Part shown: in pieces, positions 1 through 64,000 of the stretch
Numbering within the stretch: position 1 is the stretch's first letter
Layout: each line of letters begins with the position of its first letter
NCBI GenBank assembly: GCA_964621395.1
Contig: CAZULS010000001.1
Coordinates: 245,106 to 309,105, forward strand
Direction: 5' to 3'
Source: an uncultured Candidatus Saccharibacteria bacterium
GTDB lineage: Bacteria; Patescibacteriota; Minisyncoccia; Phycocordibacterales; JACNGX01
Length of the DNA stretch: 64,000 nucleotides
Translations under genes and position numbers: made by a program
Notes under the pieces: generated by a model
The model's input: the letters and a program-made list of their open reading frames with translations, nothing else
What the model was told of the DNA's origin: nothing
Database searches by the model: none

Positions 1-1194
1 TTGGATCGCAATGACCTTATCTATCAAACAGAAAAAGGGAAATTTACGGCTATTGCGCGCAAGGTAAAAGAGCTTCAAGACAAAGGACAGCCGGTACTCA
101 TCGGTACGGTCTCGGTGGAGAATAACGAGCTTCTTTCGGCGTATCTCACGAAAGAGGGAATTAAACACAACGTGCTCAACGCCAAGCAGCATGAATCTGA
201 AGGTGAGGTAATTGCTCAGGCGGGAAGGAAGGGCTCGGTTGTGGTGGCAACCAACATGGCAGGACGCGGTGTCGATATTAAGCTTGGGGGAAATCCGTGT
301 ACGGAAGAGGAATATGAAGAAATAAAATCACTGGGCGGACTCTTTGTCCTTGGTACTGAGCGTCATGAAGCGCGCCGTATTGATGACCAGCTTCGTGGTC
401 GTGCCGGTAGGCAGGGAGATCCCGGAGAGACGCAATTTTTTGTGTCGCTTGAGGATTCACTTATGCGCGTGTTTGCCTCTGATGCCATTAAATCCATGAT
501 GGGACGTTTTGGAATCCCTGAAGATGAGCCGATTGAAAATAAAATGATTACACGCTCACTTGAGACAGCGCAGAAAAAGATAGAAGGGTTCAACTTCGAC
601 GCTCGTAAGCACGTGCTTGAATTCGATGATGTTTTAAATCGTCAGCGCACATCGATTTATGATCGCCGTCGCATGCTTCTTCTTGGAGAGCGTGAGGATG
701 TGATTGCGTTCTTTGAGGAGATAAAGAATGTGTATCCGGATTTGGAGAAAACGATAGAAGAGAAGAGCGCGCTCATGGGGGAAGAGGGGTTTTGGGAGAC
801 GGCACGCCGTGTGGCGCTTCAGGTGATTGATATGCTCTGGATGGAACACCTTACCACTATGGACCATCTTCGCAGCTCGGTAAACCTTCGCGCCTACGGA
901 CAGCGAGATCCACTTGTTGAATACAAGAAAGAAGGATTGCGCATGTTCCATATTCTTGAGGAGGCCATCTTTGATCAGATTGCGCAGACAGTGCCCAATA
1001 TTGGTGAGGGGGCATTTAAACGTGAAGAACAAAAACTCGAGGAGACGAAAAAGAGCATGGAGAATGCGCGCACTAATACAAACGGCGATGAGAAGGTTGC
1101 TCAAACACCCGTACGTGCCGATGAGAAGGTGGGGCGCAATGATCCATGCCCGTGCGGAAGCGGGAAAAAGTATAAGAAGTGTTGTGGAGCGTAG
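1..1194 (+). CDS. secA: Preprotein translocase SecA, C-terminal portion (5' end outside window)
   Basis: ORF 1..1194 enters from the left edge. The translation has SecA helical-scaffold/C-terminal linker sequence and ends with the zinc-binding tail CPCGSGKKYKKCC typical of SecA. Confidence 0.85.
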   Translation: MDRNDLIYQTEKGKFTAIARKVKELQDKGQPVLIGTVSVENNELLSAYLTKEGIKHNVLNAKQHESEGEVIAQAGRKGSVVVATNMAGRGVDIKLGGNPCTEEEYEEIKSLGGLFVLGTERHEARRIDDQLRGRAGRQGDPGETQFFVSLEDSLMRVFASDAIKSMMGRFGIPEDEPIENKMITRSLETAQKKIEGFNFDARKHVLEFDDVLNRQRTSIYDRRRMLLLGEREDVIAFFEEIKNVYPDLEKTIEEKSALMGEEGFWETARRVALQVIDMLWMEHLTTMDHLRSSVNLRAYGQRDPLVEYKKEGLRMFHILEEAIFDQIAQTVPNIGEGAFKREEQKLEETKKSMENARTNTNGDEKVAQTPVRADEKVGRNDPCPCGSGKKYKKCCGA

Positions 1195-1200
1195 GAATAT

Positions 1201-1503
1201 ATGGAGATGTTGTTTGCATATGAGACACTGCAGGATACTTCTATCTTGAAAGAAGTGATTGGGCGGAGCATGAAGGGAATCCCAGACGTTCTTTGTGGAT
1301 ACGAAAGAGACAAGATTGTTATTGAGGGGGAGACATATGTGGCAATTGTCCCTAATAGCGATTCTTTGGTTGTGGGCAGATGTCTTTCAGTGACGACTGC
1401 TGAATTAAAGATGATTGACGAGTATGAGACGGAAGCGTTTGCGCGTGTGCAAGTGACCCTTGAGAGCGGAGTGAAAGCATGGGTGTATGTGAAAGAAGAG
1501 TAA
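1201..1503 (+). CDS. Gamma-glutamyl cyclotransferase-like (AIG2/GGACT family) small protein
   Basis: 100-aa ORF starting MEMLFAYETLQD, resembling the YGTL N-terminal motif of the GGCT/AIG2 family. It is followed by a UUCG-loop terminator hairpin. Confidence 0.4.
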   Translation: MEMLFAYETLQDTSILKEVIGRSMKGIPDVLCGYERDKIVIEGETYVAIVPNSDSLVVGRCLSVTTAELKMIDEYETEAFARVQVTLESGVKAWVYVKEE

Positions 1504-1536
1504 AAGCGCGGCGACCTTCGGTCGCCGCGCTTTTAC
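1502..1536 (+). terminator. Rho-independent terminator (gcgcggcgacc-ttcg-ggtcgccgcgc + T tract)
   Basis: GC-rich 11-bp stem with a UUCG-type tetraloop followed by tttt, directly after the stop of ORF 1201..1503. Confidence 0.6.
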
Positions 1537-1747
1537 TCTCCCTCTATTATTGTCACCAAGCACCAAACTTATGACTGAGACGACACGGAGAATGTTAAGA
1601 AGTAAAATCACTGAGGATGATATATCAGATTTCAAAAATCATAGATTTGGTGCTCGGTCTCGGGGGAATTATTTCAAAAAGTGGGCCACGAACAAAACCA
1701 AAGACTATCTTTGGTATATATACCAAAGATAGTCTTTGGTTTTGTAA

Positions 1748-1877
1748 GATCCCGCATCACCAGAGCCCCACTTTCACCAATATCATTTGCAGTAAAACAT
1801 CTTTTTCCCCTCTCCTACAATCTACGATTTCTTAATATATTCAGTGAAAGTGAAGCTCGGCAGGAGCCAGGAATGAC
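1748..1877. repeat. MITE-like element, family 1 (about 130 nt, 'cactttcac' family)
   Basis: gatcccgcatcaccagagccccactttcacc...ttcagtgaaagtgaagctcggcaggag... The ends are roughly 35-nt inverted repeats. Near-identical copies lie at 11940..12070, 12337..12468 and 41488..41618. Confidence 0.7.
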
Positions 1878-1935
1878 AAAATTTGTTTTTGTTTCCCTAT
1901 AAGCTATCAGCTAAAAGCTCTAAGCTATAGTGCTC

Positions 1936-1963
1936 TTGACAAACCCCGTCCATCTGCTATAAT
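1936..1963 (+). promoter_or_regulatory. Sigma70-type promoter (TTGACA-16 nt-TATAAT)
   Basis: ttgaca at 1936-1941 and tataat at 1958-1963, preceded by the recurrent 'aagctatcagctaaaagct' motif; drives the small ORF at 1995. Confidence 0.6.
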
Positions 1964-1994
1964 TGACACATTAGTAATTAAGTTGCTTTGTCTT

Positions 1995-2186
1995 ATGGAA
2001 AATCAATTTGATAAAGAAGGATTTCTGAAGACACCGACTGAACAACTTCAGGAGGCGATGGATACATATGGCACCTATGAGAATGTTCCTCAGGAGATAA
2101 AAAATTCACTGGAAGAACAATTTGGTTCTAAGGAACTTGTTCGCATAGAAGTTGAGACAATAGAAGAAAAACTTGAAGCTGCGTAA
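1995..2186 (+). CDS. Hypothetical small acidic protein (63 aa)
   Basis: In-frame ATG inside ORF 1983..2186 (MENQFDKEGFLKTPTEQ...). Strong promoter upstream and terminator downstream; no recognisable family. Confidence 0.3.
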   Translation: MENQFDKEGFLKTPTEQLQEAMDTYGTYENVPQEIKNSLEEQFGSKELVRIEVETIEEKLEAA

Positions 2187-2202
2187 TAAACGAATACACA
2201 AA

Positions 2203-2236
2203 ACAGCGCGGGCGAAAGCCCGCGTTGTTTTTGTGG
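2203..2236 (+). terminator. Rho-independent terminator (cagcgcgggc-gaaa-gcccgcgttg + T tract)
   Basis: GC stem with GAAA loop followed by tttttgtgg. The TTG start of track ORF 2225 lies inside it, so that start is rejected. Confidence 0.6.
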
Positions 2237-2272
2237 TACGAAAATGAGAGCGAGTGCGGTATACTTAATACA

Positions 2273-3568
2273 ATGATTCAAAATCACAACGATATCGCTA
2301 CAACTCCTTTGCGGGAAGATGCACTCGCTATTCTTGAGGCGGGGTATATGGCGATTGACACAAAAGAAGCTATGGGGCGACAGTTTAGAAAAGAGGGCAA
2401 TACGCTTTTCATTGGCGATACCACGTACGATCTTTCTTCCTATAGCCATGTATATGTTGTGGCTTTTGGGAAATGTGCCGCTCTCGCCTCGGAAGTGGTG
2501 GAAGAGGTATTGGAGGAAGTAATCACCGATGGTGTTGTCATTGATGTGCGCAGTGGTGCGGAGCTCTCGCGTTTGCAGTATCACAAGGGAACGCATCCGT
2601 TTCCTTCCGAGGCAAATGTCATGGCAACCCACAATATTGAGGCGATGTTGAAAAAGGCAACGGAAAAAGACTTGGTCGTGGTCGTTGTTTCAGGCGGTGG
2701 CTCTTCTTTACTGTGCTCTCCACACGACATGACATGCGAAGCGCTCACCGATATCACGGATGCGCTCTTCCGCGCGGGCGCAACGATTGATGAATTGAAT
2801 ACCGTACGCAAGCATACATCGCGTGTGCAGGGCGGACAGCTTGCCGCGCTGGCGCATCCTGCGACGGTCGTCTCCTGTGTGTTCTCCGATGTTCCCGGGA
2901 ACAATCTCTCGGTCATTGCTTCGGGTCCAACAATTCTTGACCAAACAACCAAAGAAGATGCGGCACGCGTCCTCGCGAAATACGACATTCTTGAAATATG
3001 CACGCTGCCGGAGTGTGAACTCGTGGAGACACCAAAGGACCCGCATATATTCGCACGTGTCTACCATACGCTTATCGTCACCAACGACAGTATGCTTTCG
3101 GCAATGGCAAAGGAAGCACACAAAAGGGGATATGACGCTCGTATTGAGGGCACCAATGTGCAGGGTGAGGCCTCACGTGTTGGTGCTCGAATTGCACGTA
3201 ATGCATGTGCACGAAAGAGCTGTCTTCTCTATGGCGGAGAAACGACGGTAACCGTCGGCAATGCAAAAGGAAAGGGAGGACGCAATCAAGAGGTGGCGCT
3301 TGGTGCGCTCGTACACATGATAGATTCTCTGGACACACCACAAAAACTGGTACTCGGCGCTGCCTCCGACGGATGGGATAATGGTCCTGTTGCAGGAGCA
3401 ATTGCCGATAGCTCTGTTGCAGCGAGTGCCGCTCTTTCTGGGCTTGATCCGGAAGCATATCTTGAAGCCCATGATGCATATCCATTTTTTGAAGAAACGA
3501 ACGCACACATCATCACTGGACGAACAGGCGCAAATGTTGCCGATGTGTATATGAGTTTGACCGCATAA
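2273..3568 (+). CDS. Glycerate 2-kinase (MOFRL family, GckA/TtuD-like)
   Basis: Internal ATG (MIQNHNDIATTP) of ORF 2225..3568. N-terminal DUF4147-like region (VVAFGKCAALASEV) and C-terminal MOFRL motif (GGETTVTVGNAKGKGGRNQEVAL). Confidence 0.65.
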   Translation: MIQNHNDIATTPLREDALAILEAGYMAIDTKEAMGRQFRKEGNTLFIGDTTYDLSSYSHVYVVAFGKCAALASEVVEEVLEEVITDGVVIDVRSGAELSRLQYHKGTHPFPSEANVMATHNIEAMLKKATEKDLVVVVVSGGGSSLLCSPHDMTCEALTDITDALFRAGATIDELNTVRKHTSRVQGGQLAALAHPATVVSCVFSDVPGNNLSVIASGPTILDQTTKEDAARVLAKYDILEICTLPECELVETPKDPHIFARVYHTLIVTNDSMLSAMAKEAHKRGYDARIEGTNVQGEASRVGARIARNACARKSCLLYGGETTVTVGNAKGKGGRNQEVALGALVHMIDSLDTPQKLVLGAASDGWDNGPVAGAIADSSVAASAALSGLDPEAYLEAHDAYPFFEETNAHIITGRTGANVADVYMSLTA

Positions 3569-3670
3569 ATACTTTTTGTTTTAATCAGGGAAGTTGGAAC
3601 ATTGCATTCGTGTGCAATGTTTGTTTTTTACAGAAAAAAGAATAAAAAGAAAACTACAAGGAGAGAAATT

Positions 3671-5491
3671 ATGTGTGGAATAGTAGGATACATAGGGAAA
3701 AAATCTGCAACTGAAGTCGTACTCGATGCCCTTAAGCGTATGGAGTATCGGGGGTATGATTCTGCCGGATTGTATCTTGACGGTCTGTATGAGCGCGTAA
3801 AGAAAGGTGAGAGTCTCAGGGAAAGAGTTTATCGTCTACCTGGTCATGAAGCTAAAAAGGGGCTTGGTATTGGGCACACTCGTTGGGCAACGCATGGGGT
3901 GGCAAATGAACAGAATGCTCATCCCCATACCGGTATAAATGAACGTGTCTTCGTTGTCCACAATGGCATGATTGAGAATCACACAGCTCTTCGTGATGAG
4001 CTGGAAAAGAAGGGGGTGCAATTTTCTTCCGAAACAGATACGGAAGTTATTCCGCAACTCATTGAGCAGTACCTCCGGGAAGATCTTTCTTTTGAAGACG
4101 CAGTGTACAAGACATTGAGTCGGCTTGAGGGAACATATGGTCTCGTTATTCATGACACTGAGAATCCAGACATGCTGATGGTGGCTCGCATGAGCTCACC
4201 GGTTATTCTTGGTGTAGGAGACGATGAGCACATTGTCGCCTCTGATGTCATTCCGATTGTGCGGTACACAAACAAGGTTATCCATCTTGAAGATGGTGAT
4301 GTTGTGATCATGAGCCCTTCTGGGTATGCAATAAAAAGCAATGGGAGAAGTATCAAGCGGGCGATTGAGACACCTGATGTCGAAGTAGCCGCTTCTGAGA
4401 AAGGGGAATTCCCGCATTATCTCATTAAAGAGATTATGGAGTGCCCCGAAGTATTACAGAACACGCTTCGCGGGCGTGTACTCCCTTCCTATGAAGATGT
4501 GAAGCTGGGTGGTCTTACTGATTATGAGGATGTTCTCAAGAAAGTAGAACGCATCATCATTGTGGGATGTGGGTCAGCACTTCATGCCGGATATGTGGGC
4601 GAGTATCTTTTGGAAGAATACGCTCGTATTTCCGTTGAGGTACAAGACGCGTCCGAATTCGCCGATCGAAACCAGCCGTTTACAGAGGGGACGCTCATTA
4701 TAGCCGTCTCTCAATCGGGGGAGACGGCTGATACACTTCTCGCCATACGAGAAGCGAAGAGAAAAGGTTTACCGGTGATTGGCATTACCAACGTCGTTGG
4801 ATCGACAATTGCTCGTGAGACCGATGCTGGCATATATAATCATGTGGGACCAGAGGTGAGTGTGGCATCAACAAAGGCATTTATCTCACAGGTGATTGTA
4901 TTCATACTCCTTGCCGTGTTTTTCGGTAGACGAAAAGATCTTGCACCTGCAGATGCGAAAGAGATACTTTCAGAACTTACATCCCTGCATGAAAAAGTCG
5001 AGAGGGTCCTTTCCAGGTGGGAAGAGATTGTCGCTGTGGGAAAACAATATGCTTCGTATAACAATGCGTTGTATATCGGAAGAAGGTTAAGTGCTCCTGT
5101 TGCATTGGAGGGGTCTCTGAAACTCAAGGAGATCTCCTACATTCATGCTGAAGGATATTCTGCCGGGGGAATGAAACATGGACCACTGGCACTTATCGAT
5201 GAGGAGTTTCTCACCGTGTGTGTCATTCCGTATGACAATGTCAGGCAGAAGACATTGTCGGCAATGGAGGAGATTAAGGCGCGAAAGGGGAAAATCATCG
5301 CAATTGCGACAGAAGGTGACACTGAAGTCGAAAGACTTGCCGATACTGTTATCTTTATTCCCGAGACGCTGAAGGCGCTGTATCCCATATTGTCTTCCGT
5401 CGTTTTACAACTTTTTGCCTATGGCGCTGCGGTTGAGAGAAAGTGTGATGTCGACCAACCGCGTAATTTGGCAAAGTCGGTTACCGTGTGA
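3671..5491 (+). CDS. glmS: Glutamine--fructose-6-phosphate aminotransferase (GlcN-6-P synthase)
   Basis: Starts MCGIVGY (catalytic Cys2 of the class II amidotransferase domain). Two SIS domains, about 606 aa. The upstream part of track ORF 3602 is a K-rich artefact overlapping the previous terminator. Confidence 0.9.
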   Translation: MCGIVGYIGKKSATEVVLDALKRMEYRGYDSAGLYLDGLYERVKKGESLRERVYRLPGHEAKKGLGIGHTRWATHGVANEQNAHPHTGINERVFVVHNGMIENHTALRDELEKKGVQFSSETDTEVIPQLIEQYLREDLSFEDAVYKTLSRLEGTYGLVIHDTENPDMLMVARMSSPVILGVGDDEHIVASDVIPIVRYTNKVIHLEDGDVVIMSPSGYAIKSNGRSIKRAIETPDVEVAASEKGEFPHYLIKEIMECPEVLQNTLRGRVLPSYEDVKLGGLTDYEDVLKKVERIIIVGCGSALHAGYVGEYLLEEYARISVEVQDASEFADRNQPFTEGTLIIAVSQSGETADTLLAIREAKRKGLPVIGITNVVGSTIARETDAGIYNHVGPEVSVASTKAFISQVIVFILLAVFFGRRKDLAPADAKEILSELTSLHEKVERVLSRWEEIVAVGKQYASYNNALYIGRRLSAPVALEGSLKLKEISYIHAEGYSAGGMKHGPLALIDEEFLTVCVIPYDNVRQKTLSAMEEIKARKGKIIAIATEGDTEVERLADTVIFIPETLKALYPILSSVVLQLFAYGAAVERKCDVDQPRNLAKSVTV

Positions 5492-5505
5492 CAAAAAGCA
5501 TGTGC

Positions 5506-5537
5506 ATGGCCGCCCTAAGAGGCGGCCTTTTTTGCGG
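5506..5537 (+). terminator. Rho-independent terminator after glmS
   Basis: ggccgcc-ctaaga-ggcggcc hairpin followed by ttttttgcg. A second UUCG-like hairpin terminator follows at 5574..5607. Confidence 0.55.
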
Positions 5538-5636
5538 GTTGTGTTTGATAGAGTAAAGGAATATGAAAGCAAAAACGCGGCGACCAAAGGTCGCCACGTT
5601 TTTTTTGGGCAGTGTGCTCTCTAGAACAAATATGTT

Positions 5637-5712
5637 GTCATCCCGCACTTGATGCGGGATCTAAACGTTAAGAAACAATTCTCTCGAGATCCCGCATCAA
5701 GTGCGGGATGAC
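5637..5712. repeat. Hairpin-unit pair (gtcatcccgcacttgatgcgggatc ... gatcccgcatcaagtgcgggatgac), family 1 short form
   Basis: Two 25-nt palindromic units in inverted orientation, separated by 25 nt. The same unit recurs at more than 20 intergenic sites, for example 15504..15529, 15561..15586 and 61088..61220. Confidence 0.7.
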
Positions 5713-5800
5713 AAGATGTGTCTTTTTACCGTTAACTTTTTTTAATCTCCTAATATTTTAATTTTCTTTTTTGTTTGTTCTTCTTTTTTATTCTCCTACT

Positions 5801-5833
5801 GTGCCCGAGCACGACTTGTCGTGCTTTAGGGTC
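5801..5833 (-). repeat. REP-like 30-nt hairpin repeat (gcctaaagcaYgacRagtcRYgctcggcca family)
   Basis: The reverse complement matches copies at 13511..13540 and 47631..47660. Confidence 0.5.
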
Positions 5834-5967
5834 GTTCATCGTTCCTGTTATCAACAGTTCGTAAAAAATTTTTGTAGCACGCATGATATGATTAAGATAC
5901 AAAATTTTATTTTTCGTTTTCAATTTTTTATTTTTCTTTTTACCGTTAATCGTTTATTGTTTTTTAT

Positions 5968-8478
5968 ATGAAAGACAAACGTCACGCGCTCATCCTTCGA
6001 CTCTCGGATCTCTCCAATGATGATGTTGCACTCGTGGGAGGGAAAAATGCATCACTCGGAGAGATGTATAACGCTCTCTCGGGGAAAGGAGTCGTTGTTC
6101 CCGATGCCTTTGTGGTGACGGCCCATGCGTATCGCACGTTTGTTTCGGGAAGCGGCCTCTCGGAGGTTATCAAGAAAGAATTGAAGGGTCTTGATACACA
6201 CGATGTTGTTGCGCTCGCTCGAGCAGGGCGTCGTATCAGGAGCGCTTTCATGCGCAAGCGCATGCCGAAAGTGATTGCCGATGAAATTATCGCTGCATAC
6301 GAAGTATTGTCTCAGGAATACGATATGACGGCGGCTGATGTTGCGGTGCGTTCCTCCGCTACCGCAGAAGACCTTCCCGGCGCATCATTTGCCGGAGAGC
6401 ACGAAACATTCCTCAATGTGCGCGGTGGAAATCACGTGGTAGCTGCAGTGCAAAAAGCGTTCGCCTCACTCTTCACCGACAGGGCGATTTCCTATCGCGT
6501 GGATAAGGGCTTTGCACATACCGACATTGCACTTTCCGTGGGCGTGCAAAAAATGGTGCGCAGTGATAAGGCGTGCTCGGGTGTGATGTTTACTCTCGAC
6601 ACTGAGACGGGCTTCCCACATGTGGTACAAATCTCCGGTTCGTTGGGCTTGGGAGAGATGGTGGTACAAGGAAAGGTGACGCCGGATGAGTTTCTTGTCT
6701 TCAAGCCCTCACTTCTCTCAGGGCATGATGCGATTTTAAAGCGCAGTGTTGGCGCGAAAAAAACGAAGATGATTTACGGCGGTGCGCGCACGGAGCCGAC
6801 ACGCGTGATGCCGGTGCCGGAAGACGAGCGCGGAGAGCTGGTGCTTTCCGACGCGGAAGTCCTCGAGCTTGCGCGCGCGGGCGTGATAATCGAAGAGCAC
6901 TATAGCAAGCGTGCCGGAAAGGCGATGCCGATGGATATGGAATGGGCGAAAGACGGCGAGTCAGGTGATCTCTTTATCGTGCAGGCGCGTCCGGAGACGG
7001 TACAGTCGGAGAAAAAAGGATTTTCATACACGGAGTATCATTTATCACCAACGAAAAAGAAACCGATTGTGGAGGGCATTGCCGTGGGCACAGCCATTAC
7101 CTCAGGGAAGGTGCGTGTGATTGCAAATGCCAATCGCATGGACGAATTCCGTGATGGTGAGGTGCTTGTGGCAACCATGACCGATCCAACGTATGAACCG
7201 ATTATGAAAAAAGCGGCGGCGATTGTCACCGAAAAGGGCGGACGAACCTCACATGCGGCAATCGTTGCTCGTGAGCTCGGTATTCCGGCGGTGATTGGTA
7301 CGGGCAATGCACGGAAGATGCTCAGTACCGGCGACGTGGTCACAGCAGATACATCTTCGGGTGTGGTCGGGCGAATATATCCCGGGAAGATTAAATGGGA
7401 AGAGAAGACATACGACTTCAAGAAAATTCCTTCACTCCGTACGAAGCTGTGTTTGAATGTGGGTGACCCTGAGGGTGCGTTTCGTCTTGGTATGCTGCCG
7501 CAAGAGGGAGTCGGACTTGCTCGAGAAGAGTTTATAATCGCCTCACATATCGGCATTCATCCGCTCGCGCTTCTTCACTTTGACAAAATCTCGAATTGGA
7601 AAGTGAAAGAAGAGATTGAGAAGAAGACAGCAGGATTTAAGGATAAGAAGGAGTTTTTCATTCACACACTTGCTGAAGGCATTGCGCGCATTGGCGCCGG
7701 ATTCTGGGACAAGGATGTAATCGTGCGGTTCTCCGATTTTAAGAGTAATGAATATCGTACGCTTCTCGGAGGAGATCTCTTTGAGCCGGAAGAAGAAAAC
7801 CCAATGATTGGATGGCGCGGGGCGTCGCGCTACGTGCATCCTAATTATGAGAAGGCGTTTCTCTTGGAAGTGGAAGCATTGAGACGCGTGCGTGAAGACA
7901 TGGGCATGACGAATGTGCATGTGATGGTGCCGTTCTGTCGCACCCCCGAAGAAGGGCAAGCGGTACTCGATATTTTGGAAAAGCATGGTCTTTCTCGTGA
8001 ACCAAAGAAGAAAAACGGACTCAAGGTACACGTGATGTGTGAGCTTCCGACCAATGTACTGCGCGCGAATGACTTCCTCGATATCTTTGACGGCTTTTCC
8101 ATTGGTTCCAACGACCTCACGCAGCTTACACTTGGTCTGGATCGCGACTCGGCAATTGTCGCAGGTATTGGAAATGAGAATGATGCGGCGGTGAAAGCAC
8201 TCGTCTCACAAGCCATTGCCGTGTGTCGAAAGCGCAAGAAGTATATTGGCTTCTGCGGACAGGCGCCGTCAGATTATCCCGAATTTTTGCGATTCCTCGT
8301 GGGAGAGAAGATTGAAGCGATCTCACTCTCACCCGACACACTTCTCCCGATGATGAAGGAGGCGGCTAAAGTGGAGAAAGATGAAAAGACGACAATAAGA
8401 AGGATAGTGCCCCAAAAGAAGCCTAAGTCATCGAAGATGACCGGCCAAGGAAAAACAAAGACGACAAAGAAGAAATAA
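5968..8478 (+). CDS. ppsA: Phosphoenolpyruvate synthase (pyruvate, water dikinase)
   Basis: 836 aa. N-terminal VGGKNASLGEM ATP-grasp motif, central phospho-His domain and C-terminal PEP-utilising domain. Unusual Lys-rich C-terminal tail (KKPKSSKMTGQGKTKTTKKK). Confidence 0.85.
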   Translation: MKDKRHALILRLSDLSNDDVALVGGKNASLGEMYNALSGKGVVVPDAFVVTAHAYRTFVSGSGLSEVIKKELKGLDTHDVVALARAGRRIRSAFMRKRMPKVIADEIIAAYEVLSQEYDMTAADVAVRSSATAEDLPGASFAGEHETFLNVRGGNHVVAAVQKAFASLFTDRAISYRVDKGFAHTDIALSVGVQKMVRSDKACSGVMFTLDTETGFPHVVQISGSLGLGEMVVQGKVTPDEFLVFKPSLLSGHDAILKRSVGAKKTKMIYGGARTEPTRVMPVPEDERGELVLSDAEVLELARAGVIIEEHYSKRAGKAMPMDMEWAKDGESGDLFIVQARPETVQSEKKGFSYTEYHLSPTKKKPIVEGIAVGTAITSGKVRVIANANRMDEFRDGEVLVATMTDPTYEPIMKKAAAIVTEKGGRTSHAAIVARELGIPAVIGTGNARKMLSTGDVVTADTSSGVVGRIYPGKIKWEEKTYDFKKIPSLRTKLCLNVGDPEGAFRLGMLPQEGVGLAREEFIIASHIGIHPLALLHFDKISNWKVKEEIEKKTAGFKDKKEFFIHTLAEGIARIGAGFWDKDVIVRFSDFKSNEYRTLLGGDLFEPEEENPMIGWRGASRYVHPNYEKAFLLEVEALRRVREDMGMTNVHVMVPFCRTPEEGQAVLDILEKHGLSREPKKKNGLKVHVMCELPTNVLRANDFLDIFDGFSIGSNDLTQLTLGLDRDSAIVAGIGNENDAAVKALVSQAIAVCRKRKKYIGFCGQAPSDYPEFLRFLVGEKIEAISLSPDTLLPMMKEAAKVEKDEKTTIRRIVPQKKPKSSKMTGQGKTKTTKKK

Positions 8479-8525
8479 CACAAAGCGCGCCCGGAGGGCG
8501 CGCTTTGTGATATCATATACCCATT

Positions 8526-9728
8526 ATGACATACGTACATATCGAACGGATTACGGCTCGCGAAATTCTTGATTCTCGCGGAAAGCCAACGGTTGAGGTT
8601 GAAATCTCGGGTAATGGACACACGGCCAAAGCTGCCGCACCATCGGGGAAGAGTACCGGCGTGAATGAAGCTGTTGAATTGCGCGATGAAAGCGGCGGTG
8701 TCTCTGGGGCACTCAAAGCAATTGAGAAGGATATTGCGTCGAAGCTCATTGCCGGAGAATTTACTTCACAAAAAGAAATTGATGCACTTCTTCGCGATAT
8801 CGACGGCACAGAGAATTTCTCTCGTATTGGTGCAAATGCAGCATTGCCTATTTCCATTGCCGCACTTCGCCTCGCCGCACTAGAAAGGGAGGTAGAGTTA
8901 CGAAACCACATTGCTGATATTGCCGGCACGAAAAAGAGCAAGCAAGCACCTCGTTTGTATGTGAACGTGATAAACGGTGGTGCACATGCAGATTTCACAT
9001 TGCCGTTTCAGGAATATATTATTGTACCGGAACACGAATCGGTACATGATGCCTATGCGTATATTGTAAAAGCAATTGATATTCTCGGCGGGCTCATAGG
9101 AGAGCGATATGGAAATGTGCCGCTTGGCGATGAAGGTGGATATAGTTTTGCATCAGAGAGCATTGAAGAGCCGTTTGAGCTTATTGGAAAAGCGATTGAA
9201 AAAGCAGGTGGAAAGGCCCACATTGCAATTGACGCTGCGGCGTCGGCCTTCTTTGAGGACGGTGCATATACGCTCTCGGGAGGGAAGGTCACCCCTGAAG
9301 GATTGCAAAAGGTGTATGAAAAAATCGTTGCCACATTTCCGCTTAAATCAATCGAAGACCCATTTGAAGAGCTCGATACGAAGCACTTTGCTGCACTTTC
9401 TTCTGCGCTTCCCAATACCCTCATCGTGGGCGACGATTTCACTGTAACCGACCCGGAGCGTATTGCCGATGCTGCCAAGAGAGAGGCGGCAAATGCGGTC
9501 ATCATTAAGCCCAATCAAATTGGCACCGTCTCCGATACACTTGAGGCAATTTCTGCGGCGCACAATGCCGGATGGAAGACAATCGTCTCTCATCGTTCCG
9601 GAGAAACACTCGATACATTTATTGCCGACTTGGCAGTCGGCACCGGTGCATATGCCATGAAAGCCGGCTCACCCCTCCAAGACGTCCGCCGAGTAAAATA
9701 TGAACGACTCCTTGAGATTGTGGAATAA
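8526..9728 (+). CDS. eno: Enolase
   Basis: 400 aa; SRGKPTVEVE, GGAHADF and IKPNQIGT motifs. A terminator hairpin follows at 9729..9757. Confidence 0.9.
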   Translation: MTYVHIERITAREILDSRGKPTVEVEISGNGHTAKAAAPSGKSTGVNEAVELRDESGGVSGALKAIEKDIASKLIAGEFTSQKEIDALLRDIDGTENFSRIGANAALPISIAALRLAALEREVELRNHIADIAGTKKSKQAPRLYVNVINGGAHADFTLPFQEYIIVPEHESVHDAYAYIVKAIDILGGLIGERYGNVPLGDEGGYSFASESIEEPFELIGKAIEKAGGKAHIAIDAAASAFFEDGAYTLSGGKVTPEGLQKVYEKIVATFPLKSIEDPFEELDTKHFAALSSALPNTLIVGDDFTVTDPERIADAAKREAANAVIIKPNQIGTVSDTLEAISAAHNAGWKTIVSHRSGETLDTFIADLAVGTGAYAMKAGSPLQDVRRVKYERLLEIVE

Positions 9729-9757
9729 AAAATACCCACCTCGGTGGGTATTTTGCC

Positions 9758-10261
9758 TCATAACGAAAGTTCTTCCAGCTCCTCTATAGTAAGAGCTGTT
9801 CCGTCCACTCTCTTTCCGATACAGATTCTCGTAATCTGTTCGGTTGTTGTTTTGGGATCAAACTTGATGCTTACCCAACGTTTCTGAGCAAGTTCTTTTG
9901 CTTCGGAAAATGTTGCTGTCCCGTAAAGCACAAGAATGACGGTTGACTCGTGAAATCCTTCTCGCATGTACGCAAAGATATATTTTTCGTCTTTGCGAAG
10001 TGCGACATCCTTAATCTTTTGCGACGGTTTCGGTTTGTCAACGATAGGACTGGCGTCCTTCTCCCACACTTCAAGAGAAGGGTCGCTGATCTCACCGTGT
10101 TTTGAATCATAGCATAACCGCTCCCACAGCAGTATTGCTTCTTCAAGCGCCGCTTCTTTTTCGCGGGCATTAAGAGGCTCTTGAAGGTAGCCCCTGCACC
10201 CTTCTTTGTACTGAAGGACAAATTTTTGTGTTGATCTCAGGTCTTTTGTTGCTTTTGCCAT
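9758..10261 (-). CDS. Hypothetical protein (167 aa)
   Basis: Clean minus-strand ORF between eno and the 2-hydroxyacid dehydrogenase gene, co-directional with the small ORF 10273..10455. No recognisable motif. Confidence 0.35.
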   Translation of the reverse strand: MAKATKDLRSTQKFVLQYKEGCRGYLQEPLNAREKEAALEEAILLWERLCYDSKHGEISDPSLEVWEKDASPIVDKPKPSQKIKDVALRKDEKYIFAYMREGFHESTVILVLYGTATFSEAKELAQKRWVSIKFDPKTTTEQITRICIGKRVDGTALTIEELEELSL

Positions 10262-10272
10262 GTTCGTTGTCT

Positions 10273-10455
10273 TTAGTGTTGATATCTTCTTTCTAACTTT
10301 TCCGCGTATGCGGAGAGTTTTCTTTCTATCCTTGCTACCTTTGGGTTCATCGGTAGTTGTGCTCGCTCTTTCAATGCGAGAGTCGCGAGAGCAATAAGAA
10401 GCCAGTCAGGCATTTTCTCTAGCCATTTTGCGACATCGTTGTCTATGTTTGCCAT
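10273..10455 (-). CDS. Hypothetical small protein (60 aa)
   Basis: Internal ATG (MANIDNDVAKWLEKMPDWLL...) of ORF 10273..10518; contains a hydrophobic helix. Confidence 0.25.
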   Translation of the reverse strand: MANIDNDVAKWLEKMPDWLLIALATLALKERAQLPMNPKVARIERKLSAYAEKLERRYQH

Positions 10456-10784
10456 GGTATTCTTTTTAGGGTTGTGCAAGACTGCTCTTTTTCTACCAAT
10501 TTTGAGATAAAAAAGCAAGGGGAGTGAACGAAGACTTACTCACTTTATTGTCATCCCGCACTTGATGCGGGATCTTCTCGAATAGTACAAAAAACTTTAG
10601 ATTCCCGTTCAAGCTGGGAATGACAGGGGAATAAATGATGTGCAACAAAGTCAGATTCGTATGTTCGTACACATTCGTACTTCGTACCCATTTCAGGAAA
10701 TAAGCCCTATAAGCTATCAGCTAAAAGCTACAAGCCAGATATGATATAATATCAGTGTTTTAATCATTACATTATTAAACCTGT

Positions 10785-11795
10785 ATGAAAATCGTTAGTT
10801 TTTATAATGAGCCGTGGGAGAAGGAATATCTTGCGGAGAAGTTGTCCGCGTATGATATCGTCTTTTACGATGGTATTTTGCAGGACCATACTGATGTCAG
10901 CGATGCTGATGTGGAAGCGATGCTGGTATTTGTGAAGTCGCATGTGGGTGCTGAAGAGATGGATCAATTCCCCAATCTTAAATACATTGCCACACGCTCT
11001 ACAGGCTTTGACCACATTGATTTGGATGAGGCGAAGAAGCGAGGCATTGTCGTGTCTAATGTGCCGACATACGGAGAGAATTCCGTTGCTGAGATGGCAT
11101 TTGCACTTCTTCTTGCTCTTTCCCGCCGTATTTACGACGGCTATAAGCAAGTGGTGGAGGAGAGTAATTTTTCTCCCAAAGGACTCACCGGCTTTGATCT
11201 CAAGGGGAAGACTTTGGGCATTGTTGGGACCGGCCATATCGGCTCGTATGCAATTCGCATGGGGAAGGGTTTTAGTATGGATGTGATTGCATTTGACCCG
11301 AATCGCAATGCCACGCTTGCTCAAGAGCTTGGCTTTCGCTATGTTGATTCGATTGAAGAGCTTTTTGCGCAGTCGGATGTGATTAGCTTGCATGTGCCAC
11401 ACAATGAGCATACACATCACATGATTAATATGGAGAGTATCAGTAAGCTTAAGAGGGGTTCGGTGCTTATCAATACCGCCCGCGGACCGGTGGTTGAGAC
11501 GATGGCAATGGTGAAGGCGCTTGAAGAGGGGATTTTGGCAGGTGCGGGACTCGACGTGCTCGAAGAAGAGGATGTAATGATGGATGAAATGGCGCTTCTT
11601 CGTGAGGAGGTGCCAACGAGCGAAGAATTGCGCAATGTGCTTGCGAATCAGTATTTGATTGATCATCCGCGCGTGATTGTGACGCCGCACAATGCATTCA
11701 ATACCAGAGAGGCACTGCATCGCATCTTGGATACCACGGTGGAAAATATCGAAGGATTTACGAAAGGCGAGCCGGTGAATGTGGTGTCAAAGTAG
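10785..11795 (+). CDS. D-isomer-specific 2-hydroxyacid dehydrogenase (D-lactate/phosphoglycerate dehydrogenase family)
   Basis: 336 aa; NAD-binding GIVGTGHIGS; catalytic-domain similarity to the LdhA/SerA family. Confidence 0.75.
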   Translation: MKIVSFYNEPWEKEYLAEKLSAYDIVFYDGILQDHTDVSDADVEAMLVFVKSHVGAEEMDQFPNLKYIATRSTGFDHIDLDEAKKRGIVVSNVPTYGENSVAEMAFALLLALSRRIYDGYKQVVEESNFSPKGLTGFDLKGKTLGIVGTGHIGSYAIRMGKGFSMDVIAFDPNRNATLAQELGFRYVDSIEELFAQSDVISLHVPHNEHTHHMINMESISKLKRGSVLINTARGPVVETMAMVKALEEGILAGAGLDVLEEEDVMMDEMALLREEVPTSEELRNVLANQYLIDHPRVIVTPHNAFNTREALHRILDTTVENIEGFTKGEPVNVVSK

Positions 11796-11939
11796 AAATA
11801 CGAAAAACGAAATATGAAATATGTATAAGCGGCGCGGGGCTTTCGCCCCGCGCCGCTTTTCTTTTCGTACCTTCTTTCTTTGTCATTCCGGACTTGATCC
11901 GGAATCTTCGACAGGTTGTTTTCGAAGGCTGTTTGGGGA

Positions 11940-12070
11940 GATCCCGCATCACCAGAGCTCCACTTTCACCAATATCATTTGCAGTAAAACATCTTTTGTC
12001 CCCTCTCCTACCGTCTACGATTTCTTAATATATTCAGTGAAAGTCGAGCTCGGCAGGAGTGCGGGATGAC
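11940..12070. repeat. MITE-like element, family 1
   Basis: Same termini and core as 1748..1877. Preceded by a solo hairpin unit gtcattccggacttgatccggaatc (11882..11906). Confidence 0.7.
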
Positions 12071-12107
12071 ACCATATCTTTACTTATACAAAAAAGTATC
12101 GTAAGAT

Positions 12108-12284
12108 ATGGACATGGAACTCTATAGTTACAAAGTCATTATTGAGCCGGAGGAGGACGGCGGATACCACGGATCTGTGCCCTTGCTCAAGGGTGTGCAT
12201 GTGTGTGCCGACACGATTGATGACACAAAAGACGATTTGAAAGAAGCGATTCGATGTCATATTCAGGGGCTTTCGATTGCATAG
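12108..12284 (+). CDS. HicB-like (UPF0150) antitoxin-family small protein
   Basis: 58-aa ORF below the track cut-off: MDMELYSYKVIIEPEEDGGYHGSVPLLKGVHVCADTIDDTKDDLKEAIRCHIQGLSIA. The pattern Y-x-V-I-E-x-E-E-D-G-G-Y, P-L-L-K-G-V, and G-x-T-I-D-E/D-A is the HicB/UPF0150 signature. It sits between two family-1 MITEs. Confidence 0.45.
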   Translation: MDMELYSYKVIIEPEEDGGYHGSVPLLKGVHVCADTIDDTKDDLKEAIRCHIQGLSIA

Positions 12285-12336
12285 ATTCTGTCATTCTGAG
12301 CTCGACTCAGAATCTCCAATATATTTTTTCAGACTA

Positions 12337-12468
12337 GATTCCGCATCACCAGAGCCTCACTTTCACCAATATCATTTGCAGTAAAATATCTTTCATCCCT
12401 TCTCCTACCGTCTACGATATCTTAATGTGTTCAGTGAAAGTGAAGCTCGGCAGGAGTGCGGGATGACA
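12337..12468. repeat. MITE-like element, family 1
   Basis: gattccgcatcaccagagcctcactttcacc...gtgaaagtgaagctcggcaggagtgcgggatgaca. Confidence 0.7.
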
Positions 12469-12514
12469 ATTTCATTTTATGAAGCGGCGCGGCTATGCCG
12501 CGCCGCTTCATATA

Positions 12515-12553
12515 TTAATCTCCTAACATATTAATTTCCTAATCTCCTGACGT
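12515..12553 (+). promoter_or_regulatory. Conserved 5' module (taatctcctaacatattaatttcctaatctcct-N5-ATG)
   Basis: Same about 40-nt sequence immediately 5' of obg, gap (19268..19313), rpiB (20722..20764), ORF 41725 (41683..41724) and, diverged, the csaA-like gene (23555..23620) and rpe. Confidence 0.5.
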
Positions 12554-13516
12554 ATGTCTTTTATCGACGAATACCAGTTTAATGCAAAAGCAGGGAAGGG
12601 CGGCGACGGTGTCGTTCGTTGGTTGCATATGAAAGGAAAAGAATTTGGCGGTCCTGCAGGTGGCGACGGCGGCAAAGGTGGCGACGTGTATATTCGTGGT
12701 GTGCGCGATGTGGCGCTTCTTGCTAAGTATCGCAGTAAGAATGAATTTATCGCTGAACATGGGGAGAGCGGTGGTGGCAAAAAAATGAAAGGAAAAAATG
12801 GAGACGATCTCTATATCGATTTGCCTATCGGTTCGCTCGTCACCAATACCGATACGTATGAGACGTTTGAGATTATGGAAGAAGGAGAGAGTCATTTGGT
12901 TCTTGCCGGAGGTGAGGGTGGTTTGGGCAATGATCGTTTCAAAAGTTCACGAAATATCCGTCCGGAAGAATCCACGCCCGGGCAAGTTGGGCAGGAAGGA
13001 CATTTCTCCGTAGAGCTTCGTCTTATTGCTGATATCGGCTTGGTGGGCATGCCCAATGCCGGAAAGTCGTCGCTCTTGAATGCGCTTACCAAAGCAGAAG
13101 CGAAAATCGGCGCGTATCCTTTCACTACGCTTGAGCCGAATCTCGGCGTGCTCTACGGACGCGTGATTGCCGATATTCCCGGCCTCATCGAAGGTGCGTC
13201 AGAAGGGAAGGGTGTAGGGCACAAATTTCTTCGCCATGTGAGCCGCACACGCATGCTTGTGCATTGTGTCTCGTGTGAACACGAGAATGTGAAAGAAGCG
13301 TATGAAACGATTCGCGCGGAGCTCGAAGCGCACGGTGACGGGCTCTCAGAAAAGAGTGAAATGATCCTTCTCACGAAGACCGATATGTGCACGTCGGAAG
13401 AGGTGCAAGCAAAAAAAGAAGCACTTGCGACATACGGCAAACGTGTGGAAGACGTGACCGTCCTTGATGATGACATGGTGAAGCGGATAGGGGAAATCTT
13501 TGTTGGGAATGCCTAA
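12554..13516 (+). CDS. obg: GTPase Obg/CgtA (short form, no C-terminal OCT/TGS domain)
   Basis: 320 aa. N-terminal Gly-rich Obg fold (AGKGGDGVVRW, GGDGGKGGDV). G domain with GMPNAGKSS (G1) and DIPGLIEGA (G3). Confidence 0.85.
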   Translation: MSFIDEYQFNAKAGKGGDGVVRWLHMKGKEFGGPAGGDGGKGGDVYIRGVRDVALLAKYRSKNEFIAEHGESGGGKKMKGKNGDDLYIDLPIGSLVTNTDTYETFEIMEEGESHLVLAGGEGGLGNDRFKSSRNIRPEESTPGQVGQEGHFSVELRLIADIGLVGMPNAGKSSLLNALTKAEAKIGAYPFTTLEPNLGVLYGRVIADIPGLIEGASEGKGVGHKFLRHVSRTRMLVHCVSCEHENVKEAYETIRAELEAHGDGLSEKSEMILLTKTDMCTSEEVQAKKEALATYGKRVEDVTVLDDDMVKRIGEIFVGNA

Positions 13517-13540
13517 AGCACGACAAGTCGCGCTCGGCCA
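13511..13540 (+). repeat. REP-like hairpin repeat overlapping the obg stop codon
   Basis: gcctaaagcacgacaagtcgcgctcggcca; the taa stop of obg is inside the repeat. Confidence 0.5.
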
Positions 13541-13658
13541 CAGTAGAAAAATGAAATACGAAATATGTATGCGCGGACCTGTCGGTCCGCGCGGGATTAA
13601 AAAATAAGGAGGACAACCAAACAAGGTTGTCCTCTCTGAGTAGGAATAGGTCCGATAC

Positions 13659-13997
13659 CTAATCCATGAAGTAGATTTTCTGAAGGAGGTTCCAGATGAA
13701 CCCTCTCTTTCGTGTTTTTATCACGAAGACACGGAGTTCAGGTCTGAAATTATATCCGACACAGTCACCAGGTTCAACCTGGGACATTTCAGATGCTCCT
13801 CCCTCAGTTTTTTGGTTTTTTGGGAGGAAGACCCTTGAGTGGCATCCTCTTCCAAACTCTTCAAGCGTGACGTTCCCTCTCCTCCTTCCAGGTTCTATTG
13901 TTCCTGGAAAAATGATGTCGTACCCTCTTGCGAGAAGATGAAGAGGGGAAACGATTTCCCGCATTTGTTTCATCTCTTTTTCTTTCATTTCTGTCAT
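13659..13997 (-). CDS. Hypothetical protein (112 aa)
   Basis: Minus-strand ORF between obg and the DHH gene. Possibly an ASCH/PUA-like small domain, but no confident motif. Confidence 0.3.
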   Translation of the reverse strand: MTEMKEKEMKQMREIVSPLHLLARGYDIIFPGTIEPGRRRGNVTLEEFGRGCHSRVFLPKNQKTEGGASEMSQVEPGDCVGYNFRPELRVFVIKTRKRGFIWNLLQKIYFMD

Positions 13998-14154
13998 TTC
14001 TGCTCCTTTTTAAATTTACGGTATCAAGTACCAATTTATCTGCCCTGCGTATATCCTAGCATACTTTATTATATATGTCAACCCCCATAATTTGAAGCAT
14101 TACTTGCATGTGTCTTTTGTCCAATAGGCTCATACACTGTGTTATACTGTCTCA

Positions 14155-15030
14155 ATGAAACAATTTCCTGAAGCGAAGGATGTTGCCATTGTCTACGACG
14201 CTGATTGTCCTGATGGATTTGGCGGGGCGTGGGCGGCGTGGAAGATATTTGGTGATGATGCACTGTATATCCCCGGGCATCATCAAGAGGAACCGACAGA
14301 TGAACTTTTCGGCAAGCATGTATATTTTATTGATTTTTGTTATGAGAAAGAGAGAATCGTTGCGCTCCGTCCGAATGTGGAGAGTATGACACTCATCGAT
14401 CATCATAAGTCACGTGCCGATATGGTGGAGATGAAAGAATTTGACGATACACTTTTTACAATCGAAAATTCAGGCGCGGTCCTTGCATGGCGATATTTTC
14501 ATGGTGAAGAAAAAGTCCCCGACATTCTCCTCCACATTGAGGATTTGGATTTATGGAATTGGGAGCTTGCCGACTCCGCAGAAGTGACGTCAATGCTTTC
14601 AACATACCCGTTTAGTTTTTTGGTGTGGGAAGATATTATTTCAGCGTTTGAAAAAGGAGGAACACTCAAAGAGCGATATATGGCAGAAGGCGCAGCTATT
14701 GTGCGAAAGCGTGATATGAATGTGGAGCGTGTGGTGGATGATGCAGAAGAGGTTGAATTTGAAGGAATTAAATGTCTGCTCGCAAATTCTCGTGAAAGTG
14801 TGTCGCATGTTGGGCATGCACTGGTAAAAGAAATGCCTCCCATTGCAATTATTTGGTCTCGACGCGACCAGCAGCTTATCTGTTCGCTTCGCAGCGATGG
14901 CTCGGTGGACGTCTCCGAGCTTGCCGCAAAGTATGGTGGGGGAGGACATGCGGTAGCAGCAGCATTCCGTATCCACGATCCCGATTTTACGAAACTTCAT
15001 GAGATGTTTAAAGCGAACGATAAACGATAA
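14155..15030 (+). CDS. DHH/DHHA1 family phosphoesterase (NrnA-like nanoRNase/pAp phosphatase)
   Basis: 291 aa; DHH motif (TLIDHHKS) and C-terminal DHHA1 GGGH motif (KYGGGGHAVAAAF). Confidence 0.65.
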   Translation: MKQFPEAKDVAIVYDADCPDGFGGAWAAWKIFGDDALYIPGHHQEEPTDELFGKHVYFIDFCYEKERIVALRPNVESMTLIDHHKSRADMVEMKEFDDTLFTIENSGAVLAWRYFHGEEKVPDILLHIEDLDLWNWELADSAEVTSMLSTYPFSFLVWEDIISAFEKGGTLKERYMAEGAAIVRKRDMNVERVVDDAEEVEFEGIKCLLANSRESVSHVGHALVKEMPPIAIIWSRRDQQLICSLRSDGSVDVSELAAKYGGGGHAVAAAFRIHDPDFTKLHEMFKANDKR

Positions 15031-15043
15031 ACTTTTGAACGAT

Positions 15044-15069
15044 AAAAAAAGCGGCGAAAGCCGCTTTTC
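15044..15069. terminator. Bidirectional terminator hairpin (aaaaaaagcggc-gaaa-gccgctttt)
   Basis: A-tract/stem/T-tract symmetry between the convergent DHH gene (+) and ORF 15068..15388 (-). Preceded by the aacgataaac tandem motif. Confidence 0.55.
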
Positions 15070-15388
15070 AAATGTATCCCTCTGCCTCTGCCCATTGTGT
15101 CCATAATTTTTCTTTTAAACAGAAACGCAACCTGGACCAATCGCTATTATTCATTCCAAAGGGTGGGCCTCCAATGACTGCATATAAGAGCTCGAGATGC
15201 TGTTCTCTTAAAATACGCAGTTCATTAACACGGGTGTTTTTCAGGAAAACAGTACGACAGAAATCTTCTTCCCCCATGCTTTTTCCAAGAGGGACAAGTC
15301 TCTTGGTAAGTGACGAGTTAACTTGTCCTACGCGTATTTCTTTTTCCCACTCAGTGAAGAGTTCCAAGAATTCCTCTGCTGCATTCAT
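15068..15388 (-). CDS. Hypothetical protein (106 aa)
   Basis: Clean minus-strand ORF convergent with the DHH gene. Confidence 0.3.
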   Translation of the reverse strand: MNAAEEFLELFTEWEKEIRVGQVNSSLTKRLVPLGKSMGEEDFCRTVFLKNTRVNELRILREQHLELLYAVIGGPPFGMNNSDWSRLRFCLKEKLWTQWAEAEGYI

Positions 15389-15734
15389 GAGTCGTACCTT
15401 TTGCTTTGATTTTAGTTAATGTACTTTCCACAGCAAGCATAACACATGATTCGTTAGAATGAAACACGCACGGCACGGTAGATATGGGATATACAAATAA
15501 GCTGTCATTCCGGCCTGCGAGCCGGAATCTAGGATTGTGTCTCTGGTGGTGGTTTGCGAAGATCCCGCATCAAGTGCGGGATGACAGGAACCTTTTGTTT
15601 TTAGAAGAAGTGCGCGGCGCCGTAGGCGCCGCGCACTTCTCGCAACAGGGTGCTCACAACTCGAAACTCACAAAAATGACAATATAAGCTATTTCTGCTA
15701 TTCTTAATCCGTAATTCTTAATTCCCTTGGCCGT

Positions 15735-15775
15735 CCAAGCAATACTTTTGCGTAACCGCAGAAGTATTGCTTGGA
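15735..15775 (+). promoter_or_regulatory. Long perfect hairpin (17 bp, one G-U) in the gatB leader
   Basis: tccaagcaatacttttgcg-taacc-gcagaagtattgcttgga, ending 25 nt before the gatB ATG at 15800. Confidence 0.35.
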
Positions 15776-15799
15776 TTAGGCTTTATTCTTCATTCTCCC

Positions 15800-17215
15800 A
15801 TGTCATATATTCCCGTTATCGGTCTTGAGATTCACGCTGAGCTTCATACAAACACGAAGATGTTTTGTTCGTGTAAGAATGATCCTGAAGAAACACGTCC
15901 GAATGTGAATGTGTGCCCGGTGTGTATGGCGCATCCGGGGACGCTTCCCGTTATCAATAAAAAAGCGGTGGAACATGTGCTTCGCGTTGGTTCAGCACTA
16001 GGGGGCGATTTGGCGTGGGATTACACCGAATTTGATCGTAAAAATTATTTCTATCCGGATATTCCAAAAGGATATCAAATCAGCCAATATGCGTATCCGC
16101 TTGTACGGGGAGGATCGCTTGCCGGCGTGGATATTACTCGTGTGCATCTCGAAGAAGACACCGCCACATCAAAGCACGATATGAGCGAGGATTCGCTGAT
16201 GGATTTTAATCGTGGAGGCGTGCCTCTTATGGAGCTTGTCACCGAGCCGGTGATTGCCGATGCTGAGACCGCACTTGCCTTTGCGAAAGAGCTTCGCTTG
16301 CTTCTGCGTACTCTTGGAGCAAGTGAGGCAAATATGGAAAAAGGACAGATGCGCGTAGAGGCGAATATCTCCGTATACAAAGAAGGGGAGGAACGACTTT
16401 CAGGCACAAAGGTGGAAGTGAAAAACCTCAATTCCTTTCGCGTGGTGGGCAGAGCGATTGAATACGAGATCAAGCGTCAGATTGCCGCGCGTGAAGCAGG
16501 TGAGGAAATTGTGCAAGAGACACGCGGTTGGGATGAGAATAAAGGAGAGACATTTTCCCAGCGCAAGAAAGAATCATCACATGATTATCGATATTTCCCG
16601 GATCCGGATTTGCCTAAGCTTGTGCTGAAAGAGATGCAGGGTGAGTTTGATCTCGAACTTCCGGAGCTTCCGTGGGAAAAGCGAGAGCGATACATGAGTG
16701 CATATGGCATTAAGGCGGAAGATGCCGAAAGTTATGTAAACTCCGACGAGATGGGAATGTATTTTGAGAAGGTGGCAGAGCTTCTCGGGGGAGATGCCGA
16801 AAAAGTAAAACTCGCATCCAATTACATCACGTCTGATATGGTGGGATTGAATGCTCAGCGAGATACTTCCATTTTTGTAGATATTCTCCCTGAGCATATT
16901 GCCGAGCTGGTGGAGATGGCACACGGCGGGGAAATCTCTTCGCGCGGTGCCAAAGACATTCTCGCACATATGAGTGAAAAAGGAGGGAGTCCGCAAAGTA
17001 TTGCTGAGAGCGAAGGGTTGTTTCAAAAGAGTGATGAGGGGGAGCTTGGCGAGATTGTGGAGGCAATTATTGCTCGAGAAGAAAAGGCGGTTGCCGAATA
17101 TCGCGCCGGCAAAGTTCAATCAATGCAGTATTTGGTAGGACAGGGCATGAGAGAAACGAAAGGTTCGGCAAACCCAGGCGTGCTCAAGAAGATGTTTGAG
17201 GAGAAATTGGGTTAG
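15800..17215 (+). CDS. gatB: Asp/Glu-tRNA(Asn/Gln) amidotransferase subunit B
   Basis: Internal ATG MSYIPVIGLEIHAELHT (canonical GatB N-terminus). The track ORF begins with a TTG inside the upstream hairpin. C-terminal YqeY-like domain present. Confidence 0.9.
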   Translation: MSYIPVIGLEIHAELHTNTKMFCSCKNDPEETRPNVNVCPVCMAHPGTLPVINKKAVEHVLRVGSALGGDLAWDYTEFDRKNYFYPDIPKGYQISQYAYPLVRGGSLAGVDITRVHLEEDTATSKHDMSEDSLMDFNRGGVPLMELVTEPVIADAETALAFAKELRLLLRTLGASEANMEKGQMRVEANISVYKEGEERLSGTKVEVKNLNSFRVVGRAIEYEIKRQIAAREAGEEIVQETRGWDENKGETFSQRKKESSHDYRYFPDPDLPKLVLKEMQGEFDLELPELPWEKRERYMSAYGIKAEDAESYVNSDEMGMYFEKVAELLGGDAEKVKLASNYITSDMVGLNAQRDTSIFVDILPEHIAELVEMAHGGEISSRGAKDILAHMSEKGGSPQSIAESEGLFQKSDEGELGEIVEAIIAREEKAVAEYRAGKVQSMQYLVGQGMRETKGSANPGVLKKMFEEKLG

Positions 17216-17242
17216 AGATTAGAAGTTAGGAATTAGGAACAC

Positions 17243-17274
17243 AAAAGGCGCGCGACCCTTCGGGTCGCGCGCCT
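17243..17274 (-). terminator. Terminator hairpin (ggcgcgcgaccc-ttcg-ggtcgcgcgcc); T tract on the minus strand
   Basis: Perfect 12-bp GC stem with a UUCG loop. On the minus strand it is followed by ttttgtgtt, so it serves the minus-strand ORF 17315..17767 and possibly gatB. Confidence 0.5.
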
Positions 17275-17314
17275 GTGTATACAAAAAAGTACACCCATTG
17301 AGAGTGTACCCGCT

Positions 17315-17767
17315 TTAGTTTTTCCCCATACTGAATATTTCCTTGATGCCGTAAAAAAGAATACAACATGTCTTCACGGAGTAATCTTCCGTAGGAATAA
17401 CAACAATTCTAACCACAAGGAAATTTTCATTCGTATCATCAAGAGGGGCAATTCTTTTCTCGTATAGATATTGGTTTTCCTTGCAATCATTTTTTGTTGT
17501 AAGAAAAGGAAAGTTTTCTAGACATGTTTGGTCTTTGGGAAAAACGATATTGAACATGTCGCCCAGGAATGCATACATTGATTCCAGGGGCAATTCTTGA
17601 GAATTGCTTATTTCTATTTCCTCCAAAAAACATACTTGGAAAACAGAGACGCAGGACGACGTGAACCCTTGAGCTTCTGGGGCATCTTTAACCCTGGGGG
17701 TTGTTTTGAAGACTTTTGTTTTTTTGATGACGGGACGGAGAGCGTCGAGGAGTGTGACAGTGCTCAT
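17315..17767 (-). CDS. Hypothetical protein (150 aa)
   Basis: Minus-strand ORF, no recognisable motif. Confidence 0.3.
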   Translation of the reverse strand: MSTVTLLDALRPVIKKTKVFKTTPRVKDAPEAQGFTSSCVSVFQVCFLEEIEISNSQELPLESMYAFLGDMFNIVFPKDQTCLENFPFLTTKNDCKENQYLYEKRIAPLDDTNENFLVVRIVVIPTEDYSVKTCCILFYGIKEIFSMGKN

Positions 17768-17865
17768 GAGGATTGGTTTTAAGGTTCTTTAGGATGCTGA
17801 GACCATGTAATCATATCCGCTTAGTTAGGTCAATACTCTGTGCCGGTGCATAATAATTCATAAGT

Positions 17866-17895
17866 AATAAAAAAAGCGGCCCCGAAGAGCCGCCT
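17866..17895 (-). terminator. Terminator for thyX (gcggcc-ccgaaga-ggccgc, T tract on minus strand)
   Basis: Hairpin immediately 3' of the thyX stop. Confidence 0.5.
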
Positions 17896-17898
17896 TGT

Positions 17899-18633
17899 TT
17901 ACGATGTCTTTTCAAAAAATCGCAAGCCGTTTTTGTCTTCCCCCGCTTCAACAAGATTTTCGAAAACGCACGGAGCAAGTTTTTGAAATTCAACGGCGAG
18001 ATTTCCCATAACCCTGCGGATTTCCCAATGCGCGTATCGGGAAGTACGCAAAGCAAGAATATATCGCCATTCACGGAAATTTGCCGTCATGCCGATTTGC
18101 GACCGGAGACCGATAGGCAAAATCTGCCGTGCATCTTCCGGTGCCCACCTCGCTTTTCGAAGTGCGCGGTAGAATTGCTCGATTTCACCAAACATATCTG
18201 CCGCACTCATCTTTCTACCATCCGCGAGAGTAACTTTTTCATGCTCGTCATGGTGCGGAGGAACAACACAGTGAATTTGAAACTCGTCCAAATCCACTTC
18301 TCCTTTCGCGTAGTCCACATATCGGGTGGATTCCTGTGACGGACTCATGAGCCGATGGCGAACAAGTTCGTGGGTGAATCCGCGTGAGCAATTGTTGAAT
18401 CGCACGGAGATGGAACCATGTTCAAGAACACTCTCATGCCCTCGACGGATAATCATACGGATGAATTTTTTAGCCGTTTTTGTTGTAATTCTTCCTTTTT
18501 CTGATTGATAGCAGGTGCGTCCCATGCGTTCAATCTTTCTCATCTGTGCTTCAATTTCCTTTTGGTTTGTGAAAATATCAAACGAACTCTCGTTTTTTAG
18601 TATGTGCATTTTCTTGAAGTCTAAATGTTCCAA
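17899..18633 (-). CDS. thyX: Flavin-dependent thymidylate synthase
   Basis: 244 aa; ThyX signature RHR-x7-S (ELVRHRLMSPSQESTRY). Confidence 0.8.
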   Translation of the reverse strand: MEHLDFKKMHILKNESSFDIFTNQKEIEAQMRKIERMGRTCYQSEKGRITTKTAKKFIRMIIRRGHESVLEHGSISVRFNNCSRGFTHELVRHRLMSPSQESTRYVDYAKGEVDLDEFQIHCVVPPHHDEHEKVTLADGRKMSAADMFGEIEQFYRALRKARWAPEDARQILPIGLRSQIGMTANFREWRYILALRTSRYAHWEIRRVMGNLAVEFQKLAPCVFENLVEAGEDKNGLRFFEKTS

Positions 18634-18703
18634 GAGACTTTACCATACACGACTATATCACAATGAGAGAAAAATAAAAGCGGCTCGGCGGCCGCTTTGT
18701 CTC

Positions 18704-19102
18704 TCAGTACGTAAGGGACAAGAATATTTTCAAATCCATGGGGTTGGATTCAAGATATTCCACAAATTTTCGCCATGCTTTCTCCTTTCCCAATTTTTTC
18801 TCAAAAGAGGCGAGTACTTTTTTCAAATTCCCTTTCAAAACCTGCATGAAGAATATATCAAACCTCTTGAGCTCCTCGAAAGAGAACTTATTACATTCGA
18901 GAGAGGTTATAAAGCGGTCCGCCGGGCTCATATCGTTAATTACTATACCCACGATATTTTCCTGCAACACATCTCTTTCTCCATCTCTCCATTCCTCAAG
19001 CTCTTTCATTGAGGAAAGGGCAACCTTGTCTTTTGTGCCTAACAAGTCAGGGAGGTCTATCTCCCATATGTGCTTGCTCAAAGTGTAAACGTAATAGTGC
19101 AT
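18704..19102 (-). CDS. Hypothetical protein (132 aa)
   Basis: Minus-strand ORF upstream of thyX, possibly co-transcribed; no confident family. Confidence 0.3.
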   Translation of the reverse strand: MHYYVYTLSKHIWEIDLPDLLGTKDKVALSSMKELEEWRDGERDVLQENIVGIVINDMSPADRFITSLECNKFSFEELKRFDIFFMQVLKGNLKKVLASFEKKLGKEKAWRKFVEYLESNPMDLKIFLSLTY

Positions 19103-19313
19103 GAGGTCATCCTGTTTTTTCGGTTAAAAGGTGTTACGTCCTCTCCTTTTGTACCATAAACATGTGGAAAATCAAAATGTGGTATACTGTGTATAAGAGC
19201 TCTTCGGGTTTCTGGTACTGTATGATAAGATTCCGAATCAAGTCCGGAATGACACTCATTGGCTTTTAGGTATTTTTAATTTCCTAATCATTAACCTCCT
19301 AATCTCCTGTACT

Positions 19314-20354
19314 ATGTCTTCACGTATTGCCATCAATGGTTTTGGTCGTATCGGCCGGGCATTTTTCAAGGCCGCGTTTTCTCGCCCTGAGATTGATATT
19401 GTCGCTGTCAACGATCTGGGTGATCCCGATAATCTTGCCTATCTTCTCACATACGACACCGCATATGGGAGAAGTCGGTTTGATGTGCAGGTAGAGGGTG
19501 ACACACTTGTCGTTTCGGGTGGTGAAGAAGAAAAAGAAATTGCGCTCATCTCTGAGCGAGATCCTGCGGCATTGCCGTGGGATGATATGGACATTGATAT
19601 CGTGGTTGAGTGTACGGGCGTGTTTGCCGGCTATGAAAAATCAAAACCACACCTCGAGGCCGGGGCCAAGCGCGTGGTGATTTCCGCTCCGGTAAAAGAT
19701 ACTCCTGAAGAGGCGGGAGTGAGCGGCGCGACGATTATTCCGGGAGTCAATGACGAAGAGTTGGAAACGGCACAAATCTCATCCAATGCATCATGCACAA
19801 CCAATGCGGCAACACCGCTTATCGAAATTCTCCATGAAGGGCTCGGTATTGAAAAAGCGGCGCTCAATACGGTGCATGGATACACCTCAACACAGCGCAC
19901 GGTGGATCTTCCGAATCCAAAAGATTTCAGACGCGGGCGTGCGGCGGCGCAGAACATCATTCCCACAAGCACCGGAGCGGCAATTGCCACAACAAAGGTG
20001 GTGCCGGCTCTCGAAGGAGCCTTCGATGGCTTGGCAATGCGCGTGCCGGTGATTGTTGGCTCTATTGTCGATATCACATTTGTCGCATCGCGGGAGACGA
20101 GTGTGGAAGAAGTGAATGATATTCTCCGAACAGCGGCGGGAGAGGAACGCTGGAAGAGCACACTTTCAACCGTGGAAGAGCCGATTGTGTCGTCTGATAT
20201 CATTGGCTGCCCGTATGCATCGCTTGCTGATTTGTCACTCACCCAGGTGATTGGCGGTACGCTCGTGAAAGTGCTTGCGTGGTATGATAACGAAACCGGC
20301 TATGCCAATGCGCTGACCGAACACGTCATTGCAAGCGCACAATACATAGAATAA
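19314..20354 (+). CDS. gap: Glyceraldehyde-3-phosphate dehydrogenase
   Basis: 346 aa; NGFGRIGR Rossmann motif; active site SNASCTTN. Preceded by the conserved 5' module. Confidence 0.9.
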   Translation: MSSRIAINGFGRIGRAFFKAAFSRPEIDIVAVNDLGDPDNLAYLLTYDTAYGRSRFDVQVEGDTLVVSGGEEEKEIALISERDPAALPWDDMDIDIVVECTGVFAGYEKSKPHLEAGAKRVVISAPVKDTPEEAGVSGATIIPGVNDEELETAQISSNASCTTNAATPLIEILHEGLGIEKAALNTVHGYTSTQRTVDLPNPKDFRRGRAAAQNIIPTSTGAAIATTKVVPALEGAFDGLAMRVPVIVGSIVDITFVASRETSVEEVNDILRTAAGEERWKSTLSTVEEPIVSSDIIGCPYASLADLSLTQVIGGTLVKVLAWYDNETGYANALTEHVIASAQYIE

Positions 20355-20487
20355 AAATTCCAAATAACAAAAAACAAATTTCAAATAATACCAAATATAC
20401 AAGGACTCCGAATATACAAATCATTACAAAAATACAAATGGTACAAATATGTACGAATATGAATTTGTGTTTAAAAATAAATTGTTT

Positions 20488-20619
20488 GTCATTCTGAACT
20501 CCTGCCGAGCTTCACTTTCACTGATTACAGAAGAAAACAATAGACGATAGAAGAAAGAACAGAAAGTATGTGGATGAAAAATGCTATTGGTGAAAGTGGG
20601 GCTCTGGTGATTCAGAATC
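20488..20619. repeat. MITE-like element, family 1 variant (gtcattctgaac...gattcagaatc termini)
   Basis: Part of a composite gap-rpiB spacer (20355..20764): tacaaat/tacgaa-rich stretch, this MITE, a solo hairpin unit (20634..20659), a TTCGTA x4 array, then the 5' module. An about 85% identical composite fills rpiB-rpe (21233..21598). Confidence 0.65.
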
Positions 20620-20764
20620 TAGGAGACGACGAAGATTCCGCATCAAGTGCGGAATGACAATGAAAGTGGATAATGTACTAAAAGTCAGATTCGTATGTTC
20701 GTACACGTTCGTAGTTCGTAACCTTTGTAATCTCCTAACATTTAATTTCCTAATCTCCTCAATT

Positions 20765-21232
20765 ATGCTTATTCACATCGCATCAGATCACGCAGGACTT
20801 GCGCTCAAAGAACATCTTCAGGGCGTGCTTGAGTCTCTCGGGCATGAGGTTGTTGATTATGGTCCGAACGAGTATGACAAAGACGATGACTATCCTGATT
20901 TTGTCCGTCCGGCGGCGGAAGCGGTGGGGGAGGCATATTGCTCAGGACAAACAGACGTGCGCGGTATTGTCATTGGCGGCTCCGGGCAAGGCGAAGCGGT
21001 TGTGGCTAATCGCGTGAAGGGTGTTCGTGCAGCAGTGTGGTATGGTGGCGATATGCACTTGGTTATGCTTTCTCGAGAGCATAATGATGCAAATGTTCTG
21101 TCGCTCGGAGCGCGATTCATGGATAAAGGGATTGCCGAAGAAGTGGTGAAGATGTGGCTTGATACACCGTTTTCCAATGACGAGCGCCATATTCGGAGGA
21201 TTAAAAAAATCGATAAAACGAATTACGAATAA
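20765..21232 (+). CDS. rpiB: Ribose-5-phosphate isomerase B
   Basis: Internal ATG MLIHIASDHAG (RpiB/LacAB family) of ORF 20654..21232. The upstream part of the track ORF is translated repeat sequence. Confidence 0.85.
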   Translation: MLIHIASDHAGLALKEHLQGVLESLGHEVVDYGPNEYDKDDDYPDFVRPAAEAVGEAYCSGQTDVRGIVIGGSGQGEAVVANRVKGVRAAVWYGGDMHLVMLSREHNDANVLSLGARFMDKGIAEEVVKMWLDTPFSNDERHIRRIKKIDKTNYE

Positions 21233-21598
21233 GTACGAATATACGAACGGTACAAATCTCTACAAATATGAATTTACGTTTAAAAGCTCATTATTTGTCA
21301 TTCTGAACTCCTGCCGAGCCCCACTTTCACTGGACACATCAAGAAATCATGAACGATAGAAGAAAAAATGAAAGATATGTTACTGCAAATGATATTGGTG
21401 AAAGTGGGGCTCTGGTGATTCAGAATCTAGAAAACGATGGAGATTCCGCATCACCAAGCACCATTTTCACTAAAGTGAAAAAAGTGCTCGGCACAGAGTG
21501 CGGAATGACAATGAAAGTGGATGATGTGCTAAAAGTCAGATTCGTATGTTCGTACTCATTCGTACTTCGTACCCGATACCATTCTTAATTCTCTTCTC

Positions 21599-22297
21599 AT
21601 GCTTGAAATTATCCCTGCCATTATTCCGGAAAGCGTAGAGGATCTCTCCGAAAAGCTTTCTCGTGTTGCCGGTCTTGCATCTGTTGTGCAAATTGATTTT
21701 GTCGATGGTGTGTTTGTGCCCGATGCCGCTCCTTCGTGGCCGTTTCATGACACAAAAGAAGAAGGGGTGTTCAGCACGCTCGGTACAGAGGAAGAAGGTT
21801 TGCCTTTCTGGGACACTTTTTTCTTTGAAGCTGACCTCATGGTAAAAGAGCCCGAGCATATCATCGACGATATTATCGGTGCCGGATTTTCTCGCGTTAT
21901 TCTCCATGCCGGGAGCTCCGGGAAGATTGCCGAAATCTTCGATACACTGCGATCGTATGACATTGAGACAGGTCTTGCTCTTTCTGTCGGCGACGATATA
22001 GAACAATATGCATCGCTTCTTGAAAAAGCGGATGTCATTCAAGTGATGGGCATTGAGCACATCGGCAGGCAAGGAGAAAGGCTGTCTCCGGACGCACTTC
22101 TTCTCTTATCCACTTTGCGGGGGCAGTATCCCGAGCGTATAATAAGTGTCGATGGAGGCGTGAATGTGGAGAACGCGCCCATTCTCGTTGGCGAGGGAGC
22201 CGACCGTCTTGTCTCAGGTTCCGCACTTTTCGGTAGTGATGATATTGCCGGAGTGCTGGCAAAATTTTATTCTCTGGAAGAACCTGTCTCAAGTTAA
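21599..22297 (+). CDS. rpe: Ribulose-phosphate 3-epimerase-like TIM-barrel protein
   Basis: 232 aa. QIDFVDGVFVP resembles the Rpe HLDVMDGHFVPN metal site. The last 19 nt including the stop lie inside a family-2 MITE. Confidence 0.6.
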   Translation: MLEIIPAIIPESVEDLSEKLSRVAGLASVVQIDFVDGVFVPDAAPSWPFHDTKEEGVFSTLGTEEEGLPFWDTFFFEADLMVKEPEHIIDDIIGAGFSRVILHAGSSGKIAEIFDTLRSYDIETGLALSVGDDIEQYASLLEKADVIQVMGIEHIGRQGERLSPDALLLLSTLRGQYPERIISVDGGVNVENAPILVGEGADRLVSGSALFGSDDIAGVLAKFYSLEEPVSS

Positions 22298-22473
22298 ATG
22301 GCTTATTCTCGTTCCGAGCATTCGAGCGAGTCGAAGTCTCGGAGACTGAAGCGTACTGTCTGTACGATGAAGTTGAGAGACAAGACGCAGCCGGATGCTC
22401 GGTGCGAGAATTGCCAAGCGCACACGAAGTGAGGTGAATATTATGTGGGCGTTTTAACGTGAGACAGGTTCTC
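22279..22473. repeat. MITE-like element, family 2 (about 195 nt)
   Basis: aagaacctgtctcaagttaaatggcttattctcg...gagaattgccaagcg...ttaacgtgagacaggttctcag. Copies at 29928..30125, 32835..32938 (short form), 36680..36877, 43062..43259 and 44526..44724. Confidence 0.7.
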
Positions 22474-22493
22474 AGAAGAACGGATTCAGATAT

Positions 22494-23357
22494 ATGAAAC
22501 ACTTAAGCGATGGCGATGTCCATACAATCATTCAGAAAGCAAATACCATCCGCAGAAGCGTGATTGAAATGCTTCTTGAAGCCGGATCGGGGCACACCGC
22601 CGGACCGCTTGGTATGGCGGATATTTTCGCGCTTCTGTATTTTCATGTCCTTCGACACCGCCCCGATGAGCCGGAGTGGTCAGCACGCGACCGACTGATT
22701 CTTTCCAACGGGCACATTTGTCCGGTGCTCTACGCTGCAATGGCACATGCGGGATATTTTCCGGTATCGGAATTGAAGAGCTTGAGAAAGTTTGGCACAC
22801 GACTCCAGGGACACCCGCATCGTGAATGGCTACCGGGTATTGAAACAAGCTCCGGTCCGCTGGGCTCCGGACTTTCACAAGCAGTCGGGATGGCGCTTGC
22901 TGAGCGCATGGACCGCGGAGTTTCGAGTGATAAATATTTTTATGTCATCCTTGGTGACGGAGAACTTGATGCCGGTCAGGTATGGGAAGCGATGATGCAG
23001 GCAGGGAAGGAACGCCTTTCCAATATTATTGCCATTGTCGACCGCAACAATATCCAAATCGACGGCTTTACCTGGGATGTGATGCCACTTGAGCCGTTGT
23101 TTGAAAAATGGGAGAGCTTTAATTGGCACGTGCAAGAAGTGGACGGACACAATATTGAAGCAATGAATGAAGCGATTGGTGAGGCGCAGTCGGCATATGG
23201 ACAGCCGTCGGTGATTATTGCCCACACGATTCCGGGCAAAGGGGTGCAAGAGTTTGAGCGCGATTTTTCATGGCATGGCAAACCGCCCCGCGCAGAAGAA
23301 GCAAAGCGGGCACTGGAAGAGCTGCGCACATTGGGAGGGAAGATACATTGCGATTAG
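22494..23357 (+). CDS. Transketolase, N-terminal (TPP-binding) subunit
   Basis: 287 aa; GDGE TPP-binding signature (VILGDGELDAGQVWEA). Split-Tkt arrangement with the C-terminal subunit at 24460. Confidence 0.85.
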   Translation: MKHLSDGDVHTIIQKANTIRRSVIEMLLEAGSGHTAGPLGMADIFALLYFHVLRHRPDEPEWSARDRLILSNGHICPVLYAAMAHAGYFPVSELKSLRKFGTRLQGHPHREWLPGIETSSGPLGSGLSQAVGMALAERMDRGVSSDKYFYVILGDGELDAGQVWEAMMQAGKERLSNIIAIVDRNNIQIDGFTWDVMPLEPLFEKWESFNWHVQEVDGHNIEAMNEAIGEAQSAYGQPSVIIAHTIPGKGVQEFERDFSWHGKPPRAEEAKRALEELRTLGGKIHCD

Positions 23358-23620
23358 CAATGAAATGCACAAATCACAAGCATCAAATAACAAATAATAC
23401 TCAAATTCGAAATATCAAAATCTATGAGTTGTCATTCCGGGCTTGACCCGGAATCCAGGAAACACACGAAGATTCCGGATCAAGTCCGGAATGACAATGA
23501 AAGTGGACAATGTGCCAAAAGCTAGATTCGTATGTCCGTACAAATTCGTAGTTCGTAACCTTTTATTCTCCTTATTTACTAACATACTTATCTCCTAACG
23601 TGTGATTTATAATTCTATAT

Positions 23621-24013
23621 ATGACTACCGATACTTCAATAAAAGAACAGAGCGAAGATTCAAAGACAGACGCTTCATCTGCCATCGCCTACGACGATTT
23701 CCTCAAATGTGATATTCGTGTTGGCACTATCGTGAAAGCGGAGCTTTTCCCCGAAGCACGTAAGCCGATGCATAAATTCGAAATTGATTTCGGGGAGGAA
23801 ATTGGCATACGTCGTTCATGCGGACAAATCACCCAAAATTATGAACCGGAAGATTTGGTGGGGAAACAGGTGGTAGGCGTGGTGAATTTTCCGGAGAAGC
23901 AAATTGGTCCGTATACGTCGCAGGCTCTTACTCTTGGTTTTCGTGATGCGGAGGATGGCGTGGTCCTTATTTCACCTGAGAAGGAAGTGCCCAACGGTGA
24001 AAGGCTTTTTTAA
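23621..24013 (+). CDS. tRNA-binding domain protein (CsaA/EMAP-II-like)
   Basis: 130 aa; KCDIRVGTIVKAE...HKFEIDFGEE, the Myf/CsaA OB-fold. Confidence 0.6.
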   Translation: MTTDTSIKEQSEDSKTDASSAIAYDDFLKCDIRVGTIVKAELFPEARKPMHKFEIDFGEEIGIRRSCGQITQNYEPEDLVGKQVVGVVNFPEKQIGPYTSQALTLGFRDAEDGVVLISPEKEVPNGERLF

Positions 24014-24014
24014 T

Positions 24015-24455
24015 ATGATAGATCATTTTGACATTCACAGTCCTGAAATACAGTCACGCCTTATTGTTGAGAACAATCTCGCTTTTGCTTTTCCCACACA
24101 TACCCCTATCGTACCCGGACATGTCCTTATCTGTCCGAAGCGCCCTGCGAAAACATGGGATGAATTAGAGGGAGAAGAGATTGAAGCAATATTTGATTTA
24201 CGAAAGAAATTAAAGCAAGCCATGAAAGAAGTTTTTGATGCTGAGGGATTTAATTATGCGTGGAATGAAGAGAAAATCGGTGGACAAAGCGTGCCCCATG
24301 TTCATCTTCATATGTTGCCAAGGAAAGAGGGTGATGCCGGTATTGTAGAATACGAGCCAAGAAAATTTTTGTACCGTCCCGGTGTAAGAGATGTTTCTCC
24401 CAAAGAGGAACTTTCCGATGTTTCCCGATTATTACGAGACGCGATAATACAATAA
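24015..24455 (+). CDS. HIT family hydrolase
   Basis: Internal ATG MIDHFDIH. Histidine triad HVHLHMLPR. Confidence 0.75.
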   Translation: MIDHFDIHSPEIQSRLIVENNLAFAFPTHTPIVPGHVLICPKRPAKTWDELEGEEIEAIFDLRKKLKQAMKEVFDAEGFNYAWNEEKIGGQSVPHVHLHMLPRKEGDAGIVEYEPRKFLYRPGVRDVSPKEELSDVSRLLRDAIIQ

Positions 24456-24459
24456 CAAT

Positions 24460-25449
24460 ATGCCCATTATTTCTTCCGCACACTTAAATAAAAAAGTATT
24501 TGACGCCGACGTGGAGCACATACCGATTCGTAATGGGTATGGCGAAGGACTTGTTTTGGCTGGGAAGCGTGATGCGCGTGTGGTGGCATTGTGTGCTGAT
24601 CTCACGAGCTCCACGCGCACTGTTCGTTTTGCAAAGGAATTTCCCGATCGTTTTGTGGAGATGGGTATTGGTGAGCAGTCGATGGCATCGGTGGCTTCCG
24701 GTATGGCGGCAATGGGGAAGATTCCGTTTATTGCTTCGTATGCAATGTTTTCTCCCGGTCGCAATTGGGAGCAGATTCGCACCACCGTGTGCTACAACGA
24801 TGCAAACGTGAAGATTGCCGGAGCACATGCCGGCGTGTCTGTGGGTCCTGATGGCGGCACCCATCAGGCGATTGAAGATATTGCACTCACGCGAGTAATC
24901 CCGCGCATGAGTGTGCTCGTGCCCTGCGACGTGCATGAAGCAAAAAGAGCAACACTTGCCGCAGCTGCCCACGACGGACCGGTATACATTCGCTTGGCAC
25001 GTGAGAAAACACCGGTTGTCACCACTGAAGAGACACCATTTGAAATTGGTAAGGCACAACTCTTCTTTGAACCGAAGAAAGGTGTGAAAAAAGAAATTGG
25101 TCTCATTGCAAGCGGTTCACTTATGCACAATGCGCTTATGGCGGCAAAAGAATTGGAGAGTGAGGGTATTGGAGTGTCTGTCTTAAACCTTGCCACCGTG
25201 AAGCCCTTGGACGAAGAAGGAGTGCTCGCATTCGCAAAGAAACACAAGGTTATCGTGACCGTTGAAGAACATCAAATTGCCGGTGGTGTCGGCTCGGCAA
25301 TTGCGGAATTCCTTTCCGAAAAGCATCCTATGCCCGTGCACCGTATTGGCGTGAAAGATCAGTTTGGACAATCAGGCACACCGGAAGAATTGATTGCGCA
25401 TTATGGTATGGATGTGGAAGGGATAAAGCAGACAATACGACTTATATGA
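24460..25449 (+). CDS. Transketolase, C-terminal (pyrimidine-binding + C-terminal) subunit
   Basis: 329 aa; Tkt pyrimidine-binding and C-terminal domains. Its stop overlaps the next gene's start (ATGA). Confidence 0.85.
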   Translation: MPIISSAHLNKKVFDADVEHIPIRNGYGEGLVLAGKRDARVVALCADLTSSTRTVRFAKEFPDRFVEMGIGEQSMASVASGMAAMGKIPFIASYAMFSPGRNWEQIRTTVCYNDANVKIAGAHAGVSVGPDGGTHQAIEDIALTRVIPRMSVLVPCDVHEAKRATLAAAAHDGPVYIRLAREKTPVVTTEETPFEIGKAQLFFEPKKGVKKEIGLIASGSLMHNALMAAKELESEGIGVSVLNLATVKPLDEEGVLAFAKKHKVIVTVEEHQIAGGVGSAIAEFLSEKHPMPVHRIGVKDQFGQSGTPEELIAHYGMDVEGIKQTIRLI

Positions 25450-26288
25450 AACACGTAATCCTTGATACTGATTTGGGTGGAGATGCTGACGATATATTTG
25501 CATTGCTATTTGCTATCCACTCTCCTGAATTGAAAATTGATTTGATTGTAACGAGTGACGAACACAATAGTCACCGAGCAAGATATACTGAAGAATTTCT
25601 TGAATTGATACATGCAGACATCCCAGTTGTTGCTGGGCTTGATGTGGGAAATACAAAGCTGTTTGTTGTGGATGAACAAATAAAAGATAAACAAAGAGTC
25701 GTTAACAATAATTTTTTAGAAGAAATTAAAAAAGTTATTGAAAAAAATGAATTGACCCATTATGTATGTATTGGTCCACAGTCTAATCTTGCGGCATTTA
25801 TCAAAAAGTACCCCGAATTAAAAAGCAAAATAACAATATTATTCATGGGCGGTGCAATAAATTATAGAGTACCCAATTCTCCCGAACATAATGTTAAATA
25901 TGACGTACAATCTGCCATTGATGTTTTTCATTCAGACTGGAATAAAAAGTATGTTCTGAGTGATGTTACATTTAAAGAAGAAATAAAAATTGATAAAAAA
26001 TCAAAAATGTTTAAAGAACTTGAAGAATTAGACAAACCCCACCTAAACTTCATCATTGAATCAATGAATCTTTTATTTAAGAAGGTTACTCCTGAAACGT
26101 ATATGCATGATCCTATTACTCTCTCTTATCTTATAGATAATCAAATAATTAATTTTGAGAGACAAAAACTTAAGATGAGTAAAAGAGGAATTATGCAGAT
26201 TAGTCCGAATGGTCAAGAAACGATTGTGTCTACATCAGCAAATTACGAGGCATTCTTGAGAATATTTAAGGAAAGAATATTGAAATGA
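25446..26288 (+). CDS. Nucleoside hydrolase (IU-NH family)
   Basis: 280 aa; N-terminal DTDLGGDADDIFAL aspartate cluster. The gene is markedly AT-rich (about 35% GC) relative to its neighbours. Confidence 0.7.
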   Translation: MKHVILDTDLGGDADDIFALLFAIHSPELKIDLIVTSDEHNSHRARYTEEFLELIHADIPVVAGLDVGNTKLFVVDEQIKDKQRVVNNNFLEEIKKVIEKNELTHYVCIGPQSNLAAFIKKYPELKSKITILFMGGAINYRVPNSPEHNVKYDVQSAIDVFHSDWNKKYVLSDVTFKEEIKIDKKSKMFKELEELDKPHLNFIIESMNLLFKKVTPETYMHDPITLSYLIDNQIINFERQKLKMSKRGIMQISPNGQETIVSTSANYEAFLRIFKERILK

Positions 26289-26401
26289 GAAAAGGAAATT
26301 AAAGAGGAGATTAGGAGATTAAAAAACGATAAACTGTAAACGATGAACGATAAATAAAAAACTTCAAACAAAAAAACAAAAAGGCGCTGCACGCGCCTTT
26401 T

Positions 26402-26776
26402 CTACAATCGTATTTCGAATCCTACGATGTATTTAAGTACCAAACTTTTAAGTGCGTCAATAAATGTTGGTTTGCAGTAGAGGATATAATCTTCCTCACA
26501 CCCTTCCAGACATTTCCACACATTGGTACTGTTTGGTCCGGTATCCAGTCCGATCCCGTTCATGCTTCCCACCATGGAGAAACCTCTCAGGGTCTGTATA
26601 ATACGGACCGCTTTTCCAGGGTGTTTTTGTTGTACACGGTCTACGAGATCACAGATACGACCGGACCTCTCGGTGACAATAATCTGAAGCAAGTCAAACA
26701 CGAGTGGGTCTACTTCAGATGCTTTTTTGTGCGTAACACGTTTCCCTGTTATAGGTAAAGTTCTCTGTTTTTTCAT
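26402..26776 (-). CDS. Hypothetical basic protein (124 aa)
   Basis: Internal ATG (MKKQRTLPITGKR...) of ORF 26402..26950. Confidence 0.3.
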   Translation of the reverse strand: MKKQRTLPITGKRVTHKKASEVDPLVFDLLQIIVTERSGRICDLVDRVQQKHPGKAVRIIQTLRGFSMVGSMNGIGLDTGPNSTNVWKCLEGCEEDYILYCKPTFIDALKSLVLKYIVGFEIRL

Positions 26777-26871
26777 GGTAACAGTGTTTTGAAGTTTCGA
26801 TGCTACTCCAAAGATATATGAACTCAATGTATTTGTCAAAAATAAACGGCGTTTTTGGCGCCGTTTGTGTG

Positions 26872-27135
26872 CTACTGCACTATTTTTGTTTTTAATGTCG
26901 GAAACGGGGATGGATATGTCTCTGCCATGCGCGCCGGAGTCATCCACCATCGTTCTCCTTCTCTGCCGAACACGATAACGTGCCCGAGCAGTTCACATCT
27001 TTCGATAATAGTCTCGGTCAATTTTTCATGTCGGCCGAGAAAATCGCGGATATCTTGAACTTTTATTTTTGATCGTACCAACATGTACTGCAGTACGTTT
27101 TTTTCTCCCCTTTGTATTTTTTCTGCAACAGTCAT
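26872..27135 (-). CDS. Hypothetical small protein (87 aa), possible wHTH regulator
   Basis: Internal ATG (MTVAEKIQRGEKNVLQYMLVRSKIKVQDIRDFLG...). Confidence 0.25.
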   Translation of the reverse strand: MTVAEKIQRGEKNVLQYMLVRSKIKVQDIRDFLGRHEKLTETIIERCELLGHVIVFGREGERWWMTPARMAETYPSPFPTLKTKIVQ

Positions 27136-27333
27136 GGTCGCTAATTTTTTTGTGAACAAAGATTCAATCGGAACTATATTGAATATATAAGAGGAGATAT
27201 GTCTTTGTCAAGCAGCGCGTGGTAGCGCGTACTAAAAACTAACAACTACCAACCCCACTTCGCCAAGGCTTTGCGGGGCGGGCTAAAAACTGAAAAGCGC
27301 GGGAATGAGGCCCTGCCTCATTCCCGCGCTTTT

Positions 27334-28023
27334 CTAATGCGCCACGGCGCAGCAGATTATTTTTTGTGCACCGGCTTCCTTCAGCGCACGGCGGGCTTCG
27401 GCGAATGTGGCGCCCGTTGTGGTGACGTCGTCGATGACGATAACAACACGCCCAAGAGCACGTTCAGGATTAGGGACAGCGAACGCACCGCGGAGATTTT
27501 CAAGACGGGTTTTACGGTCTTTGGTTGTCATTTGAGATTGTGTTTCGCGAGTCTTTATAAGAACGCAATCACCGTTTTCAGTTTCATTATCCATGAGGTG
27601 CGCCAGTGATTGTGCAATAAGCGCGGATTGATTATAGCCGCGCTCTTTTTCTCTTTCAGGGGAAAGAGGGATTGGAACAAGAATCGGTTTTCGATCACTT
27701 TCCATGAGTGAGGTTTCGGCGATGATTTCGGTGAGTATGTCGGTGAGAGTGTGTGCCGCCGTCTCGGCGAGCGCCGTCTGAGAACGATACTTTAATTTCC
27801 AGAGGATGGTGTGAGCAAGTGTGTCGCGATATGACCATACGGCATATGTTTCGGGGAAAGGGGGTGTTTCAGCACTCTCAATATGCGAAAGACACGCAGA
27901 GCACAGATGGGTACCGAGCGTGCCGCAGCCAATACACCTGGAAGGGAAGAGCGCTTCAATGCAGATGTGAGAAGTGCTTCGAGTAATATCAACGATTCTC
28001 TCATACACATCAACGATTTTCAT
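27334..28023 (-). CDS. comF: ComF family competence protein (phosphoribosyltransferase domain)
   Basis: 229 aa. N-terminal Cys4 zinc finger (CIGCG...CSAC) and PRTase motif VIVIDDVTTTGATF. Divergent from pilM. Confidence 0.75.
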   Translation of the reverse strand: MKIVDVYERIVDITRSTSHICIEALFPSRCIGCGTLGTHLCSACLSHIESAETPPFPETYAVWSYRDTLAHTILWKLKYRSQTALAETAAHTLTDILTEIIAETSLMESDRKPILVPIPLSPEREKERGYNQSALIAQSLAHLMDNETENGDCVLIKTRETQSQMTTKDRKTRLENLRGAFAVPNPERALGRVVIVIDDVTTTGATFAEARRALKEAGAQKIICCAVAH

Positions 28024-28037
28024 GATATAATCGTAGC

Positions 28038-29186
28038 ATGGCTGATTTTCTCAAACAAATCACGTCTTCTTTCTTGTCGGTAAAAAATAGTAGCGTCATT
28101 GGCATCGATATTGGATCGTCGTTTATGAAGGTAGTGCAGTTGAAGCGCAAAGGAGGGAAAGCCGTCTTGGAGACATACGGTGAACTTGCATTGGGACCAT
28201 ATGCTGACGCGGCAATTGGTCAAGCGACACAATTATCTCCCGATAAAATCGCTCCAATTCTTCTCGACCTTCTGAAAGAGGCAAATGCTACAACAAAAAA
28301 TGCCGGTGTGTCGCTGCCACTACAGTCGAGCTTATTGTCGCTTATGAAGATGCCGAATGTCGACGAGAAAAAGCTTGCCCAGATGATTCCACTTGAAGCG
28401 CGGAAATATATTCCGGTTCCTGTTTCCGAAGTGTCACTTGACTGGTGGGTGCTTCCGAAAAGAAAGGAACAGATTGTGGATGGAAGCGATCCAACAAAGG
28501 TGGAAGAAGAGGGGAAAGAGAACAGAGCGCCCGAAGGAAACATGGTTGATGTATTGGTTGTGGCACTTCTCAATGAAACAATCAATAACTATAATACAAT
28601 TATCTCTTCTTCCGGTTTAGAGAACACTTTTCTTGAGCTCGAGGTATTTAGCACGGTGAGGAGCACCTTCGGTCATACGTCTGCTCCGGTTCTCATTTTT
28701 GATATGGGTGCGCGAACAACAAAAATTGCCATTATGGAATACGGCATTATTCGCGCCCAACATATTATCAATCGCGGATCGCAAAATATTACCGTTGCCC
28801 TCTCTGAATCACTCGGTGTGCCAATTGCTCGTGCAGAACAAATCAAACGCGATGTTGGCCTCACTGGAGAGGGAAACAATGCAGACGCGTCGGCAACCGC
28901 ACAGCTTGTTGTTGATCATGTTCTTGCAGAAACACAAACAGTACTTCTTGACTATGAGCGGAAATATAATCGCATGATTAAGCAAATAGTACTCACCGGA
29001 GGAGGAGTGCTCTTGAAAGGGCTGTACGAAAGAGCCGACCGGGAATTTGAGACAGAAGTAACCTACGCTGATCCATTTGCTCGTACCGAAGCGCCGGCAT
29101 TCTTGCACCCTGTTCTTCGTGATGCCGGTCCGGAATTTGCTGTTGCCATTGGGCTGGCTCTGCGTAAACTTGAAGAGCAATCATAA
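28038..29186 (+). CDS. pilM: Type IV pilus assembly protein PilM (actin-like ATPase)
   Basis: 382 aa; GIDIGSSFMKVVQL N-terminus. Confidence 0.8.
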   Translation: MADFLKQITSSFLSVKNSSVIGIDIGSSFMKVVQLKRKGGKAVLETYGELALGPYADAAIGQATQLSPDKIAPILLDLLKEANATTKNAGVSLPLQSSLLSLMKMPNVDEKKLAQMIPLEARKYIPVPVSEVSLDWWVLPKRKEQIVDGSDPTKVEEEGKENRAPEGNMVDVLVVALLNETINNYNTIISSSGLENTFLELEVFSTVRSTFGHTSAPVLIFDMGARTTKIAIMEYGIIRAQHIINRGSQNITVALSESLGVPIARAEQIKRDVGLTGEGNNADASATAQLVVDHVLAETQTVLLDYERKYNRMIKQIVLTGGGVLLKGLYERADREFETEVTYADPFARTEAPAFLHPVLRDAGPEFAVAIGLALRKLEEQS

Positions 29187-29353
29187 TTCAGCCCCGCCCT
29201 TTTGTACCACGTTCGGGAGAATGTATGTCTCAAAGTAACAACATCATTTTCAGTCTAATGCCACAACGTGCTCGGTACAAAAGGGCGGGGCTAGGTTAAT
29301 CCACAAGACATTGCTTTTGTCGAAGAGAAAAAAAGTGCATAATAAAGATACCT

Positions 29354-29923
29354 ATGACACCCGCTACCACTTCTTTTATTCCCAAACAATCAGCCCCTGA
29401 AAAACGAAAACGACGTACGTCGGGTTTACGTTTTCTTGTTGTTATCGGGGGAATTGTCTTCTTCGGTTCACTTGCTGCTGCAGGCGGTGTGTATGGGTAT
29501 GAGCAATTTCTGACAAATCAAATCAGCCAGATGCGCGCATCGCTTGAACACAATCAATCAACACTCAGCGCTAAAGATATCAGCGAATGGAAACGTCTTG
29601 ACGACCGTATCATGACGCTCGAGGATATCCTCCATCAGCACGTCGCCTTCTCATATTTTTTCGGCATACTTGGAGATGCAACATTGAAAAATGTGTGGTT
29701 CTCTCAGTTTGAATATGAATTTTCAAGTGAAGGAGCGCTCATCACGCTCTCCGGTGAAGCGCCCGATTACAGCACGGTCGTTTCTCAATCAGACATCTTT
29801 GGCCGCCACGAAATGATACAGGACCCTATTTTTGCAGACTTAAGTCTCGATGAAGCAGGAAATGTTTCATTTAGTGTAACATTTTCTGTTGATGCGGACG
29901 TTATATTGTACGATGCAAAGTAA
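29354..29923 (+). CDS. PilN-like single-pass membrane protein
   Basis: 189 aa; basic N-terminus, one TM (LVVIGGIVFFGSLAAAGGVYG), coiled-coil periplasmic part. Operon position after pilM. Confidence 0.4.
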   Translation: MTPATTSFIPKQSAPEKRKRRTSGLRFLVVIGGIVFFGSLAAAGGVYGYEQFLTNQISQMRASLEHNQSTLSAKDISEWKRLDDRIMTLEDILHQHVAFSYFFGILGDATLKNVWFSQFEYEFSSEGALITLSGEAPDYSTVVSQSDIFGRHEMIQDPIFADLSLDEAGNVSFSVTFSVDADVILYDAK

Positions 29924-29927
29924 TGTA

Positions 29928-30125
29928 TAGAACTCATCTCATGTTAAACCGCTGGAAACAACACTTTTCACTTCGTTCATATGCTTGGCAATTCTCGCAC
30001 CACATATTCGGCTGCACCTTGTCTCTCAACCGCACCGCACGAACAGTGCGGCACGGTCTCCGAGACATCGGCTCGCTCGAATATTCGGCACGAGAATAAG
30101 CCATTTAATATGAGATGAGTTCTAG
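29928..30125. repeat. MITE-like element, family 2, inserted between the pilN-like and pilO-like genes
   Basis: tagaactcatctcatgttaaa...ccatttaatatgagatgagttctag. Its terminal ATGAGTTCTAG supplies the ATG (30115) of the downstream gene. Confidence 0.7.
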
Positions 30126-30669
30126 TTACACCATGCCATATATTATCTTCACAATTGCACTGCTCGTTGCCGCCGGAGGCGTGTTTTTCGGATTTACCGA
30201 TGAGCGCTACGCGGTGATTCAAAATCTTGAGGAAGAAAAACACGAGCTTGCCCGGGCAGCTGATAAGATGAACGAGCTCAATGAAGTGCGCGATGAGCTT
30301 TTGACACGCCGAGCAGCGTTTTCTGCGCAAGATATTGAACGCCTCGAGAAGGCGCTTCCCGATAATGTCGATAATATTCGTTTAATTAACGATCTGAACG
30401 GTATTGCGTCGCAGTACAATATGTCGGTTCGTGGGGCATCAATATCGTTTGCCACAGACGCTTCCGGCGACATTATTGTCGATGAGGATGCATACGGTGT
30501 TGTGACCGTTGATTTTTCCGTGTCCGGCCCATATCAGACATTTCTCAATTTCCTTGATAAGCTGGAACAGAGCTTGCGCATCGTTGACGTGAGGAGTATT
30601 TCATTTTCTTCCAGCAAAGAAGACTTTTACGATTATCATATTTCCTTACAGACCTACTGGCTTCAGTAA
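30115..30669 (+). CDS. PilO-like membrane protein
   Basis: 184 aa; one N-terminal TM and a coiled coil; operon position. Its first codons (MSSS) are encoded by the MITE terminus. Confidence 0.4.
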   Translation: MSSSYTMPYIIFTIALLVAAGGVFFGFTDERYAVIQNLEEEKHELARAADKMNELNEVRDELLTRRAAFSAQDIERLEKALPDNVDNIRLINDLNGIASQYNMSVRGASISFATDASGDIIVDEDAYGVVTVDFSVSGPYQTFLNFLDKLEQSLRIVDVRSISFSSSKEDFYDYHISLQTYWLQ

Positions 30670-30690
30670 TAGAAGACACATAACAGTCAT

Positions 30691-31020
30691 ATGATGAATA
30701 TTCTTAAAAACAAAAAAATACTGATTGGTATCGCTATTATCATTGTCATTCTTCTGGGATATCAAATGTTTTTTGCTGGCGAAAACAATACCGGACCCTC
30801 TGTGGTCATAAGTAGCGCAGGAACACAATCGGAAACTGAACGTGATATTCTGAGGTTACTGACAGACCTTCGTTCGGTGAATTTAAGTCACGATCTTCTT
30901 GATACAAAAGTATTTTTGAGTCTCAAAGACTATAGTGTCTTTATCGAAGAAGGGCCAACAGGAAGACGTAATCCGTTTGAACCCGTTGGAGGAAATTCTC
31001 TTCCTTTGGAAGGGCAATAA
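30691..31020 (+). CDS. Small membrane protein in the PilP position
   Basis: 109 aa; N-terminal TM (ILIGIAIIIVILLGY). Confidence 0.3.
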   Translation: MMNILKNKKILIGIAIIIVILLGYQMFFAGENNTGPSVVISSAGTQSETERDILRLLTDLRSVNLSHDLLDTKVFLSLKDYSVFIEEGPTGRRNPFEPVGGNSLPLEGQ

Positions 31021-31119
31021 TTATTTTTTTGCTCGTGTATAATGATGCATTAAGCCGACAAGAATATATTTTCTTCCTTTAATTCCGTTGAGATTATAAA
31101 CAGGCTCTTAGTTCCACCC

Positions 31120-32835
31120 ATGGCTTTTCTTGATTATCTCTCACAAAAAAATATTATTGATCAACGCGCGGTGAAAGACGTGCAGAAGCGTGTATTTCAG
31201 GGGGGAGAAAGATTTGAAGAGGTACTTGCTTCTCATGGTGTTGAACCAAATCAGCTCCTTGCGTTTAGAAGTGAATATTCCAGTATTCCTGTGCGAGATC
31301 TTAAGGAAAAAGAGATTTCTTTTAAGTCACTTGAATACGCTCCGGAAGAATCAGCACTTCATTACCGCTTCCTTCCTCTTGGTATTGCGAACGATGTCCT
31401 CGAGGTTGGTATTGTTGATCCCGATAATATCGGTGCTCGTGATGCAGTACAGTTTATCGCCAATAAACTTGATGTGCCATTTAAGTTTTTTCTTATTTCG
31501 GAAGAAGATTTTATTGAGAATGCAAAGAAATACAAAGGTCTTTCCGGTGAAGTGAATAAAGCGCTCTCCGAACTTGAGACAGAGCTCGACGATACCGAGC
31601 GAGCAATTGCCAGCGTTGAGCCGGCACAAGATCTTTCCAAAACACGTATCATTGAGGATGCACCGGTGACGAAAATCGTTGCGGTGATTTTGCGTCATGC
31701 TATTGAAGGAAAAGCTTCCGACGTGCATGTAGAACCGCTCGAAGACAAGATACGAGTCCGTTTTCGTGTTGATGGTACCATGTATACAAGCTTGGTTCTT
31801 CCAAAGCAAGTCAATAATGCCGTCGTTGCCCGCATTAAGATTCTTACCGGAAGTATGAAGCTTGATGAGAAACGAAAGCCCCAAGACGGTCGTTTCTCGG
31901 CACATATTGAAGGAAGAAAAGTTGATTTTCGTGTGTCGACCTTCCCTACCTATTACGGTGAGAAAGTGGTGATGCGTATTTTGGATACGGAAAAAGGAGT
32001 CCTCTCCCTGACCGAACTTGGTATGACAGAGACTCAAAAGAAAGTCGTAGAAAAAGCAATTAATCGTCCGTACGGTATTATTCTTCTCACCGGACCAACC
32101 GGATCGGGAAAAACAACAACATTGTATTCAATGTTGAATGAACTTGATAGAAATTCCAACAATGTGGTGTCACTTGAGGATCCGGTGGAGTATAATATGG
32201 AAGGAGTGAGCCAGTCACAAGTGCGACCTGAGATCGGGTATACGTTTGCAGGAGGTTTGCGAAGTATTTTACGTCAGGACCCCGATATTATCATGGTCGG
32301 TGAGATTCGTGATAAAGAAACGGCACAACTCGCGATTCAGGCCGCGCTCACTGGTCACTTGGTGTTTTCAACACTCCATACCAATACGGCGACGGGTGTG
32401 ATTCCACGACTTGTGGATATGGGTGTTGATCCATACCTCATTGCTCCGACCCTCGTTCTGGCGATTGGTCAGCGCTTGTTGCCACGTATATGTCCGGAGG
32501 CGAAAAAAGAACGGCTGTTTGAAGGAGGTATGAAGGAAATGGTTGAGAAACAAATCGAAGATATGCCGGAAGAAAAGAAAGAGCTCTTTCGGGGGGCTAC
32601 TCATGTGTATGAGGCGCAACCGACAGAAGAGTGTCCTTCGGGGACACGCGGGCGTATCGGTATCTTCGAGATGTTTGAAGTCGATGCGGATATTGAGACT
32701 GTTATTGTTTCTAATCCTGTGGAGGAAGATATCTACGCCATTGCACGAAAGAAGGGTATGCTTACGATGAAAGAAGATGCGGTATTGAAGTCGTTTGATG
32801 GGCAAGTCTCTTTCGATGAAATTAGCTTCTTATAA
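31120..32835 (+). CDS. pilB: Type IV pilus assembly ATPase PilB (GspE family)
   Basis: 571 aa; Walker A GPTGSGKTTTLYSML; Asp and His boxes; tetracysteine motif. Confidence 0.9.
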   Translation: MAFLDYLSQKNIIDQRAVKDVQKRVFQGGERFEEVLASHGVEPNQLLAFRSEYSSIPVRDLKEKEISFKSLEYAPEESALHYRFLPLGIANDVLEVGIVDPDNIGARDAVQFIANKLDVPFKFFLISEEDFIENAKKYKGLSGEVNKALSELETELDDTERAIASVEPAQDLSKTRIIEDAPVTKIVAVILRHAIEGKASDVHVEPLEDKIRVRFRVDGTMYTSLVLPKQVNNAVVARIKILTGSMKLDEKRKPQDGRFSAHIEGRKVDFRVSTFPTYYGEKVVMRILDTEKGVLSLTELGMTETQKKVVEKAINRPYGIILLTGPTGSGKTTTLYSMLNELDRNSNNVVSLEDPVEYNMEGVSQSQVRPEIGYTFAGGLRSILRQDPDIIMVGEIRDKETAQLAIQAALTGHLVFSTLHTNTATGVIPRLVDMGVDPYLIAPTLVLAIGQRLLPRICPEAKKERLFEGGMKEMVEKQIEDMPEEKKELFRGATHVYEAQPTEECPSGTRGRIGIFEMFEVDADIETVIVSNPVEEDIYAIARKKGMLTMKEDAVLKSFDGQVSFDEISFL

Positions 32836-32938
32836 GAACCAGTTTCAGAAAAACGGCTTGTTCTTACGCCCAAACAGCGAGTGCGTAGCTCCGAAATGAG
32901 ATCATCTCATTTTACAAGGTTTTCAGTGAGACTGGTTC
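32835..32938. repeat. MITE-like element, family 2 short form (about 104 nt)
   Basis: agaaccagtttcagaaaaacggcttgttcttacgcc...cagtgagactggttc, between pilB and the receiver gene. Confidence 0.6.
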
Positions 32939-32957
32939 AAGGTATAATACTTTGTGT

Positions 32958-33347
32958 ATGGCACAAGAAACACACAAACCAACAGTTCTTATCATCGATG
33001 ATGACAAATTTCTCCTGGACATGTATGCTTTAAAGTTTTCTCAGGATGGTTTTTCCGTTGTGGCTGAGCCGGCGGCGGACCGTGCCCTTGAGCGTCTACG
33101 TGATGGATTTCTCCCCGACGTCATTCTCACTGATGTACTCATGCCGGGAGTGGACGGCTTTACCTTTCTGAAGCATATTCAGAACGAGAAGTTGGCTCAA
33201 AAGTCAAAGATTATCGTATTATCCAATAAGGGTGAAAAACACGATATTGATCAGGGGGTGTCGCTTGGTGCTGATGGCTACATTATCAAGGCAAGCATGA
33301 TCCCATCTGAGGTTGTTGACAAAGTGCGTTCGATAATGGATAAGTAA
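32958..33347 (+). CDS. Response regulator receiver domain protein (CheY-like, stand-alone)
   Basis: ATG 8 nt after a TATAAT box (32944-32949). VLIIDDD, phospho-acceptor Asp in ILTDVLMPGVDG, conserved Lys. Confidence 0.7.
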   Translation: MAQETHKPTVLIIDDDKFLLDMYALKFSQDGFSVVAEPAADRALERLRDGFLPDVILTDVLMPGVDGFTFLKHIQNEKLAQKSKIIVLSNKGEKHDIDQGVSLGADGYIIKASMIPSEVVDKVRSIMDK

Positions 33348-33528
33348 CTTTTATCCACAGAGGGTGCTTTTAGGGTATATAAAATGGTATAATGAACCTA
33401 TCCTGTTTATAAAGGTGTTCGGCATATGGTTTGGCGATAAGAGCGCTCTTGTCGTGTCATCGTGTGCTGAACGGTATGTGTGATAAAAACGTACCACTTT
33501 TAACCATTTATTTCTTTTTATTTTCATT

Positions 33529-33978
33529 ATGATGAAACCCAATCGAGGTTTTACCCTCATTGAACTTCTTGTGGTGATCGCAATCATCGGTATCCTTTCT
33601 TCCGTTGTGCTTGCATCACTCAATTCTGCACGTGAGAAATCACGTGACGCACGTCGTATCTCCGACATTAAACAGCTTCAGCTTGCTCTTGAGCTGTACT
33701 TTGACGACAACAGTGCATATCCGTCGGCGACAACATCGGGATTGGCGCCAACATACATTCCGGCGGTTCCGGTTGATCCGTTGGGTGATCCGTACCCGTA
33801 TGCAAACGCGACAACAGGTACTGACGGCTATTGTGTCGGTGCAAACCTTGAAGACACGACTCACAATGCACTACAGACCGATGCGGATGAAACGCAATGT
33901 GACAACTTCGATGGCGAAGATGACTCCGACGGTTGTGGCGGTGAAACAAATGTTGCGTGTTACGACATTCGTGACTAA
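33529..33978 (+). CDS. pilA: Type IV major pilin (PilA-like)
   Basis: MMKPNRGFTLIELLVVIAIIGIL: a class III signal with G-1, F+1 and E+5. 149 aa with C-terminal Cys pairs. Confidence 0.75.
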   Translation: MMKPNRGFTLIELLVVIAIIGILSSVVLASLNSAREKSRDARRISDIKQLQLALELYFDDNSAYPSATTSGLAPTYIPAVPVDPLGDPYPYANATTGTDGYCVGANLEDTTHNALQTDADETQCDNFDGEDDSDGCGGETNVACYDIRD

Positions 33979-34087
33979 TGATTGTCTCAGAGCCTGTTCA
34001 TAGTCTCAACGTAAAAAAATACGAACAGGCTCTTACCAACACCAAAAAATCCGCCCGAGGCGGATTTTTTGGTGTATACTGTAGGGA

Positions 34088-34912
34088 ATGATAACTCTTG
34101 CATATATCCTCGTTTTTGTATTCGGCGCAATCATAGGGAGCTTTCTCAATGTGCTTATTTTGCGTCATGGTACCGGTCGCTCCTTCGTTTCTGACCGTTC
34201 AGCGTGTTGGAGTTGTGGGAAAACTCTCGGGTGGTATGAGCTTGTGCCAATTGTGAGTTATGTCGTTTTGCGTGGGAAGTGTTCCGCATGTAAGACGCGT
34301 ATTTCCCTCCAATATCCGATTGTTGAGTTTCTCACAGGAGCGCTTTTTGTGCTCGGTACATGGAGTATTATTGATATACTGTTTCTCCCTCTGTGGGGAA
34401 TTGTTTCCTTGGCGGTGCTCCTTGCCCTCATCATATCGCTTTCTGTCATGATCACATTCTACGATATTCGCCACACCATTATTCCCAATATGTGGGTCTA
34501 TGTGTTCGCCGCTACCACTCTTCTCTATACGGCAGTCTTTCATATGGCTGCATACGGCACTCTCGCAGAGTGGTCGGTGTGGGACATGGCAGCCGGACCA
34601 ATCCTCTCATTGCCATTTGTTGCTCTTTGGCTCTTTTCCAAGGGAAAGGTAATGGGTCTGGGAGACGCAAAGCTCGTCCTTGGTATCGGCTGGCTTCTTG
34701 GACTCATGGGCGGACTCTCGGCGCTCATCCTTGGATTTTGGTGTGGAGCAATTACAGGACTCATACTCATGGGTATGCACAGGGTAAAAGGATTGTTCGG
34801 TATACAGAAACGGTTTACAATGAAGAGTGAAATTCCTTTCGGTCCGTTTCTTCTCCTTGGTATGTATATTGTTTTCTTTTTTCACATTCAAGCACTCTAT
34901 CTCTTTATTTAA
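34088..34912 (+). CDS. pilD: Prepilin peptidase (A24 family, PilD)
   Basis: 274 aa; N-terminal CxxC...CxxC zinc motif (CWSCGKT...CSACKT); multi-TM with catalytic Asp pair. Confidence 0.8.
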   Translation: MITLAYILVFVFGAIIGSFLNVLILRHGTGRSFVSDRSACWSCGKTLGWYELVPIVSYVVLRGKCSACKTRISLQYPIVEFLTGALFVLGTWSIIDILFLPLWGIVSLAVLLALIISLSVMITFYDIRHTIIPNMWVYVFAATTLLYTAVFHMAAYGTLAEWSVWDMAAGPILSLPFVALWLFSKGKVMGLGDAKLVLGIGWLLGLMGGLSALILGFWCGAITGLILMGMHRVKGLFGIQKRFTMKSEIPFGPFLLLGMYIVFFFHIQALYLFI

Positions 34913-34915
34913 GAC

Positions 34916-35566
34916 ATGAGCACATTTTCATTACCGAGCATAAAAGGATTTACCCTCATCGAACTTATGGTTGTCGTCGGTATTTTCGCATTCATGAGCG
35001 CGCTTATTCTCGCGAATTACCCTCGATTCAACGCACAAATCATCCTTGAGAATACGGCACATGAAGTGGCACTTGAAGTGCGCCAAGCTCAAAGCTTCGG
35101 ACTCGGTGTGCGTGAGACATCTCGTGGTTCAGAGGAGTATCCGGCGTATGGTGTATATATTGATGAGATTGACGGTGATTCTGAAAACAAAACAAAAGTA
35201 CATCTCTATGCTGATGAAGATGAAAGTCAAACGTATACAAACATGGCAGAACGCATCGAAGTTCTCACCCTCCGCAATCATTATGTGGCGGCATTGTGTG
35301 GGGATATGAAAAAAGATTACCCTTCAGTTGGTCCATTTCGAACAATCGATGAGGTTATTGATTTCAGTAATGCACATCCTTTGTATTGTGATAAAGACAG
35401 TATTGATATTCTCTTCACGCGCCCAAATCCGGATGCTGCATTAAAGAGTTACATCGATGGTGGGTCGGAAACTGAACACAATGATATCGCTATTATTGTA
35501 TCAACACCAAAGGGGGATGTGCGGAGTGTCGTGGTGTGGTCGACAGGGCAAATTACCGTTGAATAA
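34916..35566 (+). CDS. Pseudopilin / minor pilin (prepilin-type N-terminal cleavage/methylation domain)
   Basis: KGFTLIELMVVVGIFAFMSALIL. Confidence 0.6.
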   Translation: MSTFSLPSIKGFTLIELMVVVGIFAFMSALILANYPRFNAQIILENTAHEVALEVRQAQSFGLGVRETSRGSEEYPAYGVYIDEIDGDSENKTKVHLYADEDESQTYTNMAERIEVLTLRNHYVAALCGDMKKDYPSVGPFRTIDEVIDFSNAHPLYCDKDSIDILFTRPNPDAALKSYIDGGSETEHNDIAIIVSTPKGDVRSVVVWSTGQITVE

Positions 35567-35572
35567 CATACT

Positions 35573-36106
35573 ATGCAAACTTCTTTCCATATACATATCC
35601 ATACCAGAGGTTTTACACTCGTTGAAATGATTGTGTCAGTGGCTATTTTTGCGACGGTAGTCTTAATTGCCGTTGGCGCACTTCTTTCGATTATCGATGT
35701 GAACAGAAAAGCAAATGAACTCCGGGTTGTGATGGAAAATCTCAATTTCGCTGTCGAAAGTATTGCACGCGATGTCCGTACGGGAACAGATTATGGATGT
35801 GCAACCATCCCGGGGAATTGTGATGATGGGAGCGAACTTTACTTTATTGATCAAGGAGGAGACGATGTAAGGTACGCACTTACAGGCACTGCTATCACTC
35901 GACGTGTAGAGAGTGGAGGAGACGTGATCCCTGTGACCTCCTCAGAAATTATTATTGAGGGTCTTCACTTTTGGGTACGTGGTGTGGGTCCTGACCAAAA
36001 ACAACCCCGTGTACTTATGACCGTACAGGGCATGGCGGGTGTGGAAGGAAAGAATGAGACGCGGTTTAGCTTGCAGACGACGATTTCACAACGCGATACT
36101 GAATAA
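35573..36106 (+). CDS. Pseudopilin / minor pilin
   Basis: RGFTLVEMIVSVAIFATVVLIAV. Confidence 0.6.
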   Translation: MQTSFHIHIHTRGFTLVEMIVSVAIFATVVLIAVGALLSIIDVNRKANELRVVMENLNFAVESIARDVRTGTDYGCATIPGNCDDGSELYFIDQGGDDVRYALTGTAITRRVESGGDVIPVTSSEIIIEGLHFWVRGVGPDQKQPRVLMTVQGMAGVEGKNETRFSLQTTISQRDTE

Positions 36107-36108
36107 CT

Positions 36109-36648
36109 ATGAGAAAAAAGGTAACAAACACAAGAGGGTTCTCACTCATCGAAACACTGATTGCAGTGTCGGTGCTTATGATGGCTGTTGCCGGACCGCT
36201 TTCAATTGCGGCGCGTGGGCTTATTTCTGCGCAATTTGCTCGAGATCAAATTATTGCATTTCATTTGGCACGGGAAGCAACCGAACTTATCCGTAACAAG
36301 CGGGATGCGAATATTCTTGCGGGGCAAGGCTGGCTCGAAGGAATGACAGCGTTACCGAATTGTCTTACGCCGAATGTGTGTCGTGTAAGTCCAACAGAAG
36401 GGGATGTAACGTTTACATTATGCTCAGGGGGTGTGTGTGATCCACTCTCTATACACACAACAAACGGTGTGTACGATTACGATTCAGGAACTGATTGGCG
36501 AGAATCACGATTTATACGAAGTATTTCTTTCGAACAAGTTCCCAATCATGCAGATAATGAAATCATTGCCAATATAACAATTGAGTGGAGTACAGGATCG
36601 CTTTCAAAAGAGTTTACCATTACCGAACATTTCTTCAACTGGAAATAG
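36109..36648 (+). CDS. Pseudopilin / minor pilin
   Basis: RGFSLIETLIAVSVLMMAVAGPL. Confidence 0.6.
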   Translation: MRKKVTNTRGFSLIETLIAVSVLMMAVAGPLSIAARGLISAQFARDQIIAFHLAREATELIRNKRDANILAGQGWLEGMTALPNCLTPNVCRVSPTEGDVTFTLCSGGVCDPLSIHTTNGVYDYDSGTDWRESRFIRSISFEQVPNHADNEIIANITIEWSTGSLSKEFTITEHFFNWK

Positions 36649-36679
36649 GTATACATATATCGTATGACGTATCATCTTT

Positions 36680-36877
36680 CTAGAACCAGTCTCACTGAAA
36701 ATGGCTTGTTCTCACGCCCAAACAGCGAGCGAGCCGACGTCGCGGAGACCGTGCCGCACTGCCGTGCGGTGCGGTTGAGCGACAAGGCGCAGCCGCCACG
36801 TGGGCGTGGGAACTGCCAAGCGCAGCTCTTGAATATGTTTCCATTATTTTTCAATGTTTTCAGTGAGACTGGTTCTA
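36680..36877. repeat. MITE-like element, family 2
   Basis: ctagaaccagtctcactgaaaatggcttgttctcacgcc...gggaactgccaagcg...cagtgagactggttcta. It overlaps the 5' part of track ORF 36664 and contains the only in-frame ATG (36835) for the downstream pilin-like gene. Confidence 0.7.
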
Positions 36878-37401
36878 ACAATGTACACAATCGAGGGTTC
36901 GCTATTTTGTTTGCCGTGCTTGTTTCTGGTATTCTCCACACGATTGGTTTGGGTATTTTTAGTATTACCTATAAAGAACTTCTCCTTTCGTCATCTGATC
37001 GCGAATCGCAAGTTGCTTTTTATGCGGCTGATACGGGAACGGAATGTGCACTCTACTGGGATATTCAGCACCCTGATACGCCATATAGTGTATTTGGCCT
37101 TGTGCTATCTCCGGCGACAACAAGTCCTCCAGACGAAAGTAGCCCTATCTTGTGCGGGAATCAGGACGTTATATTAAACGGATACTGGAGTCCGGGAGGG
37201 ATGGCAGCGCCAATTGAGACAACGTTTCGTATTGAGAACATTGGTGGGACGAGTGCATGTGCTGATGTGACGGTTACGAAAGATTATGATTCAGGGGAGG
37301 GAAAGAGGACAACTCAAATTGATTCACGTGGATTTAACACGTGTGACACCAATGCATCACGACGCGCCGAGCGTGGTTTGCGGGTTGAGTATTCGATATA
37401 A
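36835..37401 (+). CDS. Degenerate pilin-like protein
   Basis: MFPLFFNVFSETGSNNVHNRGFAILFAVLVSGILHTIGL: a pilin-like G-F hydrophobic N-terminus lacking E+5. The start codon is inside the MITE. The rest of track ORF 36664 is translated MITE. Confidence 0.35.
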   Translation: MFPLFFNVFSETGSNNVHNRGFAILFAVLVSGILHTIGLGIFSITYKELLLSSSDRESQVAFYAADTGTECALYWDIQHPDTPYSVFGLVLSPATTSPPDESSPILCGNQDVILNGYWSPGGMAAPIETTFRIENIGGTSACADVTVTKDYDSGEGKRTTQIDSRGFNTCDTNASRRAERGLRVEYSI

Positions 37402-37437
37402 CACAAGGAGAATAGGAGATTAAATATTAATCATTAA

Positions 37438-39504
<2,067 letters not shown>

Positions 39505-39698
39505 ATACATTATCACTGTCATTCCCGCCCCCGAGCTGGAATCCTGCTGTAATTGATTCGGAAGATAAGTTAGAAAGAAGCCGCGACACTAAAGGTGCCG
39601 CGACATCTTTTTCTTTTTTACATATTTATATCTGTCATCCAAATTTCCCTCTAAGCTAAAAGCTATCAGCTACAAGCTCTATATGCTATACTACCCCT

Positions 39699-39986
39699 AT
39701 GACACAAGAGGAATTGCAGAATCTGGCAAATCTCTGCCGGATTGATATGGATGAAAAAGAGCTCGAAGCTATCGGAGGGGACATCGCCTCCATTTTGTCG
39801 TATGTGGAGCATATTTCCGAGGCAACGACTGACGATCACCGCGCAGAAGCAGGCATCCACAGAAATGTCATGCGTGAAGATGAGAACCCGGCAGAAAGCG
39901 GCACCCACACTGAAGATATCCTGAAAGCAGCACCGCGCACGGAGAACGGTTTTATTGCGGTGAAAAATATGTTTAAGAAATCATGA
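39699..39986 (+). CDS. gatC: Asp/Glu-tRNA amidotransferase subunit C
   Basis: 95 aa; LANLCRIDMDEKELEAIGGDIASILSYVEHI. Its stop overlaps the gatA start (ATGA). Confidence 0.75.
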   Translation: MTQEELQNLANLCRIDMDEKELEAIGGDIASILSYVEHISEATTDDHRAEAGIHRNVMREDENPAESGTHTEDILKAAPRTENGFIAVKNMFKKS

Positions 39987-41437
39987 GCGAGCAAGATATT
40001 ACAAAAAAATCCATAAAAGAATTGCAAGAGCTTATGGAAAGCGGAGAGCTCACATCTGAGCTCACCGTCTCCGCATATCTCGAAGAAATCAAAAAGCGAG
40101 ATGGCGATATTCATGCATTTTTGGAAGTGTATGATGATGCTCTCGCACAGGCAAAATATGCTGATGCTCGTCGTGCTTCCGGAGAGAAGGGAACGCTTCT
40201 GGGTATTCCCGTGGCTCTTAAGGATAATCTCTTGGTGAAGGGGAGAGTGGCGAGCGCTGCCTCAAAGATTCTTGAGCACTATGTTGCCGTATATGATGCC
40301 GAAGTGGTGGAGCGACTCAAAGATGCCGGTGCGGTGCTTATTGGTCGCACCAATATGGATGAGTTTGCCATGGGGTCATCAACGGAAAATTCGGCTTTTG
40401 GACCCACGAAAAATCCACACGATACATCGCGCGTGCCGGGAGGGTCGTCGGGAGGATCGGCGGCGGCTGTCGCGGCAGAGTTTGTACCCCTTGCACTCGG
40501 AAGCGATACAGGAGGCTCCATCAGGCAGCCGGCGGCTTTGTGTGGAGTTGTGGGATTGAAGCCCACGTATGGCGCCGTGTCACGTCGTGGTGTGATGGCA
40601 ATGGGCTCGTCGCTTGACCAGATTGGTCCTTTTGCGCGGAGCGTGGAGGAAGCGGAGATGTTGTTTGAAGTGATTGCCGGCTATGATGAAAAAGACAGTA
40701 CCTCGCTTCCCGAAAGAACACGCAAAGAAATTCGCGGCGACAAGCCACTTTCTAAAAACATGCGCATTGGTGTGCCGGAAGATTTTGTCTATGCTGAAGG
40801 AATTGATGAGGATGTTAAGAGGCGATTCACGGAGACGCTTGCAGCACTGAAAGCGCAAGGGCATGAGGTTTCGCCGATAACGCTTCCTACAGCGAAATAC
40901 GGACTCGCGGCATATTACATCATTATGCCGGCGGAAGTCTCCACCAACCTTGCTCGTTTCGATGGCATTCGCTACGGACTCTCTGAAGATGCAGACGACA
41001 TTGTGAGTGTGTACACAAAGACGCGCGGAAAAGGATTTGGCAAAGAGACACGACGCCGTGTCATGCTTGGCACCTATGTACTCTCGGCAGGATATTACGA
41101 TGCGTATTATAATAAAGCTATTAAGGTACGTGAAAGTATTCGTGAAGATTTTGCGAAGGCGTTCGAAAACGTGGATGTGATCGTGACTCCTACATCACCG
41201 ACACCGGCATTCAAAGCGGGGGAGAAGACAGATGATCCGCTTCAGATGTATATGGCTGATATCTTTACCGTGCCGGTGAATATCGCGGGTGTGCCGGCAT
41301 TGTCGGTGCCTATGGGGGAGGTGGAGCGTGAAGGAGCAACACTTCCGATAGGATTTCAGATCATTGCCCCCGACATGCGCGAAGACATGCTCTTTACCCT
41401 CGGGAAAGACGTAGAAAAGGTGTACGCTAAGAAATAA
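39983..41437 (+). CDS. gatA: Glu-tRNA(Gln)/Asp-tRNA(Asn) amidotransferase subunit A
   Basis: 484 aa; amidase signature GGSSGGSAAAVA; catalytic Ser-cisSer-Lys triad context. Confidence 0.9.
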   Translation: MSEQDITKKSIKELQELMESGELTSELTVSAYLEEIKKRDGDIHAFLEVYDDALAQAKYADARRASGEKGTLLGIPVALKDNLLVKGRVASAASKILEHYVAVYDAEVVERLKDAGAVLIGRTNMDEFAMGSSTENSAFGPTKNPHDTSRVPGGSSGGSAAAVAAEFVPLALGSDTGGSIRQPAALCGVVGLKPTYGAVSRRGVMAMGSSLDQIGPFARSVEEAEMLFEVIAGYDEKDSTSLPERTRKEIRGDKPLSKNMRIGVPEDFVYAEGIDEDVKRRFTETLAALKAQGHEVSPITLPTAKYGLAAYYIIMPAEVSTNLARFDGIRYGLSEDADDIVSVYTKTRGKGFGKETRRRVMLGTYVLSAGYYDAYYNKAIKVRESIREDFAKAFENVDVIVTPTSPTPAFKAGEKTDDPLQMYMADIFTVPVNIAGVPALSVPMGEVEREGATLPIGFQIIAPDMREDMLFTLGKDVEKVYAKK

Positions 41438-41487
41438 TTAAGATGTTGTCATTCCGGCCCCCGAGCCGGAATCCAAAAAATCACGAA

Positions 41488-41618
41488 GATTCCGCATCAC
41501 CAGAGCCCTACTTTCACCAGTATCATTTGCAGCAAAACATTTTTCATTCCTTCTTCTACCGTCTACGATTTCTTAATGTATCTAGTGAAAGTGAGGCTCG
41601 GCAAGAGTACGGAATGAC
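41488..41618. repeat. MITE-like element, family 1
   Basis: gattccgcatcaccagagccctactttcacc...agtgaaagtgaggctcggcaagagtacggaatgaca, followed by the TTCGTA array and the 5' module. Confidence 0.7.
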
Positions 41619-41724
41619 AATAGAAGTGGATAATGTACTAAAGGTCAGATTCGTATGTTCGTACCGATTCGTAGTTCGTAACCTTTTTATTCTCCTAACC
41701 TTTAATTTCCTAATCTCCTGATGT

Positions 41725-42330
41725 ATGGAAGGCCCCTTCATTGATCTTGAATACGTGTTTTACCAAATATATTCATTTGTATTTGGTATTCCTTCTGCAA
41801 CATCGACCGAAAACGCAACGTCCACGGGTCTATTATCGACTATCACCTCTTTTGACCCAAACCCGACATTTATCATTGCAAAAAATGTGATATCGCTTGT
41901 CATATTACTGCTGATTGCGGGCATTGTGTATGTGCTTGTGCGTCTCTGGGAAGTACAAAAAGAAGAAGAGGCGCAATTTGTCTTCGCTGAGCCTGAACAC
42001 GGACATGGAGAAATTAAGAACGAGCAATGGGAGCTCATTGAAGAGCACATCTCGTCAGAGAATACTTCGGATTGGCGTGTGGCAATCCTTGAGGCAGATA
42101 ATATGCTTGAAGACATGCTGGTGCGCATGGGCTACGACGGTGAGAGCATTGCCGATCGCTTGCGTGCGGTAGAACCAAGCGACTTTACTCATATCCAAAG
42201 TGCATGGGAGGCGCATAGAGTGCGTAATCAGATTGCGCATGAAGGAGTGAATTTTGTCGTTACTCAACGTGAAGCCCGCAGAGTGATTGAGCTGTATCGA
42301 AAAGTGTTTGAGGAATTCCACTATATTTAG
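41725..42330 (+). CDS. Hypothetical membrane-anchored protein with HEPN-like R-x4-H motif
   Basis: 201 aa; one TM (ISLVILLLIAGIVYVLV); C-terminal AWEAHRVRNQIAHEG. Confidence 0.35.
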   Translation: MEGPFIDLEYVFYQIYSFVFGIPSATSTENATSTGLLSTITSFDPNPTFIIAKNVISLVILLLIAGIVYVLVRLWEVQKEEEAQFVFAEPEHGHGEIKNEQWELIEEHISSENTSDWRVAILEADNMLEDMLVRMGYDGESIADRLRAVEPSDFTHIQSAWEAHRVRNQIAHEGVNFVVTQREARRVIELYRKVFEEFHYI

Positions 42331-42657
42331 GAACTAGAATAAAGAATGAAGAATTATGCCTAGCCCGTGCCGAGCCACGGTCGGCCTAGGGAATAAAGAA
42401 TAAAAGGTGCGGCTCACGCCGCACCTTTTATGTATCCCACTTGTCATTTCGTACCCAAACTCTGTCATTCCGGGCTTGACCCGGAATCTCAAAAACAATC
42501 CCACACCTCTCAACACTTCAGAAAATAAAAAAAGCCCGCGGCTTTTGCCAAGGCTCCGCGGGGCACTCGTGCGGCTTGCGTAATAAAAGAGGATATGGTA
42601 CTATCGTGTATACGAAGCCGAGAACGGCTTTTTCATTTGAAATATATGGTATTCCAT

Positions 42658-42728
42658 AGGGGGGTAGAGAAGTAGTATCTCGGGAGGCTCATAACCTCCA
42701 GACCTAGGTGCAATTCCTAGCCCCCCTA
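42658..42728 (+). ncRNA. tRNA-like cloverleaf, anticodon CAT, non-canonical D/T loops (possible pseudo-tRNA or att remnant)
   Basis: Hand fold: 7-bp acceptor (AGGGGGG/CCCCCCT), U8, 3-bp D stem, 5-bp anticodon stem ggagg/cctcc with loop cUCAUAa (U33, A37), 4-nt variable loop, 5-bp T stem ctagg/cctag with loop tGcaatt (G at position 55), discriminator A then CC. Confidence 0.3.
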
Positions 42729-43040
42729 CCTGTACACCAAAAAGACACGACAAGCGTGTCTTTTTGGTGTATACAGGAGGGAGGGATGAGAATGCATTTA
42801 TGCATTCTCATTAGGAATTGCAAGCCGCAGCCATATCGGAGCAACTTGTTGCGACGATGGCGAGGCCGGGCAGGAGCCACACGCACTTTTCCGAGCTTTT
42901 GCGAAGGAAAAGGGCGATGTGAGCTGCGCCAATTCCTAGCCCCCCTACACCCGAATACAAAAACGGCACAAATGTGCCGTTTTTGTGTTTTAGGGTACAA
43001 ATGTAAATTGCGCCAATTGCAAGCCGAAAAAAGTTGAGAA
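42700..43040. repeat. Diverged tandem duplication of a (tRNA-3'-end)-(long hairpin)-(aattgcaagccg) module
   Basis: aattcctagcccccctac at 42712 and 42925. Hairpins caccaaaaagacacg-acaag-cgtgtctttttggtg (42735-42769) and acaaaaacggcac-aaat-gtgccgtttttgt (42950-42979). aattgcaagccg at 42815 and 43015. Confidence 0.5.
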
Positions 43041-43061
43041 TACACCAAAAACCTGGTATGC

Positions 43062-43259
43062 TAGAACCCATCTCATATTAAATGGTGTATTCTCGCGCTC
43101 TCTCGCTGAGCGAGTCGATGTCGCGGAGACCGTGCCGCACTTTCGTGCGGTGCGGTTGAGCGACGAGACGCAGCCAGCGAGAGAGTGCGAGAATTGCCAA
43201 GCATGATACACAGAGTGTAGAAGTATTGTTTCTGGCGGTTTAATGTGAGATGGGTTCTG
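43062..43259. repeat. MITE-like element, family 2
   Basis: ctagaacccatctcatattaaatgg...gagaattgccaagc...taatgtgagatgggttctg; lies 8 nt before tRNA-Met. Confidence 0.7.
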
Positions 43260-43267
43260 TACACCTT

Positions 43268-43344
43268 GCCGGGGTAGCTCAGTCGGTTAGAGCGAAGGAC
43301 TCATAAGCCTTAGGTCGTGGGTTCGATCCCCACCCCCGGCACCA
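43268..43344 (+). tRNA. tRNA-Met (anticodon CAT; elongator, initiator or Ile2 not distinguishable)
   Basis: Cloverleaf by hand: acceptor gccgggg/ccccggc, D arm gctc-agtcggtta-gagc, anticodon loop cucauaa, T arm gtggg-ttcgatc-cccac, discriminator A, encoded CCA. A terminator hairpin follows at 43345..43392. Confidence 0.8.
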
Positions 43345-43431
43345 CTCCGCAAAAAAAACTCCTTGAGGAGTTTTTTTACGGAGTGGTGCCGGACAAGCCC
43401 GGCTTACATTACCCTATTCAAACACAAGGTA

Positions 43432-43460
43432 TTGACATGATTCCCATACTATGTTAGGAT
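43432..43460 (+). promoter_or_regulatory. Sigma70-type promoter (TTGACA-17 nt-TAGGAT) for ORF 43620
   Basis: ttgaca at 43432-43437 and taggat at 43455-43460. A 14-bp leader hairpin tgccatagcagaaa...tttctgctatggca follows (43488-43538), and an AGGAG RBS lies 8 nt before the ATG. Confidence 0.55.
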
Positions 43461-43619
43461 GTCTACAGGATTCCTTGTAAGACTCGCGTCTGCCATAGCA
43501 GAAAGTGTCTAATTCTTGGACTTTTTCTGCTATGGCAAACCTCAATATCGAGTGAGGCCCGCTGGCACGTGACTATTTGTCCAATATGGACTACTTGTCA
43601 CAAAATCAGGAGACTAATA

Positions 43620-44195
43620 ATGAGTACTGAACTTACTCTTGGTGTCAAACTGGCCGGCAAACTCCAGGATGCCCTGGAGCGCAATGGTATTACCGACCTG
43701 GCTGATGTTGACTGGCTCGCGTCCGGTGACAACGTCGCCAAGATGCGCCGTGTGCGACTCGGTCACGCCGAAATCGTGACCCCCGAGCACGTCATCGACT
43801 GCGATGTCGATCCGTTCGTCCCTGACGGCTGGTCTGTCGAGGAGCACCGCAGGGGAGGCATGGTCAAATGGGACCCCACCCTCGTCTGGCTGTACCTTGA
43901 CAGGCTCCAGAAGAGCGGCGTAGTCGGGGGCGACAAGCTCCACAAGGCACTGGCGAAAAAGCCGGTGTTGAATGCAAATGTGCTCGATTACCTGCTCGCG
44001 TACCCGCACCTCATCCCAGAGGAGTGGGAAGGTAAGTACGTCTTCTTTTGGGGGACGATTTACCGCCGCCGCGGCCGGTACGGCCGCCTCTACGTCCGCT
44101 TCCTCCTTCGGCGCGGTGGTGAGTGGCACTGGCACTTCTACTCGCTCGGCCGTGTTTGGGGCGGCGTTGACCCAGCTCTTCTCCTCGCAAGTTGA
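43620..44195 (+). CDS. Hypothetical W/R/G-rich protein, GC-rich (about 62% GC), likely horizontally acquired
   Basis: Internal ATG (MSTELTLGVKLAGKLQDALERNG...) of ORF 43569..44195; own promoter, RBS and terminator (44214..44249). Composition contrasts sharply with the flanks. Confidence 0.4.
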   Translation: MSTELTLGVKLAGKLQDALERNGITDLADVDWLASGDNVAKMRRVRLGHAEIVTPEHVIDCDVDPFVPDGWSVEEHRRGGMVKWDPTLVWLYLDRLQKSGVVGGDKLHKALAKKPVLNANVLDYLLAYPHLIPEEWEGKYVFFWGTIYRRRGRYGRLYVRFLLRRGGEWHWHFYSLGRVWGGVDPALLLAS

Positions 44196-44365
44196 GCCTT
44201 GTTCTTTTGTTTCTGGCTCCATATTAACAACATGGAGCCAGTTTTTTATGAAATGGTTTTGGTAAACACGGCAAGCAGACTTTCATTTTCCTTGCATTCC
44301 AAGAATATCTATAGTATGCTATGTCGCACGTGCTTTTGCTTTGAATATTGAAGGCACTCACTACT

Positions 44366-44524
44366 ATGTCACAGGATAGACTCATTAAATTGGCTTGTGC
44401 GGACTGTAAGCGAATCAATTATTGGTCCCGCAAGAACAAAAAGAAAGTTGAGCGCAAGATTGAGCTCGACAAGTATTGTAAGTGGTGCAAGAAGCACACA
44501 ACACATAAAGAGACGAAGAAGTAA
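44366..44524 (+). CDS. rpmG: 50S ribosomal protein L33
   Basis: 52-aa ORF below the track cut-off: [53 protein letters not shown]33 Cys4 zinc ribbon (C..C...C..C) with the KNK and HKE context. Confidence 0.7.
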
Positions 44525-44525
44525 T

Positions 44526-44724
44526 CAGAACTCATCTCACATTACATGGCTTGTTCTCGCGCCAAGGATTCGAGCGAGTCGCAGTCTCGGAGACCGAAGC
44601 GTACTATTGTACGATGAGGTTGAGAGGCAAGACGCAGCCGAATACTTGGCGCGAGAACTGCCAAGCGATTATGCGTAGCGTGAGAATATCACTACCTTAG
44701 CGGTGTAATGTGAGATGAGTTCTG
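44526..44724. repeat. MITE-like element, family 2
   Basis: Starts 2 nt after the rpmG stop and ends 16 nt before tRNA-Asp: cagaactcatctcacattacatggcttgttctcgcgcc...gcgcgagaactgccaagcg...taatgtgagatgagttctgg. Confidence 0.7.
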
Positions 44725-44739
44725 GTGTCGTTTAGAGCT

Positions 44740-44814
44740 GCGGCCGTGGTGTAGCTCGGTTAACACGTCGCTCTGTCACAGCGAAGATCGCCGGTTCAAA
44801 TCCGGTCGGCCGCG
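44740..44814 (+). tRNA. tRNA-Asp (GTC)
   Basis: Acceptor gcggccg/cggccgc, D stem gtgt/acac, anticodon stem tcgct/agcga with loop cuGUCac, T arm gccgg-ttcaaat-ccggt, discriminator G; no encoded CCA. Confidence 0.85.
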
Positions 44815-44934
44815 CAAAAACAAAAAACACTAGCTCTCGCTAGTGTTTTTTGTTTTTGGCAAAGCGGCCGAACGGAACTTCACTGTGATTTTTTTCTTGA
44901 AAACCGTTACCAAATATAGTACTCTATACAGCAC

Positions 44935-45007
44935 GCCAAGATAGCTCAGTTGGTAGAGCACACCCATGGTAAGGGTGAGGTCCCGGGTTCAAACCCCGGT
45001 CTTGGCT
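44935..45007 (+). tRNA. tRNA-Thr (GGT)
   Basis: Acceptor gccaaga/tcttggc, D arm gctc-agttggta-gagc, anticodon stem caccc/gggtg with loop auGGUaa, T arm ccggg-ttcaaac-cccgg. Confidence 0.85.
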
Positions 45008-45447
45008 CACGAGCATAGCGAGTGAACCAAGACAGAAAGCCCACTGCTGGGCTTTCGTCGGGGTTTGAACGGCGGAGTATGTCTGAGTGGCTTGCCACGA
45101 AGACAGCGAGCCGCGTCCAGCGATACTTATCAGAATACGAGCCCTTGGGCGAAGTATTATGATTAGTAATCGTGGGACAACCCCGGTTGCGGATTGCGAA
45201 TACCTGGAGCAATACGCTTAATAACTCCGGGACAACCCCGGCCCTGTTGTGGCTCACGAGCTCCTCGGACCGAGCACCATCCAAGCACCACTTTCACCAA
45301 CTACTCTATAATTTGTTAAAGAGGAGTTTAAGAATTTCCTTTCCAAAAAGTTGATGATAGGGTGTAATAGTGAAAGTGGTGCTCGGTGGTGCTTGGGAAG
45401 CGAGTGTATTCTTAATTCTTAACTCCTAATTCTTCATTCTAATCATC

Positions 45448-45520
45448 GCCACCTTAGCTCAGTTGGTAGAGCGATCGCTTCGTAAGCGATAGGTCCCCAG
45501 TTCAATCCTGGGAGGTGGCT
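45448..45520 (+). tRNA. tRNA-Thr (CGT)
   Basis: Acceptor gccacct/aggtggc, anticodon stem atcgc/gcgat with loop uuCGUaa, T arm cccag-ttcaatc-ctggg. Confidence 0.85.
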
Positions 45521-45748
45521 CAGAAAATCAAAAGACAAAAAACAATAGTCAAATACCAAATAAAAAGGAAATATCAAACACAAAAACACAAAAGCGGCGC
45601 GTAGCGTCGCTTTTTGATACACGGCATTATTTGTCATTCCCAGCTTGACTGGGAATCTTCGCTGTTTTGTTTTTAGAGGTTATTCGAGAAGATCCCGCAT
45701 CAAGTGCGGGATGACAGGATATGTGTGTTCCGTGCTATACTGTCCACT

Positions 45749-46645
45749 ATGACAGACACGCGGACAAAAGAGGAGAAGCAAATGCGACTCAAGGAGATTG
45801 AGGCGGCAATGAATAGCGCCGATTTTTGGAGCGATAAAGACAAAGCACAATCGCTTATTGCCGAAATGCAGGAGCTGAAAGACGATATTGAAGGTGTCTC
45901 AAAATATGATCGCATGGGCGCTATCATTTCATTTGTTGCCGGTGCGGGGGGAGACGACGCGGAAGATTTTGTGGCGATGCTGTATCGGATGTATGCGAAG
46001 TATGCGGAGAATCGTGGGTGGAGCATGGAGGTGCTCCATAAAAATGAAAATGATCATGGCGGTATTCGCAATCTCACCGCAGAGATTACAACGAAGAATG
46101 CATACGGCACACTCAAGCATGAATCAGGGATCCATCGACTCGTGCGCCTCTCTCCTTTTAATGCCAAGAGTCAGCGACACACGTCTTTTGCACTTGTGGA
46201 AGTGGTGCCGAAAATCGACAAGCGCGGCGGTATCGACATTAGAGACGAAGATGTGAAGGTGGAATTTGCACGATCATCAGGTCCGGGCGGGCAGAATGTG
46301 AATAAGCGGGAGACGGCAGTGCGTATTGTGCATCTGCCGACCAATATCGCCGTCCACGCCGAATCAGAGCGCACACAGGAGCGCAATCGCGATAAGGCAA
46401 TGGAGATTCTCGAAGGACGCTTGATTCGCAAGCAGGAAGACGACCGTGCTCGCGAGCTTGCCGGATTGTCTGTGTCAAAGACAGTGCAGATTGAATGGGG
46501 GAATCAGATTCGCTCGTATGTCCTTCACCCATATAAAATGGTGAAAGACCACCGAACGGATGTGGAAGTGCGCGATGCCGAAAAGGTCTTGGAGGATGGT
46601 GTTATTGAGCCATTTTTGGACGCTGAAAAAGAGCTTTCACAGTAA
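45749..46645 (+). CDS. prfB: Peptide chain release factor 2 (N-terminally short, no frameshift site evident)
   Basis: ATG 8 nt after TATACT (45735-45740). SPF tripeptide motif (RLSPFNAKSQRHTSFA) and GGQ (SGPGGQNVNK). The alignment begins at about residue 25-30 of E. coli RF2. The track's GTG start at 45704 lies inside a hairpin repeat. Confidence 0.8.
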   Translation: MTDTRTKEEKQMRLKEIEAAMNSADFWSDKDKAQSLIAEMQELKDDIEGVSKYDRMGAIISFVAGAGGDDAEDFVAMLYRMYAKYAENRGWSMEVLHKNENDHGGIRNLTAEITTKNAYGTLKHESGIHRLVRLSPFNAKSQRHTSFALVEVVPKIDKRGGIDIRDEDVKVEFARSSGPGGQNVNKRETAVRIVHLPTNIAVHAESERTQERNRDKAMEILEGRLIRKQEDDRARELAGLSVSKTVQIEWGNQIRSYVLHPYKMVKDHRTDVEVRDAEKVLEDGVIEPFLDAEKELSQ

Positions 46646-46910
46646 CGCCTTTCGTGTTCAGTATTGTCAAAAAAGCGAAGATCCCGCATCAAGTGCGGGA
46701 TGACAGGTACTTTTATTGTTTATTTTCCATTGTTTGTTCGTAGGCATTTTTTGCTTTTTTCGTTTTGGTGTATAATACTCTTACGAACGTACAAATTGTT
46801 ACATATCTACAAATGGTACGAATAATACAAATCCGTTTCTAACGCCAGGTGGTCATTTGTATTATTCGTACCATTTGTAAATTAGTATGTATTCGTAGAT
46901 TTGGAGTCTT

Positions 46911-47603
46911 ATGATTCACTTCGATCATGTGTCAAAAGAATATCGCGACAATGGCAACGGAGTAACACTTGCGCTCGATGACATCTCTCTCGGTATTGAG
47001 AGAGGTGAGTTTGCCTCCATCGTGGGGCATTCCGGTGCAGGGAAGACAACACTTCTCAAAATGCTTTTTGCCGAAGAGTCGCCGTCGACCGGAGCGGTCT
47101 ATTTCGAAGAGCGCGATGTGCACACCATGCCGGAGAAAGAAATTCCGACACTGCGCCGCCGTATTGGTACTGTCTTCCAGGATTTCAAGCTTCTCCCGAA
47201 TAAAACCGCATACGAAAATATTGCATTTGCCATGGAGGCGGCAGGGCGCACTGATGCGGAGATTGCCGCCGACGTTCCTCAGGCGCTTGAACTTGTGGAT
47301 TTGGAAGATAAGATTTGGAACTTTCCACACCAGCTTTCCGGAGGGGAAAGACAGCGCGTGGCAATTGCTCGTGCCATCATCAATCAGCCCGACCTCCTCA
47401 TTGCCGACGAGCCCACAGGAAACCTCGACCCAATCAACACGCAAGACATTGTAAATATTTTGCGAAAGATTAATGAACTCGGCACGACGATTCTCTTGAC
47501 GACTCACAATAAAGGAGTGATTGATTCTCTCGGCAAGCGCGTGATTACCATGGATGAAGGGAAGATTGTCCGTGACGATAATAAGGGGAGGTATGTGTTA
47601 TGA
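46911..47603 (+). CDS. ftsE: Cell division ATP-binding protein FtsE (ABC ATPase)
   Basis: 230 aa; Walker A GHSGAGKTT; ABC signature LSGGERQRVAIARA; Walker B LLIADEPTGNLD. Confidence 0.85.
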   Translation: MIHFDHVSKEYRDNGNGVTLALDDISLGIERGEFASIVGHSGAGKTTLLKMLFAEESPSTGAVYFEERDVHTMPEKEIPTLRRRIGTVFQDFKLLPNKTAYENIAFAMEAAGRTDAEIAADVPQALELVDLEDKIWNFPHQLSGGERQRVAIARAIINQPDLLIADEPTGNLDPINTQDIVNILRKINELGTTILLTTHNKGVIDSLGKRVITMDEGKIVRDDNKGRYVL

Positions 47604-47630
47604 GAACGATGAACGGTAAACGATAAACGA

Positions 47631-47660
47631 GCCTAAAGCATGACGAGTCATGCTCGGCCA
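47631..47660 (+). repeat. REP-like hairpin repeat (gcctaaagcatgacgagtcatgctcggcca)
   Basis: Third copy of this family; preceded by the aacggtaaacgataaacg motif. Followed by a family-1 MITE variant (47685..47751) and a solo hairpin unit (47765..47789). Confidence 0.5.
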
Positions 47661-47840
47661 CGTAAAAATAATTTGTCATTCTGAACTCTCGCCGAGCTCG
47701 ACCCAGCTCTTTCTCGGAAAGGGCTGGGTGGGGCTCTGGTGATTCAGAATCTAAGAATTCTTGGATTCCGGGTCGAGCCCGGAATGACCGCAGAGCCGCG
47801 GAGCGGCGATTCCTAGAAGCTAAAAGCTATTTCCTAATAT

Positions 47841-48767
47841 ATGTTATTCACCCACATCAAACGCATCAGTAAAGCCGGCTTCGTGAGCTTCTGGCGCAAC
47901 GGCGTTGTTTCGGTAACATCCGTGCTTATGATGACGGTCACGCTCTTTGTCATTGGCATCACCATTTTCCTCGGTGCTCTCTTGAACAGCTCTCTGGAAT
48001 ATATTAAAGATAAGGTTGATGTGAATATCTATTTTGTGACCGATGCAGCTGAGGAAGATATGCTCGCGCTGCGGGCGGCGATTGATGCATTGCCGGAGGT
48101 TGCAAGCACAGTCTTCATCTCTCGAGAAGAAGCGTTGGAGAATTTCCGTACACGACATGAAAATGATTACGTGACAATTCAAGCACTTGATGAGCTTGAA
48201 GAAAATCCGCTCGGTGCCTCACTGTCTATCAAAGCAAAAGAAACATCACAATACGAAACAATCGCTCGTTTTTTGGAGGATAATAACGCGCTCGGAGAAA
48301 GTGAGGAGAGTATCGTTGATAAGGTGAACTTCTATCAAAATGAAGTTGCCATCAATAAATTGACCAATATCATACACGGTGTGGAGCTGATCAGTTTGGT
48401 CATTACCATTTTCTTGGTTGTCGTCTCGGTGCTCATTACCTTTAATACGATTCGCTTGGCGATTTATACTTCGCGTGAGGAAATCGGTGTGATGCGTTTG
48501 GTGGGGGCGGGAAATGCGTATGTGCGCGGTCCGTTTCTTGTGGAAGGGTTTCTGTATGGCGTGGTTGCCGCAATCATTACACTCATCGCGCTCTATCCGG
48601 CAACAGCATGGCTTGGAGACGCCACCGAGCGTTTCTTCGGCACGATGAACATTTTCAATTACTACATGGATAATGCCGGATGGTTTGCGCTTATCATTCT
48701 CCTTGCCGGTATCGCACTCGGTGTCATTGCAAGCTTTTTGGCAGTCCGCCGATATCTGAAGAAATAA
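47841..48767 (+). CDS. ftsX: Cell division permease FtsX
   Basis: 308 aa; N-terminal TM, large periplasmic loop and three C-terminal TMs; adjacent to ftsE. Confidence 0.7.
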   Translation: MLFTHIKRISKAGFVSFWRNGVVSVTSVLMMTVTLFVIGITIFLGALLNSSLEYIKDKVDVNIYFVTDAAEEDMLALRAAIDALPEVASTVFISREEALENFRTRHENDYVTIQALDELEENPLGASLSIKAKETSQYETIARFLEDNNALGESEESIVDKVNFYQNEVAINKLTNIIHGVELISLVITIFLVVVSVLITFNTIRLAIYTSREEIGVMRLVGAGNAYVRGPFLVEGFLYGVVAAIITLIALYPATAWLGDATERFFGTMNIFNYYMDNAGWFALIILLAGIALGVIASFLAVRRYLKK

Positions 48768-48772
48768 TTTCT

Positions 48773-50524
48773 ATGGCACCATCTCGCAACACACCAAAAT
48801 CAACCGCGCGCGCTTCAAAGAAGCGCGCGCGAAAATATATCTTCGTCGTCGGCGGTGTTATCTCCGGCGTGGGGAAGGGAGTAACGGCATCATCGATTGC
48901 CAAAATCATTCAAAGCCGTGGCTTCAATGTCACGGCAATCAAAATCGATCCGTATGTGAATGTCGATGCCGGCACCATGAACCCCACAGAACATGGCGAA
49001 GTGTTTGTGTTGAATGATGGCTACGAAACGGATCAGGACCTCGGAAACTACGAGCGATTTTTGAATATTACCTTGCCGTCGAAGAATTATATGACCACCG
49101 GTCGGGTGTACCAAGCGGTGATTGAGCGTGAACGCAACCTCGGCTATAAAGGAAAATGTGTGCAAGTGGTGCCGCATATTCCGCTTGAAGTGGTATCGCG
49201 TATTAAAAAGGCTGCAAAAGATGCTGATGCTGATGTGACCGTGGTGGAAGTCGGTGGCACCGTGGGTGAGTATGAAAATATTTTGTATCTCGAAGCAGCC
49301 CGCATGCTCAAGAGTGAAGACCCAAAGAGCGTCATGACGGTCATGGTCTCATATTTGCCAACGCCACCAAAGGTGGGGGAAATGAAAACAAAGCCAACAC
49401 AGCATGCGAGCCGCTTGCTCAATTCTGCCGGTTTGAATGCGGACATTATCATTGCTCGATCAGAAATGCCGATTGATAAAAAACGCAAGGAAAAAATTGC
49501 TACGTTCTGCAGCATTCTCCCTGAGCGAGTGATCTCCGCACCCGATGCCGATAGTATTTATGATATTCCGGTCAACTTTGAAAAAGACAATCTCGGCGAT
49601 ATCATGCTCGATTTGCTCGCACTTCCGAAGCGTGATCGCGATATGGCACACTGGCGTGCGTATGCATCGCTCGTAAAGCGTGTGTCGGAACCGGTGCATG
49701 TGGCGATTGTAGGAAAATATTTCAGCACGGGCGACTTTGTACTCTCCGATGCATATATTTCGGTCATTGAATCAATCAAGCACGCCGCCTACGGACTCAA
49801 GAAAAAGCCGAAAATCTCATGGCTCTCGGCAGAACAGTTTGAAGACACAAAAAATCTCAGAGAGCTCAAAAAGTATGATGCGATTTTGGTGCCGGGTGGT
49901 TTTGGTGAGCGCGGTATTGAGGGGAAACTCAATGTCATTTGCTACGCGCGCGAGCAAAAGATTCCGTATTTCGGACTCTGCTACGGTATGCAGCTTTTGG
50001 TAACTGAATTTGCTCGACACAAAGCAGGTCTCAAGGGCGCCAACACCGCTGAAATCGATGAAAACGCTCCGCATGTGGTAATTGATATTATGGACGACCA
50101 AAAGAAGAAACTCGAAGAAGGCGACTACGGCGGCAGTATGCGTTTGGGTGCGTACCCGGCGGTGCTTCGTAAAGGCACCATTGCGCGCAAGGCATATAAA
50201 TCAGAGGACATCAGCGAACGACACCGTCATCGCTATGAAGTGAATCCCAATTATATTGCCAAGCTCGAGGATGCCGGTTTGATATTCTCCGGCACCTCGC
50301 CCGACGGCAGACTCATGGAAATTGCCGAGCTTCCCGCAAGCAAACATCCGTTCTTCCTCGGAAGCCAATTCCACCCCGAATTCAAATCACGTCCGCTCCA
50401 CCCCCATCCGCTTTTCACCGCATTTATGAAAGCAGCTTCAAATCGTGCACTCTCGCGCAAGTCCAAAAGCACCAAACCGGCCAAAGTTTCAAATAAGAAG
50501 AGGAAGTCCAAGAGTAGAAAATAA
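48773..50524 (+). CDS. pyrG: CTP synthase
   Basis: Internal ATG (MAPSRN...KYIFVVGGVISGVGKG). Synthetase domain plus glutamine amidotransferase domain (GLCYGMQ, HPEF). Basic 22-aa N-terminal extension and Lys-rich C-terminal tail (SRKSKSTKPAKVSNKKRKSKSRK). Confidence 0.9.
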   Translation: MAPSRNTPKSTARASKKRARKYIFVVGGVISGVGKGVTASSIAKIIQSRGFNVTAIKIDPYVNVDAGTMNPTEHGEVFVLNDGYETDQDLGNYERFLNITLPSKNYMTTGRVYQAVIERERNLGYKGKCVQVVPHIPLEVVSRIKKAAKDADADVTVVEVGGTVGEYENILYLEAARMLKSEDPKSVMTVMVSYLPTPPKVGEMKTKPTQHASRLLNSAGLNADIIIARSEMPIDKKRKEKIATFCSILPERVISAPDADSIYDIPVNFEKDNLGDIMLDLLALPKRDRDMAHWRAYASLVKRVSEPVHVAIVGKYFSTGDFVLSDAYISVIESIKHAAYGLKKKPKISWLSAEQFEDTKNLRELKKYDAILVPGGFGERGIEGKLNVICYAREQKIPYFGLCYGMQLLVTEFARHKAGLKGANTAEIDENAPHVVIDIMDDQKKKLEEGDYGGSMRLGAYPAVLRKGTIARKAYKSEDISERHRHRYEVNPNYIAKLEDAGLIFSGTSPDGRLMEIAELPASKHPFFLGSQFHPEFKSRPLHPHPLFTAFMKAASNRALSRKSKSTKPAKVSNKKRKSKSRK

Positions 50525-50757
50525 AAGACCACCAGGTTTAACCTCGGGCTTGTCCCGAGGTTAAACCTTGGGAACGTGAAGCAATACATAAAACACAAGA
50601 GCGCGGAGACATGAAATGTCTCCGCGCCCTTGTGTTTTGTCCGTCATTCCACACATGATCCTAAACCGCAAGCGGTCGGATACAATGCGGGATTTCGTAA
50701 TACTGCACCACGCCACGCTGGAAAAACGCTATATTGTATGCTATTCTATGAAAACCT

Positions 50758-50831
50758 TGCCGGGTCATCTAGTGGTAGGATGCGAGTTTCTGGCACTCGT
50801 CACCGGGGTTCGAATCCCTGCCCGGCAGCCA
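50758..50831 (+). tRNA. tRNA-Gln (CTG)
   Basis: U1:A72 acceptor (tgccggg/cccggca) typical of bacterial tRNA-Gln, anticodon stem cgagt/actcg with loop uuCUGgc, T arm ccggg-gttcgaatcc-ctg, discriminator G, encoded CCA. Track ORF 50616..50837 overlapping it is spurious. Confidence 0.8.
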
Positions 50832-50881
50832 ATTTGAGATAGGTTCAGAATCCGAGTACCATATCTCAGATAAGAAACAAT

Positions 50882-51586
50882 ATGACTAAAGAACAACACT
50901 TTCTTCCTGAACACGCACAAGGGCAATTTCATTGCCCACATTGCGGTGTTTATGCAAAACAGCGATGGTCGCACTTAAGTGCAGTGGGTGACGTGCATAC
51001 CACCAAATGGGGTGGCGGCTCTGTTAAGAATGCCTCAAGTATTCTCGGAACTACTCTTACTAACGGCAATCTCACAGATGATTGGTCCCTCTCTGTTTGC
51101 GAGCACTGTAATGGATTATCTATATGGCATAAACGTCGAATGATTTATCCAGAAAAGATTATTGTTGAGGAGCCCAATGCAGATTTGTCGGGAGAGATTC
51201 AAAAGGACTACCTGGAAGCCGCGAATGTACTTGCCAATTCACCACGCTCAGCAGCAGCGATTCTACGGCTTGCTCTCCAAAAACTTTGTAAACAGCTGGG
51301 CGAGAAAGGAGAAAACATAAACGATGATATTGGTGCACTTGTAAAGAAAGGGCTTAATCCTGCGATCCAAAAATCTCTCGATGCGCTTCGTATCACTGGG
51401 AATAACGCTGTTCATCCAGGGGAACTCGACATTACAGAAGAACCAGGGCGGGTCATTAAGCTTTTTGGTCTTCTGAATTTTATTGCAGAAAAAATGATTA
51501 CCGAACCGAAGGAAATTGACTCATTCTACGAAGGATTACCAGATGGTGCGAAACAAGCGGTAGAAAAGCGTGATCAAGACAAATAA
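50882..51586 (+). CDS. Zinc-ribbon + putative HEPN/DUF4145-like protein
   Basis: 234 aa; N-terminal Cys4 (CPHCG...CEHCNG); C-terminal alpha-helical region with AILRLALQKL and LRITGNNAVHPGE (R...GN..H). First gene 3' of tRNA-Gln. Confidence 0.35.
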   Translation: MTKEQHFLPEHAQGQFHCPHCGVYAKQRWSHLSAVGDVHTTKWGGGSVKNASSILGTTLTNGNLTDDWSLSVCEHCNGLSIWHKRRMIYPEKIIVEEPNADLSGEIQKDYLEAANVLANSPRSAAAILRLALQKLCKQLGEKGENINDDIGALVKKGLNPAIQKSLDALRITGNNAVHPGELDITEEPGRVIKLFGLLNFIAEKMITEPKEIDSFYEGLPDGAKQAVEKRDQDK

Positions 51587-51695
51587 CGGATCCCAACTTT
51601 TTACTGGTTTAAAGTAAAAGAAGTAGAGAAAGAAATAATCAAAATGAAACAAAGTCTCATTTTGAGCGAAAAATATATGGCACTAGATTTTTTGT

Positions 51696-52076
51696 ATGAA
51701 AATAAGAAAAGAAAACATATTAATTCGAGCGATAGGGTTTCTACTTTCTCTTGTTTGGTTTGGTATAAGTTTTATCAAAATGTTATTTTCAATGCTTAAG
51801 GAAAAAATACAAAAAAGAAAGAAAATGACACTAGAAGAGACTGATGAGTTTTTAAATAAAGAAATAAAACGTGTCATTAAACATCTCGTCGAATCTTTTG
51901 AAAGAGGCGAAGTGGATGAAGATCAGCTTCTTGGTGAGCGCAGGATCGTCATTGCTATTGTCTTCGACAGGGAAAGATTGCTCCCTGACGGTTTTACCAA
52001 AGAAGAAGCAATGGAAAGATTGACACCTTCGTGGCGTGAGGAAGTGAGGTATCACTACAGGCTTCGCCATAAATAA
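51696..52076 (+). CDS. Small membrane protein (126 aa)
   Basis: N-terminal TM (AIGFLLSLVWFGISFIKMLF), charged C-terminus. Its stop lies 2 nt before the Nudix start. Confidence 0.3.
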   Translation: MKIRKENILIRAIGFLLSLVWFGISFIKMLFSMLKEKIQKRKKMTLEETDEFLNKEIKRVIKHLVESFERGEVDEDQLLGERRIVIAIVFDRERLLPDGFTKEEAMERLTPSWREEVRYHYRLRHK

Positions 52077-52078
52077 CT

Positions 52079-52663
52079 ATGGACATCCAAAAACCAAAAT
52101 CAGCACAGCCAATTCCTGAACACGCCAAGTGTGTGTTTAAGGGCGTGATGTTTGACGTGTATCAATGGGAGCAGGAATTATATAACGGAACAACGACGAC
52201 GTTTGAGAAATTGAAGCGTGCTGATACGGTGATGGTGTATCCAGTACTTCCCGATGGCAAAATTCTTTTAGCCGAACAAGAACAGCCCGGTAAAGAACCC
52301 TTTATAAGTGCTGCGGGTGGTCGTGTTGACGAGGGGGAAGAAGTGTTTGACGCGGCGAAGCGTGAACTTTTGGAGGAGACGGGATATGAGGCAGATGAAT
52401 GGACTCTTTGGAAAGCAGTACAGCCGGGAAGTAAAATTGATTGGGCGGTCTATTCTTTCATTGCTAAGGGACTACGGAAGGTTGCTGATTTGAATCTCGA
52501 TGGTGGCGAGAAGATTACTCCCAAGCCGGTGACATTCGAAGAGTTTCTTGAGATGGGCACGAATGACCGGTTCGGTGAAAAGGAAATTGTTCCCGAACTT
52601 CTCCTGGCGAAAATTGATTCGGAAAAAGAGAGGGAAATAAGAGCATTATTTTCCGCAGATTAA
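52079..52663 (+). CDS. Nudix hydrolase
   Basis: Nudix box GGRVDEGEEVFDAAKRELLEETG (G-x5-E-x7-REUxEExGU). Confidence 0.7.
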   Translation: MDIQKPKSAQPIPEHAKCVFKGVMFDVYQWEQELYNGTTTTFEKLKRADTVMVYPVLPDGKILLAEQEQPGKEPFISAAGGRVDEGEEVFDAAKRELLEETGYEADEWTLWKAVQPGSKIDWAVYSFIAKGLRKVADLNLDGGEKITPKPVTFEEFLEMGTNDRFGEKEIVPELLLAKIDSEKEREIRALFSAD

Positions 52664-52698
52664 GGTCTCACCTTAATCTAATCCTTAATCAAGATTTG

Positions 52699-52740
52699 AA
52701 GCGTATCAAACGCTTGCTTTTATCGTATCACAATGATACG
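52699..52740 (+). promoter_or_regulatory. Two palindromic operator-like sites sharing CGTATCA half-sites
   Basis: aagcgtatcaaacgctt (52699-52717) and cgtatcacaatgatacg (52724-52740), about 100 nt 5' of the AbiEi-like gene. Confidence 0.45.
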
Positions 52741-52838
52741 AAAAATGACCTGAGATGATACGATATTTCTTGCTTTTGAGGGGAAACGGGTTGTTGTTTG
52801 ACACTGTATTTCACATATGATACACTATTGTCATACTT

Positions 52839-53456
52839 ATGAAAAGCAAAGAAAATTTGTTATATCAGTTGAATCTCTTGCCTCATTTTACCAAAGACAC
52901 GGTATATCGTCTTGGAGAGCAGTTGGGGCTTCGGAAAAGCACGGTTGACACATATATCAGCCGGTTTTTGAAGCGCAAGGAAATAATACGATTGAAAAAA
53001 GGATTGTACATATCGTCGGTGTTTTATTCGACACATGTAAGCGATATGTCGTATCTGTTTTGTCTTGCCAATATTCTCCGAACGCCTTCATATGTAAGTT
53101 CATGGACAGCGCTTCAGTATTATAATCTTACAACCGAAGTGATACACCCGATTATATCAACAACGACAAAAGTGACACGGACGCAGGAAACGAAGGTGGG
53201 GACGTTTTCGTATCAGTCAATTCGGAACGATCTTTTTTCAGATTATGTGCGTGTGAACGGGGCATTTGATTTTTTCATTGCGACACCGTCGAAGGCATTG
53301 TTCGATCTCTTGTACTTCAGGACACGGCAATTTCGCGGCGTGAACCGCGGGGATATTGATCGCATAGTTGAAGAACTGCGGATTGATATTGACGAAATAA
53401 ACGATACCGAGCGAAGCAAGTTTTACACGTATATCAAAGAATACATTCATGAGTAA
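52839..53456 (+). CDS. AbiEi-like antitoxin (type IV TA / abortive infection, N-terminal wHTH)
   Basis: 205 aa. 8-nt overlap with the downstream NTase-fold gene. Size and architecture match the AbiEi_4-type partner of AbiEii; family assignment is from motif memory only. Confidence 0.45.
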   Translation: MKSKENLLYQLNLLPHFTKDTVYRLGEQLGLRKSTVDTYISRFLKRKEIIRLKKGLYISSVFYSTHVSDMSYLFCLANILRTPSYVSSWTALQYYNLTTEVIHPIISTTTKVTRTQETKVGTFSYQSIRNDLFSDYVRVNGAFDFFIATPSKALFDLLYFRTRQFRGVNRGDIDRIVEELRIDIDEINDTERSKFYTYIKEYIHE

Positions 53457-54732
53457 TCATATTATTGCCATGCTGAAAAAACGAATCGAGGAGCTTGATA
53501 TGTATGACACACTGGATGCCGAGACTCGTCGCAATGTGCTCAAAGAAGAGCTGCAGTTTTACGTGCTTGATTTCATCTATCATCATCCCGAATATCATAG
53601 ATGGATTATGTACGGCGGTTCCGCATTGCGTATTCTGCACGGATTGAATCGCATGTCGGTGGATTTGGATTTTGAAGTGTCGCGCGCGGTAACGAATGAT
53701 TTTTTGCAGACACTTAAGAATGAGATTGAAACTCACTTCTCACAGACGTACGGGACCGATACTGATTTTCTCACAGCCAAGGTCGTTGGTGGCAGAGGGC
53801 TGAAACTCAAGTTTCATATTGGTGAAATGCTCGGTATTGACCACCCTTCGAAACAGGTTCATGTAAAGATTGACCTCAATCGCTTTGTCGCGCCAAAAAC
53901 GGTGACCGAACGAATACCGGTGTCTCGCAATCAGCTTTCTTTTGTGATTCTGACGTACAATATGTCGGCGCTTATGGCAAGTAAAATCGCCGCCATTGTA
54001 TTGCGCGGTGCACGCATAGTCGGCAAAAACGTGTATGAAGAGAAAGGGAGAGATATATACGACCTTCTGTGGTATATGGAGAAAAAAATTGTACCCGATT
54101 TTGATTATTTGGTTGCCAAAGAGATTGATATTCGCAACCTTCGTGCGCTTTTTGACACGCTGACGCTTCGTATGAACACGGTAAGCACGGAGAATCTCAA
54201 GCAGGATCTTACTCCTTTGTTTGAGCATAAAACATTTATCGATAATTGGATGACGCATTGGCTGGAACAGTATTTTCATCTTCTTGAAGAATATCATATT
54301 CGGACGGTAACCGATGTGAAGCGTATAGGAGTATACCGGGATTTCTCGTCCGATAATTTCTACTTTACGTATACCTATGATACAGAGGAAAAAGATCCGA
54401 TACGAGTGATATACGCGATGAGCGATTATTGGATTGACTTTGCGCCTCATGCACTGCCGAATGATGTTGATGAAAAGATAGCATCACTGATTGGGTTTGG
54501 TGGCAACGGCATGACAAGCCATCCTTCTTCTGAGGAAATGATAAAGAAGTATACAACGTTGTTTTTTAAGAAGACGGAAGAGTATTTTAAGAAAACACAT
54601 AACGTAGTGGTGGGAGATATGCTGGAGACGAAACTGATACGCATGACGGCGGACAATCTCAATCGCAATACAGAGATTGTTCTTACGATGCCGACGCTTT
54701 TGTCATGCGAACTCGATGATTTGTTGAAGTAG
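53449..54732 (+). CDS. AbiEii/AbiGii-family nucleotidyltransferase toxin-like protein (DUF1814-like)
   Basis: 427 aa; N-terminal NTase signature YGGSALRILHGLNRMSVDLDFEV (GG[ST]-x9-R-x-S-x-D-x-D); long C-terminal extension. Confidence 0.55.
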   Translation: MSNHIIAMLKKRIEELDMYDTLDAETRRNVLKEELQFYVLDFIYHHPEYHRWIMYGGSALRILHGLNRMSVDLDFEVSRAVTNDFLQTLKNEIETHFSQTYGTDTDFLTAKVVGGRGLKLKFHIGEMLGIDHPSKQVHVKIDLNRFVAPKTVTERIPVSRNQLSFVILTYNMSALMASKIAAIVLRGARIVGKNVYEEKGRDIYDLLWYMEKKIVPDFDYLVAKEIDIRNLRALFDTLTLRMNTVSTENLKQDLTPLFEHKTFIDNWMTHWLEQYFHLLEEYHIRTVTDVKRIGVYRDFSSDNFYFTYTYDTEEKDPIRVIYAMSDYWIDFAPHALPNDVDEKIASLIGFGGNGMTSHPSSEEMIKKYTTLFFKKTEEYFKKTHNVVVGDMLETKLIRMTADNLNRNTEIVLTMPTLLSCELDDLLK

Positions 54733-54741
54733 TTATCATCT

Positions 54742-56910
54742 ATGAGTACGCTCTCAAAACAGGAACGGATTGATCTTTTTAGAGATTTGTTTCGCGGTCG
54801 GGAGGATGTGTTTGCGCGGCGATGGGAGAAATACGGCGGAGGAGTAAGCGGGTACGCGCCGGTGTACATGGACTGGCGGAAGAAGGAGGCATATGTACCA
54901 CTTTCGGATGCGCACATCGAGCGACATTTGACCGGCAACGCTACGCTCGGCGTGTACGCGCTTATTGAAGACAACACCTCGCGTTTTCTTGTCGTTGATT
55001 TCGACGGTGACGGATGGCGGAGCGACGCGCGGAAGTTTTGTGATGTGTGTGCCCCGCGAGGAGTGCCGGTATATGTGGAGCAGTCGCGGTCGGGGAACGG
55101 CGCGCATGTATGGTGCTTTTTCTCCGAGCCGGTTCAGGCGTATATGAGCCGCGCCGTCTTTTTCCGGCTGCTGCGTGAGGCGCGGCACATTGGTGAGTAT
55201 GAAAGGGATGATAGTTTTGACCGGCTGTTCCCCAATCAGGATTATCTTTCGGGAAAAGGGCTGGGGAATTTGATTGCGCTTCCCTTGCAGGGGAAGTCGC
55301 GCAAGGAAGGAAATACGGTGTTTGTGAATCCCGACGATGATTTTGCCGTGTATCCCGATCAGTGGGAGTTTTTGACGAATGTGAAGCGTGTGTCGCGCGG
55401 CGAGATGGAATTGCTGTACGCGGATGGTGTCGCGGATAGCGAATACGGTTCTGGAAAGGGCGATGCAAGGAGGAAGGGGAGGCGCGCGCAGCTTCGCGGC
55501 GCGCGCAATCCGTCCGCCATTCACATCACGCTCGCGCACGACCTCACGATTCCGAAAAAAGATGTTCCTCCAACAATTGCCGCGTATCTGCGCGACGAGC
55601 TGAATTTTTTCAACGCACAGTACGCGATCAAACAGCGCATGGGATTCAGTCCGCACGGCGTGGAAAAATATATCCGCGCCGTCTACGACGATGACACACA
55701 TGTGCATATTCCGCGCGGGTGGTTATCAAACGTTAAAGAGAAATGCGCCGAAGAAGGGTTGGCGGTCGATATCTCGGATATGCGATCTGACGGCGCGCGT
55801 GTCGCGTACACGCCGAGCATTACGCTTCGTCCGTACCAGAAAAAAGCGGTTGACACACTCACTGCAGAAGGAGGTGGCGTGCTTGTTGCGCCGCCCGGCG
55901 CGGGAAAAACGATTATCGGCATCATGGCTGCGGCGAAACTGAAACGCTCCGTGCTTATTCTTACGCATCGCGCGCAAATCTTTAATCAGTGGATCGACGC
56001 GGCGGAATCTTTCCTGGGTATGCCAAAGAAAGACATCGGTCGGTATTCGGGAGCGGAAAAACGCGAAGGAAAAGGATATGTCACCGTTGCCATGGTGCAG
56101 ACAATCGCGCGGATGTCCGATGAAGATACGCGGGTGCTTCGCGACAGATTCGGCATGGTGATATTGGACGAATGCCATCATGTACCGGCGCGTATGTTTC
56201 GCGATTGTGTCGCGCGTTTCAATCCGCGGTATCTCTACGGGCTCACGGCAACGCCAAAGCGCATGGGCAACGACGAAAAACTCATCACCGCGTATCTCGG
56301 GGATACGGCGCATGTGGTTGAGCCGGCGGACATGTGCGGAAATGCGGAAGGAAAAAGCGGGAACGCACAAACACTCGATATCGCAGTACGCGAGACGAAA
56401 CTATCGCTGCCGTTTTCGCCAAAAGCGACCGACATGCCGACGCTTGGGCGTATTGTCTCTCACGACGCCGAGCGGAACGCGCTAATTTCTGCAGACGTGA
56501 GAAAAGAAGTCGAGAAAGGGAATGCGTGTCTTGTTCTCACCGAGCGGAAAGAGCATGCCGATGTGCTGGCATGGTACTTGAGACGCCACGCGGACACAGC
56601 GCTCTTTACCGGAGACCTTTCGGGACGAAAACGGCGGGATACCGAAGCGCGGATAAAGAAGGGGGATTTCGACGTGATTGTGGCAACTGGACACATGCTC
56701 GGCGAAGGAGCCGATATCCCCGCTCTTTCACGACTCTTTCTCGCGTTCCCGTTTTCATTCGAGGGTAAGCTGATTCAATACCTCGGCCGTGTCGGACGAA
56801 ACGATTTGCCCTCGCGCGTCTACGACTACCGCGACAGCAACATTCCGCTTTTGGAAAAGAAATTCACCGCGCGTCGCAGACGGTACCGAAAAATGACAGA
56901 TGCTATATAA
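54742..56910 (+). CDS. Archaeo-eukaryotic primase (AEP/PrimPol)-like domain fused to SF2 DEXH-box helicase
   Basis: 722 aa. N-terminal AEP motifs: FLVVDFDGDG (motif I, DxD), SGNGAHVWCFF (motif II, sGxGxH), DRLFPNQD (motif III candidate). C-terminal helicase: LRPYQ (Q motif), APPGAGKT (I), ILDECHH (II), GLTATP (III), QYLGRVGR (VI). GC-rich (about 58-60%). Confidence 0.6.
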   Translation: MSTLSKQERIDLFRDLFRGREDVFARRWEKYGGGVSGYAPVYMDWRKKEAYVPLSDAHIERHLTGNATLGVYALIEDNTSRFLVVDFDGDGWRSDARKFCDVCAPRGVPVYVEQSRSGNGAHVWCFFSEPVQAYMSRAVFFRLLREARHIGEYERDDSFDRLFPNQDYLSGKGLGNLIALPLQGKSRKEGNTVFVNPDDDFAVYPDQWEFLTNVKRVSRGEMELLYADGVADSEYGSGKGDARRKGRRAQLRGARNPSAIHITLAHDLTIPKKDVPPTIAAYLRDELNFFNAQYAIKQRMGFSPHGVEKYIRAVYDDDTHVHIPRGWLSNVKEKCAEEGLAVDISDMRSDGARVAYTPSITLRPYQKKAVDTLTAEGGGVLVAPPGAGKTIIGIMAAAKLKRSVLILTHRAQIFNQWIDAAESFLGMPKKDIGRYSGAEKREGKGYVTVAMVQTIARMSDEDTRVLRDRFGMVILDECHHVPARMFRDCVARFNPRYLYGLTATPKRMGNDEKLITAYLGDTAHVVEPADMCGNAEGKSGNAQTLDIAVRETKLSLPFSPKATDMPTLGRIVSHDAERNALISADVRKEVEKGNACLVLTERKEHADVLAWYLRRHADTALFTGDLSGRKRRDTEARIKKGDFDVIVATGHMLGEGADIPALSRLFLAFPFSFEGKLIQYLGRVGRNDLPSRVYDYRDSNIPLLEKKFTARRRRYRKMTDAI

Positions 56911-56919
56911 TGGACATGT

Positions 56920-57459
56920 ATGATTGCGTTTGAAACACATGCGGGGAAGGAGATTAATCTTGATGCCGTGGAAGCGGTGATGCTCGGGAAACATGCCGAG
57001 CCGCGCTTTTTGGACGTGGTGACGGGGCGGGTTGAGAGTGAGCCGAGTGTGACGCGCATGGAGATTCCGGTGATATCCAAGGAGCGATTTGAAAAAGAAA
57101 TGCGGTCGTTTATTGATATGATGGCGGTATGGGAGAATGATGAATCCGATGCGTGTATAATTGAGAAACTAACAGCGCTTCTTTCAGGAAAAGAGGTGTA
57201 TGATAAGGCGATGCAGATACTTCAAACGGACGAAGCATGGATGATTGGCTGGCGCGAATGGATTTCCACAAGCGTGTGGGAAGAAATGCGCGCGTGGCTG
57301 CTTTCCGCCGATAACGGTATCGTTGAGGTTGCAACATTCAATTGCTCATGCGCGCTCTGTCACGACATGGCGCAAGGCATGAAAGGCAATGAACGTATTC
57401 GTGTGGATTGGAATTTGGATAATATGAATGAGGATGGAAATGATAAGCTAGAAAAATGA
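56920..57459 (+). CDS. Hypothetical protein (179 aa) coupled to the AEP-helicase gene
   Basis: Starts 10 nt after the helicase stop; same GC-rich composition. Acidic, with a Cys cluster CSCALCH near the C-terminus. No known family recognised. Confidence 0.35.
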   Translation: MIAFETHAGKEINLDAVEAVMLGKHAEPRFLDVVTGRVESEPSVTRMEIPVISKERFEKEMRSFIDMMAVWENDESDACIIEKLTALLSGKEVYDKAMQILQTDEAWMIGWREWISTSVWEEMRAWLLSADNGIVEVATFNCSCALCHDMAQGMKGNERIRVDWNLDNMNEDGNDKLEK

Positions 57460-57506
57460 AATGTGCATAAGGCACTTTCGCGTCCATTTTGGTATACTAG
57501 ACCGGT

Positions 57507-58721
57507 ATGATTAGCTTCTTAGCCGAGCGGCGGGCACTTATGTCGCTGTATGGTGGACGAGTATTCCTTTCCATGGCGGAGACCATGGTGGGGATTTTTC
57601 TTGCCATTTTCATTTTTGAGCTCTTCGGACGGCAGCTCTGGCCTGTTTTCGCGTATTATCTTTTTCGTCATCTTGCCTATGGTCTTCTTGTGCCACTCGG
57701 CGGCATTATCCTTGATCGTATCGGCTCACGCGTGCCGCTTGTCTTGGGAGTATGTTCATCGGCTGCGTTTATCACCTCGCTCTATGGTGTTACAACAAGT
57801 GAAGGGACAACACAGCTTCTCTTCCTCGGAGCAGCACTTATCTTTACCGTCACCTTTCGTGTGTTTTTCTGGACACCATTTCATGTGGATGTGGCGACAC
57901 ATACAAATCGTGCCGTGCGCGGAAAAGAAACCGGTGTGCTTCTTGCGGCCCTTACTGTCGTGTCGGCAACAGCGCCGGCAATCGGTGGCTTCCTCATTTC
58001 CTCGTATGGGTATGCCATGTTGTTTATCGTTGCGGTATTTGTGAGCCTTGCAGCAATTATTCCTTTTATCTCCGTGCCCAAGCGCGACGAAACATTCTCT
58101 TGGGGATATGGAGAGACGTTTCGTCGTGTCTTGGCTCCCGAGAGCAGACGCCTTGTTGTCTCAAGCATGCTCCTTGGCGCTGAAAACATTATTGGTGTTC
58201 TCATCTGGCCGCTCTTTATCTTCTTGCTGCTCGACGGACAGTATTTGGATGTTGGTATTATTTCATCGCTCATCGTGATTGGTACGGCGATGTTTCAGCT
58301 TGTTGTCGGCGACAGATTAGACAAGCATGCCAAGGCGGATGTGATGCGCGGGTGGACACCGTTTACAGCAGTTGCCTGGGTGCTTAAAATTTTTGTGGCA
58401 ACGGCATTTCAGATTTTTATTGTTGGCGCATATCACAGTATTGTGCGCTCGTTTCGAAGCGTATCATATGAGGCGTTTTTCTATGAGCTTGCCGCCGACG
58501 GTGGACAGTATGTCGATGAGTATACGGTTGTGCGTGAAATGGCCATTCAGTTTTCAAAAGTAATCACCGTTGCAATCATTGCTCCCATCGCCTTTTTCTT
58601 TGGCTTACAGTGGACTTTTCTCATCGGATTCATCACATCAATCCTTCTGAACATGTTTTTGAAGCATGATACTGAGGAGGAGATGCAGGAGAAGGCGCGG
58701 GAGGTAAATATTAGAAATTAG
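57507..58721 (+). CDS. Multi-pass membrane transporter (MFS-like)
   Basis: 404 aa, about 12 predicted TM segments. A TATACT box lies 8 nt 5' of the ATG. Confidence 0.45.
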   Translation: MISFLAERRALMSLYGGRVFLSMAETMVGIFLAIFIFELFGRQLWPVFAYYLFRHLAYGLLVPLGGIILDRIGSRVPLVLGVCSSAAFITSLYGVTTSEGTTQLLFLGAALIFTVTFRVFFWTPFHVDVATHTNRAVRGKETGVLLAALTVVSATAPAIGGFLISSYGYAMLFIVAVFVSLAAIIPFISVPKRDETFSWGYGETFRRVLAPESRRLVVSSMLLGAENIIGVLIWPLFIFLLLDGQYLDVGIISSLIVIGTAMFQLVVGDRLDKHAKADVMRGWTPFTAVAWVLKIFVATAFQIFIVGAYHSIVRSFRSVSYEAFFYELAADGGQYVDEYTVVREMAIQFSKVITVAIIAPIAFFFGLQWTFLIGFITSILLNMFLKHDTEEEMQEKAREVNIRN

Positions 58722-58794
58722 AAAATAAGCACTTCGTTTCGTTTGTGTTGCAAGTCTATGCCTGTACTGTTAGTATTGTCGCATATCCATAAGT

Positions 58795-59217
58795 GTGAAT
58801 CTCTATATGAATATGAATTCCTCAAACATAATTGTTATCCTAGCGTTACTTCTTGGAGTGTCCGTCTATTTTAATGTGCAAGGATCCAAGAAAAAGGATT
58901 TAATTTTTGAGAACAACTTGAGATGCGCACAATATATTGAGCAGGAGAATGAAGAAGCGGACAGAATCGCAGACTTGCCTATTAATCAGACAAGAATAGT
59001 GTCTGTTCCCAAAGTATTTTATAGTCCCGTATTGAATACATGTGTTAGTGCTCTTAGGATTGATGATTTTAGAGAAGGTTTCAGTAGTTATTATGTTATT
59101 AAGGATCTGTTGATTAACGAGTCCATTTTGGAGGTAAATGGACTCAGAAATGAAATATCCGGTCAAATTGCATCGGACCAGTATCATGCAAAACTGGAGG
59201 AGTTAAGCGGCCGATAG
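58795..59217 (+). CDS. Hypothetical signal-anchored protein (140 aa)
   Basis: N-terminal hydrophobic segment IIVILALLLGVSVYF; very AT-rich. Confidence 0.3.
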   Translation: MNLYMNMNSSNIIVILALLLGVSVYFNVQGSKKKDLIFENNLRCAQYIEQENEEADRIADLPINQTRIVSVPKVFYSPVLNTCVSALRIDDFREGFSSYYVIKDLLINESILEVNGLRNEISGQIASDQYHAKLEELSGR

Positions 59218-59261
59218 CCAGAGCATAAAGACAAGGAAATCGGGAACTAGAAATTAAAAAT

Positions 59262-59822
59262 ATGGTACTGAAGAAACTATCAAGAATCGTTGACGAAATA
59301 CTTCCGCGCTCTGAATTTTTGGAGATGCATGGTTATCATATCGAGTCTTTTTATCTCTTGGCCGCAATATTAGAAATAGAAATAGAACGCCTGCTCTCTC
59401 TATATGAACAAAATGTTTCTTTTTTTGTTGAGAAAGGAGAAAGCGAAAGTGATTTTAGTTTTGATGTAGAGTCTTTTAAGAAAAGGTATCTAAGGAATAA
59501 GATGACGATTGGACAATCTATTGAATACATGTCATTTTTCTGTAAAGACGACAAGATTCTAAAAGAATTACAATATTTTAACGACTTACGACGGAAGTGT
59601 GTTCACGGACTTTTTGACGAGAAAAATAATTTATCAGAATTGGACATTCTTGTTTCTGGAGACCAGGAAAGATTTTTTAAATTATTGGAAGATATAGATA
59701 AGTTACAAGGTGAGTTAATTGATTCGCTGATGGAGAAGTGTGAATGTATGAGAGGAAGGGAAGAAAAAGAGTGTCTCAGTAAACTGTATGACTTTGATTT
59801 TCTTCGAGACAACAAAGAGTAA
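59262..59822 (+). CDS. Hypothetical acidic protein with R-x4-H (possible HEPN-like) motif
   Basis: 186 aa; NDLRRKCVHGLF; AT-rich. Confidence 0.25.
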   Translation: MVLKKLSRIVDEILPRSEFLEMHGYHIESFYLLAAILEIEIERLLSLYEQNVSFFVEKGESESDFSFDVESFKKRYLRNKMTIGQSIEYMSFFCKDDKILKELQYFNDLRRKCVHGLFDEKNNLSELDILVSGDQERFFKLLEDIDKLQGELIDSLMEKCECMRGREEKECLSKLYDFDFLRDNKE

Positions 59823-59827
59823 TCACC

Positions 59828-61075
59828 ATGGAAAAACGTGATGCAAACGAATATGTGGATGTGATTGTGATTGGGGGTGGGGCTTCGGGGCTTTTTGCTG
59901 CCGGGAGGGTCGCTGAGCGCGGGAAGAAGGTGCTTGTTCTGGAGAAGAATCCCTCATGCGGCAAGAAGCTGCTTCTTACCGGCGGTGGCAGGTGTAATAT
60001 TACCAATGAATGTGACACACGCACCTTTCTTGAGCATTTGGGTAAGGGGACGGAAGCGCTTTTTTCGGCATTTGCGCAGTTTGATGTGAAAGACACTTTT
60101 ACTTTCTTTGAGGAGCGAGGATTGCCTTTGGTGGTGGAGGCGCGCGGAAGAGCTTTTCCGAAGTCGCAGCGCGCACAAGATGTGCTTTCTGTGCTTGAGA
60201 AGTATGTGCGCGACAATGGCGGCACCATTCGCACGAAGGCAAAGGTAAAGAAAGTGAAGGTAGATGAAAGCGGGGTATTGGTGGAGACACAGAGTGCGAC
60301 GATTGCCGCCGACTCACTCATTATCGCTACGGGCGGTTTATCGCATCCTGAGACCGGCTCCACAGGGGACGGCTTCCGATTCTGCGAATCACTTGGTCAC
60401 AGCGTGTTTGAGCCGAGTGCTGATTTGGTGCCGATTGAGGCCCTAGACGAGTGGGTAAAGCGCCTCTCAGGTACGTCGTTGTCATTTATGAAAATGACAG
60501 TATTTCTCAATGGAAAGAAACAATTCTCTAAAAAGGGGAAGGTGCTCTTCACACACTTTGGCCTTTCCGGACCGCTTATCCTAAACAGTGCGCGAAGCAT
60601 CGGCGAGCTTCTGAAGAAGGGAAGCGTGATGATTTCAATCGACGCGTATCCCGATACCGACATTGCCGAGCTTGATGAAAGAATCGTGAAGGTATTTGAA
60701 AAATCGAAGAACAGAATGATAAAGAACGTTGCCGATGAGATTGTGCCGCACGGTATGGCGGATATTTTCTCACTTCTCTTCCCGAATATTGAGGGCGGAA
60801 AGAAAGTGCACAGTGTCTCAAAAGAAGAACGTCAAACGATTGCGCGCACATTAAAAGCGCTTCCAGTGCATGTGAGCGGGCTTATGGGCATGGATAGGGC
60901 GATTGTCTCTGATGGCGGTGTCCCTCTCGAAGAAATCGATACCAAATACATGCGTTCACGATTGCACCCTCATGTGTATGTCACCGGCGACATGCTCCAC
61001 ATCAATCGCAAGTCGGGTGGGTATTCACTTCAAATCGCATGGACAACCGGTTATGTGGCGGGGGATTCGGCGTAG
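59828..61075 (+). CDS. HI0933/BaiN-family FAD-dependent oxidoreductase (aminoacetone oxidase family flavoprotein)
   Basis: 415 aa; VIVIGGGASGLFAAGRVAERGKKVLVLEKN dinucleotide fold; CGKKLLLTGGGRCNITN signature. Confidence 0.7.
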   Translation: MEKRDANEYVDVIVIGGGASGLFAAGRVAERGKKVLVLEKNPSCGKKLLLTGGGRCNITNECDTRTFLEHLGKGTEALFSAFAQFDVKDTFTFFEERGLPLVVEARGRAFPKSQRAQDVLSVLEKYVRDNGGTIRTKAKVKKVKVDESGVLVETQSATIAADSLIIATGGLSHPETGSTGDGFRFCESLGHSVFEPSADLVPIEALDEWVKRLSGTSLSFMKMTVFLNGKKQFSKKGKVLFTHFGLSGPLILNSARSIGELLKKGSVMISIDAYPDTDIAELDERIVKVFEKSKNRMIKNVADEIVPHGMADIFSLLFPNIEGGKKVHSVSKEERQTIARTLKALPVHVSGLMGMDRAIVSDGGVPLEEIDTKYMRSRLHPHVYVTGDMLHINRKSGGYSLQIAWTTGYVAGDSA

Positions 61076-61087
61076 ACCTTTTTCTCC

Positions 61088-61220
61088 GTCATCCCGCACT
61101 TGATGCGGGATCTCCAATATATTTTCACTAAAAACTGTTTGAAAACCAAAGTTGAGCTTTGATATGAATACCAAAGCTCAACTTTGGTTTTCTGGATCCC
61201 GCATCAAGTGCGGGATGACA
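61088..61220. repeat. Hairpin-unit pair element (family 1 short form) with an internal 16-bp hairpin
   Basis: gtcatcccgcacttgatgcgggatc ... accaaagttgagctttg-N14-caaagctcaactttggt ... ggatcccgcatcaagtgcgggatgaca. Confidence 0.65.
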
Positions 61221-61267
61221 AGTGGAAAATAATTGACAGTAAACTGAGAAAAATAAAAACCCCGTCA

Positions 61268-61546
61268 TTATAACGGGTTTCGCAAATTAGTTAGAAAGAC
61301 CACCAAAAGAGCTGGAATATGCACAATGGGAATGAAAAAAAATGTTCCCACGACGCTAATTTGCATCGTCGTATGGACGAATCCTCCGGTTAGTCCCGAA
61401 AGGATGAAAAAAGCAAACATTACTCTGACACTTTCTTTCCTGCTTTTGGGCTCCCAGGTTGTGTAGTAGAGCCCAATACCGGCGAATGCCGTTAACCATA
61501 CGAGCATCAAAAATTGTACGGTCGGTTCAAAGATCTCGATAACCAT
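61268..61546 (-). CDS. Small membrane protein (92 aa)
   Basis: Three predicted TM helices. Confidence 0.3.
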   Translation of the reverse strand: MVIEIFEPTVQFLMLVWLTAFAGIGLYYTTWEPKSRKESVRVMFAFFILSGLTGGFVHTTMQISVVGTFFFIPIVHIPALLVVFLTNLRNPL

Positions 61547-61644
61547 AATTTCAAATTTAAGTTTCCCGAGGGTGTTTTTCCATTCTGTAAGGTATCATGT
61601 CATACGTAACATGTCAATGGACAGTGCATGATATTATTACATAC

Positions 61645-62739
61645 ATGAACATACCATTTCGAATCATGTTTCTCACATTGTTGCTCATCGCAATGCCGTT
61701 TTCGATGTGTTTTGCACAAACGAATGAGATGGTGGAAACCGTCCGTGCCGAGGTGGTGGAAGTATTTGACGTGCGTGATGAAATTATTTTTGGCACAGAG
61801 GCGTCGCATACCATTCAAGATATTGAAGTGCGGATTCTTGAAGGAAGTAAAAAGGGAGAAACGGTGCGTTTTGACAATGACTTTATTATGCTCGAGCGGG
61901 GAGATTCTTTTTATCTCCGCATCACCACACAAGGGAGTGGCACTATCGGTTATAGAGTGGAAGAATATGACCGACGCGGGGTGTTGTGGGGACTTTTTGC
62001 ACTATTTGGCGTCTTGATTGTGCTTTTTGCCGGCAAGCAAGGGCTTCGCTCGCTCGGCGCGCTTCTTGCGAGTTTGCTTGTGGTCGGTTTCATTCTTGTG
62101 CCGTCGCTTGCTTCCGGTGTTTCTCCGGTGCCGGTGTCGATTGGTGTTGCTGCAATCGTTCTTCTTTTTGCCATCGGCATGACACATGGAGTGAATAAAG
62201 GATCGGTCATTGCCTATATCGGTACCATGGTTGCCGTTGTGTTTGCCGGTGGGCTTGCATCTCTCTCTATTTTAGGTGGACATTTGAGCGGAAATGTAAG
62301 CGATGAGACACTTGCGCTCTTGGTGCAAACGGGTGGCTCCATTGATCTTGGCGGACTTCTTCTTGCGGCTATGATTATCGGTATGCTTGGAGTACTCGAT
62401 GATGTGGCAATTACACAAGTGTCGGTGGTGCGGGAACTTTTTGACGCCAATGGTGGCATGAGTCGAAAAGAAACATATAAACGTGCCATGCGTGTGGGGA
62501 GGGATCATATCGGCTCGCTTATTAACACGCTGGTACTCGCGTATACGGGAGCCGCATTACCGCTCCTCATTCTCTTTTCATACGGTGAGAGCGACTTTTT
62601 CCATATCATGAACAGCGAAATCGTGGCAACGGAGATTGTCCGCGCGCTCGTGGGAAGCATCGGCCTCATCATCGCCGTGCCGGTGACGACGGGACTGGCG
62701 GTGTGGGCGCATAAATCACAAATCTCAAGCACCAAATAG
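61645..62739 (+). CDS. YibE/F-family multi-pass membrane protein
   Basis: Internal ATG MNIPFRIMFLTLLLIAMPF (signal-like). Gly-rich TM helices typical of YibE/F. Confidence 0.5.
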   Translation: MNIPFRIMFLTLLLIAMPFSMCFAQTNEMVETVRAEVVEVFDVRDEIIFGTEASHTIQDIEVRILEGSKKGETVRFDNDFIMLERGDSFYLRITTQGSGTIGYRVEEYDRRGVLWGLFALFGVLIVLFAGKQGLRSLGALLASLLVVGFILVPSLASGVSPVPVSIGVAAIVLLFAIGMTHGVNKGSVIAYIGTMVAVVFAGGLASLSILGGHLSGNVSDETLALLVQTGGSIDLGGLLLAAMIIGMLGVLDDVAITQVSVVRELFDANGGMSRKETYKRAMRVGRDHIGSLINTLVLAYTGAALPLLILFSYGESDFFHIMNSEIVATEIVRALVGSIGLIIAVPVTTGLAVWAHKSQISSTK

Positions 62740-62850
62740 CAAATAATATCAAAATACCAAAGCTTAAAATCAAAACACGACGGCACCTGTCCCTCAGTGT
62801 CACCATATTTTGTGATACAATAAAAGATATTGGTAATACTCTTTTATTGT

Positions 62851-63279
62851 ATGAAAATCTCCACACAGCTTCCTCAGTGTACAGACGAACCGACGCTTCT
62901 GTGTACGCTCGGACGACGGCTCTCTGTTTTCTATGTTGCCTATAGCGGCGCGATTGAAAAGGTCGCGAGTGTTGAGCAGGAAAGGCGTAAGTATAGCGAT
63001 AGAGAAGGAATGTTTGTCTCCGGTAAAAGTAAACGCGGTGCGGTGTATGAAATGCCGCGCGAAGAGACACGCCGTCGCTTTGCGAAAATGGTTGCCGAGA
63101 AAGCGCGTGATATGGTGAAAGTGCATGGAGTGAGTCGTGTGTATCTCTTTGAGCCGTCGTATATGAAAGGGGAGATTGAACATGCACTTGCCGCTAATGT
63201 GAAGAAACTCATTGTACGAAGGTTCTCAGGTAATTTTACGAAAGCACATCCGTTTGATTTGCTGAAGAAGATAACATAA
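62851..63279 (+). CDS. Hypothetical protein (142 aa)
   Basis: Internal ATG (MKISTQLPQ...) of ORF 62830..63279. Followed by aacgataaac motifs and a terminator hairpin agcagcgcgggacc-tttg-gccccgcgctgct. Confidence 0.3.
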   Translation: MKISTQLPQCTDEPTLLCTLGRRLSVFYVAYSGAIEKVASVEQERRKYSDREGMFVSGKSKRGAVYEMPREETRRRFAKMVAEKARDMVKVHGVSRVYLFEPSYMKGEIEHALAANVKKLIVRRFSGNFTKAHPFDLLKKIT

Positions 63280-64000
63280 GACGATTAACGATAAACTTTT
63301 AGACGATAAAGAAGCAGCGCGGGACCTTTGGCCCCGCGCTGCTTTCGATTCCGGTTCTATACTGTCATCCTGCACTTGATTCTATATTGCCGCGCGGATG
63401 CAATGCGGTATCTTTGCAGATTCTGAATCAAGTTCAGAATGACAAAAATAATGTATATGTCACAAAAAAGCCGCGCTATACGCGCGGCTCTTGTCATCTT
63501 GTGTCCCATCGTGTTGCGGCAAAAAACGCAATCTGGGCGAGTATTTCCGCATTAGGCACTAAGGCTTCCGCAGACTCTTTGTCCGGAAAGGTGTCTTCCG
63601 ACTTAGAATCTTTTCTCTGATGCTCCTGCTTTTTCGTTTCCTCATTTTCATCCCCCGACATTATTACCACCTCCCTTTTTGAAGCACGAGTAGGTTATGG
63701 ATTCTCTAATCTCCTCCACAACATCCCCCGAGCCGTTCGCTCGTCTCCTAGCTTTGTCTTTTTTCGATTTCTTATCTGTCAGGGAGCATTTACATTCTCC
63801 CTTCTGTCTCTTGTCGTTTCCCGTACTGTGTGTACAGACGTGATAACCTGTGTCTGCCATACGTTTTTATTTTTTGAGGATTTACAAATATTACAAAAAG
63901 AACATAAAATATAACCTCCTTAGTAAATCATATATTGCTTTGTAAATCAATTGTTCTTTTCTTCTATACGTCAATTTGATATACTGGACATGTTATGGGA

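Follow-up and report, generated by a model that had tools for sequence, protein, structure and literature searches.

The described repeats that are closest in kind to the family reported here are the Ssn-related motifs (SRM), i.e., NTS with the nuclease SsnA, the REPIN-RAYT systems, and the NIME and BIME. The type example of SRM is the NTS of Neisseria, CGTCATTCCCGCGMAVGCGGGAATCYRG, which encompasses the dRS3 repeat (PMC11893778). SsnA binds only ssDNA, and only one of the two strands, and cuts it a few nucleotides upstream. Binding depends critically on the C that follows the palindrome and cleavage on the three nucleotides upstream, and the loop of the hairpin is dispensable and can be extended (PMC11893778). 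In the NIME, dRS3, a 20-bp inverted repeat with the sequence ATTCCC-N8-GGGAAT, flanks families of RS repeats of 50-150 bp, which together form arrays (PMC1797815). The phage Nf1 integrates at the CT of dRS3 (PMC7058167), and the dRS3-type repeat has itself been treated as a REPIN (REPIN-RAYT literature: PMC3116915, PMC3337134, bioRxiv 10.1101/2021.07.10.451892).

A dispersed hairpin unit of 25 nt

The window, i.e., the whole stretch of 64 kb analysed here, contains an oriented hairpin with the architecture GTC-AT-stem-CTTGA-stem-AT-C. Such a dispersed palindromic unit of 25 nt had been proposed in a preliminary description of this DNA, and the pattern given there indeed matched 18 times in the window and not once in 100 shuffles. 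A strict hairpin search yielded 19 copies. When loop variants (at 15504, 39518, 41448, and 63364) and eight split or expanded units are added to the strict copies, ~31 unit-equivalents are counted per 64 kb, all intergenic, spread over 19 intergenic regions and with none inside a Pfam-supported CDS. They mostly sit between terminators and promoters (Table 1). The family is dense in the window, and relatives contain few units or none.

Compensatory changes maintain the hairpin. Stem pairing amounts to 98.7%, with changes on both sides at five of the eight pairs, and none of 500 shuffles equalled this value, which was obtained on copies from one genome that are not independent. The GTC on the 5' side of the palindrome and the C on its 3' side are invariant: alignment positions G4, T5, C6, and C28 are identical in all 21 aligned units and are retained in all expanded forms. 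The units were considered as intrinsic terminators and rejected as such; they are followed by TTC/CAG and not by T runs, and a promoter and terminator scan found only a separate hairpin at 11827-11858. An Rfam search, of the whole window at the gathering threshold and of the hicB locus discussed below at E<=10, returned only tRNAs and noise.

The idea that the family is specific to one lineage had to be abandoned, as the 25-nt unit occurs across phyla. Its pattern was found in 117 IMG/VR stretches, where less than one was expected, and also in Sphingomonadales, including Rhizorhabdus wittichii. In Novosphingobium pNL2, a GIY-YIG gene of the Ssn family is flanked by inverted hairpins with a CTTGA loop, and an Ssn homologue of N. 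gonorrhoeae is flanked by NTS. Seven window units, all of the CCCGCA type, match the published SRM pattern, HGTCWYN(0-2)YYVSBRHN(0-5)WNVSBRGN(0-2)RNCYNB, exactly, against 0.18 expected in Markov-shuffled sequence, and the other stem subtypes miss it by one position. A full-text literature search gave no match for the unit sequence itself. Judged from these sequence comparisons, the 25-nt unit fits a Parcubacteria-lineage member of the widespread class of oriented hairpin repeats (SRM) that includes the NTS/dRS3 of Neisseria.

Table 1. Repeat units, doublets, and features of the hicB locus in the window.
Feature	Position	Strand	Basis or remarks
Single loop-expanded unit, right half degenerate	1748-1877	-	Alignments
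Head-out doublet, two simple units, both CCCGCA	5637-5712		Pattern and hairpin search
Head-out doublet	10550-10624		Diverged doublet with a different, loop-expanded left arm at orthologous site in L200
Terminator (intrinsic) of upstream 2-hydroxyacid dehydrogenase gene	11827-11858	+	Terminator scan; hairpin conserved in L200; repeats lie downstream
Simple SRM-type unit, stem TCCGGA, loop CTTGA	11882-11906	+	Left arm of doublet 11882-12070
Loop-expanded unit, right arm of doublet 11882-12070	11940-12070	-	Halves 11940-11951 and 12058-12070; 106-nt imperfect palindrome 11952-12057 between ACT and TGA; alignments, folding
Probable hicB promoter, TTTACT, 17 nt, TAAGAT, abutting the start codon	12079-12107	+	Predicted from sequence; module conserved before hicB and obg in L200
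Truncated hicB relic of 56 aa	12114-12284	+	Residues 1-53 match 82-aa homologues (92% identity), then three foreign codons and stop; Pfam, tblastn, breakpoint alignment
Simple unit, stem TCTGAG, loop CTCGA	12290-12314	+	Left arm of doublet 12290-12467, at the place of hicB 3' end and hicA
Loop-expanded unit, right arm of doublet 12290-12467	12337-12467	-	91% identical to 11939-12071, 94.7% to L008 676-808
GC-rich hairpin, terminator after hicA in relatives, retained	12481-12510	+	Comparison with L200
Head-out doublet, left unit with variant 6-nt loop	15504-15585		Missing from orthologous DHHA1-gatB spacer of L192
Single unit	19229-19253	-	Upstream of gap; one G.T wobble on GTCAT strand
Doublet, gap-rpiB spacer	20488-20658		Loop-expanded unit 20488-20619 and simple unit 20634-20658
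Doublet, rpiB-rpe spacer	21297-21509		Loop-expanded unit 21297-21427 and unit with 43-nt loop hairpin 21442-21509
Head-out doublet, simple units	23431-23495		Pattern and hairpin search
Doublet	41448-41618		Variant-loop unit 41448-41473 and loop-expanded unit 41488-41618
Single unit	42464-42488	+	Pattern and strict hairpin search
Head-out doublet	45633-45715		Spacer akin to that of 11882-11951 (74% over 76 nt); family D12
Single unit	46680-46704	-	Pattern and strict hairpin search
Doublet	47675-47788		Unit with 42-nt loop hairpin 47675-47751 (arms as in L201 long form) and simple unit 47764-47788
Head-out doublet	61088-61219		82-nt spacer holding another hairpin
Doublet, left unit degenerate	63364-63443		Variant-loop search

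Palindromes nested in the hairpin loop

A form of ~130 nt had been described as the same unit split open by a segment with inner inverted repeats, and alignment of the copies at 1748, 11940, 12337, 41488, and 20488 confirmed this. The 25-nt hairpin carries in its loop an imperfect palindrome of 43-125 nt, which separates ACT from TGA and leaves the stem base and the flanks intact. The unit is on the minus strand in the first four of these copies and on the plus strand at 20488, and a sixth long copy, absent from the earlier list, lies at 21297-21427. The short variant that had been placed at 47685-47751 is present, but it starts at 47675. Also the view that the spacers of gap, rpiB, and rpe, gene identities that are supported by Pfam, display a nesting or deletion relationship was substantiated. 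The gap-rpiB and rpiB-rpe spacers are paralogous, with 83% identity, and are distinguished by a clean 43-nt indel exactly in the loop of the right-hand unit (21442-21509 vs. 20634-20658); the 43-nt insert corresponds to the long insert minus its core. Coding capacity of the core of the 130-nt form was considered and rejected, as its ORFs are short and not conserved in the alignment.

The inner arms of the inserts read CCTGCCGAGCyyCACTTTCAC and GTGAAAGTGrrGCTCTGG in the alignment. They were never found outside a unit, and consequently insertion and deletion from a long form are not distinguishable on this basis. Contig scans place the long form only in the window, in L008, and, diverged, in L201. 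In exact-pattern scans of genome and metagenome contigs, for the junction of unit and insert and for the long element, one real relative was found, i.e., L008, which is the same contig as L074, and the remaining matches were chance; scans of viral contigs gave no match to the long element. A second-order reading, which we find conceivable if rather doubtful, is that an Ssn-type loop serves as a dedicated landing site for a palindromic element of 43-125 nt, with arms CCTGCCGAGC.../...GCTCTGG, that exists only inside its host hairpin. Such a parasite of a parasite would spare the recognition determinants of its host and spread with the doublets within a clade of Parcubacteria, perhaps in the absence of any RAYT or Ssn enzyme.

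It is unlikely that the inserts are remnants or miniature derivatives of integrations into the loop, for which the units were mere targets. Such integrations would agree with the position of the insert, directly after the CT of the loop in nine of nine expanded units, and IS1397 and ISKpn1 are known to insert into REP loops. However, no second copy of the CT is present at the right-hand end of the insert, where ...CTCTGG is directly followed by TGA, the window contains no IS110-type gene, and the arms of the inserts are complementary to each other, unlike the ends of IS110 elements, besides being confined to units.

Folding of the 130-nt form, which had been suggested as a check, favored the GTCAT strand over its complement. 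RNAalifold gave -43.4 kcal/mol for the former and -29.3 kcal/mol for the latter, and with DNA parameters the GTCAT strand was the more stable one in all seven long copies, which, as copies within one genome, are not independent. In principle, the units could be functional RNA hairpins that signal transcript ends or processing, stabilise mRNA, or insulate transcription units from each other, and the 130-nt form could be a structured RNA whose apical stem varies. The stem covariation, the numerous G.U pairs that are invariant on one of the strands of the long form, and the intergenic position of the units, including spacers without a canonical terminator (gap-rpiB-rpe and 41438-41724), are in line with this option. 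We nevertheless consider it quite unlikely: in four of the seven long copies the strand that folds better runs antisense to the neighbouring genes, many units are located downstream of a canonical terminator, a U-tract, a match to an Rfam family, and a consistent promoter are all lacking, and the orthologous spacers of relatives keep the same genes without units. Moreover, the homologous hairpin of Neisseria is bound in the form of ssDNA rather than RNA (PMC11893778).

There is very little chance that the ancestor was a long palindrome whose centre was lost time and again, through slippage or excision of the hairpin, to give first 68-nt and then 25-nt forms. Long palindromes are prone to deletion, and both the restriction of the inner arms to units and the composition of the 43-nt insert would be understandable in this way. 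However, it is the 25-nt unit with the CTTGA loop that is found across phyla, whereas the long form is limited to this clade, and independent deletions would not all recreate exactly CTTGA.

Inverted doublets and a truncated hicB gene

The units nearly always occur in pairs. The window contains 13 doublets, all with the GTCAT ends directed outward and with spacers of 12-82 nt. This REPIN-like layout is also that of the CTTGA-loop hairpins around the Ssn-family gene of Novosphingobium pNL2. Three of these inverted pairs (5637-5712, 15504-15585, and 61088-61219) were already known, with the last two ending at 15586 and 61220, respectively, in the preliminary description. In unrelated IMG/VR loci, 32 head-out doublets were found vs. 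six head-in doublets. The stem is the same in both arms in only two doublets (5637/5688 and 61088/61195) and differs in the other 11. Thus, unlike in REPINs, the doublet does not form a single long perfect hairpin. The composite doublets occur in both orientations (four vs. three), and hence there is no strand bias as reported for ssDNA transposons.

Related genomes differ in whether a doublet occupies a given orthologous intergenic site. For example, the entire doublet 11882-12070 is missing from the orthologous site in L200, L192, and L201, and the empty site in L200 is clean, without a duplication. None of the 13 doublets is flanked by a target-site duplication; the longest strings shared by the flanks measure 3-5 nt, are not adjacent to the element, and correspond to the null distribution. 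A 9-bp imperfect direct repeat around the 11882 insertion (CTTTTCGTA and CTTTACTTA) was considered as a target-site duplication and judged to be a low-complexity chance match, since no other doublet has such a duplication. The family behaves like non-autonomous mobile or recombinogenic DNA, a conclusion that these data support. Its earlier designation as a MITE family is appropriate insofar as the repeats are dispersed, non-coding, and palindromic, with nested forms, but a classical MITE family is not supported. An autonomous IS with the same ends was not found in the window. That a DDE-transposase IS gave rise to the family as a cut-and-paste deletion derivative, with the unit as its terminal inverted repeat and the 130-nt form as a nested insertion, is highly improbable, as the identical outward termini (TGTCAT...ATGACA) of short, non-coding, intergenic doublets that are polymorphic among relatives are outweighed by the lack of target-site duplications and of a transposase in the window, by the covarying hairpin within each supposed terminal repeat, by the identical 25-mer across phyla, and by the abundance of single units.

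Between two doublets lies the HicB-like ORF that had been placed at 12108-12284. It is HicB-like, as PF15919 scored 28.7 bits (cut-off 27), but UPF0150 remained below its cut-off (25.3 vs. 27.3 bits), and the start is at 12114 rather than 12108. A hicA gene (PF07927) was not found by tblastn in the 64-kb window, as had been stated. In relatives, the gene order at the same locus is 2-Hacid_dh - hicB (82 aa) - hicA - obg. Both hicB and hicA are intact in L192, L194, L199, L201, and L202, and the hicA copy of the closest relative is already interrupted by a premature stop codon. In the window, hicB is cut after residue ~53-55 of 82. The hicB-hicA pair, found in relatives without the elements, is ancestral at this synteny, and the operon was originally situated between the 2-hydroxyacid dehydrogenase gene and obg. 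One doublet entered upstream of the hicB promoter, on the far side of which lies the terminator of the preceding gene, and another took the place of the final ~27 hicB codons together with the whole of hicA. This replacement makes the orphan HicB a truncated relic, not cargo; it had been described as carried or stranded by the element, and only stranded applies. On the evidence of the sequences compared, the hicBA module seems to be decaying and to be neither functional nor mobile. The locus offers a clean, dated case of repeat-associated gene loss, with a stop codon in hicA of the closest relative and the deletion of hicA and the 3' end of hicB in the window.

Candidate mechanism and comparison with known systems

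Among the 56 window ORFs, Pfam detected no GIY-YIG, Y1 (RAYT, PF01797), IS110, or transposase domain; the cognate transposase that the preliminary description proposed to look for elsewhere in the genome was not found in the window. Searches by tblastn with Ssn of N. gonorrhoeae and Novosphingobium and with a consensus Ssn revealed no ssn gene in the 64-kb window or in ~60 kb of relatives' contigs, a faint match at 9741-9824 being noise on re-examination, and a GIY-YIG regular expression gave no candidate. In IMG/VR loci, ORFs lying between spaced units included no candidate enzyme, and the ORF clusters near units in IMG/VR contigs were all structural genes of phage or GTA-like type, among which neither a nuclease nor a transposase recurred.

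The reading we favor, and hold to be probable, is that the family consists of SRM-class ssDNA hairpin repeats, arranged as inverted doublets with nested loop palindromes, that are spread by Ssn- and/or RAYT-type activity or by associated recombination, and that the second doublet truncated hicB-hicA. The elements would act as ssDNA, as the folding preference of the long copies suggests. A small GIY-YIG Ssn nuclease from another part of the genome, a HUH enzyme of the RAYT type, or both would bind the GTCAT strand and nick it a few bases upstream, and this nicking or associated recombination may spread and reshuffle the doublets. Loop expansion would not interfere, since SsnA can act without the loop. 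The empty enzyme search in the window and in ~60 kb of relatives' contigs, the stem subtypes other than CCCGCA that are off the SRM pattern by one position, the differing stems of the two arms in most doublets, and the lack of a strand bias among composite doublets count against this overall reading.

New, relative to the accessible part of PMC11893778, are the presence of the SRM class in Parcubacteria and the nested loop-expanded forms. The newly described Ssn/SRM class, and with it the older dRS3/REPIN problem, is thereby extended to candidate-phyla-radiation bacteria. These have very small genomes and presumably rely on the uptake of DNA. In Neisseria, transforming ssDNA is restricted by the cognate nuclease, and if the situation is the same here, the repeats would mark which imported DNA gets cut. 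The natural loop-expanded copies agree with the dispensability of the loop for SsnA and indicate that hairpin repeats can grow by nesting. The repeats also have a practical consequence, as assemblies of this organism from short reads are broken at them. The organism is present in SRR8146440 and SRR8146441, and those Logan contigs that contain obg are just ~1 kb long.

Compared with HicAB type II toxin-antitoxin systems, the window ORF shares the N-terminal HicB signature (PF15919) and the locus of the hicB-hicA pair of relatives, but hicB is truncated and hicA deleted. With Nf1 and dRS3, the family has in common that foreign DNA is found at the centre of the hairpin, at CT; in the window, however, the inserts are small palindromes and not phages. 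The likeness to NIME consists of the inverted repeat ATTCC(C/G)...(C/G)GGAAT, spacers that fall into repeat families, and arrays that vary among related genomes. Nevertheless, the window unit is ATYCCG-N9-CGGRAT, with a centre of 9 nt instead of 8 and mostly G at position 6, only two copies have the ATTCCC...GGGAAT of the NIME definition, and doublets take the place of long arrays.

With REPIN-RAYT systems and the BIMEs of E. coli (PMC3116915, PMC3337134, bioRxiv 10.1101/2021.07.10.451892), the family shares two inverted hairpins with a short spacer, the occurrence of singlets, and intergenic copies without target-site duplications. The spacing of the window doublets is that of REPINs (inverted hairpins, <130 bp), and the mosaic of unit subtypes and spacer families resembles that of BIMEs. 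In contrast, the near-identical arms of REPINs are found in few window doublets, the conserved 5' motif GTAG of REPINs corresponds to GTC-AT in the window unit, and the window has no RAYT gene.

Compared with SRM/NTS and SsnA, the stem of the window unit is one pair shorter (ATYCCGNN) and its loop is CTTGA and not GNRA-like. Parcubacteria-type organisms, to which the host belongs, are not mentioned in PMC11893778, and natural loop-expanded nested palindromes are not described in the accessible part of that paper. The two have in common an oriented hairpin, the flanks GTC-AT...AT-C(YAG), the stem base ATTCC...GGAAT, and an intergenic location, and the density in the window implies hundreds of copies. 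Furthermore, the change and extension of the loop in window copies parallel the biochemistry of SsnA (PMC11893778).

The hairpin unit and its inverted doublets

The 25-nt unit consists of GTCAT, a stem-loop with the loop CTTGA, and ATC. Its pattern, GTCATYCCGNNCTTGANNCGGRATC, was matched 18 times in the window with at most two mismatches, as against none in 100 shuffles, and a stricter hairpin search retrieved 19 copies. Half-site searches added four loop variants (15504, 39518, 41448, and 63364) and eight split-open units, giving a total of ~31 unit-equivalents over 19 intergenic regions (approximately one unit per 2 kb), none of them inside a Pfam-supported gene. When 21 copies are aligned without gaps, GTCAT, the second stem position, and ATC are invariant, and at least 90% of the copies share the loop, with CTCGA and TTTAA as variants. 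The stem of 8 bp is 98.7% paired, with changes on both sides at five of the eight pairs, and occurs in several subtypes (CCCGCA/TGCGGG, TCCGGA, TCCGGG/CCCGGA, TCCCAG/CTGGGA, TCTGAA/TTCAGA, and TCTGAG/CTCAGA). This level of pairing and covariation was reached by none of 500 shuffles, and slid controls dropped to 12-49% paired. The repeat family noticed in the preliminary description was thereby confirmed, with small coordinate corrections only.

Inverted doublets are present at 13 sites, all with the GTCAT ends outward: GTCAT-hairpin-ATC, a spacer of 12-82 nt, and GAT-hairpin-ATGAC. Since the spacers form families (11882 and 45633; 12290 and 61088; 20488, 21297, 23431, and 41448), whole doublets were copied, not units alone. 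They are usually located 3' of a canonical GC-rich terminator and 5' of a promoter or leader module. Target-site duplications were found at none of the 13 doublets; the longest strings common to their flanks (3-5 nt) are not adjacent to the element and equal the null distribution. The composite of a simple unit, a spacer, and an expanded unit occurs in both orientations (4 vs. 3), as judged relative to the genes, which are uniformly + oriented, and to the positive GC skew.

Other repeats and motifs are listed in the table. Several doublets have a ~100-nt module 3' of their right-hand unit and 5' of the leader; it contains AATGAAAGTGGATAATGTACTAAAAGTCAGA followed by four TTCGTA hexamers and looks like a portable promoter/operator module that travels with or beside the doublets. 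For obg, gap, rpiB, and other genes, the ATG is directly preceded by a leader with two to four tandem copies of (A)CTAAYCTCCTA, which resembles the anti-Shine-Dalgarno strand of 16S rRNA, not a Shine-Dalgarno site. The leader is kept in relatives at only ~70% coding identity and may be a signal for Shine-Dalgarno-independent translation or a promoter-proximal signal. Runs of AAGCTA/AAGCTM (ctataagctatcagctaaaagctacaagc) just 5' of TATAAT-like boxes possibly represent UP-element-like promoter modules. Another repeat family, 192-195 nt in length and unrelated to the first, has 11-bp inverted-repeat ends (GAACYNRTCTC...GAGAYNRGTTC) and is present in five copies vs. none expected, several of which adjoin tRNA genes. 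The copies seem to covary in their internal stems, e.g., TTCTCGCGCC.../...GGCGCGAGAA, and the family had no match in Rfam.

Repeats and leader motifs (window coordinates unless a relative's contig is named)
Feature	Position	Remark
Long loop-expanded copies	1748, 11940, 12337, 41488	unit on - strand
Long loop-expanded copies	20488, 21297	unit on + strand
Short expanded forms	21442-21509, 47675-47751	
Post-doublet module	10647-10692, 20681-20726, 21532-21577, 23518-23563, 41641-41686	
(A)CTAAYCTCCTA leaders	12513-12553, 19273-19313, 20724-20765, 41684-41724	
(A)CTAAYCTCCTA leaders in relatives	L192 13070-13145, L200 3255-3294, L201 9500-9575	
AAGCTA/AAGCTM runs	1900-1945, 10710-10752, 39650-39690, 47815-47840	
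CCTAAAGCAYGAC-N4-GTCRYGCTCGGCCAC hairpins	13510-13545, 47630-47665, 42340-42380, ~5795-5830	
192-195-nt family	22280-22471, 29930-30122, 36683-36875, 43064-43257, 44528-44722	second copy in opposite orientation

Loop-expanded forms

In the ~130-nt form (six long copies in the window), a second palindrome is located inside the loop. All expanded units share a single alignment register, TGTCATYCYGNACT / CYTGCCGAGC...GCTCTGG / TGATKCRGRATC, and are split exactly between the loop nucleotides ACT and TGA. The insert is an imperfect palindrome in its own right, and its inner arms were never seen outside a unit, whilst the base and flanks of the unit are intact in nine of nine expanded units. The nesting, or deletion, relationship proposed earlier for the spacers between gap, rpiB, and rpe, the identities of which were confirmed by Pfam, holds: the gap-rpiB and rpiB-rpe spacers are paralogous over ~330 nt (83% identity) and differ by one clean 43-nt indel, precisely at the loop split position. 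The pair represents an empty and a filled site within one genome.

RNAalifold folding gave -43.4 kcal/mol and 44 pairs, including many invariant G.U pairs, for the GTCAT...ATC strand, vs. -29.3 kcal/mol and 34 pairs for its complement. With DNA parameters, the GTCAT strand was the more stable one in all seven copies. A decayed loop-expanded unit with degenerate unit halves lies at 1549-1665; its arms, CACCAAGCACC...GGTGCTCGGTC, resemble those at 21454-21497, and its core is a different sequence of ~90 nt. There is also a family of small hairpins, CCTAAAGCAYGAC-N4-GTCRYGCTCGGCCAC, directly 3' of stop codons, the 3' part of which (GCTCGGC) is similar to the inner arms found in the loop insert.

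Related genomes and the hicBA locus

Units are patchily distributed among relatives. No unit occurs in 14 kb of contig L192, which includes the spacers orthologous to window sites 15504 and 19229, and the one doublet of L201, in which both arms are expanded, occupies a spacer without units in the window. The closest relative, L200 (~85% gene-level nucleotide identity), has a diverged doublet at the site corresponding to 10550-10624; its left arm differs and is loop-expanded. This patchiness and the absence of target-site duplications fit non-autonomous mobile or recombinogenic DNA and do not fit conserved cis-regulatory elements.

The hicB-like gene between two long copies, with a HicB_lk_antitox match just above the threshold, had been regarded as possibly carried by the element. 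This was not borne out: on the contigs carrying its three closest homologues (L192, L193, L194, L195, L199, L201, and L202), the order is 2-Hacid_dh, hicB (82 aa), hicA (77-80 aa, PF07927), and obg, and judging from this synteny, hicBA is ancestral at the locus. The window protein shows 92% identity to its homologues, which are 82-83 aa long, through CHIQGL (residues 1-53) and then ends with SIA and a stop. Homology at the locus ends at 12272 and resumes at the terminator and obg leader; ~330 nt, comprising the last ~27 hicB codons and all of hicA, are replaced by 17 nt and doublet 12290-12467. Hence, hicB indeed lacks its partner, as noted earlier. Doublet 11882-12070 was inserted as a whole between the terminator upstream and the promoter module of hicB. 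L200 has a full-length hicB and no unit at this locus, and its hicA (2928-3161) contains an in-frame TAG at codon 26, from which toxin decay appears to have preceded the deletion. Rather than being carried by the element, hicBA was destroyed by it or by recombination between elements, plausibly following decay of the toxin.

Directly after obg, L192 contains a DGR-like pair (5603-6979; a reverse transcriptase with RVT_1, and bAvd), also found in L193, L194, L195, and L199 and absent at the corresponding place in the window.

Relationship to SRM/NTS hairpins

The 25-nt unit is found across phyla, unlike the rare long element. When 185,579 species genomes and the JGI metagenomes were scanned for the exact pattern of the latter, one real relative emerged, a Parcubacteria MAG contig (L008, identical to L074), the copy of which shows 94.7% identity to 12336-12468; none was found in viral contigs. 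The obg-DHHA1 spacer of L201, a relative at ~70% coding identity, contains a diverged long form in which the arms are the same and AGACGGTA and TTACTGCAA recur as core motifs. The exact unit pattern, in contrast, was found in 117 IMG/VR stretches (<1 expected), many of them high-GC phage or GTA-like clusters, and BLAST with the CCCGGA subtype matched Sphingomonadales replicons, including Rhizorhabdus wittichii, always in unannotated sequence. When the definition was relaxed to GTCAT, a 6-nt stem, a 4-7-nt loop, the stem, and ATC, the IMG/VR loci fell into two loop classes, CTTGA and GNRA-like (GAAA, GCAG), and close pairs again favored the head-out arrangement (32 vs. 6). Two phage-like IMG/VR contigs (L116 and L189) each contain >10 SRM-type units that all point the same way and are located between small genes, interspersed with other hairpin repeats and with units in which foreign sequence follows the left half; such dense one-strand arrays are unlike the doublets of the window.

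A full-text literature search gave no match to the CTTGA-type unit, and the related string GTCATTCCCGCG was traced to a study that places the Neisseria dRS3 repeat (ATTCCC-N8-GGGAAT) within a longer, oriented motif termed NTS (CGTCATTCCCGCGMAVGCGGGAATCYRG) and reports similar Ssn-related motifs (SRM) across bacteria, including R. wittichii, Wolbachia, Rickettsia, and Sphingomonas (PMC11893778). Of the window units, seven fit the published SRM search pattern without deviation (0.18 expected), and the remaining subtypes miss it by one position. The motifs flank ssnA, a 94-aa single-domain GIY-YIG gene (PMC11893778). In an independent check, using a consensus validated by its matches to locate Ssn-family genes in annotated records, we found an inverted head-out pair of CTTGA-loop hairpins flanking a Novosphingobium pNL2 gene annotated as "GIY-YIG nuclease family protein," and NTS flanking the N. 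gonorrhoeae homologue. The dRS3/NTS repeat has also been treated as a REPIN mobilized by a Group 2 RAYT (bioRxiv 10.1101/2021.07.10.451892), and the Nf1 phage integrase targets CT at the dRS3 center (PMC7058167). Thus, three candidate enzymes for hairpins of this class are available from the literature.

Pfam analysis of 56 window ORFs revealed housekeeping genes, type IV pilus genes, and domain-less ORFs only, and no GIY-YIG, Y1_Tnp, DDE, or IS110 domain. A GIY-YIG regular expression and tblastn with three Ssn sequences gave no match in the window or the relatives' contigs examined, but as Ssn/RAYT-type genes are typically single-copy, 64 kb is no fair test of absence. Motif homology suggests that an Ssn-type nuclease or a RAYT would act on the GTCAT strand. 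The earlier label MITE is partly apt in that the elements are miniature, non-autonomous, and dispersed; they are probably better filed with SRM/NTS (dRS3)-type ssDNA hairpins in REPIN-like doublets. Both the presence of such hairpins in Parcubacteria-type genomes and their nested loop-expanded forms appear to be new.

Binding of the hairpin by SsnA is restricted to ssDNA and to one of the two strands, and the cut is made a few nucleotides upstream; the C directly 3' of the palindrome is the key nucleotide for binding, the 3 nt upstream are critical for cleavage, and the enzyme does not need the loop, which extensions can replace (PMC11893778). These determinants coincide exactly with the invariant positions of the window unit, and they would account for expansion of the loop with retention of GTC, the stem base, and the 3' C.

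Follow-up and report, generated by a model that had tools for sequence, protein, structure and literature searches.

The window, by which we mean the whole 64,000-nt stretch of DNA that was analysed, belongs to a Yonathbacteria-like Parcubacterium of the CPR. At the locus under study the genes gap, rpiB and rpe follow one another on the forward strand (gene identities are from Pfam), and the start codon of rpiB, like those of gap, obg and an open reading frame at 41725 (ORF 41725; 201 aa, no Pfam family), is abutted by one of four near-identical copies of a short module. Two diverged copies precede a tRNA-binding, CsaA-like gene and rpe, and all six lie where the original prediction had placed them (Table 1). 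Searches with Rfam at the gathering score returned tRNAs only, and under relaxed settings every match within 20300-23700 and 41400-45600 stayed below threshold.

Table 1. Positions of leader tracts, repeat arrays, hairpins and promoters in the window.
Feature	Position (strand)	Details
Extended -10 TGATATGAT (5884-5892) and leader of the pyruvate phosphate dikinase (PPDK) gene	5884..5967 (+)	-10 ~75 nt upstream; leader ~70 nt; ATG 5968
Solitary TTCGTA x4	10656..10686 (+)	~100 nt upstream of 2-hydroxyacid dehydrogenase gene
Module at obg	12506..12553 (+)	repeat-family D10 match 12513-12556; ATG 12554
Extended -10 promoter TGGTATACT	19180..19188 (+)	~125 nt before gap ATG
Module at gap	19271..19313 (+)	D10 match 19273-19316; ATG 19314; G-free 19271-19308
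Decayed TACAAA/TACGAA array, weaker 5' arm	20397..20468 (+)	behind G-free post-stop tract after gap (20350-20402)
Hairpin GTCATTCTGAAC...GATTCAGAATC with nested ~110-nt hairpin	20488..20619 (+)	left half of MITE-like dyad
Hairpin GATTCCGCATCAAGTGCGGAATGAC	20634..20658 (+)	right half of dyad; terminal ATGACA opens incidental upstream ORF
Conserved linker AATGAAAGTGGATAATGTACTAAAAGTCAGA	20659..20689 (+)	between dyad and TTCGTA array; near-identical second copy 21510-21540
TTCGTA x4 upstream of rpiB module	20690..20720 (+)	spacing 8, 10, 7 nt start-to-start
Module at rpiB	20724..20764 (+)	D10 match 20724-20767; true ATG 20765
TACGAA/TACAAA array, 5' arm of closing helix	21217..21255 (+)	overlaps rpiB stop codon (21230-21232)
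Second dyad, rpiB-rpe spacer	21297..21508 (+)	hairpin with nested element 21297-21427; hairpin with small insertion 21441-21508
TTCGTA x4 upstream of rpe	21541..21571 (+)	3' arm of long closing helix with 21217-21255
Short pyrimidine-rich leader, diverged, at rpe	21572..21598 (+)	abuts ATG (21599)
TTCGTA x4 upstream of CsaA-like gene	23527..23557 (+)	one unit TCCGTA
Diverged module at CsaA-like gene	23556..23599 (+)	D10 match 23561-23604; 61% to reference
Perfect extended -10 TGGTATAAT (33385-33393) and leader of pilin-like gene	33385..33528 (+)	leader ~130 nt; ATG 33529
TTCGTA x4 upstream of ORF 41725 module	41650..41680 (+)	no left arm
Module at ORF 41725	41679..41724 (+)	D10 match 41684-41727
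G-free ~8-nt-period array ATTCTTAA...	45407..45447 (+)	abuts mature 5' end of tRNA-Thr (45448)
Minimal TACGAA/TTCGTA inverted-repeat hairpin	46780..46899 (+)	24 perfect pairs at core; directly after TGTATAAT box; ends 12 nt before ftsE ATG (46911)

Copies and composition of the module

With up to two mismatches allowed, the module core TTTCCTAATCTCCT occurs nine times in the window against 0.40 expected, a number reached in none of 100 shuffles. Four of the nine copies are placed identically before the start codon, as CTCCT-N5-ATG and with exactly 8 nt between TAATCT and the ATG; these four are recent duplicates and so not four independent observations. The other five (at 5738, 63702 and, on the minus strand, 26305, 26313 and 37406) do not abut a start codon. 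The obg copy is G-free from 12506 to 12548, has TAATCT at 12540-12545 and an in-frame TGA at -6, and stands directly behind a GC-rich, terminator-like hairpin which, if it does terminate transcription, would require a promoter within ~45 nt of the ATG. At rpiB the G-free run (20728-20766) ends only where it meets the G of the ATG. Behind the diverged copy at the CsaA-like gene comes a canonical TATAAT (23608-23613) at a distance of 7 nt from the ATG (23621), and the pyrimidine leader of the rpe type also precedes rpiB in a relative, L144, with 97% RpiB identity.

Rather than a discrete operator, the module is the end nearest the ATG of a degenerate tandem array with units of ~8 nt. Its periodicity in TRF is 8/16, and the units take the form YYCCTAAY (for example CTCCTAAT, TTTCCTAA and ATACTAAC, with TTACTAAC and similar units also present). 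Module tracts are G-free, nearly without ATG, GTG or TTG, and carry UAA in shifting frames. Having no G, they have little base-pairing potential and no AGGAGG, the latter as originally remarked, and since the period of UAA is not a multiple of three, stop codons usually occur in all three frames. The heptamer CTCCTAA is found seven times in intergenic DNA of the window and nowhere in its coding DNA, and the reverse complement occurs a single time, from which it follows that the module is co-oriented with the genes.

These properties set array genes apart as a class. Of 145 classed genes, 22 have arrays; over their last 30 nt these carry 0.7 G and 0.14 start triplets, and over the last 40 nt 3.4 TAA, against 4.1-5.6 G, 0.8-1.3 start triplets and about one TAA in the other classes. 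Three-frame stops within 48 nt were present at 17 of 23 array genes as compared with 0 of 16 leaderless-type genes. For the copies in the window, stops cover three frames at obg and ORF 41725 and two at gap and rpiB, and the nearest upstream start triplet lies at -59 (obg), -55 (gap) and -40 (rpiB); ORF 41725 has an overlapping out-of-frame ATG at -4 and its next start triplet at -70. The leader tract is unpaired in the predicted RNA fold. In their depletion of start codons, frequent three-frame stops and predicted lack of structure, the tracts resemble an unstructured standby site or scanning track. They consist of tandem 7-8-nt direct repeats in the forward orientation that end a few nt from the start codon with no ribosome-binding site.

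Arrays of 7-8 nt with many unit types are abundant in the intergenic DNA of this lineage. The array abutting tRNA-Thr indicates that such tracts are not used solely before start codons. When metagenomes were scanned with the module pattern, (TCCTAATC)n octamer arrays belonging to unrelated organisms (34-68% GC) dominated the matches; the scan showed the module to be of a tandem-repeat type, with arrays at loci L079, L045 and L022 that abut real genes, and similar arrays on unrelated metagenome contigs precede YebC and CCA-adding enzyme genes. A scan of viral contigs for the module matched only a conserved phage coding region, and a literature search on the octamer sequence returned unrelated eukaryotic papers only.

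Mode of initiation in the host

Shine-Dalgarno (SD)-like 4-mers at -20 to -4 were counted for 3 of 49 window genes, the same count as in the control window, which bears out the earlier view that initiation here is not SD-led. No SD site was seen before ribosomal protein (r-protein) genes in three related operons whose upstream sequences were read, and the purine-rich, GGAGG-like stretch expected 5-10 nt before the start is missing from the module, which contains no G at all. The anti-SD motif has been found in only 48% of Parcubacteria 16S rRNAs (PMC9297842). We considered CUCCUAAU as the module stretch whose CUCCU may pair with an altered 16S rRNA 3' tail; a scan of viral contigs for 16S rRNA 3' ends gave two matches, both non-CPR, and a regex screen of all retrieved loci gave no usable 16S rRNA sequence from this lineage.

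The window genes include a separate, clear leaderless class. TATAAT matches of at least 5/6 lie 6-9 nt from the ATG in 10 genes of the window and 10-16 nt from it in none; TAnnnT is enriched at 6-9 nt, 8 nt being the modal -10 distance in this genome; and the bona fide leaderless promoters of the window read TGnTATAAT or TATACT. A generic sigma-70 scan of the window found 13 sites as against 23 expected. Apart from the arrays, the host relies on leaderless mRNAs and tightly coupled cistrons.

Promoters upstream of the tracts

The TG-n-TATACT box of the gap promoter is invariant in four lineages, 75-130 nt upstream of the gene, and with a promoter so far upstream the gap module would fall in the 5' leader. 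The leader of the pilin-like gene is G-free over its last 39 nt (33492-33530), running into the ATG, with TGGTATAAT ~135 nt upstream, and that of PPDK is T-rich, G-poor and repetitive and abuts the ATG. For all three genes, strong promoters 70-130 nt upstream would put the tracts in 5' leaders. A transcription start far upstream is the result that the original prediction named as its own refutation; the gap promoter points to such a start, as judged from sequence and for gap only.

Orthologous genes and ribosomal protein operons in relatives

Between relatives the array class is conserved, whereas unit sequence and length are not. In relatives with RpiB identities of 97%, 82% and 70%, gap, rpiB and obg have ATG-abutting arrays with other units and lengths, reaching 12 or more units, and 7 of the 12 aligned upstream regions share the terminal CTAAYCTCCT-N5/6-ATG. 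Two strains have a gap-rpiB spacer of 410-418 nt, and two others have one of 86-104 nt.

The same kind of array fills the distance from stop codon to ATG in the S10/spc operons of three lineages, at the L3-L4, L23-L2, L22-S3, S17-L14 and S14-S8 junctions, and one L23-L2 spacer has 77 nt and 0 G. Taken from relatives and not from the window, and from three operons that are homologous to one another, 14 r-protein spacers (1043 nt, 91 G) contain 0 ATG, GTG or TTG against 17.1 +/- 3.5 expected, with 0 of 5000 shuffles reaching 0; in the part more than 40 nt from the ATG there are likewise 0 start triplets against 13.2 expected. A candidate promoter, TGATACTAT, before rplB of L079 was dropped, as it lies inside the 3' end of the L23 coding sequence.

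TTCGTA arrays and mosaic insertions

A TTCGTA x4 array precedes the module in four cases, as originally described: directly at rpiB and ORF 41725, and ahead of the diverged modules at the CsaA-like gene and rpe. The further array reported at 10650-10690 was located at 10656-10686, with no module there, and the obg and gap modules have no TTCGTA array in front of them. The arrays make up repeat family D6; their pattern, TTCGTANNTTCGTA, has 7 matches against 0.28 expected, and TTCGTA is 11-fold enriched in intergenic DNA.

The rpiB array and 20397-20468 form a decayed inverted repeat, of which the array is the 3' arm. At the CsaA-like gene the left arm is degenerate in the window and intact at the same site in relatives, and the solitary array at 10656, followed by a CTATAAG array and a TATAAT box, is conserved in the Parcubacteria MAG NIOZ-UU136 (L011). 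A scan of genome contigs with GATTCGTATGTTCGTAC gave 15 matches, mostly at chance level; the only informative ones were L011, orthologous to the 10650 locus, and the CPR loci L003 and L012, which have TTCGTA arrays. When folded as RNA, TACGAA and TTCGTA arrays pair and the leader stays unpaired (z = -8.6). Seven of the nine spacers show significant complementarity between the arms, among them spacers of relatives with different arm sequences, and the arms contain 22 G·U pairs versus 10 A·C mismatches, which is compatible with pairing at the RNA and the DNA level alike.

Between the arms lie dyads with TGTCAT...ATGACA ends, made of one reverse and one forward unit; families D4, D7, D11 and D12 occur in both orientations. 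The composite repeat is present in the window and in L144 and absent from L137 and L141. Comparison of the window with L144 shows that the leader after an identical TTCGTA array has been swapped and that the nested hairpin has moved, lying in L144 in the other hairpin of the dyad and in inverted orientation. The repeat families and the L144 comparison together support the module being part of a composite repeat, as had been proposed, and terminal inverted repeats, dispersed copies in both orientations and presence or absence between strains are what characterise a MITE or mosaic repeat. No target-site duplication was obvious by eye at 46780/46899.

An open reading frame through the linker, TTCGTA array and module (MTMKVDNVLKVRFVCSY...) was rejected as a conserved leader peptide. 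Its variable sites fall 9:7:8 by codon position, and its codon differences are 21 synonymous versus 65 non-synonymous; having no coding signature, it is treated as incidental.

Discussion

The module probably belongs to a family of 8-base repeat leaders that are free of G and of start codons and rich in stops, and we lean, with modest confidence, towards reading the tracts as an SD-independent translation-initiation leader. From the sequence we infer that the tracts would be transcribed at every copy, obg, rpiB and ORF 41725 included, and that they would promote initiation. Where a gene is preceded by a 5' leader or a long intercistronic spacer, the tract would serve as its initiation region: it would keep the start codon single-stranded, present no rival start and end any upstream reading near the genuine AUG. 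Protein S1 might load ribosomes on an unstructured standby site, or ribosomes that had loaded at the 5' end or terminated upstream might slide to the first AUG. TTCGTA x4 is a separate component. It forms the 3' arm of an inverted repeat, and the TACGAA/TACAAA array, which forms the 5' arm, begins either at the upstream stop codon or immediately behind it, or else immediately behind a promoter; the two arms are predicted to pair into a compact stem that encloses the hairpin-rich, MITE-like insertions, with the leader tract remaining free. Against the leader reading stand TAATCT at exactly the modal -10 distance of 8 nt in the four good copies, the terminator-like hairpin directly before the obg module, and the array at a tRNA gene, where translation is irrelevant.

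It is conceivable, though unlikely, that the tracts are ribosome sliding tracks which impose a bacterial 'first-AUG rule' in a lineage no longer using SD pairing. Ribosomes that had terminated on a gene or an upstream ORF, or had loaded at the 5' end, would travel 35-150 nt to the next AUG, and where hairpin-rich insertions intervene the closing helix, spanning from the stop codon to just before the tract, would join stop and start in a shunt-like manner. Ribosome shunting on the CaMV 35S leader is a comparable case. In E. coli and Haloferax, reinitiation or coupling is lost beyond ~20 nt (PMC10666635), so that long-range sliding would be unusual.

The original prediction had offered TAATCT as the -10 box of a leaderless transcript. 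Extended to a weak sigma-70-type promoter for leaderless or near-leaderless mRNA, with starts at or 1-2 nt before the ATG and with the upstream units or TTCGTA as UP-like or activator sites, this is plausible, but we do not favour it and think it improbable. Leaderless architecture is the norm here and TAnnnT is enriched at 6-9 nt genome-wide; TAATCT stands at the modal distance in the four window copies and is also 8 nt from the ATG at L137 rpiB; the 5 nt from CTCCT to ATG vary in sequence and are fixed in length; TAnnnT occurs in every unit variant; a TG-extended TATTCT appears to drive tRNA-Gln; and both the hairpin directly before the obg module and the array at a tRNA gene would suit a promoter. 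The module, however, has no TG extension and no recognisable -35 (best match 2/6, read by eye), and TAATCT matches TATAAT at 3/6 positions only, as against the TGnTATAAT or TATACT of the leaderless genes. Only 12 of the 20 related arrays place TAnnnT 6-9 nt from the ATG, close to the 50% that any 8-nt repeat would give. Arrays reach 12 or more units. Start-codon depletion and three-frame stops are absent from true leaderless promoters and would have no obvious meaning in DNA that is not transcribed. The genes gap, PPDK and that for the pilin-like protein have strong promoters far upstream, and a separate promoter at each of five r-protein junctions is not the simplest arrangement.

That the module and arrays are selfish or neutral repeats, produced by slippage and spread as MITE-like cassettes by recombination, with start adjacency a by-product, seems to us quite unlikely. 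Such an origin would agree with intergenic DNA full of 7-8-nt arrays and of hairpin repeats in both orientations, with the swapped leader and moved hairpin of L144 and the variable gap-rpiB spacer, with the five of nine core matches that are not at a start codon, and with (TCCTAATC)n arrays being common in unrelated metagenome contigs. It does not agree with strict co-orientation with genes, with use of the same operon junctions in three lineages, with start-triplet depletion beyond the expectation from G content (P below 2e-4), with arm complementarity maintained despite different arm sequences between lineages, or with the presence of the tracts at genes of expected high expression (ribosomal proteins, gap, PPDK, pilin-like). 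The regulon proposed originally, in which the TTCGTA array, the module or both are operators shared by glycolysis, the pentose-phosphate pathway and obg, is very unlikely: the hexamers are conserved with variable spacers (L003) and enriched 11-fold in intergenic DNA, and several array genes act in sugar metabolism, but obg and gap have no TTCGTA array, arrays of both kinds also precede r-protein genes, ftsE, the pilin-like gene and a tRNA gene, unit and length are not conserved at orthologues, with no conservation of the arrays upstream of rpiB in L137 and L141, the hexamers, spaced 8, 10 and 7 nt, lack helical phasing, and the TTCGTA arrays behave as inverted-repeat arms.

How ribosomes find internal start codons in bacteria without SD pairing is poorly understood, and their movement through long intergenic regions after termination is disputed (PMC10666635). 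This lineage is a natural test case, with discrete, easily recognised leaders between r-protein cistrons and before likely highly expressed genes. If the tracts promote initiation, a large uncultured part of the bacterial tree would have a ribosome-recruitment signal of a new kind, annotation of start codons and operons in CPR genomes would improve, and expression work would gain portable SD-independent leaders. Should they be promoters or neutral repeats instead, the intergenic architecture documented here is still unusually modular and fast-shuffling.

Comparison with known systems

The BIME/REP elements of E. coli, the Correia elements of Neisseria and the pneumococcal BOX are mosaic extragenic repeats transcribed within operons, and some of them, Correia elements for instance, carry promoters or influence the stability of mRNA. 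Like these, the insertions described here are palindromic units that occur in both orientations and are mixed with short motifs in variable intergenic mosaics. Their sequences are unrelated, however, and the dyad differs in its TG...CA termini (TGTCAT...ATGACA), its nested mobile hairpin, and its flanking by hexamer arrays and then a G-free leader.

The TMV omega leader, with 8-nt direct repeats, the T7 gene 10 epsilon and S1-dependent leaders act by single-strandedness, not by anti-SD pairing. The leaders of the window are similarly G-poor and rich in pyrimidines and A. Whereas omega and epsilon are single viral leaders working in SD hosts, the tracts are a family spread across the genome of a host that makes no use of SD sites.

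Termination-reinitiation and 70S-scanning models of translational coupling were reportedly put forward by Adhin and van Duin in 1990 and Yamamoto in 2016. The arrangement seen here corresponds to these models in having an upstream stop, a start-free stretch and a first AUG that is the genuine start. The tracts are 35-147 nt long, unlike the limit of ~20 nt on reinitiation in E. coli and Haloferax (PMC10666635), and scanning along them would be a prediction from their geometry.

The closest likeness is to the TAACTGA repeats, which abut start codons without a ribosome-binding site in Beggiatoaceae and also in some Cyanobacteria and Bacteroidetes, and for which a translational role has been proposed and is untested (MacGregor 2015, PMC4679880). 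Both are intergenic, UAA-containing tandem repeats of 7-8 nt, run forward to within a few nt of start codons with no canonical ribosome-binding site, and precede unrelated genes, r-protein genes among them. Start-codon depletion and coupling to TACGAA/TTCGTA arms are reported here for our arrays. In contrast to TAACTGA, the units here are YYCCTAAY and G-free, the host is a CPR bacterium, and the arrays are degenerate mixtures of units that fill whole stop-to-start spacers.

Module copies in the window

The sequences on which the original prediction was built, a ~40-nt G-free module directly 5' of several start codons and an array of four TTCGTA units, were confirmed by a search for repeat families (D10 and D6, respectively) and by a count of the core pattern. 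The core, TTTCCTAATCTCCT, has nine matches with at most two mismatches against 0.40 expected, and four of the nine share the register CTCCT-N5-ATG, in which TAATCT lies exactly 8 nt from the ATG; these four module copies are recent duplicates, and the other five core copies abut no start codon. Pfam identified the genes concerned as obg, gap, rpiB, rpe, a split transketolase and a tRNA-binding (CsaA-like) gene. The module has a period of 8/16 nt (TRF), and few G-free stretches of the coding strand exceed its copies in length. CTCCTAA is found at seven intergenic places and nowhere in coding sequence, and its reverse complement just once.

Positions of sequence features in the window and, where a locus is named, on contigs of relatives or metagenomes
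Feature	Position	Strand	Basis or remark
Module copy (D10), obg	12513-12556	+	repeat search
Module copy (D10), gap	19273-19316	+	repeat search
Module copy (D10), rpiB	20724-20767	+	repeat search; rpiB starts at 20765
Module copy (D10), ORF 41725	41684-41727	+	repeat search
Module copy (D10), diverged	23561-23604	+	repeat search
TTCGTA x4 arrays (D6), starts	10656, 20690, 21541, 23527, 41650	+	repeat and pattern search
TACGAA/TACAAA array, decayed	20397-20468	+	composite part
TACGAA/TACAAA array	21217-21255	+	composite part; starts at or over upstream stop codon
First dyad, two hairpins	20488-20619, 20634-20658	+	composite part
Second dyad, two hairpins	21297-21427, 21441-21508	+	composite part
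Hairpin family, example sites	5635-5716, 11880-12075, 23429-23498, 45631-45719, 61086-61223		window
Rod-like repeat	22279-22490, 36680-36890, 43061-43262, 44525-44730	+	repeat search
Rod-like repeat	~29925-30135	-	repeat search
AbiEii nucleotidyltransferase	53449-54732		defence-type cluster
AEP-TOTE primase fused to helicase	54742-56910		defence-type cluster
S10-operon interruption	L079 4286-6052		
S10-operon interruption	L159 11048-12138		
S10-operon interruption	L160 5796-6860		

Reverse complements of leader units (AGGAGATT twice and GAGATTAGAAGTTAGGAATTAGGAA) lie just 3' of stop codons at 26305-26326 and 17215-17239, and their pairing with CTCCTAAT-type leaders is conceivable.

Host lineage and initiation signals

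By its RpiB homologues and by syntenic contigs, the window, which has 46% GC and carries nearly all of its genes on the + strand, falls among the Parcubacteria, near Candidatus Yonathbacteria. The proposal that initiation here does not follow the classical Shine-Dalgarno (SD) route was upheld, as only 3 of 49 genes have SD-like 4-mers at -20 to -4 and a control window gives an equal count. TAnnnT clusters 6-9 nt 5' of the ATG in 21 of these 49 genes, and matches of at least 5/6 to TATAAT are found at 6-9 nt in 10 genes and at 10-16 nt in none, many of them with a TG extension. Leaderless mRNAs are thus probably the default expression style of this organism, which is consistent with the detection of an anti-SD motif in only 48% of Parcubacteria 16S rRNAs (PMC9297842). 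TGnTATAAT or TATACT boxes 6-8 nt 5' of many ATGs, for example at 14155, 28038, 34088, 37480, 39699, 56920 and 57507, read as a leaderless arrangement, and tRNA genes have apparent -10 boxes a mere 8-10 nt before the mature 5' end, such as TGCTATTCT ahead of tRNA-Gln at 50758.

Leader or promoter

The best-supported reading of the module, to which we give somewhat better than even chances, is that of an SD-independent translation-initiation leader. Of 145 genes, 22 have a G-free run of 24 nt or more that reaches the ATG. Their means are 0.14 start triplets over the final 30 nt and 3.4 TAA over the final 40 nt, compared with 1.31 and 0.94 in the class with strong leaderless promoters. Within 48 nt, 17 of 23 array genes have a stop in every frame, versus 0 of 16 leaderless-type genes. 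The scarcity of start triplets, the richness in TAA and the three-frame stops favour a transcribed leader over a promoter, as do strong promoters well upstream of the G-free tracts: the TG-n-TATACT box of gap, unlike the leader behind it, is invariant across four lineages, a pilin-like gene has a perfect TGGTATAAT ~135 nt upstream, and the pyruvate phosphate dikinase gene has TGATATGAT ~75 nt upstream.

That the module is instead a weak leaderless promoter seems unlikely. The suggestion that TAATCT serves as a -10 box stands as regards position, 8 nt being the modal -10 distance of this genome and a point against the leader model, but the module has neither a TG extension nor a -35 element, and TAnnnT at 6-9 nt in 12 of 20 related arrays is about what chance would give for an 8-nt repeat. 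Also against the leader model, the obg module comes right after a terminator-like hairpin and an array abuts tRNA-Thr. Tolerated selfish repeats are a still less probable explanation of modules and arrays, and a regulon operator, as had also been proposed, is very improbable. The array at tRNA-Thr (45448) is a G-free ATTCTTAA-type array of ~8-nt period at 45407-45447 that reaches the 5' end of the gene, with a long hairpin of the nested-element family upstream of it.

Start-codon-abutting arrays in relatives

In relatives, G-free arrays of ~8-nt period and 3 to >12 units run up to the ATG of the gap, rpiB and obg orthologues, with units of CTCCTAAC, TTACTAAC, ATACTAAC, TTCTTAAT or simply T-rich sequence, and CTAAYCTCCT-N5/6-ATG terminates 7 of 12 aligned upstream regions. 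The class of leader is thus conserved, and its sequence is quickly replaced.

A metagenome scan with the module pattern returned mostly noise, and also a Yonathbacteria S10 operon (L079) with arrays ahead of L3, L4, L2 and S3. When S10/spc ribosomal-protein operons of three lineages were compared, arrays spanned the distance from stop codon to ATG at L3|L4, L23|L2, L22|S3, S17|L14 and S14|S8, junctions of 1-35 nt were array-free, and no SD-like sequence was seen before the genes. The 14 array-junction spacers of L159, L160 and L161 (35-147 nt each; 1043 nt, 91 G) have not one ATG, GTG or TTG, where their own composition predicts 17.1 +/- 3.5 overall and 13.2 in their distal parts, a further result in favour of a transcribed leader. 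These figures, the strongest of the analysis, were obtained on relatives and not on the window, and on three operons homologous to one another. Since CTG does occur, it is specifically start triplets that are avoided. Over all 45 ribosomal-protein junctions of these loci, ATG (5) and GTG (2) are ~3-fold rarer than permuted triplets.

The S10 operon is broken between rplB and rpsS by differing, unrelated genes in L079, L159 and L160 (a GmrSD endonuclease, an SDH-protease/NfeD gene or a CNNM/CBS gene). Arrays of (YTCCTAAY)n, some paired with upstream inverted arrays, abut the ATGs of real genes on metagenome loci L029, L045, L047, L108, L114 and others, on contigs of 36-68% GC that include human-gut contigs, and the phenomenon may extend beyond CPR bacteria.

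The composite around rpiB

At 20355-21598, rpiB lies between two copies of a ~350-400-nt composite, in the order TACGAA/TACAAA array, two-hairpin dyad, conserved 31-nt linker, TTCGTA x4, G-free leader and ATG. The hairpins (TGTCATYCCG...CGGRATC and GATYCCG...CGGRATGACA) belong to a family of at least 15 copies in both orientations in the window, and one hairpin of each dyad holds a ~110-nt nested hairpin. Between gap and rpiB lie 410-418 nt in the window and in L143 and L144 (97% RpiB identity); L137 has 86 nt there and L141 has 104 nt. L144 shares an identical TTCGTA array with the window, but the leader 3' of it has been exchanged, that of rpiB in L144 being of the type found at rpe in the window, and the nested hairpin sits inverted in the opposite hairpin of the dyad. 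This exchange and move indicate that composite parts shuffle as cassettes, probably by recombination between repeats. The composite is like BIME-, REP- or MITE-type mosaics; its elements had no match in Rfam.

Throughout the family, most hairpins form MITE-like dyads with TG...CA outer ends and their basal stem covaries; some loops contain the nested hairpin (family D1), whose host hairpin and orientation differ between the window and a 97%-identical relative.

At all five sites the TTCGTA units have start-to-start spacings of 8, 10 and 7 nt. The array precedes the module at rpiB and ORF 41725 and diverged leaders at csaA and rpe, and is absent ahead of the obg and gap copies. Intergenic DNA is enriched 11-fold in TTCGTA, which shows a strand bias, with 28 copies against 14 reverse complements. 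In the predicted RNA fold of the rpiB-rpe spacer (z = -8.6), the TACGAA and TTCGTA arrays pair to form a long closing helix and the last ~27 nt are unpaired. Arm complementarity was significant in 7 of 9 spacers tested, among them the junction of tktN (N-terminal transketolase gene) and csaA in three relatives whose arm sequences differ, and a minimal 120-nt hairpin 3' of an TGTATAAT box, upstream of ftsE. TTCGTA-type arrays themselves reach the ATG of L3 and L18 in one relative, again paired with post-stop ACGAA arrays. The arms show 22 G·U pairs and 10 A·C mismatches, counts that favour neither RNA-level nor DNA-level pairing. An ORF through linker, array and module was rejected as coding, with no coding signature and variable sites at 9:7:8 by codon position.

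The TACGAA/TTCGTA inverted repeat at tktN-csaA is present in L137, L141 and L144 and degenerate in the window. The split of transketolase into N- and C-terminal genes with csaA inserted between (22494-25449) is kept in all four lineages.

Other elements in the window

A rod-like ~200-nt repeat with ends AGAACYCATCTCA...TGAGATGRGTTCT, which may be a new structured RNA or a hairpin-dependent mobile element, has just five copies, among which compensatory changes are seen at 25 of 70 predicted pairs and some G·U pairs are invariant. Two copies lie directly 5' of tRNA-Met and tRNA-Asp, one of these two behind an TGGTATGCT box; Rfam gave no match. Other 7-nt tandem arrays have fixed positions (1897-1929, 10707-10735, 39653-39678; 15016-15032, 26324-26354, 47605-47630): CTATAAG-type arrays adjoin -35 or -10 boxes on the upstream side, and AACGATA, ACAAATA and GAAATAC arrays come after stop codons, often ahead of intrinsic terminators. 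A 58-aa HicB-like ORF (12108-12284) with its own leaderless-type box lies between two hairpin composites upstream of obg, and a defence-type cluster occupies 52839-56910.

Proposed mechanism and comparison with known systems

The functions proposed for modules, arrays and arms are read from sequence. The leader tract would be single-stranded and free of competing starts, and would end upstream reading near the true AUG, while the TTCGTA/TACGAA arms would fold intervening insertions away. Ribosomes might load through S1 or from a standby site, or slide from the stop codon or 5' end; sliding over 35-147 nt would be at odds with results from E. coli and Haloferax (PMC10666635).

Searching the literature for the octamer turned up no relevant work. 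Among published systems, the TAACTGA heptamer repeat of Beggiatoaceae comes closest to the leader arrays; it stops ~1 nt short of start codons that have no ribosome-binding site (PMC4679880), although the unit, the host and the properties differ here.

Follow-up and report, generated by a model that had tools for sequence, protein, structure and literature searches.

The window, i.e., the whole 64-kb stretch of DNA that was analysed, contains genes of glycolysis and the pentose-phosphate pathway, a type IV pilus operon, tRNAs and a small defence island. Relatives of its Rpe protein are annotated as Parcubacteria, Yonathbacteria or Paceibacterota MAGs. The + strand carries most of the genes and has a positive GC skew throughout. 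Inserted among these genes is a family of repeats, consisting of five full copies (194-197 bp, AGAAC...GTTCT) and a sixth with an internal deletion, here numbered c1 to c6. All six are confined to 22.3-44.7 kb of the window. The copies and the protein-coding genes whose ends they bear on are the following.

21599-22297, + strand, rpe (ribulose-phosphate 3-epimerase), 232 aa, Pfam PF00834; P0001 is 100% identical
22279-22472, + strand, c1, full copy of 194 nt in the last rpe codons; nhmmer E=5e-53; site empty in L030, L033 and L041
22473-22497, + strand, remains of the ancestral C-terminal codons of rpe, ..C AGA AGA ACG GAT TCA GAT ATA TGA = RRTDSDI*, now untranslated
22494-23357, + strand, transketolase N-terminal subunit gene (tkt), from Pfam
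29929-30123, - strand, c2, full copy of 195 nt, the sole inverted copy; site empty in L030 and L033
30133-30669, + strand, pilO-like gene (Pfam PilO), ancestral start MPYIIFTIALL...; the start called in L030 aligns to 30133
32835-32939, + strand, c3, 105 nt, internally deleted, c4-like, both ends matching the profile; site empty in L030 and L033
36664-37401, + strand, PilX-like minor prepilin gene, a 245-aa ORF with c4 in its leader and an internal ATG at 36835; the protein on record, P0121, has 245 aa
36682-36876, + strand, c4, full copy of 195 nt (65 codons) in the PilX-like prepilin gene; site empty in L036 and L038
43063-43258, + strand, c5, full copy of 196 nt, 9 nt upstream of tRNA-Met; site empty in L036
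44527-44723, + strand, c6, full copy of 197 nt between the rpmG stop (44522-44524) and tRNA-Asp (44740); site empty in L036

The copies were recovered by repeat finding, profile search and motif scans of the window. The initial annotation had described six copies with shared termini and an internal GAGAAYTGCCAAGC segment. All six are present, with refined coordinates that differ by at most 2 nt, and motif scans and profile search confirmed both the termini and the internal segment. Scanning the window gave 14 matches to the terminal motif AGAACYNRTCTCA against 1.1 expected, and five matches to the core motif GAGCGAGYCGNNGTCNCGGAGAC against 0 expected. The nhmmer E-values of the five full copies range from 1e-52 to 1e-59, and the profile search detected no further copies or fragments within the window. 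Alignment of the copies defined the terminal inverted repeats, AGAACnnnTCTCA and TGAGAnnnGTTCT, which are perfect 13-bp repeats in 5/5 full copies and give the element its ends, AGAAC...GTTCT. In the same alignment c3 is closest to c4; ~90 nt of its core is missing and both ends are kept. Copy-to-copy identity in the window is 67-80%.

The element appears in the alignment as a non-coding sequence. Stop counts across the copies gave no conserved ORF; no frame is open in all copies, and frame +0 has 1-3 stops in the full copies other than c4. Promoter and terminator scans inside the element found nothing consistent, and there is no T-tract after the stem. No sequence is conserved across copies outside the element ends, and thus the element has no promoter of its own there. 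An Rfam scan of the window at the gathering threshold returned tRNAs only, and a permissive scan of c6 returned only noise. Several other identities were considered and rejected, i.e., a peptide-coding gene (only the +0 frame of c4 is free of stops), an intrinsic terminator (no T-tract), a retron ncRNA (no RT gene) and integron attC sites, whose RYYYAAC/GTTRRRY pattern is not matched by the termini and which would adjoin cassettes, whereas core genes are found here.

We also scanned public contig collections with the core motif. Among 25 hits in metagenome contigs the sole true copy is that on L016, a 3.4-kb contig, where it lies upstream of uvrB. Four hits in genome contigs were judged to be chance matches in high-GC genomes, and the viral contigs gave 0 hits. 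Seven copies are therefore known in all, six in the window and one on L016. The L016 copy is 79-80% identical to c2 and c5, as close as the window copies are to each other.

Syntenic loci were available from four relatives (L030/L031, L033, L041 and L036/L038) at 79-89% nucleotide identity. All of the insertion sites (6/6) are empty in this DNA, and the ~50.6 kb of sequence from the relatives contains zero copies of the element. Presence/absence polymorphism at orthologous sites is shown for all six copies, which are lineage-specific insertions. The empty sites support the earlier description of a family of inserted mobile repeats. They also define the insertion at base-pair resolution at two positions, as exact removal of AGAAC...GTTCT restores ORFs of orthologue length in rpe (234 aa) and in the PilX-like pilin gene (180 aa). 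Because coding sequence fixes the register at these two sites, the element is AGAAC...GTTCT and the target-site duplication, calculated from exact excision, is 0 bp. At the remaining four, window and empty site are collinear with an offset of no more than 0-2 nt. A search for target-site duplications, which the initial annotation had left to be defined, found no direct repeats flanking any copy. We did not find a fixed target motif in the left flanks of the seven copies, which end in GGA, ACT, ATA, TCT, GCT, ATC and CCT; CT is the end of just 4/7.

The initial annotation named these repeats MITEs, and part of that label holds. A classical MITE would be an internally deleted derivative of an IS with a DDE transposase, moved by cut-and-paste via its terminal inverted repeats. 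The perfect 13-bp inverted repeats, the small size (<~500 bp), the multiple copies and the lack of an ORF all agree with this, as does the existence of an internally deleted derivative (c3). The clustering of six copies within 22 kb of the window suggests local hopping. Target-site duplication is a defining trait of classical transposase-driven MITEs, however, and here the label fails, with 0 bp duplicated at the two coding sites and no direct repeats at any copy. In addition, the variable positions of the inverted repeats covary and the whole interior is paired (see below), which decay after DDE insertion would not yield. There is no parent IS in the window, and Pfam searches of 56 ORFs found no transposase or recombinase genes in the 64 kb. 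We therefore regard a classical MITE as improbable.

At the rpe-tkt site the left junction of c1 falls inside rpe codon 227 (GA|A). The element supplies the third base of this codon followed by E228-P-V-S-S and the stop, and the insertion has changed the tail of the protein from the ancestral SLDRRTDSDI* to SLEEPVSS*. The claim that the last codons and the stop of rpe are element sequence is thus confirmed by the junction and by comparison to orthologues. Eight ancestral codons (DRRTDSDI) were displaced and survive downstream of c1. Deletion of exactly 22279-22472 results in a 234-aa Rpe ending in SLDRRTDSDI*, with its TGA (22495-22497) overlapping the tkt ATG at 22494. The Rpe tails of orthologues are SLEKRTHSDI* (as in P0004) or ...LEERADTHI*. 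In relatives that lack the element the termini differ from that of the window, and the insertion rewrote the C-terminus. The overlap between rpe and tkt is 4 nt (ATGA) in L030, L033 and L041, and is broken in the window by c1. Judging from this ATGA, tkt would formerly have been translationally coupled to rpe.

Further copies are found among the pilus genes. The inverted copy, c2, is separated by 5 nt from the stop of the gene preceding pilO (in the pilN position, with no Pfam match) and by 9 nt from the ancestral ATG of pilO. It had been proposed that the pilO-like gene takes its start codon from this copy, which is not supported. An ATG at 30115 does lie in c2, but the orthologous in-frame start is 30133, outside the element, and use of the inner ATG would merely add MSSSYT to the product. 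The deleted copy, c3, abuts the stop codon of pilB (T2SSE), where TAA is kept either way, and ends 18 nt before the ATG of a response-regulator gene (32958). In the interval 32920-32948, just upstream of the response-regulator gene, the right end of c3 contributes a -35-like TTTTCA that is 17 nt from a flanking TATAAT. Going by the consensus scan alone, it is possible that the insertion created a hybrid -35/-10 promoter.

The copy in the PilX-like minor prepilin gene, c4, was inserted after codon 6, in frame and with no stop in that frame. This places it in the prepilin leader, ahead of the G|F cleavage motif, and the leader is 78 aa if read through the element. The ATG at 36835 had been taken for the only in-frame ATG of this gene, and the pilin for one that had acquired its start from the element. 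Neither is the case. The ATG at 36664 is the orthologous pilin start; it lies 18 nt upstream of c4 and is in frame through the whole element. The gene instead carries a 65-codon in-frame insertion in a cleavable leader. The closest orthologues (P0122-P0125) are 180-181 aa. Deletion of exactly 36682-36876 results in a 180-aa protein starting MTYHLSNNVHNRGFAILF, and P0125 (180 aa) starts MTHHFFNNIHNRGFAILF. A prepilin peptidase gene is located nearby at 34088-34912 (its position is matched by synteny with L030 and L036), and the c4-bearing leader should be cleaved off by the encoded enzyme. The mature pilin would then be unchanged whether translation starts at 36664 or at 36835.

Precise removal restores both of these ORFs to the length and sequence of their orthologues, as would be expected of an intron-like element that is removed from RNA. 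A closing stem of ~21-24 bp (described below) sets the two junctions side by side, and cleavage and ligation there would restore the rpe and pilin frames. Any clean DNA insertion predicts the same restoration, however. Rfam shows no ribozyme or intron signature, the lengths vary (194-197 nt), c4 is open in frame so that its removal would be needless, and four copies are intergenic, where splicing would be purposeless. We know of no bacterial system of RNA-level palindrome removal and consider this explanation very improbable.

Next to the tRNAs, c6 is wedged between rpmG and tRNA-Asp as was first described, starting 2 nt after the rpmG stop and ending 16 nt before the tRNA. The five window copies outside coding sequence end 9-21 nt before the start of the next gene or tRNA. 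The element is in sense orientation relative to its flanking genes in 6/7 copies (the window and L016), the exception being c2, which is antisense in the pilus operon. The top strand of the element is on the + strand in 5/6 window copies. The view that these insertions are actively remodelling gene ends holds for two of the six copies; the other four are clean intergenic insertions.

Two other features were seen beside tRNAs. At 42658-42950 a second copy of the 3′ part of tRNA-Met (..AATTCCTAGCCCCCCTAC) lies ~220 nt downstream of the first, and the sequence that separates the two is GC-rich and structured. The region is conserved in L036 and resembles an att-site duplication such as a small integrated element would leave behind. 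Directly after tRNA-Gln, at 50835-50868, the sequence TGAGATAGGTTCAGAATCC...ATCTCA resembles a right-end/left-end junction of the terminal repeats. It could be a remnant or a chance match, as 1.1 one-mismatch matches are expected in the window. Downstream of tRNA-Gln, 50882-57459 encodes a DUF4145 protein, an AbiEii nucleotidyltransferase toxin and a TOTE-type AEP primase-helicase, and is likely a defence island.

The consensus fold of the element is a nested palindrome or rod. A terminal stem of ~21-24 bp (AGAACnnnTCTCA.../...TGAGAnnnGTTCT) closes an inner hairpin of ~110 nt. The inner hairpin has conserved internal loops (GAGCGAG..GGAGAC / GTTGAG..GCAGCC), a hypervariable yet always paired segment and a small GCCAAGC hairpin. 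It is followed by a loosely structured 3′ bulge of ~40 nt. Covariation was tested on six sequences, i.e., the five full window copies and the L016 copy. Over 70 pairs, 92.8% of cells are paired, compared to 31-43% when the partner is slid by 1-3 columns. Double (both-side) changes are found in 23/70 pairs versus 11.6±2.1 in shuffles, and 0/500 shuffles reach the observed value in any measure. Even within the 13-nt terminal repeat, the three positions that vary do so together with their partners in every case. In DNA palindromes, hairpin-templated correction can also produce compensatory changes without selection.

The two strands differ in stability. Under RNA parameters each of the five full-length window copies folds more stably as its top strand than as the complement, by 10-24 kcal/mol, the structure having been predicted on the top strand. 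Under DNA parameters c5 has -64.7 kcal/mol for the top strand versus -55.4 kcal/mol for the bottom strand, and its ssDNA folding z-scores are -14 (top) and -11 (bottom). There are 37 G·U cells compared to 9 A·C cells, and one G·U pair is invariant; the G·U excess could partly reflect the prediction on the top strand. Given the positive GC skew of the + strand, part of it may also be mutational.

These properties would suit a cis-acting structured RNA that is co-transcribed with the operons, e.g., an RNase III site or stabiliser that punctuates mRNAs and uncouples neighbouring genes, and that was selected by the host after spreading. The sense strand is the more stable one, with its invariant G·U pair and many G·U cells, and conserved internal loops adjoin helices of variable sequence. 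The sense orientation of 6/7 copies and the 9-21 nt spacing of the five non-coding-sequence copies from the next gene or tRNA point the same way, and Correia elements in mRNAs are substrates of RNase III (PMC10969869). The antisense position of c2 within the pilus operon argues against such a role, as does the persistence of c3 though its whole core is lost. There is no Rfam match, and the element has neither a promoter of its own nor a T-tract after the stem. None of the close relatives carries it at any of the six sites, and thus it has no conserved host function. We consider an RNA role unlikely as the primary explanation. As a secondary possibility it is compatible with a mobile hairpin.

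We think it likely, with moderate confidence, that the family is a non-autonomous, non-coding palindromic element of ~195 bp, similar to REPINs and Rickettsia palindromic elements (RPE), that makes a 0-bp target-site duplication, is probably mobilised as a single strand and is not a classical MITE. The heavy compensatory covariation, together with the strand bias, points to a structure-dependent, single-strand mechanism of the REPIN or IS200/IS605 type. Selection would act on the hairpin in single-stranded form, and an enzyme whose gene lies outside the window would recognise it in trans. Such an enzyme would act without staggered cuts; the leading candidate would be an HUH/Y1 enzyme (IS200/IS605- or RAYT-like), or possibly another non-duplicating recombinase. 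Survival would be limited to insertions that spare gene function, and this would be why the copies are found in tiny spacers immediately ahead of the next gene, in the tail of rpe, which is dispensable, and within a prepilin leader without loss of frame.

The divergence among copies bears on the same mechanism. One relative at 89% nucleotide identity lacks the rpe insertion, and thus the divergence of the copies predates their insertion. If so, several compensated lineages of the element would have been active simultaneously, unless the relatives lost copies by precise excision. Either is typical of hairpin elements mobilised as single strands. Insertion of the IS200/IS605 type into ssDNA prefers the orientation of the lagging-strand template. 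The + strand, being G-rich and carrying most of the genes, is probably that template, and the top strand lying on + in 5/6 copies fits weakly with this preference (n = 6).

The window also contains other repeats.

5635-5662, 10548-10575, 11880-11907, 15560-15589, 23429-23456, 42462-42489, 45631-45719 and 61086-61113, examples of a 28-nt REP-like hairpin
11939-12071, 12336-12468, 41487-41619, 1746-1878; 20646-20767, 21497-21618, 23483-23604 and 41606-41727, repeats of ~120-135 nt (D1, D2)
12513-12556, 19273-19316, 20724-20767, 23561-23604 and 41684-41727, a 44-nt CU-rich module

There are at least 15 occurrences of the 28-nt hairpin, as TGTCATCCCGCACTTGATGCGGGATCT or as variants in which stem changes are compensated, and both orientations are represented. 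Inverted doublets are among them, e.g., 5625-5662 / 5687-5724, and the Logan contig L039, from the same organism, ends near two of these repeats. They look REPIN-like and hint at a RAYT-type enzyme elsewhere in the genome. D1 and D2 are two more repeat families, which are intergenic and partly mutually inverted. They are probably the "MITE family 1" of the initial annotation. Every copy of the CU-rich module (..TAATTTCCTAATCTCCTG..ATG) ends in ATG, and this ATG is the start of the ORF at 12554 (Obg), 19314 (the GAPDH gene) and 41725 (a 201-aa ORF). The module looks like a common 5′ leader or promoter cassette.

The genomes of Patescibacteria are tiny and tightly packed, and are generally considered repeat-poor. 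A burst of structured elements in one lineage indicates that selfish DNA still invades such genomes, and where it is absorbed. The tolerated sites are spacers of 10-25 nt, a dispensable enzyme tail and a leader peptide that would be cleaved off. The insertions are also a warning for annotation, since the 245-aa "pilin", the truncated-looking tail of Rpe and a possibly over-extended pilO start are products of insertion and not native. The exact reconstructions of the empty sites, with a 0-bp duplication, precise ends and compensated hairpins, are a starting point for a search for the mobilising enzyme.

No relevant work on MITEs in Patescibacteria came up in a literature search, and comparison was made to systems in other bacteria. 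Correia elements duplicate a TA target. The window element differs from them in duplicating nothing, and we saw no shared sequence. Correia (NEMIS) and ERIC elements are small repeats with terminal inverted repeats that are co-transcribed with their neighbours, and their RNA hairpins alter processing by RNase III or RNase E (PMC10969869); a likeness of the window element in RNA processing is by analogy. PATEs, which are derived from IS200/IS605 elements, are similar to it in having no target-site duplication and precise boundaries; their hairpins are recognised strand-specifically as single strands, as would be the case here. They have separate subterminal hairpins, though, and insert 3′ of a fixed tetra- or pentanucleotide, whereas the ends of the window element pair together and no fixed target motif is evident for it. 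True inverted-repeat ends that pair with each other are unlike both the end hairpins of IS200/IS605 and the REP units of REPINs.

The REPINs are hairpins kept by compensatory changes and form diverse sequence populations within genomes (PMC3116915). Like REPINs, which are mobilised by RAYT (TnpA_REP tyrosine HUH) transposases, the window element is non-autonomous and mostly extragenic, with a long compensated hairpin, a diverse population of copies in one genome and no transposase of its own. In REPIN systems, REP units flank a RAYT gene that is present in a single copy. REPINs are ~70-110 nt and consist of two short REP palindromes, whereas this element is ~195 nt with non-palindromic 13-nt termini and a conserved asymmetric core. 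Its termini are not self-palindromic as REP units are, and no Y1/RAYT domain was found among the ORFs of the window. Two of its copies, unlike REPINs, lie inside coding sequence.

In this last respect the element is closer to the RPE, which are 100-150 bp, occur in a small genome and insert in frame in genes, adding a peptide without destroying the protein (PMC10969869). The c4 copy, 195 nt long, stop-free and in frame in the prepilin leader, is RPE-like in behaviour. Most copies of the window element are intergenic (1-2/6 are intragenic), in contrast to RPE, and its host is a Patescibacterium whereas the RPE host is an alphaproteobacterium. We think it doubtful that the element represents an undescribed class of mobile hairpin, i.e., one that is CPR-specific, duplicates no target, depends on structure, is mobilised as single-stranded DNA or RNA by an enzyme outside RAYT and IS200/IS605 with the loops as its recognition site, and is routinely tolerated in coding sequence. 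No concept is overturned, since RPE already provide examples of in-frame palindromic insertions and REPINs of compensated hairpin elements. The element adds a new family to a known kind of selfish palindromic repeat in bacteria, and is a clean case of structure-selected insertion without target-site duplication in an ultra-small genome.

Follow-up and report, generated by a model that had tools for sequence, protein, structure and literature searches.

The question raised by this locus is what a tRNA-like cloverleaf with a CAT anticodon and an unusual T-loop is, and why its 3' end recurs a short distance downstream. The initial annotation of the 64,000-nucleotide stretch of DNA analysed here (the window) offered two readings, an att-site-like duplication at a noncanonical tRNA or pseudo-tRNA, or a duplicated structured RNA module. 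The window is a segment of a bacterial chromosome in which nearly every gene lies on the plus strand, and the locus is surrounded by genes for NAD-dependent DNA ligase (LigA), GatC/GatA, RF2, FtsE/FtsX and CTP synthase (PyrG); as these are housekeeping genes, a phage origin of the window was ruled out. In INPHARED, the canonical tRNA-Met was the sole match to any part of it. Contigs identical to the window are present in two sequencing runs, and exact-protein look-ups of the flanking ORFs returned identical contigs of the same samples only, with no variants found. A scan of genome contigs with GatA gave only relatives with 50–60% identity, the nearest among species representatives, at 53–60%, belonging to Patescibacteria (Paceibacteria, Nomurabacteria, Parcubacteria), and closer relatives came from the protein database. 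Central to what follows are L085–L088 and L084, whose GatA is 87–89% identical to that of the window, and L181, a Yonathbacteria-like MAG with 66% GatA identity.

ARAGORN calls a tRNA(CAT) and Rfam model RF00005 scores 61.8 bits at 42658–42728, against a gathering score of 29, so that the clean cloverleaf with CAT and the T-loop UGCAAUU (G55) described initially was recovered by both tools. The cloverleaf reads AGGGGGG UA GAGA AGUAGUA UCUC G GGAGG CUCAUAA CCUCC AGAC CUAGG UGCAAUU CCUAG CCCCCCU A, with the CAU anticodon in the anticodon loop CUCAUAA. Its D-stem (GAGA/UCUC) has the initiator mark A11:U24, as do those of its relatives; elongator tRNAs carry Y11:R24 in the D-stem. At the bottom of the anticodon stem, two of the three pairs are G-C (A29-U41, G30-C40, G31-C39), a pattern common to most Patescibacteria initiators at the same locus, and an anticodon-stem variant with two of three G-C pairs is known in other reduced genomes. 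In place of the initiator mismatch C1xA72, a weak Watson-Crick pair A1-U72 is found in the window, L085, L084, L181 and L183. Among orthologous initiators, those of L003, L004, L010, L011, L021, L094 and L180 have A1xA72, those of L012, L014, L025 and L033 have C1xA72, and that of L182 has U1-A72. The gene order GatA, small ORF, short tRNA(CAT), tRNA-Met, tRNA-Asp, tRNA-Thr is conserved in many Patescibacteria loci, and the relatives' tRNAs in that slot show A11:U24, G30-C40/G31-C39 and C1xA72 or A1xA72. Since A11:U24 and the anticodon stem are shared with the initiators at the same locus, these comparisons indicate that the cloverleaf is the genuine initiator tRNA of its Patescibacteria (CPR) lineage; the idea of a pseudo-tRNA has to be abandoned, as the position holds canonical C1xA72 initiators in relatives. 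The canonical tRNA-Met begins 538 nt downstream, at 43268, in accordance with the 540 nt estimated before.

The elbow of this initiator differs from the canonical one. Its D-loop AGUAGUA and T-loop UGCAAUU place A and G at positions 18 and 55, where the canonical contact is G18-psi55, and G19, C56, U54 and A58 can be kept. With the D-loop numbered A14 G15 U16 A18 G19 U20 A21, G19 is most likely retained, and the loss of the G18G19 pair stated in the initial annotation is correct for G18 only. In the G55 initiators (window, L085, L084, L181, L183, L182, L094, L180, L004, L025 and L027), the UGCRA T-loop is without exception accompanied by A18 in a ..YAGU.. D-loop with G19 kept, and all initiators with U55 (UUCRA; L003, L010, L011, L012, L014, L021 and L033) have GG. 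As G55 never occurs without A18 in the related initiators examined, the change at 18 and 55 was coordinated, as had been suspected. No description of A18/G55 initiators was found in the literature searched. The non-canonical initiators of Mycoplasma and Rhizobium, with AU/GC/GC anticodon stems, likewise have the A29-U41 variant, and tRNA-Pyl, which is without G18G19 and T-psi-C, is likewise a functional tRNA that has lost the G18/U55 elbow contact. Here, by contrast, G19-C56 and U54-A58 can be kept, and the exchange, to A18/G55, is confined to the 18/55 contact. In contrast to all these variant tRNAs, the exchange recurs in several Patescibacteria initiators, and 1:72 in the lineage of the window is a Watson-Crick A-U pair. 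A18-G55 represents a natural swap of a tertiary contact that ranks among the most conserved of tRNA, in an essential initiator tRNA, and this tRNA offers a ready-made test case for elbow recognition.

The 19-mer CAATTCCTAGCCCCCCTAC occurs exactly twice in the window, with 0.01 matches expected by chance, and forms a direct repeat (Table 1). The duplication of the tRNA 3' end noted initially is therefore exact and non-random, its second copy starting at 42930 and not at 42925, and the spacing is 219 nt from start to start with 200 nt between the copies, which replaces the 213 bp given earlier. Copy 2 is composed of the 3' strand of helix P1 (42930–42939), the acceptor 3' strand, which pairs with segment X (42940–42946), and A73 (42947), and it is invariant in the window, L085 and L084 while the adjoining stems are fully rewritten. 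In L181, the same tRNA is joined directly to ACCCAAACTCAAAAACGACAC...GTGTCGTTTTTGAGTTTTAGGG, the homolog of the sequence after copy 2, so that adding 219 bp and a 19-bp duplication to the arrangement of L181 gives that of the window; comparison with relatives, as initially proposed, has in this way yielded an unoccupied orthologous site. From this alignment it appears that the tRNA gene has received a 219-bp cassette without ORF, placed between its nt 55 and 56, and is intact because the cassette starts with its own copy of nt 56–74 plus a hairpin. The sequence AATTGCAAGCCG, reported to follow both hairpins, is indeed present as exact copies at 42816 and 43015.

Table 1. Features of the initiator tRNA locus and of the paralogous tRNA-Thr cassette (window positions).
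Feature	Position	Strand	Description and basis
Initiator-type tRNA(CAT)	42658..42730	+	ARAGORN, Rfam, synteny and alignment with relatives' initiators
Direct repeat, copy 1	42711..42729	+	tRNA nt 56-73 plus C74; came with the cassette under the insertion model
Hairpin A	42733..42771	+	Cassette-borne, terminator-like; 17-bp perfect stem, A5/U5 clamp
X	42778..42785	+	AGGG(A)GGG; tRNA 5' acceptor strand copied with one A bulged out; pairs with 42940-42946 (RNAfold)
Hairpin B	42786..42811	+	AUGAGAAUGCA/UGCAUUCUCAU, variable arm between X and P1; compensatory changes in L084
Site B	42811..42822	+	UUAGGAAUUGCA, P1 5' strand; reverse complement of tRNA nt 54-65, first pair U.G
Three-way-junction core	42823..42929	+	Pairing tables, RNAalifold, covariance model (152 bits), pair counts
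Core, first part		+	J1 = AAG; Pk = GCC 42824-42826 with GGC 42864-42866; hp1 42830-42861; J = CGG
Core, second part		+	P2a/P2b 5' strand 42870-42881; hp2 42883-42915 with GA[GC..GC]GAA apical motif
Core, third part		+	P2b 3' strand 42918-42921; bulged A 42922; P2a 3' strand 42923-42929
Direct repeat, copy 2	42930..42948	+	Displaced original tRNA 3' segment (insertion model)
Hairpin C and flank	42949..42998	+	ACCC..GGGU extension; tRNA's original downstream hairpin, homolog directly after L181 tRNA
Putative remnant of older cassette copy	43001..43026	+	Core end ATGTAAATTGCGC, then decayed third repeat CAATTGCAAGCCG
Promoter-like site of downstream tRNA-Met	43034..43062	+	TTGAGA-17-TATGCT with TG, kept in both L084 and L085
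Paralogous cassette behind tRNA-Thr(GGT) 44935-45008	45027..45262	+	Covariance models; fold z = -4.85
Thr cassette, first part		+	X CCAAGAC 45027-45033; hairpin 45035-45056; site B UCGGGGUUUGAA 45058-45069; core to ~45176
Thr cassette, second part		+	CAACCCCGG copies at ~45180 and ~45233, then decayed tRNA-Thr 3' end and trailer GGCTCACGAGC

The two hairpins that follow the repeat copies had been taken for twins with compensatory changes between them, and this view was not sustained, as they are two different hairpins, A coming with the insert and C being original to the tRNA. In both of them, compensatory changes have preserved the pairing in different species; in L084, the stem of hairpin A has a fully different sequence and is still paired. 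The perfect pairing claimed for both holds for hairpin A only, since the 17-bp stem of hairpin C (42954–42989) contains one mismatch. A scan for consensus terminators called neither A nor C; a U5 tract is present and pairs with the upstream A5 tract, and hairpin A may terminate read-through. The promoter-like site of the downstream tRNA-Met marks the end of the conserved spacer. An 83-codon Cys-rich ORF at 42786–43037, preceded by an AGGAGG Shine-Dalgarno sequence, was considered and rejected: in L084 its ATG is lost and its frame is broken by an indel, and gene callers placed no gene at this position in L084 or L085. As start codon and reading frame are not kept in relatives, the spacer is taken to be non-coding.

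The segment 42593–43063 is shared as a whole with L085 (85% identity) and L084 (74%), and in the alignment of the three sequences the stems are fully rewritten yet paired whereas the junction sequences are invariant. The hairpins are maintained by compensatory changes. For the predicted RNA of about 170 nt (42778–42948), a fold z of -7.5 was obtained. The elements of its consensus fold are P1 (GGAAUUG/CAAUUCC, which reaches 10 bp in the majority of copies), the 3-bp Pk helix and its G.A-rich internal loop, hp1, a short joiner rich in G, P2, in which an A is bulged, and hp2, which bears a GA[G..C]GAA motif. Manual pairing tables, single-sequence MFE folds and RNAalifold all gave this same fold, and RNAalifold showed double changes in 15 of 34 pairs. 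In an alignment of 13 members, which was fitted to the model and so flatters the pair counts, 87.9% of the cells pair as compared to 33–43% in slid controls, double changes occur in 27/34 pairs and none of 500 shuffles reached the observed values; even so, the alignment is consistent with both the manual tables and the slid controls. G.U cells outnumber A.C cells (26 vs 11), suggesting an RNA in the sense of the tRNA. This covariation argues that the inserted DNA encodes a conserved structured RNA, and the two initial readings therefore both form part of the answer, one as a repeat-bracketed insertion and the other as a structured-RNA module.

In Rfam 15, whose families include Intron_gpI, tmRNA, ribozymes and riboswitches, only tRNAs match the window and nothing was found on the element at the gathering threshold or at E <= 10; at the loci of L094, L180, L170 and L340, nothing was found on the element at E <= 5 or 1. 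A known RNA family, which had been named as an alternative explanation, was rejected on these searches. BLAST of the element unit against phages and plasmids gave no match, a viral scan with GGAATTGCAAGCCG gave chance matches only, and no description of the element was found in the literature searched.

Because X pairs with the acceptor 3' strand and the complement of nt 54–65 pairs with nt 56–65 (P1, a T-stem in extended form), the predicted RNA can be modelled as a mimic of the acceptor/T-arm half of its neighbouring tRNA, in which the three-way-junction domain takes the place of the T-loop. A first model had site B covarying with the 3' strand of the T-stem; it was discarded, as L180 fits it only partly (7/10 pairs).

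A covariance model constructed from fMet-linked copies only (R1) detected copies behind tRNA-Thr in the window, L084 and L085, two copies behind tRNA-Asp in L021, and three tandem copies beside a tRNA-Ser-like 3' fragment at a prophage border (L305/L340) in a bacterium without CPR look. The Thr cassette of the window scored 47.9 bits with R1 (E = 2e-9, 45058–45195) and 85.5 bits with a second model (R2), which also found the tRNA-Thr copy of L183, absent from its training set. A pattern scan of metagenomes, in which 88 of 91 loci were chance matches, added three cassette copies, two of which (L094 and L180) are very divergent. The L340 locus also contains a reverse transcriptase, which lies inside the prophage beside tail genes and probably belongs to a diversity-generating retroelement.

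In all these contexts, the arms of the element follow the tRNA. In the Thr-, Asp- and Ser-linked copies, a different T-loop in the adjacent tRNA is mirrored in site B (GUUUGAA for UUCAAAC, GAUCGAA for UUCGAUC), and the P1 5' strand is across members the reverse complement of nt 54–65 of their own tRNA. Segments equivalent to X fit the acceptor stems of tRNA-Thr, tRNA-Asp and the tRNA-Ser-like fragment in the paralogs; in 9/10 members, X repeats the 5' acceptor strand of the tRNA and is paired to the tail. L094 has no X, and the idea of a tRNA-like closing stem was rejected, such a stem being absent there. The 3-bp Pk helix switches from GCC/GGC to GGC/GCC and to GAC/GUC. In every family member the repeat begins at C56 and matches the tRNA of the same genome; in L094 and L180, whose initiators differ in T-stem and acceptor stem, the second repeat fits the initiator of the genome concerned. 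The units form tandem arrays in L094, L021 and L340, and their distribution is patchy, L181 being empty and L004, L182, L025 and L027 possessing G55 tRNAs without the element. Together, these matches point to one family behind tRNA-fMet, tRNA-Thr, tRNA-Asp and tRNA-Ser-like genes with arms matched to each tRNA, that is, to a covarying RNA family absent from Rfam and tied to tRNA-gene 3' ends in CPR and in at least one other bacterium.

At 43001–43026, distal to hairpin C, the window has kept, like L183, only the last 14 nt of the core and a decayed repeat, which together read GATGTGAGTCCCGT-CAATTCCTAACCCCTAC in L183; L085 has CAATTCCTAGCCCCC at the position of the window segment. The segment in the window is best understood as what is left of an older copy that was pushed distally. 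In the explanation that we favour, with a probability of roughly 55%, an initiator tRNA is accompanied by a non-autonomous 219-bp cassette that uses the tRNA 3' segment for recombination and encodes an RNA mimicking half a tRNA; we infer both the mechanism of recombination and the function of the RNA. Recombination within the shared tRNA 3' segment, be it Campbell-type by a trans-acting tRNA-gene integrase or homologous, would account for the gain, amplification and loss of units, and homologous exchange after DNA uptake would be an alternative to mobilisation in trans. The RNA would be made by read-through from the tRNA promoter, and tRNA end-processing enzymes might trim it because of its mimicry of acceptor and T-stem. 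Insertion is supported by the empty site in L181, by the decayed older copies in L183 and the window and by the tandem arrays. The empty site in L181 could be due to precise loss through the repeat and not be the ancestral state, tandem arrays can come from unequal crossing-over alone, and the copies in the window, L085 and L084 look vertically inherited. Neither a promoter for the predicted RNA nor a circular or excised form was found. A search for a linked recombinase around the elements of the window, L084, L180, L181 and L340 was negative. The units themselves contain neither a recombinase nor a reverse transcriptase nor any other ORF, and none of these is a constant neighbour; the genes beside them are housekeeping genes or ORFs without Pfam hits.

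The cassette shares several properties with integrative elements of tRNA genes and their cis-mobilizable derivatives, which likewise insert in the 3' part of a tRNA gene, create a direct repeat that starts in the T-loop and stops shortly beyond the 3' end, restore the tRNA 3' end, accrete in tandem with older copies distal, and have an empty site in a relative. It differs from them in that the unit is only 120–230 bp long and has no integrase or other conserved ORF (none in the 219 bp of the window), and in that what it encodes is a conserved structured RNA, with the att segment itself forming part of the helices. The same boundaries are found in every lineage, which argues against a deletion remnant. 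Among the known tRNA-like RNAs are the tRNA-like domain of tmRNA, mascRNA, viral TLS and the 3' end of the Neurospora mitochondrial retroplasmid. Like the tRNA-like ncRNAs, the predicted RNA would be an acceptor/T-stem mimic that ends at the discriminator base and has no anticodon, and it is located directly downstream of a tRNA with which it is probably co-transcribed, in the manner of tRNA-linked processing; unlike in them, the T-loop is replaced by a three-way junction of about 100 nt and the stems copy the specific neighbouring tRNA. In contrast to tmRNA, it has no tag ORF and is not called as tmRNA by ARAGORN. With the bridge (seek) RNAs of IS110/IS1111 it has in common that a structured ncRNA of about 150–200 nt is encoded by inserted DNA and that exchangeable segments fit the insertion target on both strands. 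However, no DEDD recombinase gene (DEDD/Tnp) is adjacent, the flanking genes being unrelated, the repeat has 19–25 nt and not a 2-nt core, and the matching segments pair together in a helix instead of lying in open internal loops.

Among the alternatives, the one that fares best, although we consider it unlikely, is a host gene, in which a partial duplication of a tRNA gene would have given rise to a vertically inherited tRNA-like ncRNA with a cellular role such as precursor processing or titration of tRNA enzymes. Identity with the tRNA 3' end would then be due to gene conversion, and copy number to unequal crossing-over between the repeats. This reading accounts well for a spacer under purifying selection and co-linear in the window, L085 and L084, for the Thr-linked copy common to the window, L084, L085 and L183, for the co-evolution of T-loop, tail and site B in the orthologous Thr copies and for the absence of mobility genes, and it agrees with hairpin B, whose first and last four nucleotides, GAGA and UCUC, are those of the tRNA D-stem. 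It has difficulties with one core behind four tRNA species with three arms exchanged, which would hardly arise from independent duplications, with newer copies adjoining the tRNA and older decayed copies lying farther off, with the patchiness in close relatives described above, and with tandem units that are nearly identical in L094 and L021. If the units are host genes, they would constitute a new kind of tRNA-half mimic in reduced genomes; mobility would instead make them the smallest known cassettes for site-specific insertion in tRNA genes, possibly with a new mode of target choice.

As an extension of the mobile reading, and one that we put forward tentatively as doubtful, the units might be a class, not described before, of protein-less elements specific for the tRNA T-loop, whose only product, an RNA with copies of the target's acceptor and T stems, would itself set their destination. 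The RNA would in that case guide a recombinase encoded elsewhere or recruit enzymes that process or recognise tRNAs, and the units would be retargetable tRNA-mimicking mobile RNA genes. The narrower version of an RNA-directed insertion, analogous to IS110 bridge RNAs or to the EBS/IBS pairing of group II introns, in which site B (complementary to the tRNA across the insertion point 55/56) and the tail would guide such a recombinase, seems improbable to us. It draws on exchangeable arms around a constant core and on the fact that site B also complements nt 54–55, with CA against U54 G55 in fMet and AA against U54 U55 in Thr and Asp, a pairing that cannot be with copy 2, as the base before copy 2 is always C. 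Yet the match to nt 54–55 is based on one informative case, the complementarity to nt 56–65 is already explained by P1 pairing with the tail, the units show no linkage to a recombinase of the DEDD, tyrosine or serine type or to a reverse transcriptase, and large programmable internal loops as in bridge RNAs are lacking.

A plain att scar, with attL and attR of a deleted prophage or island around functionless hairpins, or else a gene for the small Cys-rich protein rejected above, is highly improbable and largely refuted: a repeat from T-loop to 3' end is the classical identity block of tRNA integrases (cf. PMC9897764), the L340 array abuts a prophage and the ORF has its AGGAGG, but there is no integrase, the same unit boundaries and core recur in at least five independent contexts, covariation is extensive, copy 2 has stayed invariant between completely rewritten stems and the ORF is not kept in L084 or called in L085. 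The annotation of such loci can be misled by partial copies of tRNAs and by the spurious Cys-rich ORF. Under the favoured reading of a recombining cassette, the junction between units, or in a circle, is predicted to be ...GAGCTGCGC-CAATTCCTAGCCCCCCTAC-CTGTACACC... and that of the empty site ...CCTAGGTG-CAATTCCTAGCCCCCCTAC-ACCCGAATAC....

Behind the initiator tRNA, the cassette (a 219-bp insert devoid of ORFs) contains a copy of the 5' acceptor strand of that tRNA, and the same layout was observed in the 3' flanks of tRNA-Met and tRNA-Asp, where the tRNA 3' end sits within a long hairpin and a terminator-like stem is followed by a copy of the tRNA's own 5' acceptor strand (UGGUGCCGG and GCGGCCG, respectively). 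An additional imperfect long hairpin of about 196 nt lies between the tRNA-Met promoter and tRNA-Met and is bounded by terminal inverted repeats of 20 nt each (AGAACCCATCTCATATTAAA / TTTAATGTGAGATGGGTTCT). This hairpin is missing in the close relatives L084 and L085, and its paralog, located between the L33 gene and tRNA-Asp, is kept in relatives. Neither copy was matched in Rfam, and they could represent a MITE-like element or else another structured RNA.

In four other Patescibacteria loci (L011, L014, L021, and L025), different content is present directly 3' of the initiator tRNA, namely a hairpin-rich segment that is conserved (CACTTCG...CGAAGTG, GCCC...GGGC) and, after it, an ORF of about 90 amino acids that resembles GIY-YIG nucleases. 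The 3' flank of the initiator tRNA appears to be an insertion hot spot.

Locations of the features described in this part
Feature	Sequence	Coordinates
PrrB/RsmZ-like match	window	42303-42432
Terminator hairpin at its end	window	42400-42431
Long hairpin with inverted repeats	window	43063-43258
tRNA-Met 3' end with hairpin and acceptor-strand copy	window	43336-43392
191-aa ORF	window	43620-44195
Paralog of long hairpin	window	44518-44722
tRNA-Asp 3' end with hairpin and acceptor-strand copy	window	44806-44875
RF2 ORF	window	45704-46645
Segment 3' of initiator tRNA	L011	3411-3747
Segment 3' of initiator tRNA	L014	8447-8800
Segment 3' of initiator tRNA	L021	8339-8737
Segment 3' of initiator tRNA	L025	10557-11030
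Region with -10 box TAGTAT	L094	680-704
Region with -10 box TATAAT	L180	4371-4400 (minus strand)
Prophage	L340	3400-12794

Between tRNA-Met and the L33 gene, the window also contains a 191-aa ORF that has no match in Pfam or PHROG and is missing in L085, which makes this region a lineage-specific insertion, about 0.9 kb long. The weak PrrB/RsmZ-like match (28.4 bits versus a gathering score of 44) contains several AGGA/GGGAA motifs, its terminator hairpin is strong, and the match may reflect either a CsrA-sponge-like sRNA or chance. The RF2 ORF starts within PCRF, covering that domain at profile positions 96-194 only, and the gene probably uses the programmed +1 frameshift that is usual for RF2, with a short frame upstream.

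In the divergent cassette-bearing loci L180 and L094, the initiator tRNA is preceded by -10 boxes that lie 6-9 nt ahead of tRNA position 1, and transcription may therefore start at the mature 5' end or next to it. In L340 (IMGVR_UViG_3300033463_005745), a prophage encoding a lysozyme, a tail-repeat protein, and a reverse transcriptase, the latter probably belonging to a diversity-generating retroelement, adjoins the tandem array of cassettes and the 3' fragment of a tRNA-Ser-like gene, and phage and cassettes therefore seem to use one tRNA 3' site.
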